Below, in pieces: positions 1 to 64,000 of a DNA stretch of 64,000 bases (the first letter of the stretch is position 1; each line of letters begins with the position of its first letter). A program made the position numbers and the translations under genes. This DNA comes from Myxococcales bacterium (GTDB taxonomy: Bacteria; Desulfobacterota; Binatia; HRBIN30): positions 1-64,000 of the forward strand of contig JBBILD010000013.1 in NCBI GenBank assembly GCA_037445065.1, read 5' to 3'. The notes beneath the pieces were generated by a model. The model did no database searches. It was given only the letters and a program-made list of their open reading frames with translations, and was not told where the DNA came from.

Positions 1-24
1 CGAACCATGCAAAACCAAGCCACG

Positions 25-430
25 ATTCCGCATCCGCCATTCGCCGTCCGCGGCCACAAGGGCGGCCGCTACACGTTCTGGCAAGGGCCGTTTTGGGCAA
101 CGCCTGCAGCGTTGCGCGCGGTGGCGGAGCGGGGACGTTCCGGGGCGGTCCGGCAGTGGTACCGGCACGGCCCGTGGCAGAGTGTTGCGAGACCAAACGG
201 CGCAAGATCGAAACAGCGCGCCAGCCCAGCACCACGGGCCGCGCGGGGGTGGCCGTCCCTAAATCTCCTTGCGAGGATGATTCGAGCAACACCTACAGCG
301 TTGCCCGCGGTGGGTGCAGGATTCTTGTCGCGCCGCAGCGTAACGGTGGGACCGCGTCCCCGACCACGATCTGCATCGCCCAGGACCGGGCTGAGGTGGC
401 AATTCACCTGTGCACCGCTCGCTGCTCACC
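25..430. repeat. Degenerate REP/short-repeat mosaic downstream of the cas operon
   Basis: CGGCCACAAGGGCGGCCGCTAC (51-72) resembles the REP units at 50211-50862. CACCGCTCGCTGCTC (413-427) is identical to 50963-50977, and GGGACCGCGTCCCC (348-361) is the reverse complement of 50870-50883. No convincing ORF. Confidence 0.5.
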
Positions 431-504
431 GCACAACGCGTGCCGCGCCCAGGGGAAGCTACCACACCAAACGCGAGACTGTGGGCTGGTATGGGGATGG
501 AGGC

Positions 505-2640
505 TCAGCCACCGGACCCGAGCAGAGCAGCAACGTTACGCACCACCTCCACGTCCGCCTGGCGCAACAGTTCCGCCCTCTCTTCAGCGCTCGTAAACGC
601 GTGTTCGAACGCCGCCCGGACCAGAGACAGTGTCTCCCACAAACTGAGGCCACCGGCCATCCGTGCCGCGCGGACGTATTCGCTCGCCAGGTCGGTGCGG
701 CTGATCCCGGGGTTATCCGTGCAGATCACGACATCGAGCTGGAGCGAGCGAAAGTAACTGCGCAGCGGGTATTCCGGGTAACCCTCCGTGTGCGGCTCCT
801 CTGGGTCGTAAAAGCCGACCACCTCGACGTTGCTGGTTGGGCATAGCTCGATGGCAATGCCGCGGTCGCGGAGGCGCCGTGCCAAGTCCGGGCGCGCGTC
901 GAGCGTCAGGCCATGCCCCACGCGTTCCGCGTGCAGGCGATACACCGCCTGCCAAATGTTTTCTGGCGGTTCTCCCTCGCCAGCGTGAATGGTCACGGGT
1001 AAGCAAGCCGCAAATGCAGGTTCGAGCGCTCGGCAAAGCGCATCGAAGTTCGGAGCACTGGCCTCGTCGCCAGCAACATCGAACCCGACAGCAAAGCCTT
1101 TGAAATCCTGCGCTACTTCTGCCAACCGGCGAATGGTATCCGACGGCTCCGACGCCCCGTGGCCATGCCTGCGGTCGAGGACAAACAACAAGCGCAGGCG
1201 CGGTTGGTGCAAGAGGCCGCTCTCGGCCTTACGCACTGCCTCCGCAAAGAGGCGGACGAACCGCGAGCCTTCGCCCCGCAAGTATTTTTGCGGGCTAGCG
1301 CGCAACTCGCAGTACACCACGCCATCTCGTGCGAGGCGGCGCAGCGTCTGGCGGGCGTACTCCTCGATTGCCGCTTCGCGCTGCAACAACGCGGAGCCAG
1401 AGAGTTCGCCCGGTAACTCGTAAGCGCGGAAGCCACCGCGCTCGCTGGCGTTGCGGAGAGCCAAACGCGGCTCCGTGGGCACGAACAAGCGCGCTTCGAG
1501 TTCTTCCTCGCTCATATGGACCAGGATTGCTGCCGCAGCCTCAGAACGATTGGCGAGACGACGCAGGCGCTGCCACCAGTCCTCTGGCCACGGCAGCTCG
1601 TGCAGCCACGGCACGGCTTGCTTTGCCCGCTCTCGCTCTGCGCGGGTGAGGCTATCCCACAGGGCTCTGGCCACCTCACGCTGCGCTGGCAGGTCCAACA
1701 CGCCGCCCAAGTGGCAGTGGAGTTCCGCCTTGGGCAGCGCCCGCAACCAGTCGCGGTGTTGCGGTCCGAGCGGAGTTTTGCGCAGGGTCTCGATCTGCAG
1801 CAACGGCAAGCGGTACAAACCGTACCAATTCGGTCTGGCCTCCTCCGCGAGCAGACGCTGGATGTGCCCGGCGAACACCTCGGCCTTGCGCTGCTCACGC
1901 TCCAAGAGGCACTCGACCAGCGAGCTCTTGCCCGGCTCCCAGTCCACAACCTGCCAAGTTTTCCCCGACCGTTCGGCACGGCCATCCAGAGGGAAGTCCA
2001 CAGCCGAGATCCGCGGCCACGCTTGCGCACTGGCGTACAAGAGGTCCGAGGGGGCGAACGGGCCGAGGAAGACTGGGAAGAGATGCGCAGCCAGCTCAGC
2101 GGAGAGAGGCCCAGCAAAACGCTCTGGGGTGGGGTTGCGCAGTTCCTCGGGTAGCCGCCCGCCGGCGTCGAGGACATGCACGCAAGCGGCACAGCCGAAC
2201 CAGGTACCGGCCCACTGCATGTCGGCACTCATCGTTTTGCGCCCGCCAGCCAGGCTCAGCACTGTCCGCTCCGGCCCCACTTTCTCGGTCGCATGTGCCA
2301 CCAAGCGGAAGATCAGTTCGCGAATCGTGGCGCACTCCTCCGGCGTTGTCAGATCGCCCGCGGCTACTTTCCAAATGCGTAGGGGCGGGGGATCCGAAAG
2401 CAGAGCCCAGCACTCGGCTAACTTCGTTACCGAGTCCTCCGTGCCGCGGGTGGTGGCGATCCAGACTTCGTTCGGCCTTACCAGGCGGCGGCGCTCCACT
2501 TCAGCGCAAATCTCAGCGCGCTTAGGATGGTGGCCGTATAGGTCGAGAACATCCGGCGCCACCAATGCCAAAACCTCCGGCACCACCGCCCAGGTGGTAC
2601 CAAGCGTGCATACAAGGACACCACCGCTATTCGCTGGCAT
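505..2640 (-). CDS. cad1: CARF-adenosine deaminase fusion, type III CRISPR effector (Cad1/CAAD-like)
   Basis: N-terminal NE0113-like CARF domain (VCTLGTTWAVVPE...SLAGGRKTMS) and C-terminal adenosine-deaminase barrel (ELHCHLGG, YCELR, GFDVAGDE, TIHAGE, RVGHG, IELCPTSN, CTDNPG). Start set at ATG 2640 behind a GGGGAG SD. Last gene of the cmr operon. Confidence 0.88.
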   Translation of the reverse strand: MPANSGGVLVCTLGTTWAVVPEVLALVAPDVLDLYGHHPKRAEICAEVERRRLVRPNEVWIATTRGTEDSVTKLAECWALLSDPPPLRIWKVAAGDLTTPEECATIRELIFRLVAHATEKVGPERTVLSLAGGRKTMSADMQWAGTWFGCAACVHVLDAGGRLPEELRNPTPERFAGPLSAELAAHLFPVFLGPFAPSDLLYASAQAWPRISAVDFPLDGRAERSGKTWQVVDWEPGKSSLVECLLEREQRKAEVFAGHIQRLLAEEARPNWYGLYRLPLLQIETLRKTPLGPQHRDWLRALPKAELHCHLGGVLDLPAQREVARALWDSLTRAERERAKQAVPWLHELPWPEDWWQRLRRLANRSEAAAAILVHMSEEELEARLFVPTEPRLALRNASERGGFRAYELPGELSGSALLQREAAIEEYARQTLRRLARDGVVYCELRASPQKYLRGEGSRFVRLFAEAVRKAESGLLHQPRLRLLFVLDRRHGHGASEPSDTIRRLAEVAQDFKGFAVGFDVAGDEASAPNFDALCRALEPAFAACLPVTIHAGEGEPPENIWQAVYRLHAERVGHGLTLDARPDLARRLRDRGIAIELCPTSNVEVVGFYDPEEPHTEGYPEYPLRSYFRSLQLDVVICTDNPGISRTDLASEYVRAARMAGGLSLWETLSLVRAAFEHAFTSAEERAELLRQADVEVVRNVAALLGSGG

Positions 2641-2881
2641 GTTCTCCCCGATCTCGTGTGCCGTGTCTGCCGCGCGCCGGACGTGAACCCACCGCGCGAG
2701 CCTCCCCTTGCACCTTTCCACTCACTGCGCCCTGCACCTCGGTTATCGCGCTCATCCTTCGCCACGCTGAGCCGGTTCCGGCAGCGGCAAATGCCCCCTT
2801 GCCGTCGGCCCCCTCGCACGAGAAGGAAGAACCTCTCGCTTCGCTGTTCGTTTGCACGCTGGCTCGACCGCCCATTTTCCC

Positions 2882-3769
2882 TCACACGTTGGAAAGCTCG
2901 AATCGCCCAAAGCCAAACGTGGTCGCCTTGCCGATTTGCGCTTTGGCCCCAAAGACCAACCAGGGCCAAAGCTGAGGCAAACCGGCACCTTCGAGTTCCA
3001 CCGTACCCATCAGCCCTGGCCACTCCATCCTGCGCCGCTGAGTGGACGAGAAACGGCGCACCCGCACCATCCGCAAGTCAGCCCGCATCGAAAGCGAGGC
3101 GAGAAGCTCGATCGGAAGCGCGACGTCTCCATTCGGCAAGCCTTGCAAGCGAGCGAGCAAGGCTGCGCGTCGCTGGATGGCTTCGAAGAGCAGTTGCGGC
3201 GAGAGGGACGAGGCCACGCGACCTTCGTTTTTGATCCGGGTTGGGGTGACAAATTCGAGCCGCGCTCGTGTTGAGGGCTGCAATTCCTCGGGTTGCACGC
3301 ACTCCACAGCTTCGAGTTCGAAGGTCACGCGGTCGCGCCGCTTACCGAAGCCAATGCGGCCCGCGCGACGGAGCGCACGCTGCAACGCCGGCCAAACTTC
3401 GCGCACACGGGGCGTCGCCACCAGCCGCAAGCGGAGCGTGTCCCCTGGTTGAAACAAACACGGACTACCGTTCCGCGGCAGAAACGGAGGCTCAGGCGAG
3501 ATGGCAAACGGCCGCGGTGGCTCGGTGGTCACCCCCAACTCGCGCAGCGCAGGGTCGCCGCTGGCTGGCGGGTCGAAGAGCTGCGGATACGCACAGCTCT
3601 GCTCAACCGGACAGCTCCGGCAGGTCTCGCGGGCTTTGGCGACGCAAACGCCATGGTACAAGGCTTGGCCGAGACCACCGTGGATGGCGGTGGTGACCAG
3701 CGGCGGCAAGCGCCCGCTCGAGCGCGCGACGTACACGATCTGCCAGAGTTCCAAGCGTGGGAGTTGCAT
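2882..3769 (-). CDS. cas6: CRISPR pre-crRNA processing endoribonuclease Cas6
   Basis: C-terminal Gly-rich loop GKATTFGFG, FVTPTRIK, and an N-terminal Cys cluster (CVA..CRSCPVEQSCAY). The ATG at 3769 overlaps the cmr1 stop (TGATG). Confidence 0.88.
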   Translation of the reverse strand: MQLPRLELWQIVYVARSSGRLPPLVTTAIHGGLGQALYHGVCVAKARETCRSCPVEQSCAYPQLFDPPASGDPALRELGVTTEPPRPFAISPEPPFLPRNGSPCLFQPGDTLRLRLVATPRVREVWPALQRALRRAGRIGFGKRRDRVTFELEAVECVQPEELQPSTRARLEFVTPTRIKNEGRVASSLSPQLLFEAIQRRAALLARLQGLPNGDVALPIELLASLSMRADLRMVRVRRFSSTQRRRMEWPGLMGTVELEGAGLPQLWPWLVFGAKAQIGKATTFGFGRFELSNV

Positions 3770-4902
3770 CACCTCGCCTGTGCGAATCGTGACAAAAACT
3801 GCGCGAGGAGTCGCTCGCCACCTTGCGCCTCGTATCGCCGGTTTTCGCGCGGACCTCTCAGTTCGATCGCGGTAGTCGGAACAAACGGACCGTCCGCCCG
3901 CCACGCCAGCGCGTGCCACCTGCCTGCGATCTGCACAACGCGGAACTGCAAGCGAGAGGCAGACCGGTTCCAGCCCCTGAGGTTCCACAACCCGGCCCGC
4001 CGGAAACGAATCGGGAGGCCGAAAGCGGCAAGCAGCTCTGGCTTGTGAACACTCCCCTCGGCGCGGAAACTCTGAAACTGCCTACCTGCGAACTTTAGGC
4101 ATTCGAACCAACTGACTTGTCCATCCGCCCGCAGCACCGCGTGGGGCTGATCGTGCACTGGCTGCCCGGAGAGCTGGATCCGGAACGATCCCGGCAGGTG
4201 CTGGTGGTGTAGGCCCTCGGCATCCGCCGCAGGAAACCAGTTGCGGATTCTTTGAAAACCTTGCTCGAAGCGCGTCTTCCACTCCTGGGGCGAGGTGGCT
4301 CCGTGGGCGGGACGCAGCTCCTCGCACTCCGGCCAGCCTTCCCATTTGACCAGGGCGATGGTCCCGAAGCCGCGCCGCGAGCGGGTACCGAGGCCACCGA
4401 GGTGGCCGAACAGCCACAGCGAGGCAGCCCAGGCGCGGCGCGTCACCGTGGCCGGGTCGGTGCCCTGCGGGACCCAAGCGAACGGATCTTCCTGCCTGCA
4501 CCCCTCTTTCTTCGGCGTCCACTGCCAGCTCAGGGTCACCGTGAAGTCCTGACCTTCCGGAACAGCGCGGCGGTCGTTCTGGCCCAGGTAAAGCGTGTAA
4601 CCGAGGTACGCGGCACCGTTCTCTCGTGCCGCGGACGGCGCGAGTTGGTCCCTGTACGATTTTTCATCTCTGATCCAGTGACCTAAGCCGAGCCGGACGG
4701 GGGAAGACGCGCCGTTCCCCGTGGTCGCTCCGAACAAGTCTGCCTCGCGCTCCGCAAAAGACGGGTCCAACGCGCGGTACCACCAACGCAAGGCGCCGCG
4801 CAGACTGAACGGACGGATCTCTGCCGTTTTGGTATCGTTCGGCGCCGCGCCGCCGCAAAACACCGGGGTTACGATGTGCATGGTTGCCTGTAGCTTCTGC
4901 AT
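3769..4902 (-). CDS. cmr1: Type III-B RAMP protein Cmr1
   Basis: TPVFCGGA..EIRPFSLRGALRWWYRA, LFG, GGLGTRSRRGFG and FGLPI motifs. Confidence 0.92.
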   Translation of the reverse strand: MQKLQATMHIVTPVFCGGAAPNDTKTAEIRPFSLRGALRWWYRALDPSFAEREADLFGATTGNGASSPVRLGLGHWIRDEKSYRDQLAPSAARENGAAYLGYTLYLGQNDRRAVPEGQDFTVTLSWQWTPKKEGCRQEDPFAWVPQGTDPATVTRRAWAASLWLFGHLGGLGTRSRRGFGTIALVKWEGWPECEELRPAHGATSPQEWKTRFEQGFQRIRNWFPAADAEGLHHQHLPGSFRIQLSGQPVHDQPHAVLRADGQVSWFECLKFAGRQFQSFRAEGSVHKPELLAAFGLPIRFRRAGLWNLRGWNRSASRLQFRVVQIAGRWHALAWRADGPFVPTTAIELRGPRENRRYEAQGGERLLAQFLSRFAQAR

Positions 4903-4906
4903 GGAA

Positions 4907-6103
4907 TCATTCCTTCTTCTTGAGGAACGAGCCCAGCGAACCGTCTGGCCTCAACTCGACCTCGAATTTCTGCTTTGCATTGCGGAAGTTCGCTAGCTGA
5001 CCCTGGCTCAAGCCGGATCTTTGCAAAGCCTGTTTCAACGAGACCTTGATCGCCTGCCCCGCTCCTTCCTCCGACAGCTCCAACTCGTCCGTTTCCTGGT
5101 TCCAAGACCGAATCGTCGCAACGAACTTTTTAGCCTCGACTACCGGGGCTACCGAAGTTGGTTGCCCGGAGGCAGTTGTTGCCTGGGCTGCCTGCTGGCT
5201 CAAACTTTCCGCTCCGGGATTCGGGGCTGGCGAAGGCTTGCCAAACACCCCGTAACCGGAGGAGGTCTTGGCACGTGACGGTAGCTCTCGCACCCGGTGA
5301 CGTGGCTGTTTGCCAAACACCCCGTAACCGGAGGAGGTCTTGGCACCGAGTCCCCACTCCTGCAGGCCCTTCTCCAAATACTCGAGCGCGCGTTGCAAAT
5401 GTTCCCGCGGTGCGCGGCGGTCGCGCAAAACGAGTGCGATCTCGAACTGGCTACCCGGGGCGATGCGCAGGAACGGCAGCGGAACCGGGTCCTCGCAGTC
5501 ATGGGGGATCGGACTCTCCCCCTGGTAGTATTTTGGGTGGTGCGGGCTCATCACCTCCAGCTCGAGGCAGGCAGCTTTGAGGGGGATGCCATCGAGAAAG
5601 TCCACGGCACCCGCGTGGCCCTTGTCCCCACCCTCGCCGAACAGCTCCAGTACCTCAGGGGCAGGCTCCTCTACCGAGCAGCCCAGCTCCCGGCACATGG
5701 CATGGCGAGCAAGGCCCTTCAGGCCGGATCCCGGCAGGTACGGCAGGCCGTACGTGTGGTGCAAACAGAAGCCCAATTCCAGAGGCGTCGGTGCGGCAAG
5801 CCACAGCACGCAAGGCGTTTTCGCCTCTACGATGAGCGGGTGGGCCAGGTCGCCCAGGCATTTGAGGCCGTCCCTGCGCCGCTCGCTCCAGGCGCGGGCG
5901 AGATCTCGTAACTTCCCCAAGCTGCCTGCGACCCGCTTGTAATGTTCCTGCCGATGCGGAACCAACCGCTCTTGTCCGCCGCCATGCCTGACGTCCCAAA
6001 CGACGAATTTGCTCAGTTCGAGTCCGGGGTGGACGGCAAGTGTGGTCCTCGCTTGTTCCACAATTTGCGCAGTGCTCTGGGGGAGACACTCCAACGGCGG
6101 CAT
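4907..6103 (-). CDS. cmr6: Type III-B RAMP protein Cmr6 with duplicated G-loop and C-terminal extension
   Basis: LHHTYGLPYLPGSGLKGLAR, ELEVMSPHHPKYY, DPVPLPFL and GLGAKTSSGYG motifs; AGGAGG SD upstream. Confidence 0.92.
   Translation of the reverse strand: MPPLECLPQSTAQIVEQARTTLAVHPGLELSKFVVWDVRHGGGQERLVPHRQEHYKRVAGSLGKLRDLARAWSERRRDGLKCLGDLAHPLIVEAKTPCVLWLAAPTPLELGFCLHHTYGLPYLPGSGLKGLARHAMCRELGCSVEEPAPEVLELFGEGGDKGHAGAVDFLDGIPLKAACLELEVMSPHHPKYYQGESPIPHDCEDPVPLPFLRIAPGSQFEIALVLRDRRAPREHLQRALEYLEKGLQEWGLGAKTSSGYGVFGKQPRHRVRELPSRAKTSSGYGVFGKPSPAPNPGAESLSQQAAQATTASGQPTSVAPVVEAKKFVATIRSWNQETDELELSEEGAGQAIKVSLKQALQRSGLSQGQLANFRNAKQKFEVELRPDGSLGSFLKKKE
5238..5346. repeat. Perfect 37-bp direct repeat flanking a 35-bp unique insert inside cmr6
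   Basis: TTGCCAAACACCCCGTAACCGGAGGAGGTCTTGGCAC occurs at 5238-5274 and 5310-5346; the insert is 5275-5309. The net gain of 72 bp keeps the frame. Confidence 0.95.
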
Positions 6104-6291
6104 AGCGTCCTCCTATAGTCTAATCTGCAAAAGCTGGGGCAGTACTCCGAGAAAGGCCCTAGAAATCACACTGTTGGTTGCCAGCAGCAATACGACTCCC
6201 TCGGGTTCCGGCGCGGCCGTGTCCCACCGCTCCATCGCTGGGGAGATTGGCACATGCCCGTTTGACTCTCCTGCGGGGGCCTTGAGCCTAT

Positions 6292-6636
6292 TCAGCCCCC
6301 GGCCAGCTCCACTTCGGCCACGCGCTTGAGCCACTGCGCCACAGCCAAGGCGCGCCGGGTCTTCTCGCGGAAGCGGCTGGCGTCTCCGACTAGCCACTCC
6401 ACCCGCTCTGTAACGTTTTTTCCTCCCAGCACGTAAACTGCCAACTGCTTCGCCAGCTCTGGGCTTTTGTCGGCGTAAAACAGGAGCGTCTGCGCCAGAC
6501 CCGAAGTTTGGATGTGGCTCGGCAGCTTGCGGATGTGGCTCAGCAGCTCCTTTCGATTGTTCGTCGCCTGCTTCAGTGTGCGGATCGTTTGAACCGCCCA
6601 CTCGGCGTCGCGTCGTTCTTTGTGCACGACTGCCAT
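6292..6636 (-). CDS. cmr5: Type III-B small subunit Cmr5 (Cas11)
   Basis: 114-aa helical protein with LPSHIQTSGLAQTLLF and AQWLKR..E motifs, located between cmr4 and cmr6. Confidence 0.9.
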   Translation of the reverse strand: MAVVHKERRDAEWAVQTIRTLKQATNNRKELLSHIRKLPSHIQTSGLAQTLLFYADKSPELAKQLAVYVLGGKNVTERVEWLVGDASRFREKTRRALAVAQWLKRVAEVELAGG

Positions 6637-6655
6637 GGTGTGTTCCCTCCCTCGT

Positions 6656-7603
6656 TCACGATGGCCAAAGCTGCAGCCGGAAGAAGCCGCGGCCGATGGT
6701 CTCCTTGCCTCCGAACTGGGCGAGCGGGTTGTTCGCTATCAAGTCGCGAACCCACGCCCAGCCGCCACCGTTTGGCATCGCCGCTGGCTCGTTCTTGCCC
6801 TTCAAGGCCGCCGCCAAGCGCCGCGTTTCCAACCCCAGTACGCTGTAAAAGAGGGTATCAGCGGGCACGTACTCCTCGGTCCAAAGGGCACCTTCCTGAA
6901 CTGTTTTCTTGTCGGTCAGTCGCACGCGGGTGACGATTTCGGTGCAGTGCAGCGCGAGATCGGCAAAGAGCGCGTCCGGCAGGACGACGAGGTTTTTCGG
7001 TAGCAGTTCCCGCCAGTACTTGAGTGGATCTCCGGGCAAAAACTGCTCGCCCAGCACACGCGCCAAATCTTCCGCGGTACCCTTTTCGACCTCTACTTCG
7101 AGTTCCTCGATCAGCGCTTTCTCGAGCGGAAACTTCGCGCTCACGCGAGCCTTCTCGGCACCCATTCCCTCGACCGCCTTGCTTACCGCCGCAACCAGCC
7201 CCTTGGCTGCCTCCCCGCCCGTTTGCTGGAGGTCGCGTTTGAGCCGCTCGAGGAGGTACGGACAGGTGGTCCACGCAAACGGCGCTCCCACACTACGCAC
7301 GGGAAGGAGCAGAAGGCGGGCATCGCTCACCACCAGAGACCCGGCCTCGAGTGCCTCTCCGCCCGCACCTTGCGGCGGTTCGCTACCGAAGAGGAGCTTC
7401 GTGACACCCTGTTTACCATTGGTTTGCTCGCTCAAGTCGCGCAGCACACCCTTCACGCCCGAACCATGAATGGTTGGGTACCGCGTGTGGCGCTCGCGCT
7501 GCACGGGCAAATCCACTGCGCCCAGCTCAGCTCCGCTGCCCGCATGCACCGGCGTTTCTGCGAGCATGACGAGCAACTTCATCTCGAACACGTTTCCTGC
7601 CAT
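6656..7603 (-). CDS. cmr4: Type III-B backbone RNase Cmr4 (Cas7 group)
   Basis: TPVHAGSG..GAVDLPVQRERHT (catalytic Asp present), GSGVKG, DARLLLLPVRS, LWTEEYVP and QFGGKETIGRG; start ATG 7603 with AGGAGG SD. Confidence 0.95.
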   Translation of the reverse strand: MAGNVFEMKLLVMLAETPVHAGSGAELGAVDLPVQRERHTRYPTIHGSGVKGVLRDLSEQTNGKQGVTKLLFGSEPPQGAGGEALEAGSLVVSDARLLLLPVRSVGAPFAWTTCPYLLERLKRDLQQTGGEAAKGLVAAVSKAVEGMGAEKARVSAKFPLEKALIEELEVEVEKGTAEDLARVLGEQFLPGDPLKYWRELLPKNLVVLPDALFADLALHCTEIVTRVRLTDKKTVQEGALWTEEYVPADTLFYSVLGLETRRLAAALKGKNEPAAMPNGGGWAWVRDLIANNPLAQFGGKETIGRGFFRLQLWPS

Positions 7604-7614
7604 TGCCCTCCTCC

Positions 7615-8760
7615 TTACGAGTTTACGGCTCCTACCAGACACACACCGAACCCAGCCGCTTTTTCAGCTGAATCGGAAGCCACGCTCCGCATGTGAAACC
7701 GCTCCAAGTCGTTGCCACCCACATACGCCACGGTGCCGGCCGGGTAGTACGTGCGCAGCGGGCGAGGTCCCACCTGTTTCTGCCCATCGTGGGTGAGTTG
7801 CCAGCCACCGATGCGCACCGCACGCCCCGCAGCAACAGCGTGCACCTGCAAGCCTGCATTTGTTAGCGCCTCGATATCCTCCGGCCGCACCGGTGAAAGA
7901 AACAAGAGGCGAGCCTGCGAACCCAGGCTCTTCGGGGCGGCGGGGATTAAATCTTCTCGATCACAGGAGCGGATGCTCACCAAGTGCCCATCCGCCCCGA
8001 GGCGCATACAGTCGGCGTCGAGCTTCTCCCACGGCAAGCCGTTCGGCTCGATCACCGGAACGAGAATGGTTCGCCCCAGGCCGAGCGCCGTCATCTGGCG
8101 CACGTAAAACCGGCCTTCGCGGACGGTGTGCCGCTCCGGCTCCAACTGAATGCCGATACGCAACTCGAACCCGTAGTCGTTGCCAGCGGCACCGCTTTTC
8201 TCCTCGCGGACCTCGATTTCGTCTTTTCCCTCCAGCCATTCCTGTAAGAGTTTTCCGCTGAAGGAGCGCACACAAACGCTCTTCGTCGGATGCGCTTCCG
8301 TCAGCGGGGGGCAGAGAAGTGCTCGGCTCGCCACCAACGAGCACGCGCTGCCCTGCGGTAGCCGCTCACGGTCCAGCAAGCGCAAGCGGCGCAGGACGAG
8401 GCGCTTGCGTGTGCCGCCGCTCTCAGTTTCCTCGTAGCTCAGCACGTCGGCGGGCACCGGCCAGCGAAGTTCGCTGCCGCCGGCCCTCAAGAGCGCCGGC
8501 CCGATGGCAAATTTGGCGGGGCCGTCCGGCTCCCCCACGGCAGCGCGCACGGCACGCACTTGTGGATCGCCACATTGCTTCTGTGCGTAGTCCATCACCG
8601 CCACACCCTGGGCTTCCACCAAGGCGCCGCGCAGGGCGCCGAGCAACGTCCACGGCGGTGGAGGCCACACGCTCTGTGCATGCACCACGCCCGCAACATC
8701 GAACGGGCGTGCATCGCGCACGGTGAACACGTCCACAGGCGTCAGCTCCAAAAACTTCAT
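7615..8760 (-). CDS. cmr3: Type III-B Cmr3 (Cas5 group)
   Basis: PVDVFTVRDARPF..PPPPWTLLGALR, RIGI, LGADG, IGGW, PAGTV and GFG; ATG overlaps the cas10 stop (ATGA). Confidence 0.92.
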   Translation of the reverse strand: MKFLELTPVDVFTVRDARPFDVAGVVHAQSVWPPPPWTLLGALRGALVEAQGVAVMDYAQKQCGDPQVRAVRAAVGEPDGPAKFAIGPALLRAGGSELRWPVPADVLSYEETESGGTRKRLVLRRLRLLDRERLPQGSACSLVASRALLCPPLTEAHPTKSVCVRSFSGKLLQEWLEGKDEIEVREEKSGAAGNDYGFELRIGIQLEPERHTVREGRFYVRQMTALGLGRTILVPVIEPNGLPWEKLDADCMRLGADGHLVSIRSCDREDLIPAAPKSLGSQARLLFLSPVRPEDIEALTNAGLQVHAVAAGRAVRIGGWQLTHDGQKQVGPRPLRTYYPAGTVAYVGGNDLERFHMRSVASDSAEKAAGFGVCLVGAVNS

Positions 8761-11700
8761 TCTCCTCCCTCCCGAGCCAAAAAGGCAGCAGCCGTGACCA
8801 GTTCGCTCCACTGGAGGATGGCAGCCTCGACGCGCGCGAGCTGTTCACTTGGCGGAAGGTTTTCGAGATCCGGCTTGACCCCCTCGCCCAGTTCAACGAG
8901 CAGAGCAGAGGGGGAAGGACCGAATCCCTGCCGCGCCCCCTCTTCCTGCACTTCCCGCCTGTGCGCAACTCGCCGCGCCAGAGTACAAGCGACCTCCCAG
9001 AGCCTCGCCGGCTCCGCGGAGCCGCGCACCGATGGCTGGTGCCACGGATGTGGGCCGAGCAGCGGCGCGAGTTCGGCACGAAACAGGGAGGCCAGCCGCG
9101 TGGAGGCCTGCCCGTTTTGGAAGGCGTGGATCAGGTTCTGAAATGCATCCAGCGCTTTCGCACCCTTCTCAGTTGCCTGTGCCGACTCGCTCCTATCGGG
9201 TCGGCTTCCCGGAAAAGGCACGAAGCACTTGGTCCTCGAGCCAGAGCGGCGCTGAATGACGATTCCGAGCCGATTTCGACCGTGCTTCTTCGCCTCTTCG
9301 AGCGCCTCGCGTGCGGCACGCAGGGCGGAGCCCAATGGCCAGCGATAGTGGAACACGCACATACCTACCGAGGCGGTAGCGTTCCACCCGAAAGCGAGGC
9401 CCAGTCGGTCTACCTCGGACGGATCGTTCGCTGGCCACACCATACCCTGTTTTCCGAGAGAGGCCGCGACCCATGGCGCGTACGATGCACCTTCTTTCTC
9501 CGCAAACGAGCCCGGATGACCCGAGAAGCGCAAGCGCAAGCGGCGCGCAAGTTCGACCGCCTCCGGAATCGGGCAGAGAAAGAGTGCATCGTCACCCCCG
9601 GCGTATACCAGGTGACCAGGAATGTCCTCGGCCTCGATCGTCAGCGGCGCGGTAATGCGCGCGAAGGCGGCAGCGGTGGCACTGAGAGCGGCGTGATAGG
9701 CCGGGGTCACGGGCCGCGGAGTTTCGCTGATCTGCTTCAAATTGGGATAATTCTTCTCGAAGGCGGTCCATACTTGACTGTGCAAACTCGCCCCGAAGTG
9801 CGGAAAGCGCGGGTGAGTGCCGTTGAGCCACTTGCCCAACTCGTCACCGTCGAAGGACAGCACCGCCAAGTACGGCCGCGGGGGTGCGATCCCAGCTTCT
9901 TTCGCCGCGCGGCGCAACCGACCGGCCGCCGCTAAGAGCTCTTCCGGCACTTTCTCGGAAACTTCCTCGCGCGGGAACGGCAGCAGCCACTGGCCGTCAA
10001 TCTTAGCAAACTTCCTCAACCACTCCTCGCTCGAGCGGGTGGCAACATCAATCAAAGGAGCACAGTAAACGGACAAATCTCCTTTCTCGATCGCCTCTCT
10101 CTGCTGCGCCGTCTCCGCTGCTTGGACAAAGTCGCGGACCGCATCCCGCAGCTCCTTGAGCGCTTTCTCTCTGCCTGTTCCGCCTGCTGCAGCCAACCCG
10201 CGGCAGGCCTCGACCACCGCGAGTTTGAAGCCCGACGCGGCGATCTCCCCAGTCGAGGGCTGCCGGCCGAGCGCCGAGGCTTCGGTCTCTTCGAGTTCGA
10301 AGTGCCGCTTCGCAGTACACACGCCGCAAAGCTGTTCGCCTTCCTTGAGTACGTTCTGATCTTTGCGGCGGCTGTATCCCTCTGTACGCTGGATCCAGAA
10401 ATCCCCGGGGCCCAGCACTTCACGCTCACCGCACACCGCGCACTTGAGGCCACCTTCCAGCGGCAGCGTTCGGCCGGCGTAGCGTTCCTGTTTGGCGGCA
10501 AGGACGAGCATTTCCCCTTGCTCGAACACGTCGGCGTACAACACACCGGCATTCGGCTCGTAACCCAGCTCTGCCGCCCGAAATGCGTTGGCGATACGCA
10601 GACCGCGCCGCGCGTGCGCCTCGCTGCGGTGCCACACGGCCGGCGACTTCGACCACGCTTCCGGGTCAGCTTGCAAATCCCAAGGGGCAACACTCCAAAA
10701 CACTTCGAGCATCGCCTCCGCTTGGCGGCGTGCCCGCTCCTCGTACTCGCTGCCTGAGCCTGCGGCCGCACCCGCCTTGCCAGCCAAATCAACCCACCAG
10801 GTTCGCACGCTCTCCGCGCAGCGACGCGCGAGGTCCTCGGCTTGTTGCAGGGGCACGATCGCGGTGAACAAGTTTGGCAACGTCGGTACTAGCAGGGCGC
10901 GCGGCAAGTGGCGCAGCGCAGTCGCCAGTACCGCGCCGAGTGCGCTGTTGTTTGCCTCAGTAACGCCCAGTTCCTCGAGGGGCTTTGCCACCGCCGAATC
11001 GGCAGCGCTGGGGCTCGCAAAGGAACTCCCCGCCTTGGGAAGACCGAGTTGCTGCAAGAGCCAGCGGTCAAAGCGCGGCTCGAAGTACAACGATGGGTAA
11101 ATCACGTGCTCAGGTCCGAGTTCGTCGACCACCGGCAACATCGCTTGCCAGGTCAGTTCGGCGAGGAGGGAGGAAGAAGACCACAAGTCGCTCAGTTTTC
11201 GCGAGGCCGCGATGAAGTCCTGCACCGGACCGATGGCGACGCGCAGCAAGGCGGCCCCCTGCTCCCGCAACAGCAGACTTGCCAGAGCCGCTACCAGCGA
11301 AGTGTGCACCATCACCGGGTGATCGGGCATCCTCGAATCGGCAGGAAGAATTTCCCACAGCGTTCCCAGGCGGAAGCGGCGCGCCTCCTTCTCTTTCTGT
11401 TTCCGTTCGATTGCGCGAAGGAGGTCCGGCGTAAATCGCCACAGGACCAAAAACAGGAGGCGCGGGTCGCTGCTCAGCGGCGCCACGACGTCTCTCAGCT
11501 TCTCGAAAAGCGTATGCAGTTGTTGGACTTGTTCCTCCGTGACCGCCAGTTGGAAGGCCGTTCCGGTGACCGTACCCGGAACCAAGATGGATTCACCTGC
11601 GAGGGGGTGAACGATTTCCATCTCGCTTTCCGGGTTCACGGCAAACGCACGGAGCCAAGCGTGCCGGTCTGTACCGCTGGCAAGGCGGTCGGCCTTCTTC

Positions 11701-11852
11701 ACGCACTCCCACAGGCGATCCGCGACCGTCCCCACCAATTGCTCGACGAATTCTCTGCCGCGCTGCTCATGCCCCTCGAGGGTCCAGGGCTTGTGCGGTG
11801 GGTCATGAAACAACGCTGCGATCTTGGCCTTGAAGAGTTTCTCGTCACTCAT
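8757..11852 (-). CDS. cas10: Cas10/Cmr2 large subunit with HD domain and GGDD Palm cyclase
   Basis: N-terminal FHDPPHK / ADRLAS / PADSRMPDH (Cmr2 HD type), IGPVQDFIAASRKLSDLWSSS, zinc finger CAVCGER..LCGVC, FDGDELG and YAGGDD. Confidence 0.96.
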   Translation of the reverse strand: MSDEKLFKAKIAALFHDPPHKPWTLEGHEQRGREFVEQLVGTVADRLWECVKKADRLASGTDRHAWLRAFAVNPESEMEIVHPLAGESILVPGTVTGTAFQLAVTEEQVQQLHTLFEKLRDVVAPLSSDPRLLFLVLWRFTPDLLRAIERKQKEKEARRFRLGTLWEILPADSRMPDHPVMVHTSLVAALASLLLREQGAALLRVAIGPVQDFIAASRKLSDLWSSSSLLAELTWQAMLPVVDELGPEHVIYPSLYFEPRFDRWLLQQLGLPKAGSSFASPSAADSAVAKPLEELGVTEANNSALGAVLATALRHLPRALLVPTLPNLFTAIVPLQQAEDLARRCAESVRTWWVDLAGKAGAAAGSGSEYEERARRQAEAMLEVFWSVAPWDLQADPEAWSKSPAVWHRSEAHARRGLRIANAFRAAELGYEPNAGVLYADVFEQGEMLVLAAKQERYAGRTLPLEGGLKCAVCGEREVLGPGDFWIQRTEGYSRRKDQNVLKEGEQLCGVCTAKRHFELEETEASALGRQPSTGEIAASGFKLAVVEACRGLAAAGGTGREKALKELRDAVRDFVQAAETAQQREAIEKGDLSVYCAPLIDVATRSSEEWLRKFAKIDGQWLLPFPREEVSEKVPEELLAAAGRLRRAAKEAGIAPPRPYLAVLSFDGDELGKWLNGTHPRFPHFGASLHSQVWTAFEKNYPNLKQISETPRPVTPAYHAALSATAAAFARITAPLTIEAEDIPGHLVYAGGDDALFLCPIPEAVELARRLRLRFSGHPGSFAEKEGASYAPWVAASLGKQGMVWPANDPSEVDRLGLAFGWNATASVGMCVFHYRWPLGSALRAAREALEEAKKHGRNRLGIVIQRRSGSRTKCFVPFPGSRPDRSESAQATEKGAKALDAFQNLIHAFQNGQASTRLASLFRAELAPLLGPHPWHQPSVRGSAEPARLWEVACTLARRVAHRREVQEEGARQGFGPSPSALLVELGEGVKPDLENLPPSEQLARVEAAILQWSELVTAAAFLAREGGE

Positions 11853-12056
11853 TCGTTCAGCCCTCTCTCCGCCGTGCCGTGCGGAGGGAGAAGTGCGAGC
11901 CCGCCAGAGCGCCCCCTACTTTCTCCAACTGCTGCGCTCCTCCTCTCCTCCGAACGTGCACGGAGCGCCTCTCTAATGCCACCTTCCATCCTTGGCTATG
12001 CCCCCTGTCCACTTCCCAACATTGGCGCCAACGTTGGTCCCCTGACCTATGCTGCT

Positions 12057-13160
12057 CTACACGAAGCGAATCTTCGCGGGAGCGAGCTGGAGGCCATACA
12101 GCCGCCCGCCTTTGTCGCCGACCCGAACAATGGCGTACGGCTTGGCTGCTTCACCCAGTGCTTGTTGGAGGGCTGCGGCGATGTGGCTCACCTCCGGGCG
12201 AAAGTTGCGTTCGCCCCAGCGGCCGGCTCCCACCGCGAAGGACTGCCAGCTCTTCATGAGATCGCGCAGCCGGTCTGCAAACGAAGCGGCAATCTCCTTT
12301 GCAGGCAAAAAGCACTGCTCGCAGCCGGGGCACTCTTGCCTCGTTCCGTGCGCCAGGCGCCTCTCCGCGAGTAGCCAGTACATGCCCAGTTGCAGGGGGC
12401 TCAGCTTAATGGCCTGCCCGGCACAGGACAGGAGTCGCCTACCCTTGTTGATCTCCACATTCGGCTCGAGCAGAGCCGCAAGCCGAGTTTGCAAGCGTGC
12501 CACCAGCTCGCGAAACGGTGCGTTGCTCCATGAGCGATCGTTGCAGACCAGGCGCAGCCGCGGGAACGGAAGGTCGGCCAGATCCACGCGCACCTCGGTG
12601 CGCGGAACCGAACGCGTGCCAGCGGCAGTGCGTACCTTCACGACCTTGCCGCCCTTTGGCGGGAAGAAGAAGTCGGAGCTTTCGAGTTCGGCGGGCTGCA
12701 CCAACACGTGCGAAAGACGGTCGTTGGGCCGACCGCACAAGATCATGGCGGACGCAAGCAAGTAGCCCATGGTTTTGCGCCCGCCCGCAATCGAAGCGTG
12801 CAAGGGCGGTTCGAAATCCGCCGTGTACTTGCGCACCAGATCCAGGATGAACTCTGCCGCCTGCTCGCTGTCCGCAGTGGTACGCAGGTCATCCAAGGCT
12901 GCTCCGTTGGCCGCAGGGAGCAGTAACACGTTTTCCTTAGCGAGGCGGAACCGTTTTGCCTTCGGATACGCTTTTTGCAGTTGTGTCCACGCTGCCCCCT
13001 TCCCCAACAGGTCGCGCACGATCCTCTCTTTCCCAACGGTAGTGGTGATGATCACGACATCGGTCTCCGGTGGGCGCAGCTCGGACACGCACAGAGCGTA
13101 GACCGTTTCTGTAACGATTTGAGGTGTCGCTCCAGCAACAAAGAGCAGTCTCCTCTCCAC
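12057..13160 (-). CDS. NE0113-family CARF protein (putative cOA ring nuclease) with C-terminal wHTH-like domain
   Basis: VAGATPQIVTETVYAL, ITTTVG, LHASIAGGRKTMG, DRLSHVLV and LADLPFPRLR match the Cas_NE0113 pattern. The C-terminus resembles an OmpR-type wing (IKLSPLQL...RLYGL) and has a CPGCEQC insert. Start set at GTG 13160 behind GGGAGGAGG. Confidence 0.82.
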   Translation of the reverse strand: MERRLLFVAGATPQIVTETVYALCVSELRPPETDVVIITTTVGKERIVRDLLGKGAAWTQLQKAYPKAKRFRLAKENVLLLPAANGAALDDLRTTADSEQAAEFILDLVRKYTADFEPPLHASIAGGRKTMGYLLASAMILCGRPNDRLSHVLVQPAELESSDFFFPPKGGKVVKVRTAAGTRSVPRTEVRVDLADLPFPRLRLVCNDRSWSNAPFRELVARLQTRLAALLEPNVEINKGRRLLSCAGQAIKLSPLQLGMYWLLAERRLAHGTRQECPGCEQCFLPAKEIAASFADRLRDLMKSWQSFAVGAGRWGERNFRPEVSHIAAALQQALGEAAKPYAIVRVGDKGGRLYGLQLAPAKIRFV

Positions 13161-13951
13161 CGCTGCGCCTCCTCCCGGCGTGTGCGAGCGCTTTACGTTG
13201 GATCGGACCTGCGAGTCAACATGCGCTGCCAACTGCGCACGAATTTCCCGCCAACGAGCAGTGGCGAGGTACCGCTCCGGCACGGCCTCCACGGCCCAAC
13301 ACGCACCGGTTCCAGGTTCAACCGCTTTTCGATTTCTCCTGGCGTTGGCCGTGAAAATCCGGCCACCGGCGTTCTCCCACGCAGTTCGAAAACGTTTCTT
13401 GCGCGCTCTGTAGCGCCGGGTTATAGGTGGGAGCCCGATGTTCCTCGCTCGCTCAATCCGGTGCCGCGCTAGCCGTAGTGAAAAGTCGCTATGAATGTCC
13501 TGGGTAACACATGGCGCTGGCGTTTTGGTTGGCCGGCTTGGCGCTCCACCCAGCTCCGGGACTCAGGGAGCACTTTACCGTCAGTTTGCGGCCCTTCCAG
13601 AGTCCCTTCGGCCCACATTGAGGGGATTGCAGCCAAGGGCCCAACCGTTCCGCAGGTTGTAGCTGGCCACCTGATCAAGGCACCGGGCAGCGATTCGAGG
13701 AACGACCGGGTGCTACGTTTTTCTGCGCGGTACACCGATTGGGGGAAGCGTGGCGGCACAGAGGACATCGGAGCGGCGCGCTCCTACCCCACGCGGTGCG
13801 GTTTGATCGGCTGTAAGAATCCGATGGGCTCGGACGAAGACATTACGACTGCTGGGATACAGGATCGAGACAACTCGAAGAGCTCTCGAGCGAGGTCGGT
13901 TCTGCCGTCCGCCCTTCCCTCTCGGTAACAAAAAAAATGAAGGAGGAGGTA

Positions 13952-14578
13952 ATGACCAAGCCAGCGAACAAAGTCACTGGTGCGGAGTTCCTTGCCCACT
14001 GGAAGAAGATGGCTGACGAAGGGCGCTTGAACTTCAACACTGCCCTCGCCTTCCAAACTGCGATTCGTCACGTGCTCTCGTCACGCCCCGGCTGGGAGAA
14101 TCAGGATGTGAACGCGCTGACCGACGCCCAAATCGAAGACTTGCTGCGGCGTTTCGAGACGCGCGCGCGACAGGCAAACTTCCAGCAAAAGACGATTGGG
14201 GAGTACCAGCGACGGTTCCGCCAAGCAATCAACTGGCTCCGCCAGTACCTCAAAGACCCGCGGGGTTGGAAAGCGCAAACCTCGCGCCCGGTACCGCGGC
14301 CGCGTAAGCGGGCTGCTCTGCCGGGAGTGGGCAAACCGGCCGCGCTCCCAGCGCAAGTGGCGCGCGCGGTCGGCAAGCCAGCGGTGGCAAAATCGGAGGC
14401 GGCTATGGTGATGGAAGCAGCCATCAGTTCGGTGGACTACCCGTTTCCGATTCGGCCAGGGGTGGTTGCGCGGCTGAATCTGCCCACCGACCTTACGCGC
14501 TCCGAAGTGCGGCGGCTCGCGAGCTTTTTGCAAGCGCTCGCCGTAGACGCGGAACCGTCCCAGCAGCAGGGCAACTGA
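13952..14578 (+). CDS. Hypothetical protein; N-terminal helical domain resembling a tyrosine-recombinase core-binding (SAM-like) domain
   Basis: Strong SD AGGAGGAGGT before ATG 13952. Helical N-domain (NTA..FQTAIRHVL...KTIGEYQRRFRQAINW), Pro/Lys/Ala linker, and short C-domain (YPFPIRPGVVARLNLPTDLT.SEVRRLASFL). No catalytic recombinase domain. Confidence 0.7.
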   Translation: MTKPANKVTGAEFLAHWKKMADEGRLNFNTALAFQTAIRHVLSSRPGWENQDVNALTDAQIEDLLRRFETRARQANFQQKTIGEYQRRFRQAINWLRQYLKDPRGWKAQTSRPVPRPRKRAALPGVGKPAALPAQVARAVGKPAVAKSEAAMVMEAAISSVDYPFPIRPGVVARLNLPTDLTRSEVRRLASFLQALAVDAEPSQQQGN

Positions 14579-14586
14579 GTTTTCCA

Positions 14587-14852
14587 CGCGCTCGCTGGGG
14601 CGAGCCTCGGCTCTAGCTGCGCGGTTCGATTCCTCGAGCACGAGGCACCTCCCCGGAAAGTCCGGGAGAGCTAGTGCTGCGCAGCCAGCTTCTGTTGCGG
14701 GAGCCGAGATGTCCTGATCGTACGGAGGCCAAACGCGAACAGGATCGCAACCAGTGTGGGGTGGTTGCGTTCACCAAGGAGGCGCTTTCCGCGGGCTGCC
14801 ACTGAGCGGTAACCGGCGGCGTTTTTGGGCCCTCATTCGACCAGCGAGCGTG
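14587..14852 (+). ncRNA. Putative structured RNA (nested multi-stem fold)
   Basis: Closing stem 14587-14598/14841-14852. Internal stems 14606-14613/14701-14708, 14616-14625/14676-14685, 14632-14645, 14652-14666, 14711-14745 and 14746-14769. G-U pairs favour the + strand. Confidence 0.4.
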
Positions 14853-14940
14853 CTGGCCGCAGCGGTGAACGATGCGCTCGCCCCAGGCGAGCGGTGGCGG
14901 CTTGCGATCCACACCGATTGCCCCCGCAGCGCCCGGCAGA

Positions 14941-15048
14941 GCTCGATTCCTTTGTCGGGCTCCATGATACCGGGCGCAATTGATTCCCCCCGTAAGACCT
15001 ATCTCGTTAGGTGCTCGGTCCCTTTGTCGCGCTCCATGATTCTGGGCG
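14941..15048 (-). CRISPR. Degenerate two-repeat CRISPR-like mini-array (36-bp repeats, 36-bp spacer)
   Basis: Repeats 14941-14976 and 15013-15048 are 31/36 identical with 72-bp period. The minus-strand consensus ends ...GAGCCCGACAAAGGGAYCGAGC. The spacer is 17/36 GC, lower than its surroundings. Confidence 0.5.
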
Positions 15049-15075
15049 GCCTCGTTCCCTGGCAGCGGGGATAAG

Positions 15076-15108
15076 CCGCCGCTGGGCCGCTTCCGCGCCC
15101 AGCGGCGG
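15076..15108 (-). terminator. 12-bp GC hairpin downstream of the minus-strand lipoprotein gene
   Basis: CCGCCGCTGGGC / GCCCAGCGGCGG perfect stem with a 9-nt loop; the U-tract is weak. Confidence 0.4.
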
Positions 15109-15150
15109 GCACCGGCCACGATCGGCACGCCGGGAAGCGGCGACTCGCAG

Positions 15151-16989
15151 CTACTGGCAGACGATGGAAATGGTGCCGATTACGTCCAAGGTCAGTTCGC
15201 TCACCGACAAGTCCAGGATCGGGAAACCAAACCCCAGGCGGCCCTGGCTCAGGTTCCCCGCCTCGACGTTCTCGCAACCAAACGGAGAACCCTCGACTTT
15301 GGCAACGCATGGAGTCTGGCTGTCGGCTGGGCACCGAGCACCGTCGCGCAAACTCGAGTTCGTGTTCCGCTCGTCGTAAATCACGACATTCGTCGTACCC
15401 GAGGTAATCGAACCCGCAAGCGCCAACTCTCCAGCCTCCAGATCGCAGGGCTCCGTTGCCGGGGGGCAGGGGTCCGTACTCCCAGCGGGCAAGAGGCGCA
15501 GGCACAACGGCTCCGTTAGCGACACTCCTCCAGGAAGGAACGGACCGGAGCGTGTGAGCCGCACCGGGCTGTTGCACACGCCCGGGTGCGGGTTGGACTC
15601 TGCCTCTCTTCTCGCCGTGGAGACCGTGCCGTCCGGCCACGTTTCGGTCGCGGTGCAATCCGGATCCTCGGGAAATTCTCCCTCCTCCTCCGGTGGTGTA
15701 CTGGTGTTGTGGTCCTGCGCCACGATCGTGTTGTACCCCTCCGTTCCGCCGTCGCAGTCAATGAAACCGTCGCTATCCCGGCTGAGGCGCACGCACAGTG
15801 CCCCCGCACCGAGCGGCAGGTTGACGCGGTTGAACACGGTCCCCTCCCGGGGGATGAGGATGCGGCGCACACCATTTTCATCTGCAGGCTGGAAGCGCCA
15901 TTCCTGCCTTCCTGCCAAGTTGATGGACAGCCCCAAGTCGCGCGCTTGCACGAAGACGCGCGAGAAGGCCGTCCCCGCGCGCAGGGTACAGATGCGCACG
16001 AGTTCCGTTTCGCCCATGGTCTCCGTGGGTGTGGCTGTCGGAGTCGGCTGCGGGGATTCGGTCACACCAGGCGAGGCAACTTGCGTCGTCGGTGTAGCCG
16101 ACGGTGTCGGCGGTCCGGGAGTGAAGGTACGAGTGGGCGGCACGGTCAAGGTAACTGTGGGACTCGAGGTTCGCGTGGCCGTGCGCGTCCGGGTGGGGGA
16201 AAGGGTCACGGTTCGGGTGGCTGTCCGGGTGGCACTCGCGGTGAAGGTGAAGCGTGGGGTACGAACGGGCGTCGGCGTCGGAGCCAAGGCGACGTCGAGC
16301 ATTTCTTGCAACACCTCATCCGCACCGGCGATCTGCCGCGCCTTCAAGTTGACGTCCGCCGCGCCGCTGCCCACCACCGGATCGGGCAACGCCCGGATGC
16401 GGGCCAACAGGGTTTCGAGTTCGACTACGGAAGCGGCACAAAAGTCCGCACCCTGAGCGGCACGATCCAGCAACAAGCGCACCAGCGCCTCGCTTTGGAA
16501 GTCAATGTCTTGCTGGAGGTCGCTCGCGGTTACCAAGCGGCGGGTCAGTGTGCCGCTCGCAGCGTCGCCCACGTAGGCCACGTAACGGCAAACCGACGCC
16601 GGCTCCCGGCTGCCCGGGATGGGGAGTTCGTAGCGGCCGCTCGCAGCGGTGGTGGTGGTAGCAAGCGGACCTTGGATGGAGCCGTCCGCGGCAAGCACCC
16701 CGAGCGAGACCCGCACCCCGGCTCCCACCGGACGCAGGTTCGCGGCCACCAGAGCGTCTGCCGGGCGCGCCAGCAAGGCAAACTCGCGCCAAGCCCTTGG
16801 TTCGCTCGCCACGCGGCCATCGGGCATTTGCACGAGGCCGCCAAAGCGTACTTCCAGCCCCACCGTCGGGGGCGGCGGGGGTTGGCGTACAGATAAATTG
16901 GATTCGGTACCACAGCCCGCTAGCCACACTCCGCTCGCCGCCAACACAAGCGCGAGCAGCCGCTTCGTTCTGTCCATCATCGCCAGCAT
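15151..16989 (-). CDS. Putative lipoprotein with Thr/Pro-rich linker and Cys-rich C-terminal domain
   Basis: Lipobox LAGC after a hydrophobic stretch; long TPT/TRT linker; SD GGGGAGG upstream of ATG 16989. Confidence 0.7.
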   Translation of the reverse strand: MLAMMDRTKRLLALVLAASGVWLAGCGTESNLSVRQPPPPPTVGLEVRFGGLVQMPDGRVASEPRAWREFALLARPADALVAANLRPVGAGVRVSLGVLAADGSIQGPLATTTTAASGRYELPIPGSREPASVCRYVAYVGDAASGTLTRRLVTASDLQQDIDFQSEALVRLLLDRAAQGADFCAASVVELETLLARIRALPDPVVGSGAADVNLKARQIAGADEVLQEMLDVALAPTPTPVRTPRFTFTASATRTATRTVTLSPTRTRTATRTSSPTVTLTVPPTRTFTPGPPTPSATPTTQVASPGVTESPQPTPTATPTETMGETELVRICTLRAGTAFSRVFVQARDLGLSINLAGRQEWRFQPADENGVRRILIPREGTVFNRVNLPLGAGALCVRLSRDSDGFIDCDGGTEGYNTIVAQDHNTSTPPEEEGEFPEDPDCTATETWPDGTVSTARREAESNPHPGVCNSPVRLTRSGPFLPGGVSLTEPLCLRLLPAGSTDPCPPATEPCDLEAGELALAGSITSGTTNVVIYDERNTNSSLRDGARCPADSQTPCVAKVEGSPFGCENVEAGNLSQGRLGFGFPILDLSVSELTLDVIGTISIVCQ

Positions 16990-17171
16990 CGGTTCGAGTT
17001 CCCTCCCCGCACACTTCTCCGTGTCGCTTTTCTCCAGTCGATGCAACAGCCCACCTTACCGGGGCACAATGGCTACCATCCTGTGCGATTCTCCGTCAAA
17101 TGACAATCGAAAATTCCTTCTCCGGGACGATTGTTGACAGCCCGGGGTGGGCACCTTACCGTGGGGCACAT

Positions 17172-18347
17172 ATGATCCAGGCGGTCCTCCGGCAAGCAGA
17201 ACGACTGGCGCGCATCGATGCGAACCGTGCCTTATTGCGCTTCGTGAACGGCATCGAGTGGCTCTTACGCGATCCAGCCGCAGTGGTGGGCCGCACTCCG
17301 TACGAGGTGGTGCACAAGCACGACAAGCTCGAAGTGCGGCGCTACCAGCTCGGCCGGGTGCGAGCCAGCCACCAGCTACCGATCTTGCTCGTCCCTCCCC
17401 TCATGGTGAAGCCCTTCATTTATGACCTGCTTCCCGAGCGGTCGCTCGTGGCCTTTCTCCTGCAGCGCGGCTTTCGCGTCTATGTCGTGGACTTCGGGGA
17501 ACCCGACCAAGCCGACCAACTCGTGCGGCTGGACCATTACATACTCGATTGGATGCCGCAGGCATGTGAAGCGGTCCGCCGGGATAGCGGGATCCGGCCG
17601 CTGTCGCTGTTCGGGTACTGTATGGGCGGTATCTTCTGTCTCACCCATACCGCCGCCAACGAAGACCGGGATGTGCGCAACATCGTATGCCTCGCGGTAC
17701 CCCTCGACATGAGCAAGATGGGCCTACTCGCGTGGGTCGCAAAGCTGGCAGGCAGTCAGGTGGATAGCATTGCTCGCCGCTTGGGAAACGTGCCGGGAGG
17801 TCTATCGAGTACGGCTTTTAGGCTGCTGACTCCGGCGAAGAACTTTACGCGCTACGCCGATCTTTTCCTCAACCTGTGGAACGAAGAATTCGTCAATGGC
17901 TTCGATGCGATGAATCAGTGGGTGAGCCAGTTTATTGATTACCCGCGCGACGCCTTCATTCAGTTCAACCGCGAGTTTTTACAGCGCAACAAGCTCGCCC
18001 GCGGGCAACTCACCTTGCGCGGCAAGGTGGCAGATCTGCGCCGGATCGAAGCGAACCTGCTGGTGTTTGCTGGCAAGACCGATCAAATCGCCTCACCTGC
18101 GTCTGTTCGCCCTCTCCTCGATAAAGTGAGCAGCGCTGACAAGACCTTCCTGCTCGTCCCCGGGGGACATATGGGCGTGCTCGCCGGGGCGCAAGCACCG
18201 ACACAGGTGTGGGAGCCAATGGCCAAGTGGCTGGCCGCCCGCTCGCGGTACCAGGAACGAAAGCCGAGGCAAGCATCTTCCGGCCCCGCCCTTCGCGCGG
18301 CGCACTCGGGCGCCACCCGGGATCGGCGTGCGGCTGCCGCCGGCTGA
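17172..18347 (+). CDS. Class III PhaC-like polyhydroxyalkanoate synthase / alpha-beta hydrolase
   Basis: GRTPYEVV, PILLVPPL..KPFIYDL.PERSLV, VVDFG, lipase box GYCMGG, DQIA and GGHMG give a Cys-Asp-His triad. Confidence 0.75.
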   Translation: MIQAVLRQAERLARIDANRALLRFVNGIEWLLRDPAAVVGRTPYEVVHKHDKLEVRRYQLGRVRASHQLPILLVPPLMVKPFIYDLLPERSLVAFLLQRGFRVYVVDFGEPDQADQLVRLDHYILDWMPQACEAVRRDSGIRPLSLFGYCMGGIFCLTHTAANEDRDVRNIVCLAVPLDMSKMGLLAWVAKLAGSQVDSIARRLGNVPGGLSSTAFRLLTPAKNFTRYADLFLNLWNEEFVNGFDAMNQWVSQFIDYPRDAFIQFNREFLQRNKLARGQLTLRGKVADLRRIEANLLVFAGKTDQIASPASVRPLLDKVSSADKTFLLVPGGHMGVLAGAQAPTQVWEPMAKWLAARSRYQERKPRQASSGPALRAAHSGATRDRRAAAAG

Positions 18348-18365
18348 CCGATTGGGGAGGATGGG

Positions 18366-18698
18366 ATGCTGTTCATCGCCGAATACGAGTTTTCTTGGGA
18401 TATGCTCGACGCCGCCGTTGCGAAGCGACTGGAATGGGACCAGGCAGCTCCAGAGGATTTTGCCTTCGTCGGCGAGTTCATCTGGGCACACGGTGACCCA
18501 GCGTTTCGCGGAGTAGCCATTTTTCAATGCGAGAGCGTGGACTCCGTGCACCAGTTTGTCCTTCACTACGGACCCACCCTGCGCATGCGGGTCCACCCCG
18601 CCACCGACGTACTCTCGGCCATCGCTGCCTACACGGGCCAGCGCTTGGCTGGCCACCAGGCTGGCCGACCAAAACGCCGAAAACAGCGGAACTCTTGA
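18366..18698 (+). CDS. Small ferredoxin-like-fold protein (DUF3303-like)
   Basis: MLFIAEY...GVAIFQCES...VHPA pattern; GGAGG SD. Confidence 0.55.
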   Translation: MLFIAEYEFSWDMLDAAVAKRLEWDQAAPEDFAFVGEFIWAHGDPAFRGVAIFQCESVDSVHQFVLHYGPTLRMRVHPATDVLSAIAAYTGQRLAGHQAGRPKRRKQRNS

Positions 18699-18897
18699 GG
18701 GCACAAGCGTGTGCACGAGAACCTGGAGCGCACAACTGGCGCGAGCCTTTGTGGCCGCGGTCAGGTGGCCCGCTTCGCGAATAGCGAGTGCAGCGGAGCG
18801 ACGCACGCCGCAACCCTTGCTCGGGAGGTAGGGGGCTCTTGACGGCAGGCCTTCGGTTGTATTGAAGCAATGCGCTTCCCGGGCGGAGGATCGAGCG

Positions 18898-19155
18898 TTG
18901 TCAACGAAAACTAAGGTGGTCGCCGAAATCTACCAGCCACGGCCTGTCCAAGAGGTGCTCGACGAGGCTCTCGGCCGGTTGCGCAACCGGCAAGCTGCCG
19001 AAGAAGCGAAGCTTTGGATCAAGCGGGTGGAAGCGCTGCTCGATTGGATTGTGGCCCACCCGAAACTCGTCGAAGTGCGGCACGAGGCGGCCCGCTTGCT
19101 CACCGACCTGCGCGGTGAGGATGCTTTAGAGCCACCGCCGAATCGCAAGGTCTGA
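18898..19155 (+). CDS. Small hypothetical helical protein
   Basis: TTG start after GGAGG; amphipathic helical sequence. Confidence 0.5.
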   Translation: MSTKTKVVAEIYQPRPVQEVLDEALGRLRNRQAAEEAKLWIKRVEALLDWIVAHPKLVEVRHEAARLLTDLRGEDALEPPPNRKV

Positions 19156-19429
19156 CCGACCAACACGCACCCTCGAGCTGGCAAGCGCCGGCTTGTTGAC
19201 ACACCGCCGTCCGCTGGCCACGGATTCGCAAACACTCACATTCGCTAGCCGTGCAGAAGAATGCCAACGCGCCCCTGGGTATCGCAGCCACCCAGCGTTG
19301 TCCCGCTAAACCACGTATTCTCCGAGGTTCCGCCACCCAAACCCAAAAGCGTTCGGTCCCGTGCACGAGGAGCCGGACGTCGAAGCTGACTGCTGCCTGT
19401 GCGGGCCGCCTGCGACGCAGGCCCGCCCG

Positions 19430-19846
19430 TCACTCGCCTCCCCGACCGAGGGGCGGCCCACCCGCTTCGGGGAGCTGCACTTTGTAGCCGCATTCTGGGT
19501 CGGCAAGGGGCATGGGTCGCGGCTCGCCGCCATACCAGGGGTAGCCCCGGCACACCAGAGGCCGCTGTTCGTAGGCTCGGCAGCGGCCGTCGCTGCCAAG
19601 CTGATCGCAGGTGTACAAATACGCGCTCTCCGGAAGTTGGGCCGTGTAAAACGGGTTTCGCTCCATCGCCTCGGCGCGGGTGAGCGGGCGCCAGTGCTCG
19701 GCCGCAAACTGCAGGTCCGACGGGATGCCGAGTACCCGCGTGAGCTCCGCCATGGCACGCAGCTCTTCGGGCGAGCGGTCAATGGTGATAACCCGGCAGC
19801 AGGCGCCGCAGGCAGTACACAGCTCGGCACCGCTGGCTTCGCTCAT
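19430..19846 (-). CDS. YkgJ-family cysteine-cluster protein
   Basis: CTACGACC...CDQL..DGRCRAYEQRPLVCRGYP. Confidence 0.85.
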   Translation of the reverse strand: MSEASGAELCTACGACCRVITIDRSPEELRAMAELTRVLGIPSDLQFAAEHWRPLTRAEAMERNPFYTAQLPESAYLYTCDQLGSDGRCRAYEQRPLVCRGYPWYGGEPRPMPLADPECGYKVQLPEAGGPPLGRGGE

Positions 19847-19848
19847 CC

Positions 19849-20283
19849 TCACTTCTTGCCTTTGTAGCGGAAGGAGTCCGGGCGCAGAAAATCGCGCTGG
19901 ACTTGACCTTGGAACCCTTCCCGCACGTCGTAGACGTTGTAACGGTCGGGTTCGATCAAACTCGGCCGCACTTGTTTGACGCGCCGTCCTTGCGCGTCAT
20001 AGACATCGAGCTGATTCGGGTCCAAAAAGTTCTTGCGCACCTCTCCCGTTTTCCGGCCTTGCAGATCGCGCAGTTCGTAGGTGTCCGACCGCAACCAATT
20101 GGGCCGCAAGGTGCCTACCCTTTTGCCTCCCTCATAAATGTCGTATTCACCCTCGCGCAAGAAATTCGGGCGGATCTCCCGCTGCACCTCCTCGCCTACG
20201 GCTTGGCGCGCAAGCAAGCCAGAAGCCCCCACCCACGCCGCGCACCACGAAAGCACCACCAGTCGCCATTTTGGGAGATTCAT
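19849..20283 (-). CDS. Secreted hypothetical protein with tandem ~23-aa repeats
   Basis: Signal peptide followed by repeated (I/L/V)R(P/K)N.L..D.Y.VYD..G.R motif. Confidence 0.65.
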   Translation of the reverse strand: MNLPKWRLVVLSWCAAWVGASGLLARQAVGEEVQREIRPNFLREGEYDIYEGGKRVGTLRPNWLRSDTYELRDLQGRKTGEVRKNFLDPNQLDVYDAQGRRVKQVRPSLIEPDRYNVYDVREGFQGQVQRDFLRPDSFRYKGKK

Positions 20284-21046
20284 CACCAGCCCTCCTAACG
20301 GCCTTTAAGTATACCACGCCTGGCACGGGCGGGACAGAGCACAACGGCTCCATACGGCAAGGAAAACGACCGAAATCTTCGACTCGCTCGTAAGCCGCAA
20401 ACAGCACACCGGCGAGCACGATGCGGCACCCCGCACACATCTTACAGGGCTGAGCGCTCGACCACTGCGCTGCCGAAGCAGGCATCGAGGTTCGGCGCGC
20501 CGTGGCCTCGGGAGCGCGCTTTCGCAACACAACGGGAGTCTCGGGGCCTACGTCCCCCGCCCTTTCGTACAACTCGCAAATGGTGGCCGAGATACGCCAG
20601 CGACCCGCGGTGCCACCCGCCACTGAGAGGACTGCAGATCGGAGCCGCGCGCATGCCCGTTTGCACGACGCGAACGCAGTTCAGAGGCCAAAGCAAGCGC
20701 TTTTTTGACGCGTTCGCCCAAAGCTTCCAGAGGCGAGGGCGTGTTCGTCGCCAAGACGCAGTAAAGTGCTGCAACCGATCTACGGCGCAAGTTCGGAGTG
20801 CGGGTTTTGGCAACGCCGGCTTCGCTGCCAGTGTCGCTGATCCCGCTGGCCACTTGCCCACTCAAGTTCCAAGGCTGGCCCCCACTTTGGTGCAGCGTCT
20901 TTCCCGCGCGCGATCCGTCGCATTTTGTCCCGCGCGCGATGGCACTGCACGACCTTCGCGGATCAGCGGCGCCAGGAGCGGAGGCGCGGACGGCTCGCGG
21001 TTGCGGACGTTGACTCGGCGTGCACAAGCGAAGTAAGCCTGGATTT

Positions 21047-22843
21047 ATGCTTCAGTCCCAGAAAACCCGTGCGACGCACCTTCCTTCCCGCTTCAGTGGT
21101 TTTCTGCTCGCTGTTTTCCTATGCGCCGCGCTTGGGTACGCGCTTGCCGGTTGCGGCGACGACGGCGAGCAAGCACGTGCCCCCTCCGCACCTCTGCTGC
21201 GAGTCGGAGCGGCGGCAGTACCGATCACTCCGTGCGGCCCGAACCCGGATTGGGACGGCCCGATTACCGCCAACGGTGTGTGGGGTGAAGTGTACGAGGA
21301 TCGCAACGGCAATGGGCGTTGGGATGCCGGTGAGCCCTTTACCAACGATCCCCGCAACAACGACCTCGACCCCGGTTCGCGAACCAAGTACGATGGTATT
21401 TTTCTGGCTGGCTTCGGCAGCAACCGCATTGCGCGCGGCTGCCTCGACGACCTGTGGGCACGAGCCTTGGTTCTCGAAGCAGGCGCCACCAAGGTCGCCC
21501 TGGTCAGTGTCGATCTGATCGGTACCGTCAAGTACGGCAAGTACTACGGCTTTGCGCACGCGGAGCGGCAAGTTGACCCGAGCCTCGGCATTGATGCGTT
21601 TTTGTACTCGAGCACGCACAACCACCAGGGGCCAGATTCCCTCGGTCTTTGGGGCTCGGAAATGTTCCGCGATGGAAAGTTCCCGCTCTACCTCCAGTTC
21701 GTGGACCGGCAAGTGGCGCGCGCCATCACCGAGGCGGGACGAGAAAGTGCGATGCGTCCGGTGCGGGTGCGCGCTGCGCTCACCAACCCCGTGCTCGATC
21801 CGGACCTCCTCGGCTTGCAAGTGAGGACCACCTGCCGCCCGCCGTGGTTTTTCGACACCGAGATGCGGATTCTCCAATTCATCGATCCCGACGGAAACAC
21901 GGTGGCCACGTTGGTCAATTGGAACACCCATCCCGAGTCGCTCGAGGACCAAAACCAATTCGTCAGTTCGGACTTCCCAGCGTACATCCGCGAGCGCGTG
22001 GAGCGGGAAGTGGGCGGGCTTGCGGTGTATGTTTCCGGCGATCTGGGGGCTGTGGAAATCGTCGGCGACACCTGTGTCGGCAACGCCGACCCGCGCGCAG
22101 ACGGTGGCAACGAGTTCGATCGCCGCGACAACCTCGGCCCCGAGCGCACCCGCCGGATCGGCGAGTTGGTGGGCGGAGCTGCCGTGCGTGCTTTGCAACG
22201 CGCGGAGACCTTGGAGGTGGCGGCGCTCGACGTTCGGCAAGCCGGTTACTACCTGCCTGGCTCCAACGCACTCTTCTTCTTCGCCAACCAGATCGGGCTC
22301 TTGGATTTGGATGAGCAAATTTTTGCGCTCGATCACTGCCCGCCGGGTACTGGGATTTGCGTGCCCGTAGAGCAGCAATTGCTCAGTTTGTTGAGCGCAA
22401 ACGGGCGCCCTCTGGTGCAGATGGTCACGCTCCCCGGAGAGGTATTCCCAGAGCTGATCTACGGCGTGGAGCAGCACCGCCGGCAAGACTGCCCGGCAGC
22501 ACACACCGGTGCGGCCTACGAACCGAGCGTCCTCGCCTCCCTGCGTGCACCGTATCGGGTGTTCCTCGGGCTTTCTCCCGACGAGTTCGGTTACATCGTG
22601 CCCGGTTACGATTTCTACCCAGCGCCGTCCATCGACGAAGAGGCGCGCGATGCCTGCCACGGCCAGTCCTACGATCCTCGCTCCCCGGGCCGACGCGTGC
22701 CCTCGCATTACCATGAAAGCCTGTCGGTCGGCATGGACATCGCCGCAGCGGTCAACTGCACGGTCCTGGAACTCGTCGGAGAGCAGGCCGTGGTCGAGGC
22801 GAACCCCGCATGCCAGCGGGCTGTGCGATTCCCCTGGCGTTAA
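21047..22843 (+). CDS. Lipoprotein, neutral/alkaline ceramidase-like hydrolase
   Basis: LAGC lipobox; LAGFG, DDLWARALVL, STHNHQGPD, NWNTHPE, SSDFP and PGEVFP. Confidence 0.65.
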   Translation: MLQSQKTRATHLPSRFSGFLLAVFLCAALGYALAGCGDDGEQARAPSAPLLRVGAAAVPITPCGPNPDWDGPITANGVWGEVYEDRNGNGRWDAGEPFTNDPRNNDLDPGSRTKYDGIFLAGFGSNRIARGCLDDLWARALVLEAGATKVALVSVDLIGTVKYGKYYGFAHAERQVDPSLGIDAFLYSSTHNHQGPDSLGLWGSEMFRDGKFPLYLQFVDRQVARAITEAGRESAMRPVRVRAALTNPVLDPDLLGLQVRTTCRPPWFFDTEMRILQFIDPDGNTVATLVNWNTHPESLEDQNQFVSSDFPAYIRERVEREVGGLAVYVSGDLGAVEIVGDTCVGNADPRADGGNEFDRRDNLGPERTRRIGELVGGAAVRALQRAETLEVAALDVRQAGYYLPGSNALFFFANQIGLLDLDEQIFALDHCPPGTGICVPVEQQLLSLLSANGRPLVQMVTLPGEVFPELIYGVEQHRRQDCPAAHTGAAYEPSVLASLRAPYRVFLGLSPDEFGYIVPGYDFYPAPSIDEEARDACHGQSYDPRSPGRRVPSHYHESLSVGMDIAAAVNCTVLELVGEQAVVEANPACQRAVRFPWR

Positions 22844-23418
22844 GCCTGTGGGTTCTCGTGGGTGCGGCCCGTGCTCATGTGCCGTTCCTGCAGGCGCAAC
22901 TCACGCGCTGGTTGCGTGCATCGGACTGCGTCGGTGCAGGCCGTGTGCAGATCGTAGAAGAGGCGGACGGCACGTCGCGTTGGGTGGCCGCCCCAGTGCT
23001 CAGTTGGTGCGGGGAGGAACTGCCGGAAGCTGTCGAGCTGCCTGCGGTGCACGGGGCGGTACAAGAAGGCTGGAGCGTGTTGTTCTTCCGCCTTCGGGCC
23101 GGCCGCTGGCAAGCCCTAACCCCACAGGGTGGGGGACTGGGGCTCGAGCGCCCTGACTTTGCGCCGGTACACCGCGCGTTGCGCCGAGCCGCCTTTCTAG
23201 AACGCCGCTCAGGACTCTCCGCAGAACAGCGGCGCAAACCGTGGTGGGAACTGCTCGCGGCGCAGAGCGCTCCATGGCGCTATCACGCCGCGCTCGAACT
23301 GTGGGAGTCGCTGCAACACGATGGAGGGCTGACCGAGCAAGAGCGCAACTCCCTTGCGACCCTGCGCGCCCAACACCCGCAAGACCCGGCGCTCGATCTG
23401 CTCGAGCGCACTCGCTGA
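22810..23418 (+). CDS. Hypothetical exported protein
   Basis: Signal-like N-terminus (ARA-H); overlaps the upstream gene end; start uncertain. Confidence 0.5.
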   Translation: MPAGCAIPLALSLWVLVGAARAHVPFLQAQLTRWLRASDCVGAGRVQIVEEADGTSRWVAAPVLSWCGEELPEAVELPAVHGAVQEGWSVLFFRLRAGRWQALTPQGGGLGLERPDFAPVHRALRRAAFLERRSGLSAEQRRKPWWELLAAQSAPWRYHAALELWESLQHDGGLTEQERNSLATLRAQHPQDPALDLLERTR

Positions 23419-23425
23419 GGGCGGT

Positions 23426-24499
23426 TCAAGCCGACAGCTTTGCGCCCGCCGACTGTAACTGCAGGAAGAGCTGTGCCAGCGCTGGCGGCACCCCGGTCTC
23501 CTCTTCCTGCGTGGAGTCAGGCAAACTTTCGTACGCGAGAATGTTGAGTTGCGCGAACTTCTCGCGCACCCGCGGGGTTAAGAGCCCCAAGCGCTTCAAG
23601 TTGGGAACGATCTTCGAGAACAACAACTGGCGGAAGCCAACCATGAACGGGGTGTTCAACGACCACGGCAGCCAGATCTTCGGGTCCAAGCCGATGCGCT
23701 CCCACACCTCCTCCATGAGCAAGCGGTCGCGCATGAGCACCGTGGCCTCGATGACGAACTCCTCGCGTTCTTTCAGTTCGGTTGAAGCCATCTCCTTCGT
23801 GTAGAGGCCCTCCAGCGAAAGAACCCCGAAGGCCACGTGCCGAGCCTCGTCGCGCATCACATAGGTCGTGATCTGCTGGATGAGTGGCTCCTCGAACTGG
23901 GTAAAGCGCATGAAGCCAAAGGCAGCCAAGGCCAGGCCCTCGATCATGATCTGCATGCCGAGGTAAACCATATCCCAGCGCGATTCGCTGATGATTTGCT
24001 GCAGAAGCGTGCGCAGGTGCGGATTGACCGGGTAACTCAAGCCGAGCTTTTCCGTGAGGTAGCGCCGGTACACTTCCACATGCCGCGCTTCGTCTGCCAC
24101 TTGGTTGGCGGCGTAGAACTTGGCCTCCGTCCACGGCACTGCGCTCACCAGTTGCGCCGTCGCTAGCAGCGCCCCTTGCTCGCCATGCATGAACTGAGAG
24201 AGCATCCACGCGTCGAAGTGGTGGCGCATGCGCTGGCGCATCTTCACATCGAGCCTCTCCGGCGGGTTCAGCACAGCATCGAAGGCGGCCATGTTTTCTG
24301 GCCGCACCCGTTCCGGGTCGACATCAATGGACCAATCGATGTCCGTACTCGCGTTCCACTGCAGCCGCTTGCCCTTCTCGTAGAGATTCACCAGCTCCGG
24401 ACGCTCGAACTTGTACTCCCAATTGAACAAGCTCTGATACGCCGTCTGCACCGCTTCTAGCGGCCCGCTGGCAGGAATCTCGATTTGCGTCTGCACCAT
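23426..24499 (-). CDS. Ferritin-like diiron protein (AurF/N-oxygenase-like)
   Basis: SQFMHGEQGAL, DEARHVE, EGLA and DEARHVAFG (two ExxH motifs). Confidence 0.85.
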   Translation of the reverse strand: MVQTQIEIPASGPLEAVQTAYQSLFNWEYKFERPELVNLYEKGKRLQWNASTDIDWSIDVDPERVRPENMAAFDAVLNPPERLDVKMRQRMRHHFDAWMLSQFMHGEQGALLATAQLVSAVPWTEAKFYAANQVADEARHVEVYRRYLTEKLGLSYPVNPHLRTLLQQIISESRWDMVYLGMQIMIEGLALAAFGFMRFTQFEEPLIQQITTYVMRDEARHVAFGVLSLEGLYTKEMASTELKEREEFVIEATVLMRDRLLMEEVWERIGLDPKIWLPWSLNTPFMVGFRQLLFSKIVPNLKRLGLLTPRVREKFAQLNILAYESLPDSTQEEETGVPPALAQLFLQLQSAGAKLSA

Positions 24500-24677
24500 A
24501 TCGCCCTCCCCGTCTACGCGAGAACCTTGCCGCACACGCAGCGCATGTCAGCATAAAACTTGTTTGTCCGAGTGGCAACGCATTTCGGGGAGCCTTTTCA
24601 CCCGCTCGCCGGCCTACCCCAGCCATTGGCGCCGGGCAGTAGAAAGGCTGCTGGCTTTGGGTTAGACGCGAGCCTCG

Positions 24678-25616
24678 ATGTTCGAGGGGCGCAAAGTCGC
24701 CGTCATCGTGCCTGCACGCAACGAGGCCGCGCACATCGCCGAGGTGCTGCGCCAAATGCCCGCGTACGTGGACGCGGTATACGTGGTAGACGACGGCTCC
24801 AGCGACAATACCGCCGAGGTCGCGCAAAGCGTAGCGGACGCGCGGGTGCGGGTCCTTCGCCGCACGGTTCCCCCCCATGGGGTCGGCGCGGCCACCAAGA
24901 CCGGTTTCCGCGCCGCTCTCGAGGAAGGGGCCGAGTTGTTGGTGAAGCTGGATGGAGACGGCCAAATGGACCCAGCGCGCATCGAGCTGTTGCTCCAGCC
25001 CCTCGCACGCGAGGGCTACGAGTACGCGAAAGCGAATCGTTTCCTGCATAGCGAGGCACTACGCGCGATGCCCACGGCGCGCTTGCTCGGCAATCTGGCT
25101 CTCACCTTTCTCACCAAGCTCGCCAGCGGCTACTGGCACTTGTTCGACCCCCAAAACGGCTTCGTGGCGATTCGCGCCGAGCGTCTGCGAGAGCTCCCCT
25201 TGGAGCGGATTGCCGATGACTTCTTTTTCGAAAACGACATGTTGATCCAGCTCAACATCCGCAACGCGCGGGCGTGCGATGTGGCTGTGCCAGCGCGTTA
25301 CGGGGACGAGGTTTCCGATCTGCGCATTTGGCGCGTGCTCCTCACCTTCCCGTGGCGCCTGGGGCGGGGGTTGTGGCGGCGGATTTGGGAGAAGTACGTG
25401 CTGCGCGATTTCTCGCCAATTGCCATGTTCTGGCTTCTCGGCATCCCGCTAATGGCCTTCGGGTTTTGTTTTGGGCTCTGGCACTGGGCGGCTTCCATCT
25501 ACAGCGGCCGCCCAGCGCCTACGGGCACAGTCATGCTGAGCGTGCTGCCCTTCTTGATCGGCTTCGAACTCATTTTGCAGGCTGTGATTCTCGAGATCCG
25601 CGAGTCACCGCGATGA
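24678..25616 (+). CDS. Glycosyltransferase family 2 (DPM-synthase-like)
   Basis: VIVPARNE, VVDDGSSD, KLDGDGQMDP, two C-terminal TM segments. Confidence 0.9.
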   Translation: MFEGRKVAVIVPARNEAAHIAEVLRQMPAYVDAVYVVDDGSSDNTAEVAQSVADARVRVLRRTVPPHGVGAATKTGFRAALEEGAELLVKLDGDGQMDPARIELLLQPLAREGYEYAKANRFLHSEALRAMPTARLLGNLALTFLTKLASGYWHLFDPQNGFVAIRAERLRELPLERIADDFFFENDMLIQLNIRNARACDVAVPARYGDEVSDLRIWRVLLTFPWRLGRGLWRRIWEKYVLRDFSPIAMFWLLGIPLMAFGFCFGLWHWAASIYSGRPAPTGTVMLSVLPFLIGFELILQAVILEIRESPR

Positions 25617-26278
25617 AGCAAGCAGCCAGCCGCCACATCCCTGGTACGGGCGGACGTCCCGTGCGCCTGGCCGTGTTGCTGTCGGGCAGCGGCACGACTC
25701 TGCAGAATTTTTTGGATCTGATCCGCAGCGGCGCTCTCCAGGCAAGCGTGGAAGTGGTGCTGTCCTCGCGCGCCGACGCGTACGGGCTCGAGCGGGCGCG
25801 CAGCGCCGGCATCCCCGCCTTTGCGGTACCGCGCAAGGAGTTCGCAAGCCTGGAGGCATTTAACGACGCTCTCCACGCCCGGCTCGACTCATTCGCAATC
25901 GACTTGGTGCTGCTGGCGGGCTTTCTTTCCCGGTTTGAACTGCGCGAGCGGTACCGTGATCGGGTGCTCAACGTGCACCCGGCGCTCATCCCTGCCTTCA
26001 GCGGGCAGGGATTTTACGGCATGCGGGTGCACGAGGCCGTGATCGCCAGCGGGGTGAAAGTGAGCGGTTGCACCGTCCATTTTGCAGACGAAGAGTACGA
26101 CCACGGGCCGATCATTTTGCAGGAATGCGTTCCCGTGCTCGACGACGACACCCCGGAAACTCTCGCCGCGCGTGTGCAAGCGGTGGAACGGCGCCTCTAT
26201 CCCGAGGCAGTACGTTTCTGGAGCGAGGGACGGCTCGAAATCCGCGGCAGGCGGGTGCGGATCCGGCCCCTTCGCTAG
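25613..26278 (+). CDS. purN: Phosphoribosylglycinamide formyltransferase
   Basis: VLLSGSGTTLQ, LAGF, LNVHPALIP, GCTVHF..EEYDHGPII. Confidence 0.95.
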   Translation: MKQAASRHIPGTGGRPVRLAVLLSGSGTTLQNFLDLIRSGALQASVEVVLSSRADAYGLERARSAGIPAFAVPRKEFASLEAFNDALHARLDSFAIDLVLLAGFLSRFELRERYRDRVLNVHPALIPAFSGQGFYGMRVHEAVIASGVKVSGCTVHFADEEYDHGPIILQECVPVLDDDTPETLAARVQAVERRLYPEAVRFWSEGRLEIRGRRVRIRPLR

Positions 26279-26928
26279 TTTCTGCCTGCAGCTTTTGGCT
26301 CGCCGGAACTGCTCCCCTGGGCGGCAGGAGGGACCAATCCGCCGCTCGTCGTGCTCGCACCTGCCGCTTTGCCCTTGCGCTTCGCGCTGGGAGCCAGCAC
26401 CACACTCATCACCCGGCCCTCCATGCGCGGCGTGCCTTCCACCGAACCGACATCAGCCAGCGCCTCGCACACTTTCATGAGCTTTTCTTGCCCCAGTTCC
26501 TGGTAGGCCATCTCCCGCCCACGAAAGCGCAAAGTGAATTTGACCCGATCTCCGGCCAGCAAAAACTCGCGTGCCCGTTGAATCTGCCGCTCGAGGTCTC
26601 CGACGTCGGTACGGTACCCGAGGCGCAGCTCCTTGACGGTGGTAACACTCTGCTTGCGCCGTGCCTCCGCCTCCTTCTTGTGCTGCTGGTACTTGAACTT
26701 TCCGTAATCCATGATCCGGCAAACCGGAGGCTGCGCGTTGGGCGCAACTTCCACCAAGTCTAACTGCGCCTCTTCCGCACGGCGCAGTGCCTCCTCGATC
26801 GGGACGATTCCGAGCTGCGTGCCGTCCGGTCCGACTAAGCGAACCTGCGCTGCCCGGATGTATTGGTTGATCCGGTGCGCGTCTGGTGGTGGGGGGGTAA
26901 ACCGTGGACCTCTTCCGCGAAACGCCAA
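26275..26928 (-). CDS. infC: Translation initiation factor IF-3
   Basis: RINQYIRA..VRLV, LDLVEVAP.A.PPVCRIMDYGKFKY, FRGREM; non-ATG start. Confidence 0.97.
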   Translation of the reverse strand: MAFRGRGPRFTPPPPDAHRINQYIRAAQVRLVGPDGTQLGIVPIEEALRRAEEAQLDLVEVAPNAQPPVCRIMDYGKFKYQQHKKEAEARRKQSVTTVKELRLGYRTDVGDLERQIQRAREFLLAGDRVKFTLRFRGREMAYQELGQEKLMKVCEALADVGSVEGTPRMEGRVMSVVLAPSAKRKGKAAGASTTSGGLVPPAAQGSSSGEPKAAGRN

Positions 26929-27073
26929 AATCTCTCCTTCCGCTCGAACCGTTCGCCGCCAAATCTACACTGACTGCTGGCCACTGACAACCCGACTCCC
27001 GTGCCTCTCTCGCAACCACGCCACGCGTGCACCTGTGCGGTTCTAGGCCAGCTTGCCCCTGCTCTCTGCCCGC

Positions 27074-27688
27074 TTACGCCGCTTCCCCGACGGAGACACT
27101 GCCACCGGAGCGCGGCGGGCGCAATGTCAGTGGGGTCATTTCCCCCGTGCGCTCGGGCAACACAACGTACCCAAAGAAAATTCCCACCGCGAACAAGAAC
27201 GGGATCCGCATCAAGCTGGGTGACAGCATGGCATCGCCCAGGTCGCCTAACAGGAAACTCGCCACCCCAATCAACGCCGCACCGATCCCGAGTAACACCA
27301 GGTTCTCGAGCTTGGCAGCCATGATCAAGACAAAGAAGAAAAACAAAAACGTTTCTTGGCTTGCACGCGTGAAGAGCAGCGCAATTGAGATCATCGCGGT
27401 GTCACCCACCAGCACGGGAGCCTGCGTGCGTGCATCGAAAAAGGAAAAGGGTGGGAACGACCCGAGTACTACGTTGGAGGCAAGGGCCGCCAAGATCAAC
27501 ACCGTCACGGCAAGCGGCGAGACATCCCGACCGAGCTCCAAAAACGCGAGCGAGCCGGTGGCCAGGATCAGCACGTAGCGGATCAACAAAAACCGCTGTT
27601 TTCGGGCAATTGCCTCGGCTTCCCTGCGAACCACGAGCAGCAATCCGAGCAACTCATGTGCCATGGCACCAGCCGTTCCGCCCGCCAT
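27074..27688 (-). CDS. Integral membrane protein (sensor-like TM bundle)
   Basis: About six hydrophobic segments; start uncertain. Confidence 0.6.
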   Translation of the reverse strand: MAGGTAGAMAHELLGLLLVVRREAEAIARKQRFLLIRYVLILATGSLAFLELGRDVSPLAVTVLILAALASNVVLGSFPPFSFFDARTQAPVLVGDTAMISIALLFTRASQETFLFFFFVLIMAAKLENLVLLGIGAALIGVASFLLGDLGDAMLSPSLMRIPFLFAVGIFFGYVVLPERTGEMTPLTLRPPRSGGSVSVGEAA

Positions 27689-27718
27689 GGCACAACCGCG
27701 CTTCGACCAAGCAATGTA

Positions 27719-27949
27719 CTATTTTTCGATCACAATGCGCCAAGCTCGTACCTGGGCAACAAACTCCGCGCTTACCACCAGATGCCCTTCCGCCTCCGCG
27801 GCACGCGGCAGGTCGCGAGCCCCTTTGGCATCGTCGAGCCACAGCACCAGGTGGGCGCCGCGATCCAGTTCTTCCAGACGCAGCTTGGCCTTGACCCAGC
27901 TCATCGGGCAGTGCACGCCGCGCAAATCGTACTCGCACACAGTTGGCAT
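27719..27949 (-). CDS. TusA/SirA-family sulfur carrier
   Basis: DLRGVHCPMSWVKAKLRLE...LDD...D.P...EGH. Confidence 0.85.
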   Translation of the reverse strand: MPTVCEYDLRGVHCPMSWVKAKLRLEELDRGAHLVLWLDDAKGARDLPRAAEAEGHLVVSAEFVAQVRAWRIVIEK

Positions 27950-28071
27950 CGCGTTGCTGTTGTTGGCCGAAGCCACCTTGCTATAGTCGCACCCGCGTTG
28001 TTTTGCGCGCATCGGGAGTCCCCTAGGGGTTGGACAGCGAGCGTATAGCCTGGCACGAGTAGCCCGCCAAC

Positions 28072-30066
28072 ATGGAGCGAACACACCAGTACGTTCTCCG
28101 CCGCCCGCAACTCGCCGCTGGCTCGTTCCGAATTGACTACGCAGCCGCCCTGAACTCGGCACAACTCGAAGCGGTGACGACGCTCGAAGGCCCGGTGCTC
28201 GTGGTCGCCGGTGCCGGAACCGGGAAAACGCGCACCCTAGTGTATCGGGTCGCACGGCTGGTGGAGAGCGGGGTGCCCCCAGGGGCGATTCTCTTGCTCA
28301 CCTTCACCCGGCGAGCCGCGCAAGAAATGTTGCGGCGGGCAGCGGCCTTGCTGGACGGGCGCTGCGAGGAAGTGCAAGGAGGAACCTTCCACTCCTTTGC
28401 CAACCTCTCCTTGCGCCGGTACGGAACGGCAATCGAGCTTGCCCCGAATTTCACCATCCTCGACCAGGGAGACATGGAGGATGTTCTGCAACTATTGCGT
28501 ACGCAGTTGGGGCTCGACCGGCGCGACCGCCGCTTTCCCCGCAAAGGCGTGCTCGCCGAAGTGCTGAGCATGAGCGTGAACAAGGGGCTCTCGATCCCCG
28601 AACTCCTGCAGCGAGATTATCCGCACTTGGTCGAATTCCGCGAGCCCATCACCGAACTTGCCCAGCGCTACCGCGCATACAAGCGCGAGCGCCATCTCGT
28701 GGACTACGACGACCTGCTGGTGTTGCTTTGCCAACTCCTAGCTGAACACGAAGACATCCGCGCCCGCTTGGCCGAGCGCCACCGGTACTTGATGGTGGAC
28801 GAGTACCAAGACACCAACGCCTTGCAGGCCGAGATCGTCTGGCAGCTCGGGCGCGAGCATCGCAACGTCATGGTGGTGGGCGACGATGCGCAAAGCATCT
28901 ACTCCTTCCGGGGCGCCAACGTGCGCAACATTCTCGAATTCCCCCGCCTCTTTCCGGAAGCGCGGGTGATTGCCATCGAGGAAAACTACCGCAGCACCCA
29001 GCCGATCTTGGATCTCGCCAACTGCATGATCGCGCGCGCTCGGGAAGGGTACGCAAAGCACCTGTTTTGCAAACGGCTCGCCGGGGAGCCGCCCTTCTTG
29101 GTTCCCGCTCCGAACGAGAACACGCAATCGCTGTTTGTCTGCCAGCGCATTCTCGAACTGCGCGAGGAAGGGTACGAGTTGGGCGATATCGCCGTGCTCT
29201 TCCGCTCGGCGTTCCATTCCTTCGACCTCGAACTCGAGTTGCAGCGCCATGACATCCCGTTCGTGAAGCGGGGCGGGTACCGCTTCATGGAAGCAGCGCA
29301 CATCAAGGACGTGCTCGCTCACTTGCGCCTGCTGGTGAACCCGTTCGATACCGTCTCCTGGCATCGGGTGCTGCTGCTGTTGCCGAGCGTGGGCCCGCGC
29401 ATCGCCCAGCAAATCGTCGAACACGCGGTTGCCGGGATGGACCCAGTGGCCCAGCTCCGCTCCTACCCGCGCCCTCCCGTGCGGGCACGCCTGGAGGGGC
29501 TGGCGAGTCTCCTCGAACGCTTGCCTGGGCTCGTACACCCGCAGGCGATGGTGGACGAAGTCCTCACATACTACGAGCCGCTTCTCGAGCAGCGCTACCC
29601 GGACGATTACCCCCGCCGGCGCAAGGACCTGGAGCAGTTCGTGGCCCTGGCCGCCAATGCCCGTTCCCTGGAAGGATTTCTCACCCGCATGGCACTCGAG
29701 CCGCCCAGTGACAGCGTCGCGGGTGTGCTGGCGGCGGAGAAAGACGAAGGCTGCCTCACGCTCTCGACGATCCACTCGGCCAAAGGGCTGGAATGGCGAG
29801 TGGTCTTTCTCATTTGGGCCGCCGAGGGGCGCTTTCCCTCTCCCTTCTCCCTGGATCCCGATTCGCTCGAAGAGGAGCGGCGGCTCATGTACGTGGCCAT
29901 CACCCGTGCCAAAGAACTCCTCTACATCACCTACCCCGTGGACGTGTTCGACCGCAGCCGTGGCGTGATCCTCGGTAAGGTGTCGCGCTTTCTCGAAGAC
30001 CTGCCACCTGAAGTGTTGCCGACGTTGCGGCTGATCCGCGAGGGCCAAGGCGGCTACCCTAGTTGA
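28072..30066 (+). CDS. UvrD/PcrA/Rep-family SF1 DNA helicase
   Basis: AGAGTGKT, TFTRRAA, DEYQD, VGDDAQSIYSFRGA, ENYRS, TIHSAKGLEW, EERRLMYVAITRA. Confidence 0.95.
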   Translation: MERTHQYVLRRPQLAAGSFRIDYAAALNSAQLEAVTTLEGPVLVVAGAGTGKTRTLVYRVARLVESGVPPGAILLLTFTRRAAQEMLRRAAALLDGRCEEVQGGTFHSFANLSLRRYGTAIELAPNFTILDQGDMEDVLQLLRTQLGLDRRDRRFPRKGVLAEVLSMSVNKGLSIPELLQRDYPHLVEFREPITELAQRYRAYKRERHLVDYDDLLVLLCQLLAEHEDIRARLAERHRYLMVDEYQDTNALQAEIVWQLGREHRNVMVVGDDAQSIYSFRGANVRNILEFPRLFPEARVIAIEENYRSTQPILDLANCMIARAREGYAKHLFCKRLAGEPPFLVPAPNENTQSLFVCQRILELREEGYELGDIAVLFRSAFHSFDLELELQRHDIPFVKRGGYRFMEAAHIKDVLAHLRLLVNPFDTVSWHRVLLLLPSVGPRIAQQIVEHAVAGMDPVAQLRSYPRPPVRARLEGLASLLERLPGLVHPQAMVDEVLTYYEPLLEQRYPDDYPRRRKDLEQFVALAANARSLEGFLTRMALEPPSDSVAGVLAAEKDEGCLTLSTIHSAKGLEWRVVFLIWAAEGRFPSPFSLDPDSLEEERRLMYVAITRAKELLYITYPVDVFDRSRGVILGKVSRFLEDLPPEVLPTLRLIREGQGGYPS

Positions 30067-30074
30067 ACCTCGCG

Positions 30075-31391
30075 ATGCGTTGGTGTCTCCGGCTCACGGC
30101 TGCCGCGGTCGCCCTCCTGCTGGCTTTTTGCGGCTCATCCTGCCGCCAGCGCACCACGCCTCCGAACCTACTTGTGATCGTCGGCGATGCGCTGCGCGCC
30201 GACGTACTCGGTGCCTACGGGTCGCCGCGGCAAGCAACTCCGACACTCGATCTCTTGGCCCAGCGCTCCCTCCGCTTCCGCCGCGCGTATGCCGTGAGCT
30301 CATGGACTCATCCCTCCGTTGCCGCGATGTTTTCGGGCCGCCCCCCTACCACCTTCCAACCCGGAGCCCCGCAGTTCCTGGCGGCCGACCATCCAACGCT
30401 CGCTGAGGTGTTGCGCAGGCGAGGTTACCGCACGGCTGCGTTTGTGGCCAATCCCATGATGGCTCCGGAACTCGGCTTCGGGCGCGGCTTCGAAGTCTAT
30501 CGGGGTTACGGCCCGTGGGTGAGCGGGCTCGCCCCTTTGGAAAGCAAGGCACCGGCAAGCACCGTCGTGGACGAGGCTCTCGCCTGGATCGCGCAGCAGG
30601 ACTCGGCGCGCCCTTGGTTCGCCTACATCCATTTCATGGATCCGCACTGGCCGTACGAACCGAGCGAGACCCACCTCGCCCGTTTCTGGAAAGGCAGCCT
30701 GCCCACACCCGAGGCCGTTGCGGCCATCAACCAGCAAGTCCGCGCGCGGCAGGCAAGCAGCCCACTGCTCGCTCTTGCCCGCGATCTCTATGTCGCCAGC
30801 GTGGCAGAGATGGACAGCGCCATCGCTCGCCTGCTCGCCGCGCTCGATCGCCAGGGGCTTACTTCGCGTACGGTGGTTTGTCTCACCTCGGACCACGGTG
30901 AGGAGTTCGGAGAACATGGAGGTGTGCTACATGCGCGCACCCTGTACGAGGAAGTCATCCATGTGCCTCTGCTCCTATTTCAGCCCGGGACTTCACCGCG
31001 CGAGGAAGACGCCCCAGCCTCAACCGTCCACCTCGCTCCCACTCTGCTTGCCGCCTTAGGACAAGACCCCTCCCCGTTCCCCGGTGCACCGTTGCAGCAG
31101 TCCGCTCACCAGGCGGCCCCTGCTGTGCGAGCCGAACTGTTCCCGTTCCCCCCGGCAATGCACCATTGGGCGGTGATCGAGCGCTTCGACAAACTCTTGC
31201 GCACGACAGGCGGAGAGTGGGAACTCTACGACCTCGCCAGTGATCCACGCGAGCGGCGCAACCGCGCGGCTCTCGCCCCGGCAGTGATCCAGCGCCTTGA
31301 AACCCTTGCCCGGCCGCCGGTTGCGACCCCGCAACCGATCGTGGACGAGGCGCAGCGCGAGCGCATGCGAGCCTTGGGTTATGATTTTTAA
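30075..31391 (+). CDS. Sulfatase-like hydrolase (lipoprotein)
   Basis: DALRAD, SSWTHPSVAAMFSG, DPHWPY, SDHGEEF.EHG, C-terminal RALGY. Confidence 0.85.
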   Translation: MRWCLRLTAAAVALLLAFCGSSCRQRTTPPNLLVIVGDALRADVLGAYGSPRQATPTLDLLAQRSLRFRRAYAVSSWTHPSVAAMFSGRPPTTFQPGAPQFLAADHPTLAEVLRRRGYRTAAFVANPMMAPELGFGRGFEVYRGYGPWVSGLAPLESKAPASTVVDEALAWIAQQDSARPWFAYIHFMDPHWPYEPSETHLARFWKGSLPTPEAVAAINQQVRARQASSPLLALARDLYVASVAEMDSAIARLLAALDRQGLTSRTVVCLTSDHGEEFGEHGGVLHARTLYEEVIHVPLLLFQPGTSPREEDAPASTVHLAPTLLAALGQDPSPFPGAPLQQSAHQAAPAVRAELFPFPPAMHHWAVIERFDKLLRTTGGEWELYDLASDPRERRNRAALAPAVIQRLETLARPPVATPQPIVDEAQRERMRALGYDF

Positions 31392-31416
31392 CAAGACCCC
31401 ATGCGAGCGTGCCGGT

Positions 31417-32829
31417 ATGTGGCGCCGGTACCGAGCCGTTCCCTATGCAGTCGTTCTAGGTCTCGGCACCGCCCTGAGTCTGGCCGGATGCCAGATGCGC
31501 GAAGCAAGGCCGGACATCGTTGTCTACGTCGTGGATACGTTGCGCGCCGATGCCCTCGGGGCCTACCGCGGTGAACGGGGGCGCACCCCTCATTTCGATC
31601 GCGTGGCCAGCGAAGGAGCTCTGTTCCAACGCGCCTACGCGAATTCCTCGTGGACCCGCCCGTCGGTCGCTTCGTTGCTGACCGGCCATCATCCCCAAAC
31701 CCACGGTGCGCGCGGGCGAATGGACCAGCTGCGCCCGGATTTACCGACCCTCGCCGAGCTTTTGCGGGCCAACGGCTACCGGACCGCAGCAGTCATCGCC
31801 AACCCGAACCTCGCTTCGGCCTTCGGCCTCGCGCGTGGTTTTGAACAGTACCTCGAGTTGTACGAGCCGGTGGATCGGGTGCGACCGATCGAACCGCAAG
31901 AACTCATCGCTTCCGCGGAGCGGGTCGTTGACCAGGCGTTGCGCTGGTGGCGCTCGGTGCAAGATGCACCGCGCTTCCTCTTCGTTTTTTCGGTCGACCC
32001 CCATGCTCCCTACACCCCTCCAGCACCGTACGATCGCAAATTCGATCCGGACTACCAAGGTGACTACGACGGGTCCTTCCGAAGCCTCTTTCGCCTTGCC
32101 GTCGCGGGGGCAGCTGCCGACCCACGCGACCTCCGCCACGTTCGCGCTTTGTACGACGGCGAGGTCGCGTACGCCGACGAGCACTTTGGCCGCCTGCTCG
32201 CTGAATTGGATGGGACTCCAATCAGCCGCGCGCCCCTTCTAGTGGTGACCTCCGACCACGGCGAGGAATTTCTCGAGCACGGCAAGCTCGACCACGGCCA
32301 GAGCCTCTATGAAGAGGTGGTCCGCATTCCTCTCCTGATTCGCTGGCCCGGCCGCATCCGCCCGCAAGAGGTCACGATCCCCGCCTCACTCGTGGACCTT
32401 TTCCCGACCATACTGGGATTTGCCGGAATCCCCTCGCCGCCTTGCGCAGGAAGAAACCTCGCTCTCCCCTTGCGGGCCCGGCAACTGCCACCAACCGCGC
32501 CCGTGCTTCTCGACCTCACCCTCACCCAGCCACCGTGGCAAGGTTTGGTCGAAGGCAACGCCAAGGTTCTCCAACACGGAACGCAGACGTGGTTCTTTGA
32601 CCTCGAACGGGACCCAAACGAACAGCACCCGTTGCAGCCGCCGCTCGAGATCACGCAGCGGTTTGTGCGGCTACTGGAACTCGCTTCCCGTTCCCAGGCC
32701 ACTCCGGGCGCAGCGGTCAGGCTCCCGCCCCACGCGCAAGAGGCGTTAAAAGCACTTGGCTATGAACAGCTTTTGCGCCATGAGGGCAGTCCCACCCCGC
32801 TGGCCGGGGACGAACGTGGAGATCCTTGA
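31417..32829 (+). CDS. Sulfatase-like hydrolase (lipoprotein)
   Basis: LAGC lipobox, DTLRAD, SSWTRPSVASLLTG, DPHAPY, SDHGEEF.EHG, KALGY; start approximate. Confidence 0.85.
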   Translation: MWRRYRAVPYAVVLGLGTALSLAGCQMREARPDIVVYVVDTLRADALGAYRGERGRTPHFDRVASEGALFQRAYANSSWTRPSVASLLTGHHPQTHGARGRMDQLRPDLPTLAELLRANGYRTAAVIANPNLASAFGLARGFEQYLELYEPVDRVRPIEPQELIASAERVVDQALRWWRSVQDAPRFLFVFSVDPHAPYTPPAPYDRKFDPDYQGDYDGSFRSLFRLAVAGAAADPRDLRHVRALYDGEVAYADEHFGRLLAELDGTPISRAPLLVVTSDHGEEFLEHGKLDHGQSLYEEVVRIPLLIRWPGRIRPQEVTIPASLVDLFPTILGFAGIPSPPCAGRNLALPLRARQLPPTAPVLLDLTLTQPPWQGLVEGNAKVLQHGTQTWFFDLERDPNEQHPLQPPLEITQRFVRLLELASRSQATPGAAVRLPPHAQEALKALGYEQLLRHEGSPTPLAGDERGDP

Positions 32830-32836
32830 GGGAGCG

Positions 32837-33040
32837 ATGGCAGAGTCGCAAAGGGGAGACGGTAGCGAGGCACGCCCGAACGCCGGGCTGGGTCGCCGAC
32901 TGCGTGCCTGGGCCGACGTCGCTGCACTGACCGAACGCTTGCAGCGCGGTGTGCCAGTGGAATGGATTGACCGCGCCTTGCTGGCGGGTCTCGCGCTGGT
33001 GGTGGCGATGCTGGTCTACGTGTTCGTGGTCGCCGGCTGA
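32837..33040 (+). CDS. Small membrane protein
   Basis: ATG after GAGGGAG; single C-terminal TM helix. Confidence 0.45.
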
Positions 33041-34506
33041 GGAGCGGCCTGTGCGCCAAGCCCTGTTGCGCCTGCTGCGCCGTTCTTTTTGGCAATCACG
33101 AGCAGCGACATCCCCCATCGTGCCCGCCACCGGGTTTCCCACTCCAGCCACGGCACCAAAAGATCCGCCAAGCGCGCCTGGAGCCCGGGAACACTACGCC
33201 GGCCCAGAATGCGGCTGTTCACGAACCAGCCAACCGCCCCGATTCGATTGAGCCATTCGAGGTGCTCGACATGCAAACCCGCAGCGCGCACCTTCTCGAT
33301 CAACTCTGCCTCCTCATACCGGCGATGGTGGCCAATGGCTCGATCGATGCTGCCATACAGGAGGCGCAACGCCGGCACCAGCAACACGAGCCGGCCCTGC
33401 GGCGCCAGAAGTTCCTGAAGTCGCTGCAACGCGAGCTCGTCACAGTCCACGTGCTCGAGAACGTTGAGGCAGAGGATGGTATCGAAGTCGTTTCCGACCT
33501 CGGGCGGCGGCGGAGCCTCTAAATCAAAGCGCACGACCCGCACACGCGGGTCGCCTTTGAAGTTCCGTTGCAGAAGCTGCAGGTAAGGGGGACGGATGTC
33601 CGCAGCAACGATCTCGCGAGCGTGCCGGAGGAAGCGCGTCATCGTCCCGATTCCCGCCCCGACTTCGAGCACCTTGTGCCCAACGAACCGCGCGAACCTT
33701 TGGTAGAGCCAAGCCGTGTAGCGCTGGAGGCGGCGCATGCGGTGCAACGTCACCTCCCCAGCATCGCGCCCCCGGCGGTCTTCGACGAGGCCAAATCTGA
33801 GAATCGTCCACAGCGCCGCCACCCCATCGCGCCAATTGATTTTCTTGCCCTCGGCATAACTTCTCCCCGCGTACGAAATGGACACTTCGTAAATGCGTGC
33901 GCCAGAACGGGCTAGCTTTGCGGTTAGTTCCGGCTCGATGCCAAAGCGGTTCGAGCGCAAGGGCATGCCTTTCACCAGTTCGCTGCGGAAGACTTTGTAG
34001 CAAGTCTCCATGTCGGTGAGGTTGAGATTCGTGAACATGTTCGACAGCAAGGTGAGCAGGTGATTGCCGACGGCGTGCCAGAAAAACAGGACGCGGCGCG
34101 GAGAGCCCGTGAAGCGCGAGCCAAAGACCACGTCCGCGTGCCCGTCGAGAATCGGCTGCAGGAGCTTTGGGTACTCGTTGGGATCGTATTCCAAGTCGGC
34201 ATCCTGAATCAGAATCACATCGCCGGTGGCAAGCGCGATCCCGTCCCGTACCGCCGCGCCTTTGCCCCGGTTTTGCCGGCGAACGAACAAGCGCAACTCG
34301 TTGCACTGGCCCTGCGGGCCGATGCGCTGGAGGGGCAGCGCGCCCGGAAGCAGGCCGAACTCCGCGAGTTCCTCCGCGGTGCCGTCCGTCGAGCCGTCGT
34401 CGAACACCAGAATCTCCTTGTCGAACGGCGCCGCACAGACCCGCTGCAAGAGTTCACAAATGGTGGCCCGCTCGTTGAACACGGGAACGATGACCGTAAG
34501 CTTCAT
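33016..34506 (-). CDS. GT2 glycosyltransferase fused to class I SAM methyltransferase
   Basis: [31 protein letters not shown]; then [21 protein letters not shown]. Confidence 0.9.
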
Positions 34507-34600
34507 CGGCCGCCTCGGCGTAGCGAGCGGCCGGCAACGATTCCAGAGCAGGCAACCGCCGCTTGACTTTGCGTTGGCGTTCCTTTCTGCAGGCCCGGCT

Positions 34601-35200
34601 ATGAGATGGCGCGCGCTCACCCTCGCTGCCGGGCTCGCCTTGGGAGCGACTAGCGGCTGCCAGCGTTGGCCTCCGGCACTCACAGGCCTCACGGTGGTCG
34701 CACTCGACGCACAAGGCCAACCAGACCTCACCCGCCTCTCGCGCACCCTGCTCGGCGCCCCGATTCCCGTGATCGTGGTGCGCCCCGGGCCGCGCCCGGA
34801 ACGCCCCGGGCTCGCCCTCAACGATCCACGCAACGGCCGGATTCATGTCACCCTAGCGCGCGGCACCCAGCATTTTTGCTTCTATGCGGCCGAGTGGGAC
34901 CGCGCAGAGCGCTACCTGGTGGGAGTGTTTCTCGATCGCCACCGGCACCCCGCCTTCGCGGCGGTGGTGGCAGGGAAAATTTGGGAGCAACAGGATCGAG
35001 CCCTCGCTCTCGACGGCCGCACGCTGCTACCGACCCTGCCGTACCCGTATTCCGACGGCCGTTTCCGGGTAACCGTGGACCGCATCGAGCTACCCATCCG
35101 CTCTCCAGCAATTGACCTCACCGGGCCCTGGAACATGCGCCCGGATCAGATTGCGGACTTGGTCGGACTCATCCGCCTCACCGTGAGCGCGCTCCGCTAA
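34601..35200 (+). CDS. Hypothetical lipoprotein
   Basis: [20 protein letters not shown] lipoprotein-like signal. Confidence 0.5.
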
Positions 35201-35383
35201 GGCACCGAGGTATGGGCAGACCACTCCTTACCCAGTGCGTACCGGGCGCACGTCTCCCATCACGGCACGCTGGCCCTGTTCCTCATGGCCGCTTGGCGTT
35301 TTTCGGACAAGCTCGCTATAAGGGCCGCCGTTTTGCAGCTCGGGAGCGTATGCGTGCCTCGACGAGCAGCAGCAATTTTTTGA

Positions 35384-36346
<963 letters not shown>

Positions 36347-36370
36347 ACACCGGCCGCGAGCGGAGGGAAC

Positions 36371-37546
36371 GTGAACGTCCACGAATACCAAGCAAAACAA
36401 GTTCTGGCCCGCTTCGGGGTGCGCGTCCCGCAAGGGCGCACAGCGAGCGACGCCGACGCAGCGGTGGAGGCAGCGCGAGCCATTGGTTTTCCCGTGGTCG
36501 CAAAAGCACAAATCCACGCAGGCGGCCGCGGCAAAGCCGGCGGCGTGAAGGTGTGCAAGGACGAAACCTCCCTGCGCACCTTTGTGAGTTCCCTTCTTGG
36601 CAAGCCTTTGGTGACCCACCAAACGGGGTCCGACGGCCGTGTCGTCCGCACGGTGCTTATCGAGCCGGCCTGTAACATTGCGCGCGAGTTTTACCTGGGC
36701 TTGGTGCTCGATCGCAGCCGCGGCTGGATCACTTTGATGGCCTCGGCGGAGGGCGGGGTGGAAATCGAAGAGGTCGCGGCGCGCTCTCCCGAAAAGATCC
36801 TGCGCGAGCCGATCGATCCTGCAGTGGGCGTGCAACCGTTCCAGGCGCGGAAAATCGCCTTTGGCCTCGGCCTGCCGAAGGACAAGGTGGCGTCCTTGGT
36901 GCAATTGGTGGACGGCCTCTACCGCGCCTATACGCAGACGGACGCTTCTCTGGTCGAGATCAATCCCTTGGTGCTCACCGCCGAGGGCGAGCTGCTCGTG
37001 CTCGACGCCAAAATGAGCTTTGACGACAACAGCCTCTTTCGCCACCCCGAAGTGCGCGAGCTGCGCGACGTGCACGAGGAGGATCCACGCGAAGTCGAAG
37101 CCTCGAAGTACGACCTCAACTACATCGCGCTCGAAGGGAACATCGGCTGCATGGTCAACGGGGCCGGCCTAGCCATGGCCACGATGGACATCATCAAGCT
37201 CTACGGGGGGTCTCCCGCCAACTTCCTCGACGTCGGAGGCGGGGCCACGAAGGAAAAGGTCACGGCGGCGTTCAAAATCCTTCTCTCCGATCCGAAAGTG
37301 CAGGCAGTCCTGATCAACATCTTTGGCGGGATCATGAAGTGCGACGTGATTGCTGAGGGGGTGGTCGCCGCGGCCCGTGAGGTCCAGTTGTCGGTACCGC
37401 TGGTGGTACGCCTAGAGGGAACCAACGTGGAGCTCGGCAAGAAAATCCTGGCGGAATCGGGGCTCGATATTATCCCCGCGGCCGACATGGCAGATGCCGG
37501 CCGCAAAGTCGTGGAGGTAGCCCAGCGCGCAGCCGGCTCGCGCTGA
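36371..37546 (+). CDS. sucC: Succinyl-CoA synthetase beta subunit
   Basis: [54 protein letters not shown]. Confidence 0.97.
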
Positions 37547-37839
37547 ACGAGGGGAGTCGGCGCGCCCAGCCGAGTCACCCCCGGCCACGAGGCCACAATT
37601 CAGCGCAGCGTTTTGTTCTCTGCCGCGGCCGTGACGCTGTGCGCACGGGCGCATGCGCCAGCGAAGCACTGCCCGGCTGCCACCCGTGCGCTCCCGCTTA
37701 CGAGCGGTACTTCCATGCGCCTCGCGGCCTGCACCGCGGGATCGCCAGGATGTGGCTTCGAGACGCTGCTCTGCAGATGGCGCGCAGCCCGTTGCTCGCG
37801 CACTTCTTTGCCGCCCGGGCCTACGCCCGTACCGCTAGA

Positions 37840-38580
37840 CTATAGGTCAACGCGGACCACAGCGTTTCCGGGGCCGCTATCCTGTGCCACCAAGCGGCCG
37901 TCGAGGTACAAACGCGCGCGCAAGAAACGGCTGTCCGCTGCTCGCACGATGGCAGCGACTGTGTCGCGCGGTTGCGCGAAAAAGAGAATGGCGGGCGTAC
38001 CCAACTCCGGCTCGTCCGTGGACGGCCGCCCGAGCAAGCGCGTGACCTCCGTGTCACCGATCGAGCCACTGAGCGCCACACCGAAGGTTCCGTTTCCGTG
38101 GAACACCGAACAGTCCGTCGCCCCAACCGTTGGCGCACACACATCTACGCGGGCCTCAGGCTCGGCCGGCACACCGGCAAGGCCCGGACTGCCCACCACG
38201 AACTCCTCGCCCACTCGGTCTATCACCGTGCTGCCCGGACCGCTCACCCCGGTGAGCCGGTAACGCACCAGGGCGGGGTTCGAATCCAACAAGCGCACGG
38301 TCATCGAAAAGGGTGCGGCTGCGTTTTCCACCAAGACGTTGACCGCCGCCACGGCCGTGATCGGCTGCCCTGCCAGCGAGCGGAACACCCGCCCGCCAGC
38401 GCGCACGTCTACGATCTCGAAGCGAATGGTTCCACCGAGCAAGGGCAGCACCTCGAAGCGAATCTCCGGCAGTTCCGGCGGGTTGCTGCCGGACTCGCCA
38501 CAGCCGCTCCATACGCTAGCACTGGCCAGCAACCAGGCTGCACCGATACCTGCCCACGCCACACGAGCCCAACGACGCAT
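37840..38580 (-). CDS. Hypothetical exported/lipoprotein
   Basis: Signal peptide ending WSGC; beta-rich body. Confidence 0.55.
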   Translation of the reverse strand: MRRWARVAWAGIGAAWLLASASVWSGCGESGSNPPELPEIRFEVLPLLGGTIRFEIVDVRAGGRVFRSLAGQPITAVAAVNVLVENAAAPFSMTVRLLDSNPALVRYRLTGVSGPGSTVIDRVGEEFVVGSPGLAGVPAEPEARVDVCAPTVGATDCSVFHGNGTFGVALSGSIGDTEVTRLLGRPSTDEPELGTPAILFFAQPRDTVAAIVRAADSRFLRARLYLDGRLVAQDSGPGNAVVRVDL

Positions 38581-38679
38581 TGCGCGCTCGTGTTCGCAGG
38601 GAAGCGCTCGCGGTGCAAGCGAGCGGCCTTCCGTTCCCGGCGTGCTTTCGCCCGCGGCTGGCGAAGCTAAGAAGCGTCC

Positions 38680-39048
38680 GTGACCCGAGAGCGGTTTGCC
38701 GAACTGGTCGAGGAAGCTTGGGCACAGCTCCCGCTCGAGGTGCTCGAGCGGCTGGAAAACGTGGTGCTGCTGATCGAGGACGAGCCTTCTCCGGAACTCC
38801 TCCGTTCTCTCGGATTTCATCCGCGCCACGATACCCTCTTTGGCTTGTTCCAAGGCGTACCGCTCAACCAGCGCGGCGCCTTTTTCGCCAACCATCCGCC
38901 CGACTCGATCGTCATCTTCTACCGTCCGCTCGTACGCGCCTTTCGCTCAGAGGAGCGGCTGCGGCGTGAGATTCGGAAAACGCTGGTGCACGAAGTCGGA
39001 CACTTTCTCGGTTTCAGCGAGGCAGAGATTCGCCGCCTGGGATACTGA
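38680..39048 (+). CDS. Minimal zincin metallopeptidase-family protein
   Basis: LFGLFQGVP, PD.I.IF.RP, TLVHEVGHFLG. Confidence 0.88.
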   Translation: MTRERFAELVEEAWAQLPLEVLERLENVVLLIEDEPSPELLRSLGFHPRHDTLFGLFQGVPLNQRGAFFANHPPDSIVIFYRPLVRAFRSEERLRREIRKTLVHEVGHFLGFSEAEIRRLGY

Positions 39049-39103
39049 AGACTTGAAAATTCCCCTTGACCGAGAGCCTGAATTCGGCGATCGTGTTGGC
39101 GCC

Positions 39104-39454
39104 ATGGCCCGCTGGGGTTGGCTCCTCTGCTTGCTCGCGCTGATCGGCTTTTTGCCGATCGAGGGCGCGTTTGCCTGCAGCAAGAGCCGTTGCCCCGAGA
39201 AAAGCGTCCAGCAGCACAAGTGTTGTGAATCCCAGCAGCGCTGGGAAGCGCTTTCTTGCTGTTGCACCACGTCGGTCCCAGCCCCCACCCGAGCGAATCA
39301 CCCGCTGCCCGAGCGCAGCGCAACTTCTGTCGCTCTTCCAGCGGCGGCGGTGGCGGAGGCAGTGGCAAGCGCGCTGTGTGGCGCCCGCCTGAATCCGCCA
39401 GCTCGGGTTTCGAGCACCTCTCCGATTCAGCTGCGGGTCCGTCTCCTCCTTTGA
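39104..39454 (+). CDS. Small Cys-rich exported protein upstream of metal efflux operon
   Basis: Signal peptide plus HKCC / SCCC clusters and a C-terminal PPAR...RLLL tail. Confidence 0.5.
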   Translation: MARWGWLLCLLALIGFLPIEGAFACSKSRCPEKSVQQHKCCESQQRWEALSCCCTTSVPAPTRANHPLPERSATSVALPAAAVAEAVASALCGARLNPPARVSSTSPIQLRVRLLL

Positions 39455-39540
39455 GGGAGGGGTGTGCCCGGCGTCCGCCGGGTGCACGTCCGTTTCCGCC
39501 CTGACCGGGGCACCGATCCCACCAACGAGGAGGAGAAATC

Positions 39541-40902
39541 ATGGCCGCAGTGCCGAATCGGCTGCTGCTTGCAGCCACAGGATTGTTGCTTTCCGGCTGC
39601 GCATTGTTGCCGCCGGGGTTCGAACAAGAAGTCGCACGCCAGCAGGAGTTCGCTGTTCCCAGCGAGCCGCCAGCCGCTCCTTTACCGGACGAAACCCCGG
39701 TGGGCTGGCAAGACCTCGTTCGCGTAGCATGGGAGCGCAACGGCATGGTGGCTGCCGCCTACCACGAGTGGCAAGCTGCGCTGGCGCGGGTGAGAGTGGC
39801 AGCCTCCTACCCGAACACCAACGTACACCTGGGGGTGGATTACCGGGTCGGCAGCGGCGGTGATGCGGCCGCGCGCACCGGCATCTCGCTCGGCAACGAC
39901 CCGATGACCAACCTGGCACTGCCCGTAAAAGTGTCCGCTGCCGCAAAGGCCCAACTCGCGGAGGCGCGCGCCGCCGGGGAGCGCTACCGCGCTCGCCGCC
40001 TCGCCGTTCAAGAAGAGGTGCTGCGCCAGTACTTCGCGTGGGCAGGCAAAGAGCGGTTGCGCCAGCTCGAAGAGGAGCGCCTGCACTGGCTCGATCTCGC
40101 CCTTGCCAGTACCCGCGCTCGTTATGCAGCCGCGCGCGAGGTGCGGCAAGCCGAGTTGGCACGAGCGGAAAGCGAGCGAGCCGCCGCAGAGGATCGTGCG
40201 CGGCGCTACCAAGCCGAGGCAGCCGCCATCCAACACGAACTGAACGCGCTGGTCGGCCGCTCGCCATCCGCTCCCCTTGCCCAGCCCCCCGCCCTTCCCG
40301 CCCGCAGGCAATCGTTACCCGCCGAGCAACTCGTGGCTCTGGTCCGCCCTACCAGTCCCAGCATTCACGAGCGGCAAGAGGAAATGAGCGCGCGAAGCGA
40401 GTCGCTGCGCTGGGCCAAGTTGCAGTTTTTGCCCGACTTCAACCCGATGGCGGCGCTGAGCGGACAAGGCTTCGAAGCCGTCGGCGGCGCGCTCGTGCTG
40501 CCGTTGACGTGGCGCCGGCTGGCGGGCGCAGTGCAGGAAGCCGAGGCGCTGCTCGCGCAAAGCCGGCAGTTGCTCTTGCAGGAAGAGCGCGACCGCCACG
40601 CGCAAGCTGTTGCAACGGCTCGACTGCTCGCCGACACCCAACGGCAGGCAGCCCTCTGGCAAGACACCCTGCGCTCACTGGCAACCATCGCCGCCAGAAG
40701 CGCGGAGGCCGAGTACCGAGCGGGGCGCGCGCCGCTTTCTGCTTGGGCGGAAGCGGAGGAGCGGAGACTCGCGGTCGAGCAGACCATCGTCGAGCTGGCT
40801 GTGCTCGAAGAAACGCTGTGGGCACGGTTGGAGAGCCTGGCCGGGGTCGAGGCACTGCCCCAAGCCTCGGACGTCGAGGAGGAGAGCCATGTGGCTTCCT
40901 AA
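39541..40902 (+). CDS. cusC: TolC/CusC-family outer membrane efflux protein
   Basis: LSGC lipobox, two helical OEP repeats, first gene of the RND triad. Confidence 0.8.
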   Translation: MAAVPNRLLLAATGLLLSGCALLPPGFEQEVARQQEFAVPSEPPAAPLPDETPVGWQDLVRVAWERNGMVAAAYHEWQAALARVRVAASYPNTNVHLGVDYRVGSGGDAAARTGISLGNDPMTNLALPVKVSAAAKAQLAEARAAGERYRARRLAVQEEVLRQYFAWAGKERLRQLEEERLHWLDLALASTRARYAAAREVRQAELARAESERAAAEDRARRYQAEAAAIQHELNALVGRSPSAPLAQPPALPARRQSLPAEQLVALVRPTSPSIHERQEEMSARSESLRWAKLQFLPDFNPMAALSGQGFEAVGGALVLPLTWRRLAGAVQEAEALLAQSRQLLLQEERDRHAQAVATARLLADTQRQAALWQDTLRSLATIAARSAEAEYRAGRAPLSAWAEAEERRLAVEQTIVELAVLEETLWARLESLAGVEALPQASDVEEESHVAS

Positions 40903-42349
40903 ACCCCAGGGCGTACGCTCGCATTGGCGGGGGAGAAAGCGGCCAGGGCAGCCTGGGCAGCGCTGCTTGTACTGGATCGTGCTGGTCTGCGCGCTGGTGG
41001 CCTGTGCACTCGTGCTCTCGGCCGCTGCGGCCTGCAGTGCCCTCGCCCAAGAGGGCGCTACGGGGGCAGCCGAACGCACCCTGTACACTTGCGCCATGCA
41101 CCCGCAAGTCGTCCGCGACCAGCCCGGCCCTTGCCCGATTTGCGGGATGGAACTGACCCCACTGCCCGCGCAGCGCGTGCGGCAAGCCGCCGAGACAAAG
41201 AGCGAGCGCAAAGTGAAGTACTGGTGGGACCCGATGATGAACCCACCCTATATTTCCGATCGGCCGGGGAAGAGCCCCATGGGGATGGACCTCGTCCCGG
41301 TGTACGAAGACGAAGTCGTCTCCAATGAGGCGATCACCATAGACCCGCGCACCCGGCAGAACATGGGGGTGCGCACCGCTGCGGTCCTACGCGGGCCACT
41401 GCGCAAAACTGTGCGCGCCTACGCGCAAGTGCGCGAGCCCGAGGGGTCACGTCTGGACGTGGCCCTGCGAGTCTCTGGCTGGATCGAGCGGCTTTATGCC
41501 GACACGGAGGGTATGGAACTCGCGCCCGGGCAACCTTTGTTCGAGCTGTTCAGCCCCGAGCTGCAATCCGCAATCGAGGAGTGGATCGCCCTACAACCCA
41601 AAACCGGCATTCCACCCCACGCCAGCGAACTGCTCGCGGCGACGCGCCGCAAACTCCTGCAACTCGGATTGGATACGGATCAAATTGACGCCTTGGCCAA
41701 GTTGCCGCGGTCGCCGCATACGGTCACTTTTCGCAGCCCTGGTCACTTGCACGTGGTGGAGCGACGCGTGTTCGAAGGCGCCTATGTGAACGCAGGGGAG
41801 ACCGTGCTCCGCCTGGGCAGCCGCCAGCGCCTCTGGGTGGATGCGCGAATTTACGAGCAGGATCTGCCCTACGTGCGCGAGGGGCAAGAGGCGGAGGTGG
41901 AGTTCATCGCTCTACCGGGCGAAGTCGTGCGTGGCCATGTCTCATTCCTTCATCCCCATTTCGAAGGTCCGTCGCGAACAGGCATCGCGCGCATCGAGGT
42001 AGACAACCCGCAACACCGGCTGCGTGAAGGGATGTATGCCACGGTGCGCATCGTTCGCGAGCTCGTTCCCGAGACCACCCTGGTGCCACGCGAGGCGATC
42101 ATTGATAGCGGCGTACGCAAGGTGGCGTTCGTGGATTTGGGGGACGGCCACTTCGAGCCGCGCCAGGTGGAGATCGGCGAGGCCGGAGAAGACGGATGGG
42201 TCAGTGTTCGCCGTGGGCTTGCCCCGGGCGAGCGCGTGGTCGTGAGCGGCCAGTTCTTGCTCGACGTAGAAAGCCGGCTGCGTGAGGCAGCCCGCAAGTT
42301 CTTACCAGCGGAAGGTGCCGGAGGCGGCCATGGTGCGCACAGTCATTGA
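40889..42349 (+). CDS. cusB: CusB-family periplasmic adaptor with heavy-metal-binding domains
   Basis: YTCAMHP..PGPCPICGMEL, YWWDPM..PGKSPMGMDLVP, GWIERLY, SGQFLLDVES, His-rich tail. Confidence 0.92.
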   Translation: MWLPKPQGVRSHWRGRKRPGQPGQRCLYWIVLVCALVACALVLSAAAACSALAQEGATGAAERTLYTCAMHPQVVRDQPGPCPICGMELTPLPAQRVRQAAETKSERKVKYWWDPMMNPPYISDRPGKSPMGMDLVPVYEDEVVSNEAITIDPRTRQNMGVRTAAVLRGPLRKTVRAYAQVREPEGSRLDVALRVSGWIERLYADTEGMELAPGQPLFELFSPELQSAIEEWIALQPKTGIPPHASELLAATRRKLLQLGLDTDQIDALAKLPRSPHTVTFRSPGHLHVVERRVFEGAYVNAGETVLRLGSRQRLWVDARIYEQDLPYVREGQEAEVEFIALPGEVVRGHVSFLHPHFEGPSRTGIARIEVDNPQHRLREGMYATVRIVRELVPETTLVPREAIIDSGVRKVAFVDLGDGHFEPRQVEIGEAGEDGWVSVRRGLAPGERVVVSGQFLLDVESRLREAARKFLPAEGAGGGHGAHSH

Positions 42350-45300
42350 CCTGAGCTTGCGCAACCGCGGCTTGGTGGTGTTGCTGGTCGCGGCGCTGAC
42401 CCTGTTCGGCTTACAGGCCATGCGCTCGATCCGCCTCGACGCCATCCCGGACCTCTCCGATGTCCAAGTGATCGTGGTCACCGAGTTTGCGGGGCAAAAC
42501 CCCACCGTGGTGGATGACCAAATCACCTACCCCCTTGCCAGCGCTCTCCTCGTGGTGCCGAAAGCCACCACCGTGCGCGGCATCAGCATGTTCGGCCTGT
42601 CCTTCGTGTACGTGCTCTTCGAGGATGGCACCGACCTGTACTGGGCGCGCAGCCGCGTGCTCGAGTACTTGAACTACGCGCGCGACCGCCTGCCGCCTGG
42701 CGTGGAACCAAAACTGGGGCCAGACGCCACCGGCGTCGGCTGGGTTCTGCAGTACATCTTGTATCCCGGCTGGTACTGCGCATCGCACCCGCGCGGAATC
42801 TTCCGCGACCAAGAACGCGACCGCTGGTACGCGACCGAAGCCGACGCTCCTCCGAAGCGGCGGCGATTCCTCCAGCGCGTGCGTGCCTTCGAGGAGCCTG
42901 GGCTCTGCCCGCTCACGGGCGAGCCGCTCCTCCCTGCCGACCGCGATCTCTCTCAACTGCGCAGCCTGCAGGACTGGTTCTTGCGCTACCCTCTGGCCGC
43001 CGTGGAAGGCGTGAGCGAAGTCGCCTCCATCGGCGGTTACGTGCGCGAGTACCAGGTGGTCGTGCACCCGCATCGGCTGCACGCCTTTGGCATTCGCCTG
43101 AGCGAGGTCGTGGAGGCCATCCAACGCTCGAACAACGACGTCGGCGGCTCGGTGATCGAGCTTGCCGAGAACGAATACATGGTACGCAGCCGCGGCTACT
43201 TGCGCGGCTTGCAGGACCTGCGCGCCATTCCCGTCGGCCGCGACCCGCAGGGCCAACCGATCCTGCTTGAGCAAGTGGCCGAATTCGAGACCGTCGGCGA
43301 GACCCGACGCGGCGTCGGCGAGTTCAACGGCAAGGGAGAAGCCGTGGGAGGAGTGGTGGTGGCGCGTTTTGGAGAGAACGCGTATCAGGTGATTCAAGCG
43401 GTCAAGCAACGCCTGCGCGAATTGGAAGACAGCCTGCCACCGGGTGTTTTCTTCGTCATCACGTACGACCGCTCGGCTCTCATCGAACGCGCGGTCGGGA
43501 CACTGCGCCGCTCGTTGATCGAGGAAATGGCGGTGGTAGCAGTGGTGTGCTTCCTCCTCCTCCTCCACGTGCGCAGCACCTTGGTGGTGCTGTTCGTGCT
43601 TCCGCTCGGGCTGTTGGCCTCGCTGCTCGTGATGCAGCTCCTCGAGATCAACGCCAACATCATGAGCCTCGGCGGCCTGGCACTTGCGATTGGCGTGATG
43701 GTGGACTCCGCCATTGTGATGGTGGAGAACGCCAACGTCCACCTCGAGCGCGAAGCGGAGCGCGCCGAACAAGGGTTGCCGGTGCGCGAACGCCTAGAAG
43801 TCGTTCGCGAGGCCGTCAGCGAGGTTGGGCCCAGCCTGTTTTTTGCACTGCTCATCATCACCTTATCGTTCTTGCCGATCTTCGCGCTCGGCGGGCAGTC
43901 GGGGCGGCTGTTCGGACCCCTGGCCTACACGAAAACGTTCGCCATGGCTGCCGGCGCGTTGCTGAGCGTGACCTTGATTCCCGCGCTCCTCGGAGTGCTG
44001 GTGCGCGGTCGCATCCCGCGCGAGGAACGGAACCCGTTTTCCCGGCTGCTGGTACGCGTGTATGAGCCCGCCTTCTGGGCGGTGCTGCGCTGGCCGTGGG
44101 TTACGGTGGCCGTCGTGCTGCTCCTTGGAGTGTCCGCCTACTACCCGTGGAGCCGCTTGGGGGAGGAGTTCATGCCAGCGCTGGACGAAGGCGACCTTCT
44201 CTACATGCCGACCACCGATCCCAGCATCAGCGTGACCAAAGCGCGCGAGATTCTGCAACAAACCGACGCCTTGCTGGCGGCCTTTCCGGAGGTGCGGACC
44301 GTTCACGGCAAAATCGGGCGCGCAGAAACCGCTACCGACCCCGCACCACTGTCCATGATCGAAACCGTCGTGCAACTGCACACCGACCCAGGGCGCTGGC
44401 GCAAGCGCAAGCTATCTCATGTTTTCAGTTCTTGGCCAGACTGGCTCAAGTGGCCTCTGACACACACTTTCTGGCCCGAAGAGCGCCGCATTACCACAGA
44501 GGAACTGAAACTCGGCTGGGTGGACGCGGATGGGACCCGCCACCCGGGTCTGAACGAGGTGGTGCATTTCCCCGGACTCGCCAACTCCTGGCCTTATCCG
44601 ATCGAAAATCGAATCAACATGCTGACCACCGGCGTGAAGACTCCGGTCGGCGTGAAAATCTTTGGTGCGGACCTCGAAGTGCTGAACCGGCTTGCCGAAG
44701 AAACGGCAACTGTCTTGCAGCAACGGGTACCGGGAACTCTGAGCGCCTACCCGGAACGGGCCATCGGCGGCTACTACCTGGACATCGAGGTGCGCCGCGA
44801 CGAAGCTGCCCGCTACGGGCTCACCGTAGGCGCCGTGCAGGATGTGATCCAAACCGCGGTCGGGGGAAGGCGCGTCACCACTGCCATCGAAGGCCTCGAG
44901 CGCTATCCGGTGAGCGTTCGCTACCCGCGCGAACTGCGCGACGACCTTCCTGCCCTGCGCGACGTTCTGGTGGATCTCTCCCCGGAGGCTGCTGTTCCCC
45001 TCGGTCAGGTGGCCGACTTCCGCATCGTTCCGGGGCCGTCCATGATCCGTAGCGAGAACGCGCAACGCACCACCTGGGTGTACGTGGATATCGCCGGGCG
45101 CGATCTGGGCGGCTACGTGCGCGAGGCAAAACGGGTTGTGGACGAACTCGTTCCTCTCCCCCCTGGTTACACCCGAATGTGGTCGGGCCGCTTCGAGGAG
45201 CTGGAAAAGGCAAACCGCCGACTGCTGGTCATCGTGCCCCTCACTTTGCTGCTAGTGGTCTTCCTTCTGTACCTGGCCAACCGGAGTTGGACTCGCGTCG

Positions 45301-45740
45301 CCATTGTCCTGCTCGCCGTTCCCTTTAGCTTGGTGGGCTCCCTTTGGTTCCTGTGGGCACTCGACTACAACTTGAGCCTCGCGGTGTGGGTTGGGATCAT
45401 CGCCCTCCTGGGGCTCGACGCGGAAACCGGGCAGGTCATGCTCCTCTATCTGGATCAGGCTCTCGAACGGCACCGCCAAGCCGGGCTCTTGCGCACCCGC
45501 GCCGATCTCCTCGAGGCCATCCACGCAGGCGCCGTGCGCCGCATCCGACCCAAGTTCATGACGGTGGCGACCGCGTTTTTTGCCCTCCTGCCGCTATTGT
45601 GGGCCAGTGGCACGGGCGCGGAGGTCACGCGCCGCATCGTGGCGCCCATGATCGGTGGGATCGGGGTGAGCTTTGTGATGGAGCTGCTCGTCTATCCTGT
45701 CATCTTCTTCTTGCTCCACCGCAGGCACCTGCCCGCGTGA
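42330..45740 (+). CDS. cusA: CusA heavy-metal RND efflux pump
   Basis: DAIPDLSDVQVIV, LGPDATGVGWV, NIMSLGG.A.AIG.MVD, EFMP.LDEGDLLYMP, TDPAPLSMIET. Confidence 0.96.
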   Translation: MVRTVIDLSLRNRGLVVLLVAALTLFGLQAMRSIRLDAIPDLSDVQVIVVTEFAGQNPTVVDDQITYPLASALLVVPKATTVRGISMFGLSFVYVLFEDGTDLYWARSRVLEYLNYARDRLPPGVEPKLGPDATGVGWVLQYILYPGWYCASHPRGIFRDQERDRWYATEADAPPKRRRFLQRVRAFEEPGLCPLTGEPLLPADRDLSQLRSLQDWFLRYPLAAVEGVSEVASIGGYVREYQVVVHPHRLHAFGIRLSEVVEAIQRSNNDVGGSVIELAENEYMVRSRGYLRGLQDLRAIPVGRDPQGQPILLEQVAEFETVGETRRGVGEFNGKGEAVGGVVVARFGENAYQVIQAVKQRLRELEDSLPPGVFFVITYDRSALIERAVGTLRRSLIEEMAVVAVVCFLLLLHVRSTLVVLFVLPLGLLASLLVMQLLEINANIMSLGGLALAIGVMVDSAIVMVENANVHLEREAERAEQGLPVRERLEVVREAVSEVGPSLFFALLIITLSFLPIFALGGQSGRLFGPLAYTKTFAMAAGALLSVTLIPALLGVLVRGRIPREERNPFSRLLVRVYEPAFWAVLRWPWVTVAVVLLLGVSAYYPWSRLGEEFMPALDEGDLLYMPTTDPSISVTKAREILQQTDALLAAFPEVRTVHGKIGRAETATDPAPLSMIETVVQLHTDPGRWRKRKLSHVFSSWPDWLKWPLTHTFWPEERRITTEELKLGWVDADGTRHPGLNEVVHFPGLANSWPYPIENRINMLTTGVKTPVGVKIFGADLEVLNRLAEETATVLQQRVPGTLSAYPERAIGGYYLDIEVRRDEAARYGLTVGAVQDVIQTAVGGRRVTTAIEGLERYPVSVRYPRELRDDLPALRDVLVDLSPEAAVPLGQVADFRIVPGPSMIRSENAQRTTWVYVDIAGRDLGGYVREAKRVVDELVPLPPGYTRMWSGRFEELEKANRRLLVIVPLTLLLVVFLLYLANRSWTRVAIVLLAVPFSLVGSLWFLWALDYNLSLAVWVGIIALLGLDAETGQVMLLYLDQALERHRQAGLLRTRADLLEAIHAGAVRRIRPKFMTVATAFFALLPLLWASGTGAEVTRRIVAPMIGGIGVSFVMELLVYPVIFFLLHRRHLPA

Positions 45741-45794
45741 GGCATTCGCCAATGTTTGCTGGCAATAGTACGCTCGTCCGAGCGAGGAGGACCC

Positions 45795-48248
45795 ATGGAA
45801 GCCAGGCGGATCAACCCTGACCTGTGGCGCGGGGTGGACCCCGTGTGCGGCATGCAGGTCGATCCTGACCACCCCAAGGGCGGCACGTACGAATGGGAGG
45901 GGGGCCGTTTCGGGTTTTGCAACCCGCGCTGCCGCGAGAAGTTCGCTGCCGCGCCTGAGGCGTATCTGTTCACCCGCGACCCGGTGTGCGGCATGAAAGT
46001 GCCATTGCGCGGGTCGGCTGGCGGGAGCTTGCAGCACGAGGGCCAAACGTACGCCTTCTGCAGCGATCGCTGCCGGCAGCAATTCGAGTCCTCTCCACCT
46101 CGCCCGCCCGCGCCAGAGTCCACCGAGTACACCTGCCCCATGCATCCGGAGGTCCGCCAAGTGGGGCCAGGCAGTTGCCCGCTCTGCGGCATGGCGCTCG
46201 AGCCCGTGGATGTCACGGCAAGCGAGGAAAACCCGGAGCTGCGCGACCTGCGCTGGCGGCTGTGGCTCGGTGTGCTGTTCACTGTGCCTCTTCTCGCGTT
46301 GGCCATGGGTCCCATGCTGCCCGGGCTGCAACTTTTCCATGCGGTGCCGGAACAGGTGCGCAACATCGCGCAGCTCCTGCTCGCAACTCCGGTGGTGTGG
46401 GTATCGGGCTGGGTGTTTCTGCAGCGCGCTTACCAGTCGGTGCAGTTGCGCAGTCCGAACATGTTCACGTTGATCGGCTTGGGGGTCATGGCGGCGTGGG
46501 GCTACAGCGTGGTGGCTGCGCTCTTTCCTTCCGTTTTGCCGGAGCAGGCGCTCGCCAACGGGCATGTGCCGGTCTACTTCGAAGCCGCGGCGGCCATTGT
46601 GGTCTTGGTCCTCGCCGGGCAAGTCCTCGAACTCCGGGCTCGCCAGCGCACGGGCGCGGCGGTGCGCGCCTTGCTCTCGCTCGTACCTCCGAGCGTGGTC
46701 CGCATCGAGGCGGACGGCAGCGAGCGCGCCGTCCCCGTGGCTGTGCTGCGGCCCGGCGATCGCGTGCGGGTGCGAGCCGGGGAAAGCATCCCGGTGGACG
46801 GCGTGGTTGTGGAAGGTCAAAGTGCGGTGAACGAATCGCTGCTCACCGGCGAGTCCATGCCGGTTACCAAAGCCCCTGGGGATCCGGTGACCGCAGGAAC
46901 GATCAACACCAACGGCTCGATCATCATGCGCGCCGAGCGGGTGGGAGCGGACACGGTGCTGGCCCAGATGATCCGCTTCGTTCAAGAGGCGCAACGGAGC
47001 CGGGTTCCCATGCAGAGGCTGGTAGACCGCGTGGCGGCGGTGTTCGTCATCGCAGTGGTGGTGGTGGCCGCGGCGACCTTCGTGGCTTGGTTGGTGTGGG
47101 GACCGCCACCGCAACTCGCCTATGCGCTCGTGAATTCCGTTGCCGTCCTGATCATCGCCTGCCCGTGCGCCCTCGGTTTGGCCACTCCGATGTCGGTCAT
47201 GGTTGCCACTGGGCGAGCCGCGCAACTCGGCATTCTCGTGCGTGATGCCCAGGCGCTCGAGCGCATGGAGCAAGTGAACGTGGTGCTGGTGGACAAAACC
47301 GGAACCATCACCGAAGGCCAACCCGAGGTGTTACGGGTCCGGCTCCTCGAAGGCTTCACCGAGCCCGAAGTCCTGCGCATGGCGGCCAGCTTGGAAAAAG
47401 CAAGTTCGCACCCGCTGGCCGCAGCGATTTTGCGCAAAGCGCAAAGTTACCACCTTCCTCTGGCTCCACCCTCGCAAGTGGAAGAGTTTCCAGGATCCGG
47501 CGTGGCGGGCACTGTGGAAGGAGCGCAGGTGGTGGTGGGCACTGTGCCCCTCCTCCGCAACCTCGGGATTCCTGCTTGCGAGGCGCTTTGGGAAAGCTCC
47601 GAGGAGCTGCGCCGGGCTGGCTACACCGTCGCTGTCGTTGCGCTGGGAGGCCGGCCCGCAGCGCTGCTCGCCATCGCCGACCCCATCCGGCCGAGCGCAC
47701 GCGAGGCGGTCACGGCGCTGCGCAAGGACGGTGTGCTGGTGGTGATGGTCACCGGGGACAATCCGTACGTGGCGCAAGCCGTGGCGGAGCAAGTCGGCAT
47801 CATCGCTTGGCTCTGCGAAGTGAAGCCGGAGGACAAGGCAGACTGGGTCCGCCGCTACCGCGACCAGCACAAGATCGTGGCCATGGTGGGCGACGGCATC
47901 AACGACGCACCGGCACTGGCCACCGCGCATGTAGGGATCGCGGTTGCCAGCGGAACCGACATTGCCAAAGTGACCGCGGCGGTCACGCTCCTCCACAGCG
48001 ATTTGCGCGGAGTGGTTCGGCTCCGGGAGCTGAGCAAAGCGACCATGCGCAACATCCGGCAAAATCTCTTCCTGGCCTTTGGCTACAACGCCCTGGCCAT
48101 CCCGATCGCGGCAGGCGTGTTGTATCCGGATTTTGGGCTCCTGCTGAATCCGATGATTGCCGCTGCGGCGATGAGCTTGAGCTCGGTGTCGGTGGTCAGC
48201 AACGCCTTGCGCCTGCAACGCGTGCGCCTCTCGTTCCGCCGCGAGTGA
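45795..48248 (+). CDS. copA: Cu(I)-translocating P1B-type ATPase with two YHS/TRASH domains and HMBD
   Basis: DPVCGM twice, YTCPMHP, TGES, CPCALGLATP, DKTGT, GDGINDAP, YN and MSLSS TM motifs. Confidence 0.95.
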   Translation: MEARRINPDLWRGVDPVCGMQVDPDHPKGGTYEWEGGRFGFCNPRCREKFAAAPEAYLFTRDPVCGMKVPLRGSAGGSLQHEGQTYAFCSDRCRQQFESSPPRPPAPESTEYTCPMHPEVRQVGPGSCPLCGMALEPVDVTASEENPELRDLRWRLWLGVLFTVPLLALAMGPMLPGLQLFHAVPEQVRNIAQLLLATPVVWVSGWVFLQRAYQSVQLRSPNMFTLIGLGVMAAWGYSVVAALFPSVLPEQALANGHVPVYFEAAAAIVVLVLAGQVLELRARQRTGAAVRALLSLVPPSVVRIEADGSERAVPVAVLRPGDRVRVRAGESIPVDGVVVEGQSAVNESLLTGESMPVTKAPGDPVTAGTINTNGSIIMRAERVGADTVLAQMIRFVQEAQRSRVPMQRLVDRVAAVFVIAVVVVAAATFVAWLVWGPPPQLAYALVNSVAVLIIACPCALGLATPMSVMVATGRAAQLGILVRDAQALERMEQVNVVLVDKTGTITEGQPEVLRVRLLEGFTEPEVLRMAASLEKASSHPLAAAILRKAQSYHLPLAPPSQVEEFPGSGVAGTVEGAQVVVGTVPLLRNLGIPACEALWESSEELRRAGYTVAVVALGGRPAALLAIADPIRPSAREAVTALRKDGVLVVMVTGDNPYVAQAVAEQVGIIAWLCEVKPEDKADWVRRYRDQHKIVAMVGDGINDAPALATAHVGIAVASGTDIAKVTAAVTLLHSDLRGVVRLRELSKATMRNIRQNLFLAFGYNALAIPIAAGVLYPDFGLLLNPMIAAAAMSLSSVSVVSNALRLQRVRLSFRRE

Positions 48249-48264
48249 CGACCATGCTGCGCCC

Positions 48265-49827
48265 TTACGGAGGAACGATGCGGAAGATCTCGCCGCCGAG
48301 ATCCACGATGTAGAGTTCCCCCCGCGCATCCTCCCCGAACGAGGCAATCTGATCAATGGAAACGCCGCTGCTCTCCAGTTCAGCCGTGCGATCCTGGTGA
48401 TCCGTGGCCACTCCCCCCACCACTCGGAAGGTGCGCACGAAGGCGGAGCAAAAGTCCCCGTAGAAGTACGTGCCGTGCAAATCGGGCATCTTGCAGCCAC
48501 GGTAGACGTATCCGCCGGTGACCGAGCAACCCTGCGTGTGATCGTATTCGTGAATGGGGTTCACGAATGGGCTGGGGTCGCAGGAAGCGCTACTCGGGAA
48601 ACAGTGCGCGTTTCCTTCCACGATGTTCCAGCCGTAGTTCGCCCCGCCAGCAAAGCCGGCTGGCTGGAAGTTCATTTCCTCGAAGCGGTTCTGCCCCACA
48701 TCGGCAATGTACAAGTCTCCGTTCTGGCGGTCGAAACTGTACCGCCACGGATTACGCAACCCGAGTGCCCAAATTTCGTCCAGGGGTGGTCCTGAACCCA
48801 CGAAGGGATTGGACGGCGGGATGCCGTACGGGGAGGCGGCGTCCACGTCGATGCGCAGCATCTTTCCCAGAAACGTCGAAGGGTTTTGCGCGTTCCCCTG
48901 CGGGTCCCCCGCGCTGCCTCCGTCGCCGAGGCCGATGTACAAGTATCCGTCCGGACCAAAGGCCAAGTGCCCTCCGTTGTGATTGGCAAAGGGCTGGTTC
49001 ACCTGGAGTACGACGGTGGCGGAAGTGGGATCTGCCACGTCGGGGTCGGACGACACGCGATAGCGGGCCACCACCGTGTGGCCGCTCGTGTTGGTGTAGT
49101 TCACGAAAAAGTAGCCGTTCTCCGCGTAACGCGGGTGGAACGCGAGGCCGAGCAGACCCTGCTCGGGCCCGGTCGAAACCTGCCCGGCCAGGTTGAGGAA
49201 GGGTGTGGGCAGCAACGCACCCCACTTGAGGATGCGGATGCGGCCGGTCTTCTCCACAATGAACAAGCGGCTTACGTCGCGCGGCGGCGCAGTAACGAAC
49301 ACCGGCTGGGAAAGCCCGCTGATCACCCGCTCGGCACGTACCGCAGTGCCGCTCACGGGCACCACCCCCGCGCACACATCGTTGCAAGCACCGCCCTCGA
49401 TCTGGCAAGTGGGTGAGCACAGGTCGCCGGGGGTCAAGTTCCCATCGTCACACTGCTCGCCCGGTTCGAGCACGCCGTTGCCGCACGCCGCCGAGGTGCA
49501 CACGTGCGCAAAGCCACTGCCGAGCAGGGAGGTATACGAGAGGCCACTGCCGATCAGTGCTGAGCGCGCTAAGCAGTCGAGGCGGGCTGGGTTTTCCGCC
49601 GGGCATCGCTCCACCAGGCGTGCCGCCAGGATGTCCAACGCGCGGTTGAGCCGATCGCATTGGAACCCGCGCGGCAAGCGGTGGACCACGCATTTGCGGG
49701 CGCTGTTCATCACCGCGCTCACGTAGCGAGCCGCGCGGCTCTCGCAGGTCTCGATCCCAGCCCGACCCGGCGCCGCCAAGCACAGCGACGCCAGCGATCC
49801 CCAAAGCAGAACGGCACGAGTACGCAT
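48265..49827 (-). CDS. PQQ-dependent glucose/sorbosone dehydrogenase family protein with Cys-rich repeat
   Basis: CGNG..EPGEQCDDGN..GD.CS..C repeat; EQGLLGLAFHP, NHNGG.L.FGPDG.LY, GLRNPWR.SFD, SFGED..GELY. Confidence 0.88.
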   Translation of the reverse strand: MRTRAVLLWGSLASLCLAAPGRAGIETCESRAARYVSAVMNSARKCVVHRLPRGFQCDRLNRALDILAARLVERCPAENPARLDCLARSALIGSGLSYTSLLGSGFAHVCTSAACGNGVLEPGEQCDDGNLTPGDLCSPTCQIEGGACNDVCAGVVPVSGTAVRAERVISGLSQPVFVTAPPRDVSRLFIVEKTGRIRILKWGALLPTPFLNLAGQVSTGPEQGLLGLAFHPRYAENGYFFVNYTNTSGHTVVARYRVSSDPDVADPTSATVVLQVNQPFANHNGGHLAFGPDGYLYIGLGDGGSAGDPQGNAQNPSTFLGKMLRIDVDAASPYGIPPSNPFVGSGPPLDEIWALGLRNPWRYSFDRQNGDLYIADVGQNRFEEMNFQPAGFAGGANYGWNIVEGNAHCFPSSASCDPSPFVNPIHEYDHTQGCSVTGGYVYRGCKMPDLHGTYFYGDFCSAFVRTFRVVGGVATDHQDRTAELESSGVSIDQIASFGEDARGELYIVDLGGEIFRIVPP

Positions 49828-50210
49828 GGGACTCTCCCTCCCCGGAATGTGAACCTCATTCTACGCGACGACCTGCCCAAGGAAAGCGGATTTTTTGCCC
49901 CCAACCCTTCGGCGAGCGCATCGGAGTGCTCCGCAACCACGCATCCTCGCCGAGCCCGCCAGCGAAACGGGTGAGCTCTCAGGTTCGCTTGAGTTCCAAA
50001 CCGCATCGTCTTCCGTATATGGGTAGCAGGGCTGCCTGCGTCCGAGCGAGAAGATCCGCGGTATCAGAGCACGAAGGCGTGTGACAAAGCAGAAAACTGG
50101 GTTGCCGCGAAGATTGCCCAGCGCCGCCGCGTCCCTTCGCCAGGCCGCGGCCGCGATACGTGCCGAAACTCTGTCAGGGCGGCCCGCGCGCCGTGCACGC
50201 CCGACACCAC

Positions 50211-51014
50211 GGGCGGCCACAAGGGCCGCACGTACAGAGCCCAGGCGGCACCGGTGCCGGTGGCATGGCACGCCCGCGCCAAGGAAATGTAGGGGCAGGC
50301 CTTGTGCCTGCCCGTGTTGCAAATCGAACCGAATGCCCAAATGGTACCGCGGGCGGCGTGCGGTGTGTCACCACGACGCGGGTGTCCGCGCAACGCTGGT
50401 GCGGTGGGTGTCCATGCAACCAAGGCACGCTGCCACGGCCTCGGCCTGCCCGATCAAGGCCCCGTGCACGACCGGCACCACGGGCGGCCACAAGGGCCGC
50501 CCCTACATCCACGATCGAACCACCGTGCCGGCGGGTACGCCCATTCGCCATTCGCAATGCACCGCTCGCCGCGGGCACCCACCAGGGTGGGCCCTGCATG
50601 TCCGAGGGGGCACCGGTCTAGCGACGTGCCTCCGGGCGCCACCACAAGGTGGGTGTCTACGAAACGTGCACTCGTGCCGATGTGGTCGCACGCCATCGCC
50701 AAGGACAGGAAATGTAGGGGCAGGGCTTGTGCCTGCCCGTGCCGCGAATCCGACGGGATGCCGCATCGCAGGGTACCCACCGCATCAGGTCGTGGTGCGG
50801 CACGCCCGATCGGACCACAAATGCCGAATCGCACCACGGGCGGCCACAAGGGCCGCCCCTACACCACTTGGGGACGCGGTCCCGGGTCGGGGGCCCCATC
50901 GCAAAGTGGGTGTCCACGGAACGCGCGCACGTGCCGTACCCCCATTCACCATTTGCCCGGCCCACCGCTCGCTGCTCCCCGCTCGCTGTTCGCTCTTATA
51001 AGGGCCGCCCCTAC
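50211..51014. repeat. Cluster of GTAG-family REP palindromes (BIME/REPIN-like)
   Basis: GTAGGGGC(A/G)G(C/G)CCTTGTG(G/C)C(C/T)GCCC-type 25-mers at 50211-50235(-), 50289-50313(+), 50482-50506(-), 50714-50738(+) and 50838-50862(-). Degenerate copies at 50573-50597 and 50634-50660, and a half copy at 51000-51014. Confidence 0.85.
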
Positions 51015-51103
51015 GAACTGCCGAAGATGAGAACTTCCAGATCCGCGCCTCCAAAAGCGCAAGGTCGCGCGCGAGCCTCCGGCCAGCGGGCGCAAGGGCG
51101 CAC

Positions 51104-52333
51104 TCAGGTGCGGTACGCGGCGTTGAAGTGGACGTAGTCGGGCGTCAGGTCCGAGCAAAACCTGCGACTCGACGCCTTTCCCGCGCCCAAGTCAATCCGC
51201 AGCGTAAACTCCTCGCGAGCCACGATGGCGGCTGCCTCTTGTTCCACAGCCAGAACCAGTTCGCGCCCGCCGCGCACCACTTCGAGGCCGTCGAGCCAGA
51301 TCCGCAAACGCTGCGGCTCGAAGTACGCGCCGCTGTACCCGAGGGCGCACACCACTCGCCCCATGTACGGATCGCCACCATGAAACGCAGCCTTACACAG
51401 GGGCGAGCGCGCTACGGCATCGGCCGCGCGTTCGGCATCGCGCGCGTTCTTGGCTCCGCGCACTTCCACCACGACCAGCCGCGAGGCGCCTTCGCCGTCG
51501 CGCACGACCAACCGTGCGAGCTCCTCCATCACCTCCCAAAACGCCTGGCGCAAGCGCGCAAAGGATGTGGAACGGAGGCCCACTGGTTCGTGCTCGACGG
51601 CACCGCTGGCGAGCAACACCACGGTGTCGTTGGTACTGGTGTCGCCATCCACCACGGCCGCGTTAAACGAGCGGGGCAGGCCACCGCGTAAAATCGCCGC
51701 CAGCGCCGCGCCATCGAGTTTGGCATCCGTCAGCAGGTAGGCGAGCAAGGTCGCGTGTGGGGCAAGGCGCATTTTCGGGGCAATCATCCCGGCGCCTTTG
51801 GCCATTCCCGCCACGGTCACGGCGGCGCCATGGACCTCGACTTGGCGCACGGCAAACTTGGGAAAGGCATCGGTGGTCATGATCGCGTCCAAGGCATCAT
51901 GGAAGTGATCCGGCGCAAGCGCGCGCGCGGCAGCACGGATGCCGCGCTCTACTGCGTCCATCGGTAACGGCACCCCTATGCGGCCAGTGGAGCTGGGCAG
52001 AATCCAGCGCTCGCCAATGCCCAAGGCGGAGGCCGCCACACGGCACATGGCGCGCGCGTCGGCCACACCCTGTCGCCCGGTAAACGCGTTTGCGTTGCCA
52101 CTGTTGACCACGATGGCCTGCAAGCGAAACGGCTGATGCCGTGCCCGCTCGAGTCCGACCAGCACAGGAGCTGCCTTGACCCGGTTGGTGGTAAACGCAG
52201 CCGCAGCCGGAACGGGCCGCTCTGCGCAGATGATCGCCAGGTCTGGCCTCCCGGATTCTTTGATCCCGCACGCCACGCCTGCAAAGCGGAATCCCCCCAC
52301 ACGCACTGGGGGTCTTCCCAGATCTACCCTCAT
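51104..52333 (-). CDS. argJ: Bifunctional ornithine acetyltransferase/N-acetylglutamate synthase
   Basis: FTTN.V.AAPV, NSGNANAFTG, IMTTD, KGAGMIAP, ATLL, DGDTSTND, DGEGA, YVHFNAAYRT. Confidence 0.95.
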   Translation of the reverse strand: MRVDLGRPPVRVGGFRFAGVACGIKESGRPDLAIICAERPVPAAAAFTTNRVKAAPVLVGLERARHQPFRLQAIVVNSGNANAFTGRQGVADARAMCRVAASALGIGERWILPSSTGRIGVPLPMDAVERGIRAAARALAPDHFHDALDAIMTTDAFPKFAVRQVEVHGAAVTVAGMAKGAGMIAPKMRLAPHATLLAYLLTDAKLDGAALAAILRGGLPRSFNAAVVDGDTSTNDTVVLLASGAVEHEPVGLRSTSFARLRQAFWEVMEELARLVVRDGEGASRLVVVEVRGAKNARDAERAADAVARSPLCKAAFHGGDPYMGRVVCALGYSGAYFEPQRLRIWLDGLEVVRGGRELVLAVEQEAAAIVAREEFTLRIDLGAGKASSRRFCSDLTPDYVHFNAAYRT

Positions 52334-52384
52334 CCCCTCTTCCTCGCCGGGCGCAGGATTACCGCCTGCGCGGCGCCAATTCCG

Positions 52385-55300
52385 TCACGACCCGTGACAC
52401 TTCTTGTACTTCTTGCCGCTACCGCACGGGCACGGGTCGTTGCGACCCACCTTGGGCACACCACGAGCGGGAGCGGCTGTTGCCGCTGCACTGGCCACCA
52501 CGCGCCGCACCTGTTGCGCCGGGTTGGCGGCCACCGGGGCCCCGCCGCCGCTCATTGCCAAGCGGGCTGGCTGCGGGCGGCGCTCCATTTGTTCCAAGTC
52601 TTGCTCCCGCGCAATTTGCACGGTGAAGATCTTTTCGACCACATCCCGCTCGAACTGTTGCATGAGGTTCTCGAACAGTTCGAACGCTTCCTTCTTGTAC
52701 ACTTGCAAGGGGTTTTGCTGCGCGTAGCCGCGCAGGCCGATGCCCTCCTTTAAGTGATCCATGGAGAGCAAGTGGTCTTTCCAAAGGTTGTCCAAAGTTT
52801 GCAGCAGGACGATTTTCTCGAGGTGGCGCAGGATCGGCGCCCCGAACGTTCGTTCCTTCTCTTCGTAATGCGCGCGCACTTGTTCGATCAGGCGCTGCTC
52901 CAGCTCCCCGACGGCGATCGAGCCCCGCTCCTCGGGCGAAATCTGGGGCCGGAAGGCAAAGGTTTTGTAGACCGTGTCATCCAGCGCTTGCCAATCCCAC
53001 TCGCTGGGCGGGGTGTCCTTGTCCGTGTACTGCTCGATGAGATCCAGCAGCACGTTTTCGGCCATGTCGAGCAAGTCGCGCTTTAAATTCTCGCGCGCCA
53101 AAATTTCCCGCCGTCGAGTGTAAATCACTTCGCGCTGCTGGTTCATGACGTCGTCGTACTCCAGCAAGTGCTTGCGGATATCGAAGTTGTGGGCTTCCAC
53201 TTTAGACTGCGCGTTGGCGACGGCGCGAGAGATGAGCCGGTGCTCGATGGGCTCCCCTTCTTCCATGCCGAGCCGCGTCATGAGGCCCTGGATGCGGTCG
53301 GCCCCGAAGATGCGCAGCAAATCGTCTTCCAAGGAAAGATAGAACCGTGAAGCGCCGGGATCGCCTTGGCGTCCCGACCGGCCCCGCAACTGGTTATCGA
53401 TCCGCCGACTCTCGTGCCGCTCCGTGCCGATGATCATGAGGCCGCCCGCCGCAATGACCTTTTCTCTCTCCTCGGCGCAAAGCTTCTGGTAGCGGGTGAG
53501 GATTTCCTGATAGCGCTCTTGGATCGTGTCGGTTGCCTTCTCCATTTCTTCGCGCACGTCTTCCACCACTTTGGTGTATTTGCGCCGCAACTCTTCGTAT
53601 TCCGCGTGCGCAGCAGCGACCGCCTCTTCGTATGGTTTGCGATACTCGAGGTAGGCCGCCTCCGCCTCGCGGAACTCGCGCTCGGTCTCTCGGTAAACGC
53701 GCTCAGCTTCGGCGAATTCCCTGCCATCCCCTTCGCTCTGCCGCAGCGCTTTTTGGATGGCTCGCTCGTAGTCCTGCCGCGCCCGTTCGAACTGAGCGAG
53801 GGCAGCGCTCAAGCGGTTACTCTGCGCAGCGCCATTGCTAGCCGCCTCGCTGAAGGCCTGGATCATTTCCTCGAGTGCCTGCGCAAAACGCTGCTGCCCC
53901 TCTTCGCCCAAGAACGGACCGCACACGCGGTCAATTTCCTGCAGCGCCTCCGCGTACGTGCGGGCAGAGGCCACGCAACTCCCCGCCGCCTCCACCGAGG
54001 GCTCGTTTTGCCAGCGCCCGAGCGCGGCGAACATGGCCGCCCGTTCCTTCCAGAAGGCCGCCTCCAAGAAGGCACGGTGCGCCTCGGTGAGGCGGTGCAA
54101 CGCATCGGCCTGCTTTTCTTCCCACGGCTTCCACAGGGGCTCGTACTGGCGGCGCGCCGCTTCGACTTTCTCCTCGTAGGCGTCGCGCAGCTTCTGCAGG
54201 ACATCCTCGTAACGCTGGCCGCCTTGGGGAAGCCCTTGCGCACGCTGCAGCCACTCGTTTTCCATGTCGGCCCGCGCCAAAAACTCGGGGTTTCCGCCGA
54301 GCAAGATGTCGGTGCCGCGTCCGGCCATGTTGGTCGCGATGGTCACCGCTCCGAAGCGGCCCGCTTGCGCGATAATGTTCGCCTCCGCCTCGTGGTTCAC
54401 GGCATTGAGCACGTTGTGTTTGATGCCGCGTTGTTTGAGCAGTTTCGACAAGCGTTCCGATTTTTCCACCGACACCGTACCCACCAGCACCGGCTGACCG
54501 CGCTGGTGGCATTCGGCCACTTGTTCGACCACCGCTTGGAACTTCTCGCGCTCGGTCTTGTACACCACGTCCGGGTAATCCACGCGGATCATGGGCTTGT
54601 TGGGCGGGATAACCACCACGTCCAGCTTGTAGATCTTCTTGAACTCCACCGCTTCGGTGTCGGCGGTGCCAGTCATCCCCGCAAGTTTCTTGTACATGCG
54701 GAAGTAGTTTTGGATGGTGATCGTGGCGAGGGTTTGGTTTTCGCGCTCGATGCGCACCCCTTCTTTGGCCTCCACCGCCTGGTGTAAGCCATCCGACCAG
54801 CGCCGCCCGGGCATGAGGCGGCCAGTGAACTCGTCCACAATGATCACCTGCCCGTCCTTGACGATGTAGTCCACGTCGCGCTGGAAGATGGCGTGCGCTT
54901 TCAGGGCTTGGTTGACGTGATGCAAAATGTCGATGTGCCGGGGGTCGTACAAATTGGTGATGCCGAGCAGTCGCTCCACCTTGGCCACGCCTTGCTCGGT
55001 TAGAACTGCGGTGCGCGCTTTTTCGTCCACCCAGTAATCGCCAGTCTCTTCCGGGCGCTCGTCCGGACTTTTCTTCTCCTTGCGTTCACCCCGCTTCAGG
55101 CGCGGAATGATGCGGTTGATCACGTAGTACTTCTCGGTGGACTCCTCGGCCGGACCGGAAATGATCAGCGGCGTGCGCGCTTCGTCAATGAGGATATTGT
55201 CCACCTCGTCCACGATCGCGTAGTTCAGCTCGCGTTGGACATACTCCTCCAAGCTGAACTTCATGTTGTCGCGCAGGTAATCGAAGCCGAATTCGTGGTT

Positions 55301-56032
55301 CGTGCCGTACGTAATGTCAGCCGCATACGCCTCTTTGCGCTCGATCGGGCGCAGGTTGCGCATGCGGTAGTCCCGCACCACGTAGGTCGGATCGAACAGG
55401 TAGCTCGCCTCGTGCACGATAGCGGCTACCGAAACTGCCAGCAGATGGTAAATCGGGCCCATCCACTGTACGTCGCGCCGCGCCAGGTAATCGTTGACCG
55501 TTACCAAGTGGCAACCCCGCCCGGTGAGCGAGTTCAAGTACAACGGAGCCGTGGCCACCAGCGTTTTCCCTTCGCCGGTTTTCATTTCGGCGATGGCACC
55601 GCGGTGCAGCACGATACCGCCTAGCAACTGAACGTCGTAGTGACGAAGACCGGTGGTACGCTTCGATGCCTCGCGCACCAGCGCAAAGGCTTCGGGGAGA
55701 ATCTCTTCGAGCACGGCTTCTTCGGCAGCGCGCAGCCGTTTTTCTGCTCTTTCCAACTCTTCGCGAAGCCGGTCTTCCTCGTCCGGATCCTCGATGTCGG
55801 TGGCGTCCGCTAACGAGCGCTGGCGCGCACGCAGCTCCTCGAGTTCGCGCCGCTCGAGCGCGGTTTGCTCTTGCACCAGCAGGCGGAACTCTGCCGTTCT
55901 CGCCCGCAATTCTTCATTCGAGCGGCCCGCGACCGATTCTTCCAACGCATTGATTCGCTCGACAATCGGCCAGAGTTTTTTGAGTTCCCGCTCGTTCTTT
56001 GTCCCGAAAATTTTCTTGATCAGGTTCAGCAT
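52385..56032 (-). CDS. secA: Preprotein translocase SecA with large helical insertions
   Basis: [62 protein letters not shown]-terminal [18 protein letters not shown]. Confidence 0.98.
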
Positions 56033-56229
56033 TGCCCTTTGCTCTTAGGCCGCGCCGGCCAGGCAGCCAAGCTCCCGCGCAGCGGCCCGCCGGGCCGATG
56101 AGCGCTGTGCCCACGCCGGCGGAGCATCCCTTTCCTCTCCTCCATTGCAACGACCGAGGGCTGACGTTAGCAGGGGCTGTGCGGGCGCGCACGCGATCCG
56201 GCTGGTCCCCGCGCCTGCCGTCTCCTCGC

Positions 56230-57063
56230 TCAGCGTTCGAGCCGCACCGCCGACTCCACCGGCTGGCCCATGAACCAGTGGCCAACCTTGATGAACCGTT
56301 CCGGAATATCGGTGACGAAAAAACTCAACGACCCGGGCTGCTGATCCCGCCGCTGTAATCTGCGCTCCTCGAGCAGCTCTTGTACGGCACGCGCTGTGGT
56401 CAACGCCGAGTCCACCAAACGCACGCTGCTGCCTAAAACCTCCTGGATCACCCCGGCGAGCAGCGGGTAATGCGTGCAGCCCAGAACCAAGGTGTCAATG
56501 CCGGAGCGTTTGAGACTGGTCAGGTACCGGCGCGCGGCGGCACGAGCGACGTCGTTGTCTACCCACCCCTCCTCCGCCAGCGGCACGAACAGCGGGCAGG
56601 CCCGAGTATAAATCTCGAGGCTTGCGTCCAACGCCTTGAGTGCGCGCGTGTAGGCGCCGCTGGCGATGGTGGCCTCGGTGCCGATCACCCCTACCTTCTT
56701 GTTCCGCGTCGCCGCCACGGCGGCGCGCGCACCCGGTTCGATGACGCCGACCACCGGGATGGACAGCTCTGACTGCAGCAGGTCGAGCGCTACCGCTGAA
56801 ACACTATTGCAGGCAACGACCAGCAGCTTGATGCCCTTGTCGAGCAAGAACGCCGCGTTTTCCAGCGCGTAGCGCCGGATCGTCTCGGCCGACTTGCTCC
56901 CGTACGGGGTCCGTGCCGTATCCCCCAAGTACACGACATGCTCGCGAGGCATCAGGCGGACGATCTGACGCACCACCGTGAGGCCGCCGATGCCAGAGTC
57001 GAACACGCCGATGGCCGCCTCGCTGGGTGCAGCGGCGCCGTGCTTGCCGCGCAAATTCCTCAT
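56230..57063 (-). CDS. murI: Glutamate racemase
   Basis: FDSGIGGLTV, PYG.KS, ACNS, LGCTHYP. Confidence 0.96.
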   Translation of the reverse strand: MRNLRGKHGAAAPSEAAIGVFDSGIGGLTVVRQIVRLMPREHVVYLGDTARTPYGSKSAETIRRYALENAAFLLDKGIKLLVVACNSVSAVALDLLQSELSIPVVGVIEPGARAAVAATRNKKVGVIGTEATIASGAYTRALKALDASLEIYTRACPLFVPLAEEGWVDNDVARAAARRYLTSLKRSGIDTLVLGCTHYPLLAGVIQEVLGSSVRLVDSALTTARAVQELLEERRLQRRDQQPGSLSFFVTDIPERFIKVGHWFMGQPVESAVRLER

Positions 57064-58139
57064 GCGCTCCTAGCCAAAATACGGGCTGCCAGCTCCCGGT
57101 CGGTCGGCGCAGCACCAAACGTCTTTTCCCATACCGCGACTGGCTCCATGCAAATGTAAAGCGGCACCTCCTCGCTCCATTGACGCAAGCGAGCCAACAT
57201 GTGCCGGTACATTTTCACCCTAAGCGGCCGCCAGGCGCGATGCTTCCCGTCCGGGTTGGGCACCAGTTCGCTCCAAATGACCCAGCTTGCACGGCCGCGG
57301 AGTTTGATGCGCTCGCGCAAAGCAGGGGTCAGGCGCAAATGCCCCAGACTCACCCACGCCACGCGGCGCGGATCCACCGCCGCTTCGAGCGCCCGGACCA
57401 CCGCATCGTACTCCTCTTCCCACCCGGGGAAAGCGATGAGCGGGTCGAAGTGAAAGCCGACCCGAAACCCGGCCCGCTGCACGCGCTCTGCTGCGGCCAG
57501 CCGCTCCTCCAGACTTACCGTTCCCGGCTCGTCGGCGGCAATCACGCTCGCAGCGTTGAGCGACCACGAGACCACCACATTCGGGAGCGGGCGATGCTCG
57601 AGGACACCGCCGACCTCGGCGCTCTTGGTTTTCAACTCGAGCACCGCGTTCGGGTGGCGAGCAAAAAACGGCAGGAGTTCCGCTGTATGGCCCGCCAACC
57701 AATCCAGCGCCAGGCTATCGATCAACTCCCCGGTGCCGATGCGAAACTGGCGCTGCGGGTGAGACAAAAGGACTCGTTCTACTTCGCACAGCGCTTCCGC
57801 CACGTTCGCATACAACTTCAACGCTGGCGCAGAAGCCAAGTATTCTTGGAGGAAACAGTACGTACAGTCGTAGGGGCAGTTGGAACCGAGCTGCAAGACC
57901 AGGTAGTTGCAGCATACCAAGCCCGCGGTCCCAGCCGGGCAGTGTTGCAGGAACGAGCCGCGCCGACGCGCCAGCACGAGACGCCGCTTGCCCTCGGCAA
58001 AATCCGTGCATTCGGCCTCGCGTGCCTGCCGCACGACGTGCCACGGGAGCTGCGGGAAGCAGCGGCGCACACGCTCGGCGAGCGGTGACGACACGACATC
58101 TTCTTCCACCCACACAGCGGTGGGGCTCCACTGCTTCAT
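57060..58139 (-). CDS. Spore photoproduct lyase-like radical SAM protein
   Basis: CPAG, CCNY, NCPYDCTYCFL (CxxxCxxC), GTGELIDSL, ELKTK, HFDP, YICME. Confidence 0.85.
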   Translation of the reverse strand: MKQWSPTAVWVEEDVVSSPLAERVRRCFPQLPWHVVRQAREAECTDFAEGKRRLVLARRRGSFLQHCPAGTAGLVCCNYLVLQLGSNCPYDCTYCFLQEYLASAPALKLYANVAEALCEVERVLLSHPQRQFRIGTGELIDSLALDWLAGHTAELLPFFARHPNAVLELKTKSAEVGGVLEHRPLPNVVVSWSLNAASVIAADEPGTVSLEERLAAAERVQRAGFRVGFHFDPLIAFPGWEEEYDAVVRALEAAVDPRRVAWVSLGHLRLTPALRERIKLRGRASWVIWSELVPNPDGKHRAWRPLRVKMYRHMLARLRQWSEEVPLYICMEPVAVWEKTFGAAPTDRELAARILARSA

Positions 58140-58672
58140 GGCGCTTCCTCTAGCAAGGCGAACACACGCTGGCAGGCATCCGAGCGCGCCCACTCGGCGA
58201 GCGACTGAAGGGTTTGTACGAACTGCTCTGGGCTGCGCGCAACAATCCGCACCTGAATTGCATCGCCTTCCAGATCCGGAGGAAGCTGCAGGTGAACCTC
58301 TGCCGGCAGGCGCGCCTCCCGCACAAGTGCGTGCAGTTCGTCCTCCACCGCCACCAGGTGAGGAAACCGGCGCCGACGCAACGCCTGCCGCACGAGCTTG
58401 AGGCGGTCGTTCCGGCTCAACCGGCGCTGCAAGGCTTCCCGAATGAGCGCATCGTCGAGCACCGCGCGAAGCGGAAGCGAATCCCGCGCGGCAACCTCCT
58501 CCGCCCACTCCCACAAGTCGCGCAGTTGGTTCTCTCCGAGCCGCAGCTCACGCACCAGCCGCCACAGCGCCTCACCGTCCGGCGGCGCCAAGCGCCGCCA
58601 GCGTTCACGCGTCGCAGCCGTAAAGTGCTTTTCCTCGCACCATGCCGCCATCCCTTCCGCCCACCCCGCCAT
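58136..58672 (-). CDS. Hypothetical helical protein
   Basis: Coupled to the flanking genes; LGENQLR..W...RRRFP.L...P..LEG pattern. Confidence 0.6.
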   Translation of the reverse strand: MAGWAEGMAAWCEEKHFTAATRERWRRLAPPDGEALWRLVRELRLGENQLRDLWEWAEEVAARDSLPLRAVLDDALIREALQRRLSRNDRLKLVRQALRRRRFPHLVAVEDELHALVREARLPAEVHLQLPPDLEGDAIQVRIVARSPEQFVQTLQSLAEWARSDACQRVFALLEEAP

Positions 58673-58674
58673 TC

Positions 58675-59550
58675 TCAAGCTGCCTCCCGTTCGCTTTCCG
58701 TCACGCACGTGCGCGCCCACTGCGCGAGCACCCGATAACGCTTTGCCTCTTCGTGCCGCCCGCGCTTTTCTGCCCCCGCGGCCAGGATTTCTACCTTGCG
58801 CTCCAGGGTGTCCAGCAGCGCGCGGGTGCGCGCCTGGCTGAGCCCACCCTCGGCAAGCAGCCGCAGGAGCGAGGCGACGCGGAAGCGATCCATACCCCAA
58901 AAGCGGCGCGAGAGTTGGTCGGGGTGGCCGCCGCGCTTGACGACCAGCGCCTCCGGACACAAGCCCACCGGATGCCGCCGCGCAATGCGCAGCCAGAGGT
59001 CATAATCTTCGCATGCCGGCAGGCTCGGATCGAACCCTCCGACTTCCTCCCACAGCGAACGATGGAGCAAGACCGCCGACGGACTCACCAAGCAGCGCTC
59101 GAGGGACGGCAAGAAGATGTCGCCCGCGGGCTTGCGGTGGTACGAGCGTGGCTGCACGCGCCGCCCGTGCCGGTACCAAATCTCTTCGGTCTGTGAAACC
59201 AAGTACCGGTGCTCGCGGGTAAAGGTGCACTGCCGCTCGAGTTTACGCGGCAGCCACCAATCGTCGGAGTCGAGAAACGCGATCCACTCACCGCGGCTGG
59301 CTTCTACCCCAGCGTTCCGTGCCGCTGCCACGCCGCGATTTTCCGCAAAGCGAAGGAGCTGAATGCGGTTGCCAAACGCTACTCTTAGCGCCTCTGCGGT
59401 GCCATCGTTGGAGCCGTCGTCCACGACCCAAAGGTCCACGGAAATTCCTTCCGGCAGACGCTGTGCCAGCACGGAGGCCACCGCCTGCTGCACCCAACCG
59501 CGCCGGTTCCACGTCGGGATGACCACACTCACTCGCACGGCAAGCGCCAT
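58675..59550 (-). CDS. Glycosyltransferase family 2
   Basis: VVIPTWNR, VVDDGSND, ARNAG, FLDSDD, CEDYDLWLR. Confidence 0.92.
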   Translation of the reverse strand: MALAVRVSVVIPTWNRRGWVQQAVASVLAQRLPEGISVDLWVVDDGSNDGTAEALRVAFGNRIQLLRFAENRGVAAARNAGVEASRGEWIAFLDSDDWWLPRKLERQCTFTREHRYLVSQTEEIWYRHGRRVQPRSYHRKPAGDIFLPSLERCLVSPSAVLLHRSLWEEVGGFDPSLPACEDYDLWLRIARRHPVGLCPEALVVKRGGHPDQLSRRFWGMDRFRVASLLRLLAEGGLSQARTRALLDTLERKVEILAAGAEKRGRHEEAKRYRVLAQWARTCVTESEREAA

Positions 59551-59789
59551 TAACCCAGGCAAGCGAGCAAGAAAACCCGCACCTCCCGACTTCCTAGCTC
59601 GCCCCTACGCTCCCTCGCTGGTTTTCCGCCCGCAGCTGTCTCGACCCGCTCCTCCCTCGCGCCACACCCCTCGCCGGCTTCCTTCCGGACCCAGCGGAGG
59701 CTACGACGGTGCCGATCTTGGCACCCGCCGAGCCCGATTTCCCTGGTTTGTGAGCTTCCTTGCCGCCACTCCTTCCTTTCGCCCCCGAC

Positions 59790-60038
59790 TTAGAGCCGCC
59801 CCCCGGAATGCGCCGCCCGAAGGCGCGTCACCTTGCGCATTACCGGCCGCCCGGAAGTGGCTTGCGTCCCGAGCCCGAGTTTCGATCCCCAACTACGGCT
59901 GACGAGCCACAGGAGGCCCGCACAGACCACCAAAACAGCCGCCACCACCAACCCTCCGGTCGCCGGTTCGACCAGCGGTTCTTCCGGAATGGTTGCAAAC
60001 GCGAGCAGTGCATCAATCGCAACGATGGTGCCGAACAT
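59790..60038 (-). CDS. Small membrane protein
   Basis: AAGGAGG SD before ATG 60038; hydrophobic segments. Confidence 0.45.
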   Translation of the reverse strand: MFGTIVAIDALLAFATIPEEPLVEPATGGLVVAAVLVVCAGLLWLVSRSWGSKLGLGTQATSGRPVMRKVTRLRAAHSGGRL

Positions 60039-60181
60039 GATTGCTTCCTCCTTTGCCCCGAAGGCACCAAAAGCTTTAACGCACCGCAGCATGATTGCAA
60101 CGCGATGCGTCATCACCAGCCCGCCCTTGCTCCGCCCATCTGCTTGAGAGAAAACAGGCGGCGGGAAAGGAAGCGAAGAAG

Positions 60182-61969
60182 ATGGCACGGGCGAAACGGC
60201 GGATCAGCAACGCGGAGATCGCCAAAGTGTTGCGCGAAATCGCGCTGTTGCTCGACATGGACGGGGTACCCTTCAAGCCACGGGCGTACGAGAAGGCGGC
60301 GTATGCGGTCGAGACGCTCAGTGAACCGGTGGCCGACCTGCTCGAACGGGGTGGCGAACGCGCGGTGGAGGCCATCCCTGGGGTGGGCAAGAGCATTGCC
60401 GAAAAAATCGTTACGCTGGTGCGTAGCGGACGGCTCCCGTACTACGAGGAGTTGCACGCCAAGGTTCCGGTGGATCTGGAAGGGCTCAGCGCCATCGAGG
60501 GGCTGGGGCCCAAAAACATCAAGGTGCTGTACGAAAAGCTCGGCATCCGCACCGTGGACGAACTGGAACGCGCGGCGCGCGAAGGGCGGATCCGCACGCT
60601 GCCCCACTTTGGCGAGAAAAGCGAGCAAAAGATCCTGCGCGGAATCGAGTTCCTCAAGCGCAGTCAAGGCCGCTTTCTGCTCGGCGCTGTGCTGCCCTTC
60701 GTGCGCGAAATCGAGCGGCGGCTCCGCGAGATTCGCGGCGTGCAGCGGGTGGCGATCGCAGGCTCCATCCGCCGCTGCAAAGAAACGGTCGGCGACGCGG
60801 ACATCTTGGTGGTGGCCGAAGATGCGGACCGAGTAATGGACTTTTTCGTGTCCATGCCCGAGGTCGAGTACGTGCACGGCAAGGGGCACACGAAGTCGAG
60901 CGTCAAGCTGCATATGGGAATGGATGTGGACTTGCGGGTGGTCGAAGAGGACAGCTTCGGAGCAGCCCTCAACTACTTTACCGGCAGTAAGGCCCACAAC
61001 GTGGCCCTGCGCCGCATCGCTCAAGACAAGGGGCTCAAACTCAACGAGTACGGCTTGTTTCGCGGAGACAAGGCGATCGCTGGGCGGACGGAAGAGGAGG
61101 TGTACGCGGCGCTGGGTCTCGAATTCATTCCGCCCGAGTTGCGGGAAGACACCGGCGAGATCGAAGCGGCGCTCGAACACCGGCTGCCCAAGCTGGTCGC
61201 CTACGATGCCGTGCGAGGCGATTTGCAAGTGCAGACCTCTTGGTCCGACGGCGCGCACAGCATCGAGGAGATGGTCGCCGAGGCGCGTCGGCTCGGGCGC
61301 GAGTACATCGCCATTACCGACCACACCAAAGCCCTCGCCATGGTGGGGCTCGACTCCGCGCAGCTCCGCAAACAAATGGCCGAGATCGACCGCATCAACG
61401 CCAAACTCAGCGGCTTCCGCGTTCTCAAGGGCGCCGAGGTGAACATCAATCGCGACGGAACGCTCGACATTGACGACGACACCTTGTCCCAACTCGACGT
61501 GGTCGGCATCGCCGTGCACTCCTACTTCCATTTGCCGAAGGAGGAACAAACGCGGCGCATCATCCGCGCGATGGAAAACCCCCATGCGGACATTTTGTTC
61601 CATCCAACCGGAAGGGCGCTCTTAAAGCGGGAGCCGTACGAGGTAGATCTCGACGCCATTTTCGCTGCCGCCAAGCGTACGGGCACCGCTCTCGAAGTGG
61701 ATGGTTACCCGGAGCGTTTGGACCTGCGCGACGAGCACGTGCGCCGCGCCATCGAGGCAGGGGTCAAGCTCGTCATTGACACCGACGCGCACAGCACCCA
61801 CCACCTCGACTACTTGTACTTCGGAATCGCAACTGCGCGCCGGGGTTGGGCCACCGCTGCCGATGTTCTGAACACCCTGCCGGTGGAGGAGTTTCTCGCC
61901 CAGCTCAAAGACGGCCGCACAGGCGCGCACCGCACCCAGCCAACCCGCGGGCGCCGCAAACAGCGCTAG
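60182..61969 (+). CDS. polX: DNA polymerase X / PHP exonuclease
   Basis: FK.RAY, PGVG..IA.KI, GLGPK, AGSIRR.KETVGDADIL, DLR, YFTGSKAHN, then PHP motifs TDH, GAEV, HPTGR, TDAH. Confidence 0.96.
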   Translation: MARAKRRISNAEIAKVLREIALLLDMDGVPFKPRAYEKAAYAVETLSEPVADLLERGGERAVEAIPGVGKSIAEKIVTLVRSGRLPYYEELHAKVPVDLEGLSAIEGLGPKNIKVLYEKLGIRTVDELERAAREGRIRTLPHFGEKSEQKILRGIEFLKRSQGRFLLGAVLPFVREIERRLREIRGVQRVAIAGSIRRCKETVGDADILVVAEDADRVMDFFVSMPEVEYVHGKGHTKSSVKLHMGMDVDLRVVEEDSFGAALNYFTGSKAHNVALRRIAQDKGLKLNEYGLFRGDKAIAGRTEEEVYAALGLEFIPPELREDTGEIEAALEHRLPKLVAYDAVRGDLQVQTSWSDGAHSIEEMVAEARRLGREYIAITDHTKALAMVGLDSAQLRKQMAEIDRINAKLSGFRVLKGAEVNINRDGTLDIDDDTLSQLDVVGIAVHSYFHLPKEEQTRRIIRAMENPHADILFHPTGRALLKREPYEVDLDAIFAAAKRTGTALEVDGYPERLDLRDEHVRRAIEAGVKLVIDTDAHSTHHLDYLYFGIATARRGWATAADVLNTLPVEEFLAQLKDGRTGAHRTQPTRGRRKQR

Positions 61970-62002
61970 CCAAAAGCCAGCCACTCGTGTAAGGGCTCAC
62001 CA

Positions 62003-62479
62003 ATGTCGCGGGTGTGCGCTCTGGCTGGGGATACCAAGGTCGAAACGCCGGAAGGCCCAATGGCGGTGCGCAGTGTGGCCGGCAAGCTGATCCCTGTCTT
62101 CAGCCGGGATCCGAACGGACGGGTGCGTTTCCGGCCCATGCGTGATGTGCAAAGCATCGCCTCCGAAGCGCCCCTATACCGCGTCGTTCTCGACAACGGC
62201 CGCTCCTTCCGCGCGGGTGCGGGGCAACGCGTCTTTACGCTCGAAATGAGCCCCGTCGCGATTGCCGAGCTTGCACCCGGCACGGTACTGCTCTCTGCCT
62301 TCCACTACCCTGCCGGTTACCGGTACCTGCGCACAGACGGCCACGAGGAAGTCTCCCTCGGGGGCTGGAAAGTGGTCCAGGTGGAGCCCGCTGGCAGCGG
62401 GGAGTTGTTCACCCTGCGCGTGCCGCCCGAGAACTGCTTCTTCGTGACTGCTGGCGTGCTTTGCCAAAGCGAGGCCTGA
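62003..62479 (+). CDS. Stand-alone Hint (intein-like) domain protein
   Basis: CALAGDTKVETPEG (block A-like), VVLDNG.SFRA...Q.VF (block B-like), LFTLRV....FFVTAGVLCQS (blocks F/G-like). Confidence 0.7.
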   Translation: MSRVCALAGDTKVETPEGPMAVRSVAGKLIPVFSRDPNGRVRFRPMRDVQSIASEAPLYRVVLDNGRSFRAGAGQRVFTLEMSPVAIAELAPGTVLLSAFHYPAGYRYLRTDGHEEVSLGGWKVVQVEPAGSGELFTLRVPPENCFFVTAGVLCQSEA

Positions 62480-62528
62480 GGCAGCACGCAGCGGGCGGGC
62501 CAACCTGCCACATTGTCCAGGACGCGGC

Positions 62529-63335
62529 TCACCTGCCGCGCGGGCCTGCGAACTCTTGCGCCACCACCCGTGCCAGGCCCGGGAGGTCGGACACGATACC
62601 GTCCACACCCAACTCCCACAGGCGTTTCATTTCCTCTGCGTCGTTGATCGTCCAGGCGTGCACCTCGAGCTGCCACCGATGGGCCGCAGCAACCACTTCA
62701 GGACGCACAATCTCGATCGGCCCCACCCGCACCGGTACCTGCAAAGCGATCCCCGGAGGGGTGTAGCCGGACCAGTCATCCGCCTCGACGCGGCGCAAAA
62801 ACTCGGCCACGTCCTCCGCCGAGAAACTGGTGATCAACTCTCCCCCGTGCGCCCGAACGTGCTGCAGGATGGGGCCTTTCTCTGCAGCCAAGATCACTCT
62901 GCCGGCGGCATCGAACCGGCGCACCAAGCGGATTACCTCGTCAATCAAGGCTCCGTCGTTTTCCTTGATCTCGACGTTGCAAATGGCCAGCGGAAAGGTG
63001 ACCAGCACGGCCTCGAAGGTGGGAACCTTCACGCCATGGCCGCGAAAGGGAAAATCGCGGCCGTCGCGACTGAAGCCGTAGCCCGCATCCAAACTCTCCA
63101 CCTGTCGCCACGTGAGATCGCGCACCGCCCCGCTGCCGTCGGTGGTGCGGTCCACCGTATCGTCATGCATCACCACCACCACGCCATCGCGGGTGCCGTG
63201 CACGTCCAATTCGAGAATGTCCGCACCCAACGCCAGCGCGAGCGCAAACGAGGGAAGCGTGTTTTCCGGTGCCAGCCCGGCCGCACCGCGGTGACCCAGA
63301 ATACGCGGCGGCGGAGTCGAGAAGCACGTTCGCAT
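62529..63335 (-). CDS. Glycerophosphodiester phosphodiesterase
   Basis: GHRGA...PENT, ELDV..TRDG.VVVMHD..VDRTT, NVEIK, WTIN, GVDGIVSD.P. Confidence 0.93.
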   Translation of the reverse strand: MRTCFSTPPPRILGHRGAAGLAPENTLPSFALALALGADILELDVHGTRDGVVVVMHDDTVDRTTDGSGAVRDLTWRQVESLDAGYGFSRDGRDFPFRGHGVKVPTFEAVLVTFPLAICNVEIKENDGALIDEVIRLVRRFDAAGRVILAAEKGPILQHVRAHGGELITSFSAEDVAEFLRRVEADDWSGYTPPGIALQVPVRVGPIEIVRPEVVAAAHRWQLEVHAWTINDAEEMKRLWELGVDGIVSDLPGLARVVAQEFAGPRGR

Positions 63336-63419
63336 GCGCGCCTCGATAACCAATCTCGCTCGGGTGCGAAAGGAACGGCGGCGGAAACGCGAGAAAATCC
63401 AAATGGCGAGGGAGCGCGG

Positions 63420-64000
63420 TCAGAGCGGCTCGTCGCGGCCTAGCACGCGCTCTGGCGAGGAGGGAGCCACCAAATACGCCGCGGCGCGCAACGCCAGGGC
63501 GATGATGGTCAGCGTGGGGTTGTAGCCAGAGGAAGTGACAAACACCGAGCCGTCCACCGCGTACAGGTTTTCCACGTCGTGGAAACGCTGGTAGCGGTCG
63601 CAAACCGAGCTGCGCGGATCGTCTCCCATGCGCAGCGTGCCCATGACATGGCGCGTGAGTGGAGGAGAATCCGCAGGCGCCAAGAAGCCAAAGTCCGCCC
63701 CAGCAGCGCGGTGGATCTCGACCAACAAAGGCCCGTAGAACTGCCGCGCAGCGCGCTCGAGGGCTCCGGCACGGTAGGTCACACGCGGTACCGGCTGGCC
63801 GAAGACGTCGCGCAAGCGATCGTCGAGATCCACTCGATTGTGGAAGTACGGAGCATCCTCGCCTTGCTGGATCAGCACCGCGATGTGGGCTTGGAATACG
63901 TTGGCGCGCAACAAACGCTTGAGCGTGAGACTCCTCAAATTTTGCAGGCGCGCCAAATCCAGCGCTTGCAAGGCCGCTTGCGCTCCACTGATTGCGCCAG
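63420..64000 (-). CDS. GMC-family oxidoreductase, C-terminal part (5' end outside window)
   Basis: ED.P...NRV.LD...D.FG.PVPR, HVMGTLRMG.DP..SV, NLYAVDGSVF, NPTLTI.ALALR. Confidence 0.88.
   Translation of the reverse strand, partial: GAISGAQAALQALDLARLQNLRSLTLKRLLRANVFQAHIAVLIQQGEDAPYFHNRVDLDDRLRDVFGQPVPRVTYRAGALERAARQFYGPLLVEIHRAAGADFGFLAPADSPPLTRHVMGTLRMGDDPRSSVCDRYQRFHDVENLYAVDGSVFVTSSGYNPTLTIIALALRAAAYLVAPSSPERVLGRDEPL

Follow-up and report, generated by a model that had tools for sequence, protein, structure and literature searches.

A type III-B CRISPR operon with a Cad1/CAAD-family CARF-adenosine deaminase and a CARF5-winged-helix protein that looks like a Csa3-type regulator

Among the closest described systems, LngCAAD of Limisphaera ngatamarikiensis (PDB 8z3k, 8z3p) was reportedly described by Li et al. 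in Science in 2025. It resembles the deaminase of our window (the whole 64-kb stretch of DNA that was analysed) in its III-B context, domain order and catalytic motifs. TaqCad1/TaqCAAD of Thermoanaerobaculum aquaticum (PDB 9ebt, 9ubl; PMC12669630, PMC12993439) shares with the window deaminase an N-terminal CARF5 domain, a helical linker and an ADA barrel, and its gene likewise closes a III-B cas10-cmr operon. Motif I of TaqCad1 (CSVGTSWAVVPE) is nearly identical to that of the window deaminase (CTLGTTWAVVPE), and both proteins have the GGxKT lysine, HxHLGG, HAGE, the Trp after HAGE and TDN. However, TaqCad1 has 625 aa, whereas the window deaminase has 711 aa with two conserved insertions, and the operon partner of TaqCad1 is Csx1, in contrast to the CARF5-wHTH protein of the window operon. 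The two proteins are also only about 35–40% identical in the deaminase domain; the window enzyme is predicted to share the activity of TaqCad1. PMC12993439 reports that LngCAAD is accompanied by a Nudix hydrolase converting ITP to IMP. The window deaminase differs in being of the long form, and no Nudix gene was found in the window or on its contig, which ends 504 nt past the deaminase stop; none of the six PF00293 matches in the genome lies less than 4 kb from a contig end. BbCad1 from a Bacteroidales bacterium (PDB 9c67; Baca et al. 2024, PMC11645235) is another CARF-ADA fusion; binding of cA4 or cA6 makes it convert ATP to ITP, and the same paper assayed it for ring-nuclease activity. It matches the window deaminase by profile (E 2.2e-78) but has 600 aa and weaker CARF similarity.

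Two other families bear on the CARF5-wHTH protein. Csa3 (PDB 6wxq; PMC8844856, PMC8699464), a cOA-responsive regulator of cas genes (reviewed in PMC9704534), likewise joins a CARF domain to a C-terminal winged-helix DNA-binding domain. Csa3 is mainly archaeal and type I-A, whereas the window protein heads a bacterial type III operon and, unlike Csa3, has a CARF5-clade CARF, as in the deaminase, and an OmpR/PhoB-like DNA-binding domain. The ring nucleases Crn1/Sso2081 and Sis0811 (PDB 7ygh; PMC10018336, PMC8643638) share with it the CARF fold, the Ser/Thr of motif I and the Lys of motif II, but they belong to another CARF clade, and the window gene differs in adjoining a conserved DNA element.

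Positions 505-13160 are a type III-B (Cmr) CRISPR interference operon (Table 1). Family models recognised a complete Cmr set and Cas6, and all nine genes are open and lie on the minus strand. Cas10/Cmr2 matched solved Cmr2 chains (E 1e-42 to 3e-45) and has both the HD motif (FHDPPHK, with HD at residues 16-17) and the GGDD motif (YAGGDDALF); judged from the latter, it is cyclase-competent. An earlier reading of the sequence alone had proposed such an operon with such a Cas10, and this was borne out. Its statement that HEPN, NucC, Can/Card1 and CorA are absent also held: neither these nor SAVED was matched among the 49 ORFs of the 64-kb window searched with Pfam or the first 17 searched with PADLOC.

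Table 1. Features of the operon and the matches on which they were assigned.
Feature	Position	Strand	Evidence
CARF-adenosine deaminase, Cad1/CAAD family, long-form subclade, 711 aa	505-2640	minus	PADLOC CARF5--CARF_ADA; PF00962 E 1.1e-41; solved-CAAD matches
Cas6 endoribonuclease, 295 aa	2882-3769	minus	PADLOC Cas6 PDLC01477 199 bits; PF10040
Cmr1	3769-4902	minus	TIGR01894 40.7 bits (cut-off 28.65); PADLOC Cmr1
Cmr6, with C-terminal extension of ~110 aa	4907-6103	minus	TIGR01898 113 bits
Cmr5, 114 aa	6292-6636	minus	PF09701 55 bits, E 1.1e-14
Cmr4	6656-7642	minus	TIGR02580 222.5 bits (cut-off 87)
Cmr3	7615-8811	minus	PF09700 138 bits; TIGR01888; PADLOC Cmr3
Cas10/Cmr2, 1031 aa	8757-11852	minus	TIGR02577 192 bits (cut-off 79.4)
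Tandem palindromic element, candidate operator	12016-12037	.	Conserved across relatives' spacers
CARF5-wHTH protein (NE0113/TIGR02584 family), 367 aa	12057-13160	minus	TIGR02584 177 bits (cut-off 80.65); PADLOC CARF5--CARF 273 bits, full length

The comparison with Cad1/CAAD that the sequence-only reading had proposed gave a clear result. The deaminase matched the PADLOC model CARF5--CARF_ADA (PDLC01908) with 627 bits (E 9e-189; residues 8-703 on model positions 3-601 of 605) and the solved CAADs at E 1e-42 to 1e-47 by phmmer (9ebt 9.7e-47; 9ebt/9ubl ~1e-46; 8z3k/8z3p 4e-44; 9c67 3e-42) and at 2.6e-85 to 2.2e-78 by profile (8z3k 2.6e-84). Its N-terminal domain matched PF09623 and the PADLOC CARF5 model. 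The HxH, HAGE, H and D residues that had been described as intact (H308, H310, H552-A-G-E555, H576 and D642, numbered on the 711-aa form) showed little or no variation among 46 aligned homologues, in which the family-specific G312 of HxHLGG, D642-N643 of TDN and W563 after HAGE were also kept. Canonical adenosine deaminases have Asp at the positions held by this Gly and this Asn. H308/H310/G312, H552 and W563 align with H260/H262/G264, H461 and W472 of TaqCad1, which are named as functional in PMC12669630, where the Gly after HxH, the TDN motif and the Trp after HAGE are tied to ATP recognition and allostery. CARF motif II, GGRKT(M), is invariant in the homologues, and its Lys aligns with TaqCad1 K106, required for cA4 binding (PMC12669630). 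Identity to the solved CAADs as a group is also about 35–40% in the deaminase domain and is lower in the CARF domain. By these alignments the 711-aa protein is a clear Cad1/CAAD member, within a subclade of ~700-aa proteins with the two insertions. Because the alarm-activated enzyme belongs to an already characterised family, the main find is an ordinary one; biochemistry and structures have been published for three homologues.

The unstudied part of the operon is the sensor protein at its head, apparently a regulator of gene expression that senses the alarm and has a conserved site in the DNA. It had no sequence-level match to any solved chain. In an AF2 model (pLDDT 93), the CARF domain (residues 1-233) is closest to the CAAD CARF of LngCAAD (Z 14.3), and residues 233-361 form a winged helix of the OmpR/PhoB type, matching the DNA-binding domains of VanR (Z 10.1, rmsd 2.0 over 90 residues), GlnR, AdeR and PhoP. 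The presence of a CARF-wHTH protein was thereby confirmed. Compared as a whole chain, the model matched Csa3 (6wxq) with Z 10.6 over 198 residues. Its pairing with the deaminase, which the earlier reading thought possibly uncharacterised, is not unusual: 25 of 59 related loci have a full-length NE0113-type gene on the strand of the deaminase gene, and most of the 121 CAAD systems in a published census are listed with a second CARF protein.

Could this protein instead be only a stand-alone ring nuclease, which degrades cOA and so turns the deaminase off, with a winged helix that has no DNA role and a palindrome that is something else, such as an RNA hairpin at the gene end? The NCBIfam name of TIGR02584 is 'CRISPR-associated ring nuclease Csm6', the modelled CARF matched Crn1/Sso2081 (7ygh) with Z 12.8, and motif I (G-x-S/T-P-Q, with its Ser/Thr) and motif II (SxAGGRKTM, with its Lys) are invariant in 58 sequences. 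The related CARF of TaqCad1 cleaves cA4 (PMC12669630), and CARF-HTH ring nucleases have precedents in Sis0811 and in a protein described in PMC9638899. Against this reading, sites similar to the palindrome precede other cas operons in the genome, and the roles of ring nuclease and regulator are mutually compatible. We consider the nuclease-only explanation unlikely. The designation as a putative ring nuclease in the sequence-only reading is unsupported as written; the fold and the conserved sites favour a cOA-sensing transcription factor of the Csa3 kind over a mere ring nuclease, and the CARF-wHTH protein may also cleave its ligand.

The DNA element itself reads CCAACGTTGG-CG-CCAATGTTGG on the minus strand, starts 20 nt past the NE0113 stop and ends 164 nt ahead of the cas10 ATG. 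When the NE0113-cas10 spacers of the window and five relatives were aligned, a palindromic element of ~24 nt was the sole block of consecutive invariant columns; in five of the relatives cas10 starts ~170 nt after the NE0113 gene, as in the window. Palindromes of the form CAANNTTG follow the NE0113 stop in all eight relatives of the same family or order, within 40 nt in seven. In more distant lineages, 17 of 19 loci have CAAGCTTG no further than 300 nt ahead of the NE0113-type gene, and CAANNTTG sites total 21 in 6180 nt, against ~1.5 expected. The 3.79-Mb genome contains the tandem form only once (0.23 expected). Single 10-mer palindromes are as frequent in the whole genome as chance would give (58 found, 58 expected). 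The hairpin explanation draws on the position of the element directly past a stop codon, where it could fold. However, its sequence (CAA-NN-TTG) is conserved across lineages beyond mere pairing ability, a single 12-nt palindrome, as some relatives have, would give a stem of only ~4 bp, the element has no T-run, and in most lineages the gene is preceded rather than followed by the site. The conserved palindrome adjoining the CARF5-wHTH gene is a candidate operator and points to DNA binding. Some observations speak against a regulator, among them the chance frequency of the single palindrome. At least 14 of the CAAGCTTG sites share one position within the CAAD gene, so part of the site excess is not operators. 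The CAAGCTTG sites in related loci showed no preference for stretches where open frames are short (5/91, against 78/1180 random positions), and no palindrome was found upstream of the window's own NE0113 gene. OmpR-type domains usually bind direct repeats.

Intergenic CCAAYRTTGG sites, picked out post hoc as a candidate regulon, adjoin CRISPR-Cas modules in five of eight cases. Two are in the window; the others lie 234 nt ahead of the second cas10 (C20:4898), 57 nt ahead of a TPR-PrimPol-cas1-cas2 operon (C45:4766) and at C10:149532. It is quite possible, though we would not yet call it probable, that the NE0113/TIGR02584 family is the bacterial type III counterpart of Csa3, made up of cOA-gated transcription factors acting on a deeply conserved palindrome (GCAAGCTTGC in proteobacterial lineages, CCAAYGTTGG/GCAAYGTTGC in this lineage), and that in this genome it ties the alarm to both cmr operons, the deaminase and the Cas1-Cas2-primase-polymerase adaptation module. 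If so, the CARF5-wHTH regulator would form a feedback loop joining interference and adaptation, and it would respond to the same ligand as the deaminase, whose CARF clade it shares.

The long form of the deaminase raises the question of whether it differs functionally from the characterised CAADs, in substrate (dATP, adenosine, AMP or an NAD-related compound), activator or oligomeric state. The two insertions, ~25 aa after the first CARF strand-helix and ~50 aa after HxH, carry Trp and Arg residues that do not vary, and 9ebt, 8z3k and 9c67 lack both insertions. Among the 120 homologues listed at E 1e-10 or better, nearly all have 690-760 aa, and our literature searches found no characterised member or biochemical study of this subclade. 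Nonetheless, the Gly after HxH, TDN and the Trp after HAGE are retained, the deaminase core aligns end to end with the solved CAADs, and the published census classes the Methylomicrobium album protein and other long-form members as ordinary CAADs. A divergent function is therefore quite improbable, and we take the protein as a CAAD of the ordinary kind.

The sequence-only reading had also described a complete circuit with a deaminase rather than a nuclease as its output. Both claims hold inside the operon but not for the genome, which has a second, cyclase-competent III-B locus with HD and GGDD motifs, a TIGR02710/CARF1-HEPN protein with an RNRSILAH (R-x4-H) motif, a CARF7-DUF2103 protein and, in the second locus, a broken, frameshifted Csx1-like gene; all of these could answer the same cOA. 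In the 64-kb window we found no CRISPR array and no adaptation genes; arrays sit at the ends of other contigs. The sequence-only reading had mentioned neither the missing array nor the nearby contig end. Least probable is that this strain's operon lies idle or is decaying, leaving immunity to the genome's other systems: the lack of an array in the window, a recent 72-nt duplication in cmr6 (5238-5346), seen only in this strain and not found in the relatives' contigs, and the decay of the Csx1-like gene elsewhere in the genome would fit, but each of the nine genes has an open frame, motifs are intact, the duplication keeps the frame, and the operon could be served by an array that sits with a Cas1-Cas2-PrimPol module at contig ends (C10, C45), assemblies commonly breaking at arrays.

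Taken together, the locus is very probably a III-B operon with two CARF5-clade cOA receptors, a Cad1/CAAD deaminase and a Csa3-like regulator, for which we infer the activities, the ligand and the DNA binding. As in its family, the Cmr complex would bind foreign RNA, whereupon the palm domains of Cas10 (GGDD) would make cOA from ATP. By homology to TaqCad1, LngCAAD and BbCad1, cA4 and/or cA6 would bind the CARF dimer of the 711-aa protein and switch on a hexameric deaminase core that converts ATP, and probably dATP too, to ITP, causing growth arrest. Since its motif I is near that of the cA4-cleaving TaqCad1, the deaminase may also limit its own signal through its CARF. The regulator, as a dimer or a pair of dimers, would occupy the tandem palindrome in the NE0113-cas10 spacer and thereby tune expression of cmr, cas6 and the CAAD gene; because similar sites lie upstream of the second cmr operon and the cas1-cas2-primase-polymerase module, it may control these as well.

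Several gene calls deserve comment. The longest ORF of the deaminase extends to 2721, and the ATG at 2640 was chosen. The Cas6 ATG overlaps the cmr1 stop as TGATG, and the PADLOC match to Cas6 begins at residue 83 of the long ORF. The true start of Cmr3 is probably ~20 codons inside its ORF. An ORF at 6113-6601, which overlaps Cmr5, had no family match, and Cmr5 itself is 25% identical to the Cmr5 of the second III-B locus.

The operon at 505-13160 consists of nine genes, all on the minus strand, for which Pfam, NCBIfam and PADLOC gave concordant assignments. Gene content and placement were as claimed in the sequence-only reading, and the HD (FHDPPHK) and GGDD (YAGGDDALF) motifs of Cas10 could be read directly. 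The source assembly comprises 3.79 Mb in 46 contigs; the window covers the first 64 kb of contig C13 and has a G+C content of about 64%, and its proteins have their nearest named homologs in Candidatus Binatia. The start calls of the deaminase and of the putative regulator, the NE0113/TIGR02584 protein at the head of the operon, are supported by database proteins whose lengths are exactly 711 and 367 aa and which are encoded on a contig as long as C13.

Genes of the type III-B operon in the window
Feature	Coordinates	Strand	Remarks
TIGR02584/NE0113 CARF protein (putative regulator)	12057-13160	-	367 aa
Cas10/Cmr2	8757-11852	-	Pfam/NCBIfam/PADLOC
Cmr3	7615-8811	-	Pfam/NCBIfam/PADLOC
Cmr4	6656-7642	-	Pfam/NCBIfam/PADLOC
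Cmr5	6292-6636	-	114 aa, PF09701 E 1.1e-14
Cmr6	4907-6103	-	Pfam/NCBIfam/PADLOC
Cmr1	3769-4902	-	Pfam/NCBIfam/PADLOC
Cas6	2882-3769	-	Pfam/NCBIfam/PADLOC
CARF-adenosine deaminase	505-2640	-	711 aa; 241-nt spacer separates the gene from Cas6

A 162-aa ORF at 6113-6601 was considered as Cmr5 and rejected; it has no family match, does not resemble the Cmr5 of the second III-B locus in this genome, and overlaps the true Cmr5 gene. Within the Cmr6 gene, a perfect 37-nt direct repeat with 72-nt spacing (5238-5346) doubles the motif AKTSSGYGVFGK. Contigs from a related strain and from two hot-spring runs skip these 72 nt, and the duplication may be polymorphic because its middle piece has about half of the flanking depth in the likely source run. 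At its C terminus, Cmr6 also extends about 110 aa past the family model. A promoter scan gave no sigma-70-like sites, terminator-like sites were at chance level (15 versus 14.8), and a search of the window for Rfam families and tRNAs gave no match. On the 5' side of the regulator gene lies a 776-nt spacer (13161-13936), followed by seven ORFs of 96-631 aa (13937-20286) with no Pfam or PADLOC match. For the ORFs at 13937-14578, 15151-17046 and 17422-20286, searches of Pfam, NCBIfam and PADLOC all gave nothing; the pair closest to the regulator gene (213 and 631 aa) was likewise without an NCBIfam match.

Comparison of the deaminase with Cad1/CAAD proteins made its family membership clear. The PADLOC model CARF5--CARF_ADA covers its full length with 627 bits, and it matches the three solved CAADs with E values of 9.7e-47 (9ebt/9ubl, TaqCad1 of T. 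aquaticum), 4e-44 (8z3k/8z3p) and 3e-42 (9c67). In an alignment of 46 homologs, the zinc ligands and catalytic residues H308, H310, H552, E555, H576 and D642 are invariant or nearly so, and the same holds for W563 and for the family-specific residues G312 and N643. Residues of the deaminase align with H260/H262/G264, H461 and W472 of TaqCad1, on which, according to PMC12669630, ATP deamination or allosteric switching depends. CARF motif II (GGRKTM) aligns with TaqCad1 K106, and CARF motif I reads CTLGTTWAVVPE, close to CSVGTSWAVVPE of TaqCad1; that paper reports that cA4 binding requires K106 and that TaqCad1 cleaves cA4. Judging from its sequence, the protein is an ordinary, if long-form, Cad1/CAAD. 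Since Cad1/CAAD biochemistry has already been published (PMC11645235, PMC12669630 and PMC12993439, the last two of which cite Li et al. 2025), the deaminase adds a member to a known family; it is a further example, from a little-studied lineage, of an effector with a solved mechanism. The sequence-only reading was thus right in kind, but it overstated the novelty of the deaminase and, as other loci in the genome indicate, the completeness of the system.

The length of the deaminase is typical of its relatives. When 8000 proteins were scored against it, 533 reached an E value of 1e-10 or better, and the 120 of these that were listed, from Methylococcales, Burkholderiales, Binatia and Planctomycetota, share 42-97% identity with it. 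By these matches, the deaminase is assigned to a large group whose members are roughly 700 aa long. The three solved CAADs lack two segments of the long-form profile: the first, of about 25 residues, follows the first CARF strand-helix, and the second, of about 50 residues, separates HxHLGG from the remainder of the barrel. The second segment holds invariant Trp and Arg residues in the 46-homolog alignment. Our literature searches found no characterized long-form CAAD. Most sequenced relatives of the deaminase are of this extended type, whose two conserved insertions lie outside all published structures.

The remainder of the genome shows that the operon is only part of the machinery, and the claim that it forms a complete circuit did not hold. 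No CRISPR array was found in the window or at the start of the contig, and contigs from the sequencing runs revealed nothing beyond the start of C13. The genome contains two array types, both at contig ends. One, with a 37-nt repeat, is broken over contig ends and adjoins a Cas2-Cas1-CRISPR-associated primase-polymerase (PrimPol)-TPR module (C45:1-4709 and the end of C10). The second array type is associated with a type I-G system (C44, C27 and C4). A second III-B locus (C20:5132 to about 12000; stretches L009 and L010) encodes a 975-aa Cas10 with HD and GGDD motifs, followed by Cmr3, Cmr4, Cmr5, Cmr6 and Cmr1. On the 3' side of this cmr operon is a Csx1-like gene of the CARF1-HEPN type; its HEPN part is split over two frames (C20:14008-14467), which points to a pseudogene or to an error in the assembly. 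At C4:3164-4855 (L008) there is a Csm6/Csx1-like gene (TIGR02710/CARF1-6H-HEPN) whose product contains an RNRSILAH motif; its neighbors are remnants of a type I-G system (fragments of Cas3g and Csb2) and a gene for a Maf-like nucleotide pyrophosphatase. Given the second III-B locus and this CARF-HEPN gene, the statement that the signaling output is a deaminase rather than a nuclease is true of the operon but not of the cell. An orphan CARF7-DUF2103 protein, a relative of CARF-RelE effectors, is encoded at C16:75160-76224 (L007:11161-12225; PADLOC 438 bits) with no cas genes near it. No Nudix partner was found on C13; all six genomic Nudix matches are on other contigs. A 27-nt stretch at window positions 36-62 recurs with 96% identity at C16:71077-71103. 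That site is about 4 kb away from the gene for the orphan CARF protein, and no repeat array is present there.

We compared the location of the deaminase gene among relatives. In the sister genus it lies outside the cmr operon in all four genomes searched (G023, G041, G092 and G156), hundreds of kb from the NE0113-cas10 operon, and in three Candidatus Binatia assemblies (contigs L011-L013) it stands alone between priA and def. In the window's genome, by contrast, priA and def are direct neighbors, no deaminase gene intervenes, and the CAAD gene is the end of the cmr operon. The gene has thus moved relative to the operon within the family.

A full-length NE0113-type gene on the same strand was present in 25 of 59 public long-form CAAD loci, and in 17 of the 29 whose upstream flank measured 9.4 kb or more; it either heads a type III operon or adjoins the deaminase gene. 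Table S1 of PMC12993439 contains 121 CAAD systems, with no Binatia entry; 40 of its rows have a further CARF protein labeled "Csm6", the sole partner in 14. Some of these rows may represent the NE0113 family under its NCBI name.

The predicted model of the regulator has a pLDDT of 93. Residues 1-233 form a CARF domain closest to that of the CAAD 8z3k (Z 14.3), then to Cad1 9c68 (Z 13.1) and Crn1 (Z 12.8); PADLOC model names place the regulator and the deaminase in the same CARF5 clade. Residues 233-361 form an OmpR/PhoB-type winged helix, resembling VanR (Z 10.1, rmsd 2.0 over 90 residues) and also GlnR, AdeR and PhoP, and the whole modeled chain matched Csa3 with a Z of 10.6. At the sequence level, the regulator matched no solved structure at an E value of 0.1 or better. 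The family was predicted in 2014 to consist of transcription regulators (PMC4012209), and a 2022 review names Csa3 as the only characterized non-nuclease CARF effector (PMC9704534). Literature searches on NE0113, TIGR02584 and CARF5 found no experimental study. A C-x2-C-x2-C cluster at residues 277-283, in a loop of the winged-helix domain, occurs in 34 of 58 aligned family members, and other members have a different Cys pattern; the cluster may form a small site for metal binding or redox chemistry.

The spacer between the regulator gene and cas10 contains a tandem palindromic element, CCAACGTTGG-CG-CCAATGTTGG (12016-12037, read on the minus strand), which starts 20 nt past the regulator stop codon; 164 nt separate its end from the cas10 ATG. 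Palindromes with a CAA-NN-TTG core, often in tandem, were found 3' of the NE0113 stop codon in all eight same-family or same-order genomes, at a distance of 40 nt or less in seven, and cas10 starts about 170 nt further on in five. When six NE0113-cas10 spacers were aligned, this element of about 24 nt was the only block of consecutive invariant columns. In distant lineages the palindrome takes the form [GA]CAAGCTTG[CT] and lies upstream of the NE0113-type gene: CAAGCTTG was within 300 nt of that gene in 17 of 19 loci assessed, and 7 of 10 class-level loci have it at about -100. The window's genome has only one copy of the tandem form. CCAAYRTTGG occurs there at 12 sites, 8 of them intergenic, and 5 of the 8 flank CRISPR-Cas modules; one lies 234 nt before the second cas10 and another 57 nt before the TPR-PrimPol-cas1-cas2 operon.

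These candidate regulon sites were picked post hoc, and single palindrome sites occur genome-wide at chance frequency. No site was found upstream of the regulator gene in the window. In related loci many CAAGCTTG copies are intragenic, including those at one fixed place in the deaminase gene, and no intergenic enrichment was seen by a crude open-frame measure, which is poor in GC-rich DNA because open frames extend into spacers. Given these caveats, we consider the question of whether the regulator is a transcription factor to be about evenly balanced; such a role is compatible with ring-nuclease activity of the same protein. The regulator and the conserved palindrome are the part of this system worth an experiment. 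The regulator family is widespread and uncharacterized, and it gains a candidate operator, the NE0113-cas10 spacer as a defined promoter region, and a set of candidate regulon members, which make the hypothesis directly testable and raise the question of whether type III signaling feeds back on bacterial cas gene expression.

The extended form G[GA]CAAGCTTG[CT]C lies about 1390 nt into the CAAD coding sequence, at a fixed position, in at least 14 of the related loci (L015-L068), which may reflect coding constraints or internal sites. It also occurs in these loci at other repeated offsets, giving a total of 91 sites in 824,533 nt versus 12.6 expected.

Follow-up and report, generated by a model that had tools for sequence, protein, structure and literature searches.

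The cmr6 gene of a type III-B CRISPR operon contains an in-frame insertion of 72 bp, in which an exact duplication of 37 bp flanks 35 bp of unrelated sequence (positions 5238-5346 of the window, i.e. of the whole stretch of 64,000 nucleotides that was analysed). This insertion probably records a single, completed integration of a spacer at an off-target site by the CRISPR integrase Cas1-Cas2. Laboratory experiments have shown that Cas1-Cas2 can integrate off-target, but there is hardly any documentation of what this costs natural genomes and which traces it leaves in them. Under this interpretation, the cmr6 scar is a new case, found in nature, of a process that is known experimentally, and this clean, datable and in-frame scar offers a concrete site for the study of target choice by the integrase, with symmetric TGCCAA half-sites located 37 bp apart. 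A full-text search, with most subscription papers outside its scope, returned no report of such an integration scar within a cas gene or within any other coding sequence.

The cmr6 gene and its 72-bp insertion

The gene cmr6 (4907..6103, minus strand) encodes a protein of 398 amino acids that matches the family model TIGR01898 with 113 bits (cut-off 51.1). Its assignment as Cmr6 relies on this score above the cut-off, on the fold and on the position in the cmr operon. The Cmr6 chains of the PDB match the window protein with E-values from 5e-23 to 6e-19, and the top matches recovered by Foldseek with the model of the window protein are Cmr6 subunits. The operon displays the type III-B order cas10-cmr3-cmr4-cmr5-cmr6-cmr1 and all its genes are on the minus strand (the strand of cmr6 was unstated in the initial annotation). 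The gene cas10/cmr2 is located at 8757..11852, cmr3 at 7615..8811 (ORF as listed; PF09700, 6.8e-40, with an NCBIfam match under its cut-off), cmr4 at 6656..7642 (ORF as listed; TIGR02580, 222.5 bits), cmr5 at 6292..6636 (PF09701, 1.1e-14) and cmr1, directly downstream of cmr6, at 3769..4902 (TIGR01894, 40.7 bits for a cut-off of 28.65). The true start of cmr4 is probably further in than the start of the listed ORF. On the same strand, a CARF protein of the Cas_NE0113/Csm6 family is encoded at 12057-13292 and cas6 at 2882..3988. With its 368 residues the window Cas6 is unusually long, and the recognisable domain is included in its C-terminal part (residues 244-362 with Pfam, residues 156-363 with TIGR01877). 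The cmr operon is closed by a gene (505-2721, minus strand) encoding a CARF-adenosine deaminase fusion of 738 residues, composed of a CARF-like N-terminal part (weak match with Cas_NE0113) and an adenosine deaminase (PF00962, 1.1e-41). This fusion presumably resembles the recently described CRISPR-associated adenosine deaminase effectors.

Within cmr6, the two copies of a 37-nt direct repeat (5238-5274 and 5310-5346) are 100% identical, have a start-to-start spacing of 72 nt and are parted by a filler of 35 nt (5275-5309), the putative spacer, which has a GC content of 66% and occurs only once in the window. An exact duplication of 37 bp around 35 bp had been claimed in the initial annotation, and both its coordinates and the filler sequence quoted there were confirmed. 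The bases flanking the two copies differ on each side; the boundaries are therefore firm and the unit is exactly 37 nt long. Such an exact repeat of a 37-mer cannot be due to chance. Four families of direct repeats with copies at most 120 nt apart are found in the whole 64-kb window, and the pair 5238/5310 is the only exact one. The duplicated target directly abuts the unrelated insert with zero extra bases, as in a full-site product of Cas1-Cas2.

In the protein, copy 2 of the unit (5310..5346) encodes a first AKTSSGYGVFGK (residues 254-265), the filler encodes QPRHRVRELPSR, and copy 1 (5238..5274) encodes a second AKTSSGYGVFGK (residues 278-289), which gives the order ...EWGLG-AKTSSGYGVFGK-QPRHRVRELPSR-AKTSSGYGVFGK-PSPAP.... 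The filler contains no stop codon and the gain of 72 bp keeps the frame of cmr6, so that the frame preservation claimed earlier is found again in the translation of 398 residues.

A protein search with the window Cmr6 recovered 516 relatives; from the list of the best 120, the 19 best full-length sequences were aligned with the query. At the protein level, a single AKTSSGYG[VL]F and nothing matching the filler are observed in all 19 aligned relatives, the closest of which is 73% identical; the initial annotation had expected such a single copy with no insert. This closest relative among the best 120 of 516 (P0008) has 374 residues, exactly 24 fewer than the window protein, and reads ...GYGVFGKPSP... 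uninterrupted. The linker and the C-terminal domain that follow the second copy are conserved in 19/19 aligned relatives. As 0/19 relatives carry the insert, the 72 bp correspond to a lineage-specific in-frame insertion and not to an ancestral C-terminus. The scar-bearing protein is represented by one contig and one cluster member. A close relative genome is present in the protein database, with Cmr4 (P0127) at 94% and malate dehydrogenase (P0248) at 99%, both on one contig of 104,639 bp. Despite this genome, no Cmr6 more than 73% identical was found among the best 120 of 516 matches listed; in this genome, cmr6 may have been disrupted or replaced, or its product may have a length that the search did not cover.

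An AlphaFold model of the window Cmr6 was obtained from an alignment of 20 sequences (mean pLDDT of 73). It comprises the RAMP core up to approximately residue 265, a region with pLDDT below 50 (residues 269-321) and a confident small domain (residues 325-395). The insert corresponds to residues 266-289 and lies mostly within the low-pLDDT linker between the two confident domains. The first AKTSSGYGVFGK, encoded by copy 2, aligns with the C-terminal motif GxGAKTxxGYGxF of the solved Cmr6 structures, whose chains stop just past this motif; according to the model, this first copy would be able to complete the RAMP fold. The alignment with the 19 relatives reveals that the linker after the RAMP core is already variable in length. 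Since it sits in a disordered, length-variable linker, the insert would merely lengthen this linker, and it is presumably neutral.

Other features of the Cmr6 family were observed in these sequences. Residues 325-395 (4907-5140 of the window, minus strand) constitute a conserved folded C-terminal domain of approximately 70 residues, present clade-wide after the disordered linker and absent from the aligned solved Cmr6 chains. No Pfam match and no usable match in the protein atlas were obtained for this domain. In addition, many Cmr6 relatives possess a Gly/Arg-rich N-terminal extension.

Target symmetry, unit dimensions and probable off-target integration

The 37-bp unit has the inverted ends TGCCAA...TTGGCA previously described: a perfect inverted repeat of 6 bp begins 1 nt in from each end (TGCCAA in positions 2-7, TTGGCA in positions 31-36), so that each end, followed inward on its own strand, reads N-TGCCAA. 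Of the 63,964 37-mers of the window, 66 (0.10%) contain a symmetric inverted repeat of 6 bp or more that lies no further than 2 nt from either end. Identical half-sites at a fixed distance suit a two-fold symmetric enzyme making staggered attacks. In an off-target integration, a prespacer of 35 nt would use its two 3'-OH ends to attack cmr6 at two identical half-sites, one on each strand and 37 bp apart (N-TGCCAA inward in both cases), after which gap repair would leave a copy of the 37-bp target flanking the insert on each side. The insertion is recent, as the copies are identical, and it would have survived owing to a length (72) divisible by three, to a stop-free filler and to a site at the end of the RAMP core, where the disordered variable linker starts.

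Several properties of Cas1-Cas2 reported in the literature are relevant to this scenario. The palindromic motif that the repeat contains drives the binding of Cas1-Cas2 according to PMC5389526, where Nunez et al. are also cited for the in vitro integration by the Escherichia coli enzyme beside a non-CRISPR inverted repeat of a plasmid. The off-target sites of Pyrococcus furiosus Cas1-Cas2 are reported to have features in common with repeats (PMC6698737), and a type III-A Cas1-Cas2 is described as promiscuous without HU (PMC13769266). The target in cmr6 is likewise bounded by an inverted repeat, as in the in vitro integration related in PMC5389526, which makes promiscuity of the integrase plausible. 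However, the in vitro cases, as presented in PMC5389526, PMC6698737 and PMC13769266, are mostly half-site events on plasmids, whereas the product in cmr6 is a complete, repaired and inherited full-site event.

The closest precedent in E. coli is the off-target spacer integration leading to neo-CRISPR loci (Nivala, Shipman and Church 2018, as related in 10.1101/148544, PMC7054753 and PMC6698737). In these accounts, as in cmr6, a target of repeat length is duplicated around an insert of spacer length at a site that is not a repeat. The experiments of Nivala 2018 are related as laboratory work with over-produced type I-E Cas1-Cas2. By contrast, the cmr6 scar is natural, fixed in an assembled genome, divided into 37/35 and in frame inside a cas effector gene. 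It also differs from the case related for Nivala 2018 in the integrase, no Cas1 having been found in the window.

Ectopic spacer acquisition within arrays has been described for Streptococcus thermophilus and S. mutans. In these descriptions, as in cmr6, integration occurs away from the leader-proximal repeat, but what is targeted there is a true CRISPR repeat that belongs to an array. An origin partly in off-target acquisition has been proposed for isolated or mini CRISPR arrays (Shmakov et al. 2020, as reported in PMC13142298). As reported there, the mini-arrays resemble the cmr6 unit in having two repeats and one spacer away from any array, but the cmr6 unit is inside a coding sequence and is translated.

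The dimensions of the unit were compared with those of arrays located beside related cmr6 loci. From a scan of genome contigs, 10 such loci were used, the best of them 46% identical. Five of these 10 loci have an array next to them; its repeats measure 36, 37, 33, 37 and 36 nt (the last one in L010) and its spacers 33-42 nt. With such values, 37+35 is ordinary for these neighbourhoods, and the claim of the initial annotation that these are typical CRISPR dimensions fits the arrays beside related cmr loci. The two closest loci (L001 and L002) have no array within +/-10 kb. Scans for tandem repeats, Rfam families and direct repeats detected no canonical CRISPR array in the 64-kb window. No Cas1 was detected among the scanned window ORFs of at least 150 amino acids, and neither Cas1 nor Cas2 among the ORFs of at least 85 amino acids at 13.3-24.5 kb, the part of the window to which the scan for short, Cas2-sized ORFs was limited.

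Beside the operon there is just one more near-range repeat pair, which is degenerate. It consists of two repeats of 36 nt (14941-14976 and 15013-15048; 31/36 identical) with 36 nt between them, and its period of 72 nt is the same as in cmr6. The pair is located 1.6 kb beyond the CARF gene, in a region where the ORFs look non-coding, and its spacer has a GC content of 47%. No match was found for this 36-nt spacer in phages or plasmids and no Rfam repeat family for the repeats, the only nearby Rfam line (E = 8.6, 14703-14751) being outside them. The region 14941-15048 may represent what is left of an array, or else a scar of greater age. The match of period noted by the initial annotation between this pair and the cmr6 unit holds for the spacing of 72 and does not extend further, as the repeats at 14941 have 36 nt, are 31/36 identical and share no sequence similarity with the cmr6 unit. 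When the cmr6 unit and its flanks were compared with these repeats and their flanks, no similarity (p from 0.49 to 0.99 against shuffles) and no common leader or repeat features were detected.

The filler has 8/35 and 9/35 identities with the 35 nt before and after the unit, respectively. It is therefore not a copy of the flanks and not the product of a tandem duplication, in agreement with the argument previously raised against a simple slippage. Nor is it an inverted or displaced copy of nearby sequence: in the surrounding +/-300 nt, both strands included, its best match has 19/35 identities, and the longest k-mer that it has in common with the window is of 11 nt, which is the mode for 200 random 35-mers of the window. 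No second copy was found in the 64-kb window with at most 3 mismatches. The filler has no match in phage records, and the eight plasmid records recovered all have E-values of at least 1, i.e. at the chance level. The search of the 35-mer proposed in the initial annotation thus gave no protospacer in the window, phages or plasmids. With a GC content of 66%, close to that of the genome (64%), the filler is not foreign-looking, a point against spacer acquisition. The off-target acquisition proposed by the initial annotation is consistent with the single copy in relatives, with a filler that does not derive from the flanks and with the fitting dimensions; the missing counterparts are a protospacer and, in the window, Cas1 and a canonical array.

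Repeat-filler-repeat insertions in other proteins

Homologues were scanned for exact internal repeats of at least 7 residues, located 8-60 residues apart. A clean repeat-filler-repeat organization was detected in 2 of 254 Cmr6 (query left out), in 1 of 120 Cmr4 and in 0 of 119 malate dehydrogenases used as control. In the first Cmr6 (P0019), the repeat VMSPHHPDYYQG surrounds the filler LHPLRARSAPRYP with a period of 25 residues (75 nt). In the second (P0101), the repeat GNLGLLYDKFF surrounds DQTDPVAADTFS with a period of 23 residues (69 nt). In the Cmr4 (P0186), the repeat EFIRDNVLPGD surrounds GKEKSDNRCGG with a period of 22 residues (66 nt). For each of these three proteins, the six homologues nearest to it lack the insert. 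Hits of low complexity were discarded, namely P0039 (7 residues, period 17), P0172 (periods 9 and 10) and P0459 (7 residues, period 19).

A fourth case was observed at the DNA level in cas10 of an HR30 relative (L001, 4526-4644), where an insertion of 25 residues has a period of 75 nt. This insertion is missing from the window and from L002; the repeat pair has diverged (33/44 identical) and displays a sharp 3' boundary. The same pair had been considered as a mini-array like that at 14941, a candidate that was rejected, the pair being inside cas10.

There are thus four extra lineage-specific insertions, each at a different site, with periods of 66, 69, 75 and 75 nt. Including cmr6, all the periods (66, 69, 72, 75 and 75 nt) have the size of a CRISPR unit. 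For the three further hits of the homologue scan, the probability of falling within 22-25 residues is approximately 4e-4 if periods are uniform over the 53 allowed values. The comparison of RAMP homologues (3/374) with malate dehydrogenases (0/119), a control family that is far more conserved, gives a one-sided Fisher p of 0.44. The counts are too small to show an enrichment in cas genes.

We tentatively put forward, as a possibility that we consider rather doubtful, that CRISPR effector genes are mutated again and again in nature by off-target integration, the integrase writing repeat-spacer-repeat units into cas genes close by. The cmr6 unit, the pair at 14941, the insertions of P0019, P0101 and P0186 and that of the HR30 cas10 would then be footprints of one process. 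If this were true, in-frame survivors would persist as insertions of 22-25 residues that duplicate conserved motifs, and the scars would constitute a readable record of the natural infidelity of the integrase and a route by which arrays and protein loops could newly arise. Should the four similar insertions have the same origin as the cmr6 scar, simple sequence scans could gauge how often the adaptation machinery damages or remodels host genes. Of these results, the possible recurrence among type III-B genes deserves the most attention.

Alternative origins of the insertion, and dispersed repeats

The duplication could also result from a CRISPR-independent error of repair or replication, in which templated or untemplated filler is added by a distant template switch and back, or by end-joining. 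Such an error would agree with the window, where neither an integrase gene nor a native array was found, and with the host-like GC content of the filler, which a sequence copied from another locus of this genome would show. However, no donor is present in the 64-kb window on either strand, and an error of this kind predicts neither the 37/35 split nor symmetric half-sites at the ends (0.1% of 37-mers), nor does it predict the narrow range of periods (66-75 nt) of the four other cases. We consider this origin unlikely. Transposition provides another comparison, since the insert is flanked by direct repeats of the target, as in the target-site duplications of transposons. The known duplications of this kind measure 2-15 bp and surround elements of at least hundreds of bp, a pattern into which 37 bp duplicated around 35 bp does not fit.

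An artefact of assembly or sequencing appears quite improbable. The contig is derived from a metagenome and the protein comes from a single contig and a single cluster member, which would be expected of an artefact. On the other hand, an A-B-A path (A being the unit and B the filler) needs reads over the two A/B junctions, and the window contains no further copy of B. Moreover, the frame is kept with no stop, and analogous insertions are present in four other independent records.

The initial annotation had proposed that the unit pair in the cmr6 mRNA forms a neo-array which, if cut by Cas6, could yield a guide or process the operon transcript. On the mRNA strand each unit is predicted to fold into a hairpin that its two ends close, with -15.6 kcal/mol (z = -2.1) and with 7 of 200 shuffles as stable, and the cas6 gene is located 0.9 kb downstream of cmr6. 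This hairpin, however, follows from the inverted repeat that marks the target. The unit lacks the features of functional arrays that were examined: it matches no Rfam CRISPR repeat family and resembles neither the repeats at 14941 nor their flanks. The filler has no target in the window and, the copies being identical, nothing has yet been conserved. Processing by Cas6, as transcript control or as source of a guide, found no support in these comparisons; it is very improbable and we expect no function for the neo-array. The recombinational capture of a new C-terminus, or a diverged tandem duplication of 72 bp, would account for the presence of two copies and for nothing more, and can practically be discarded: what follows the second copy, linker and C-terminal domain alike, is conserved in all 19 aligned relatives, GKPSP... 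continuing exactly as in P0008 (which excludes the scenario, raised in the initial annotation, of a 35-mer representing the ancestral 3' sequence of cmr6), and the identity between filler and flanks is at the chance level while the copies are identical at 37/37 positions.

Elsewhere in the window, dispersed repeats of 25-79 nt have the partly palindromic core GCGGCCACAAGGGCCGCC..., three of them within 700 bp (50188-50864) and one at 50-74. This GCGGCCACAAGGGCCGCC family may be a REP-like intergenic element.
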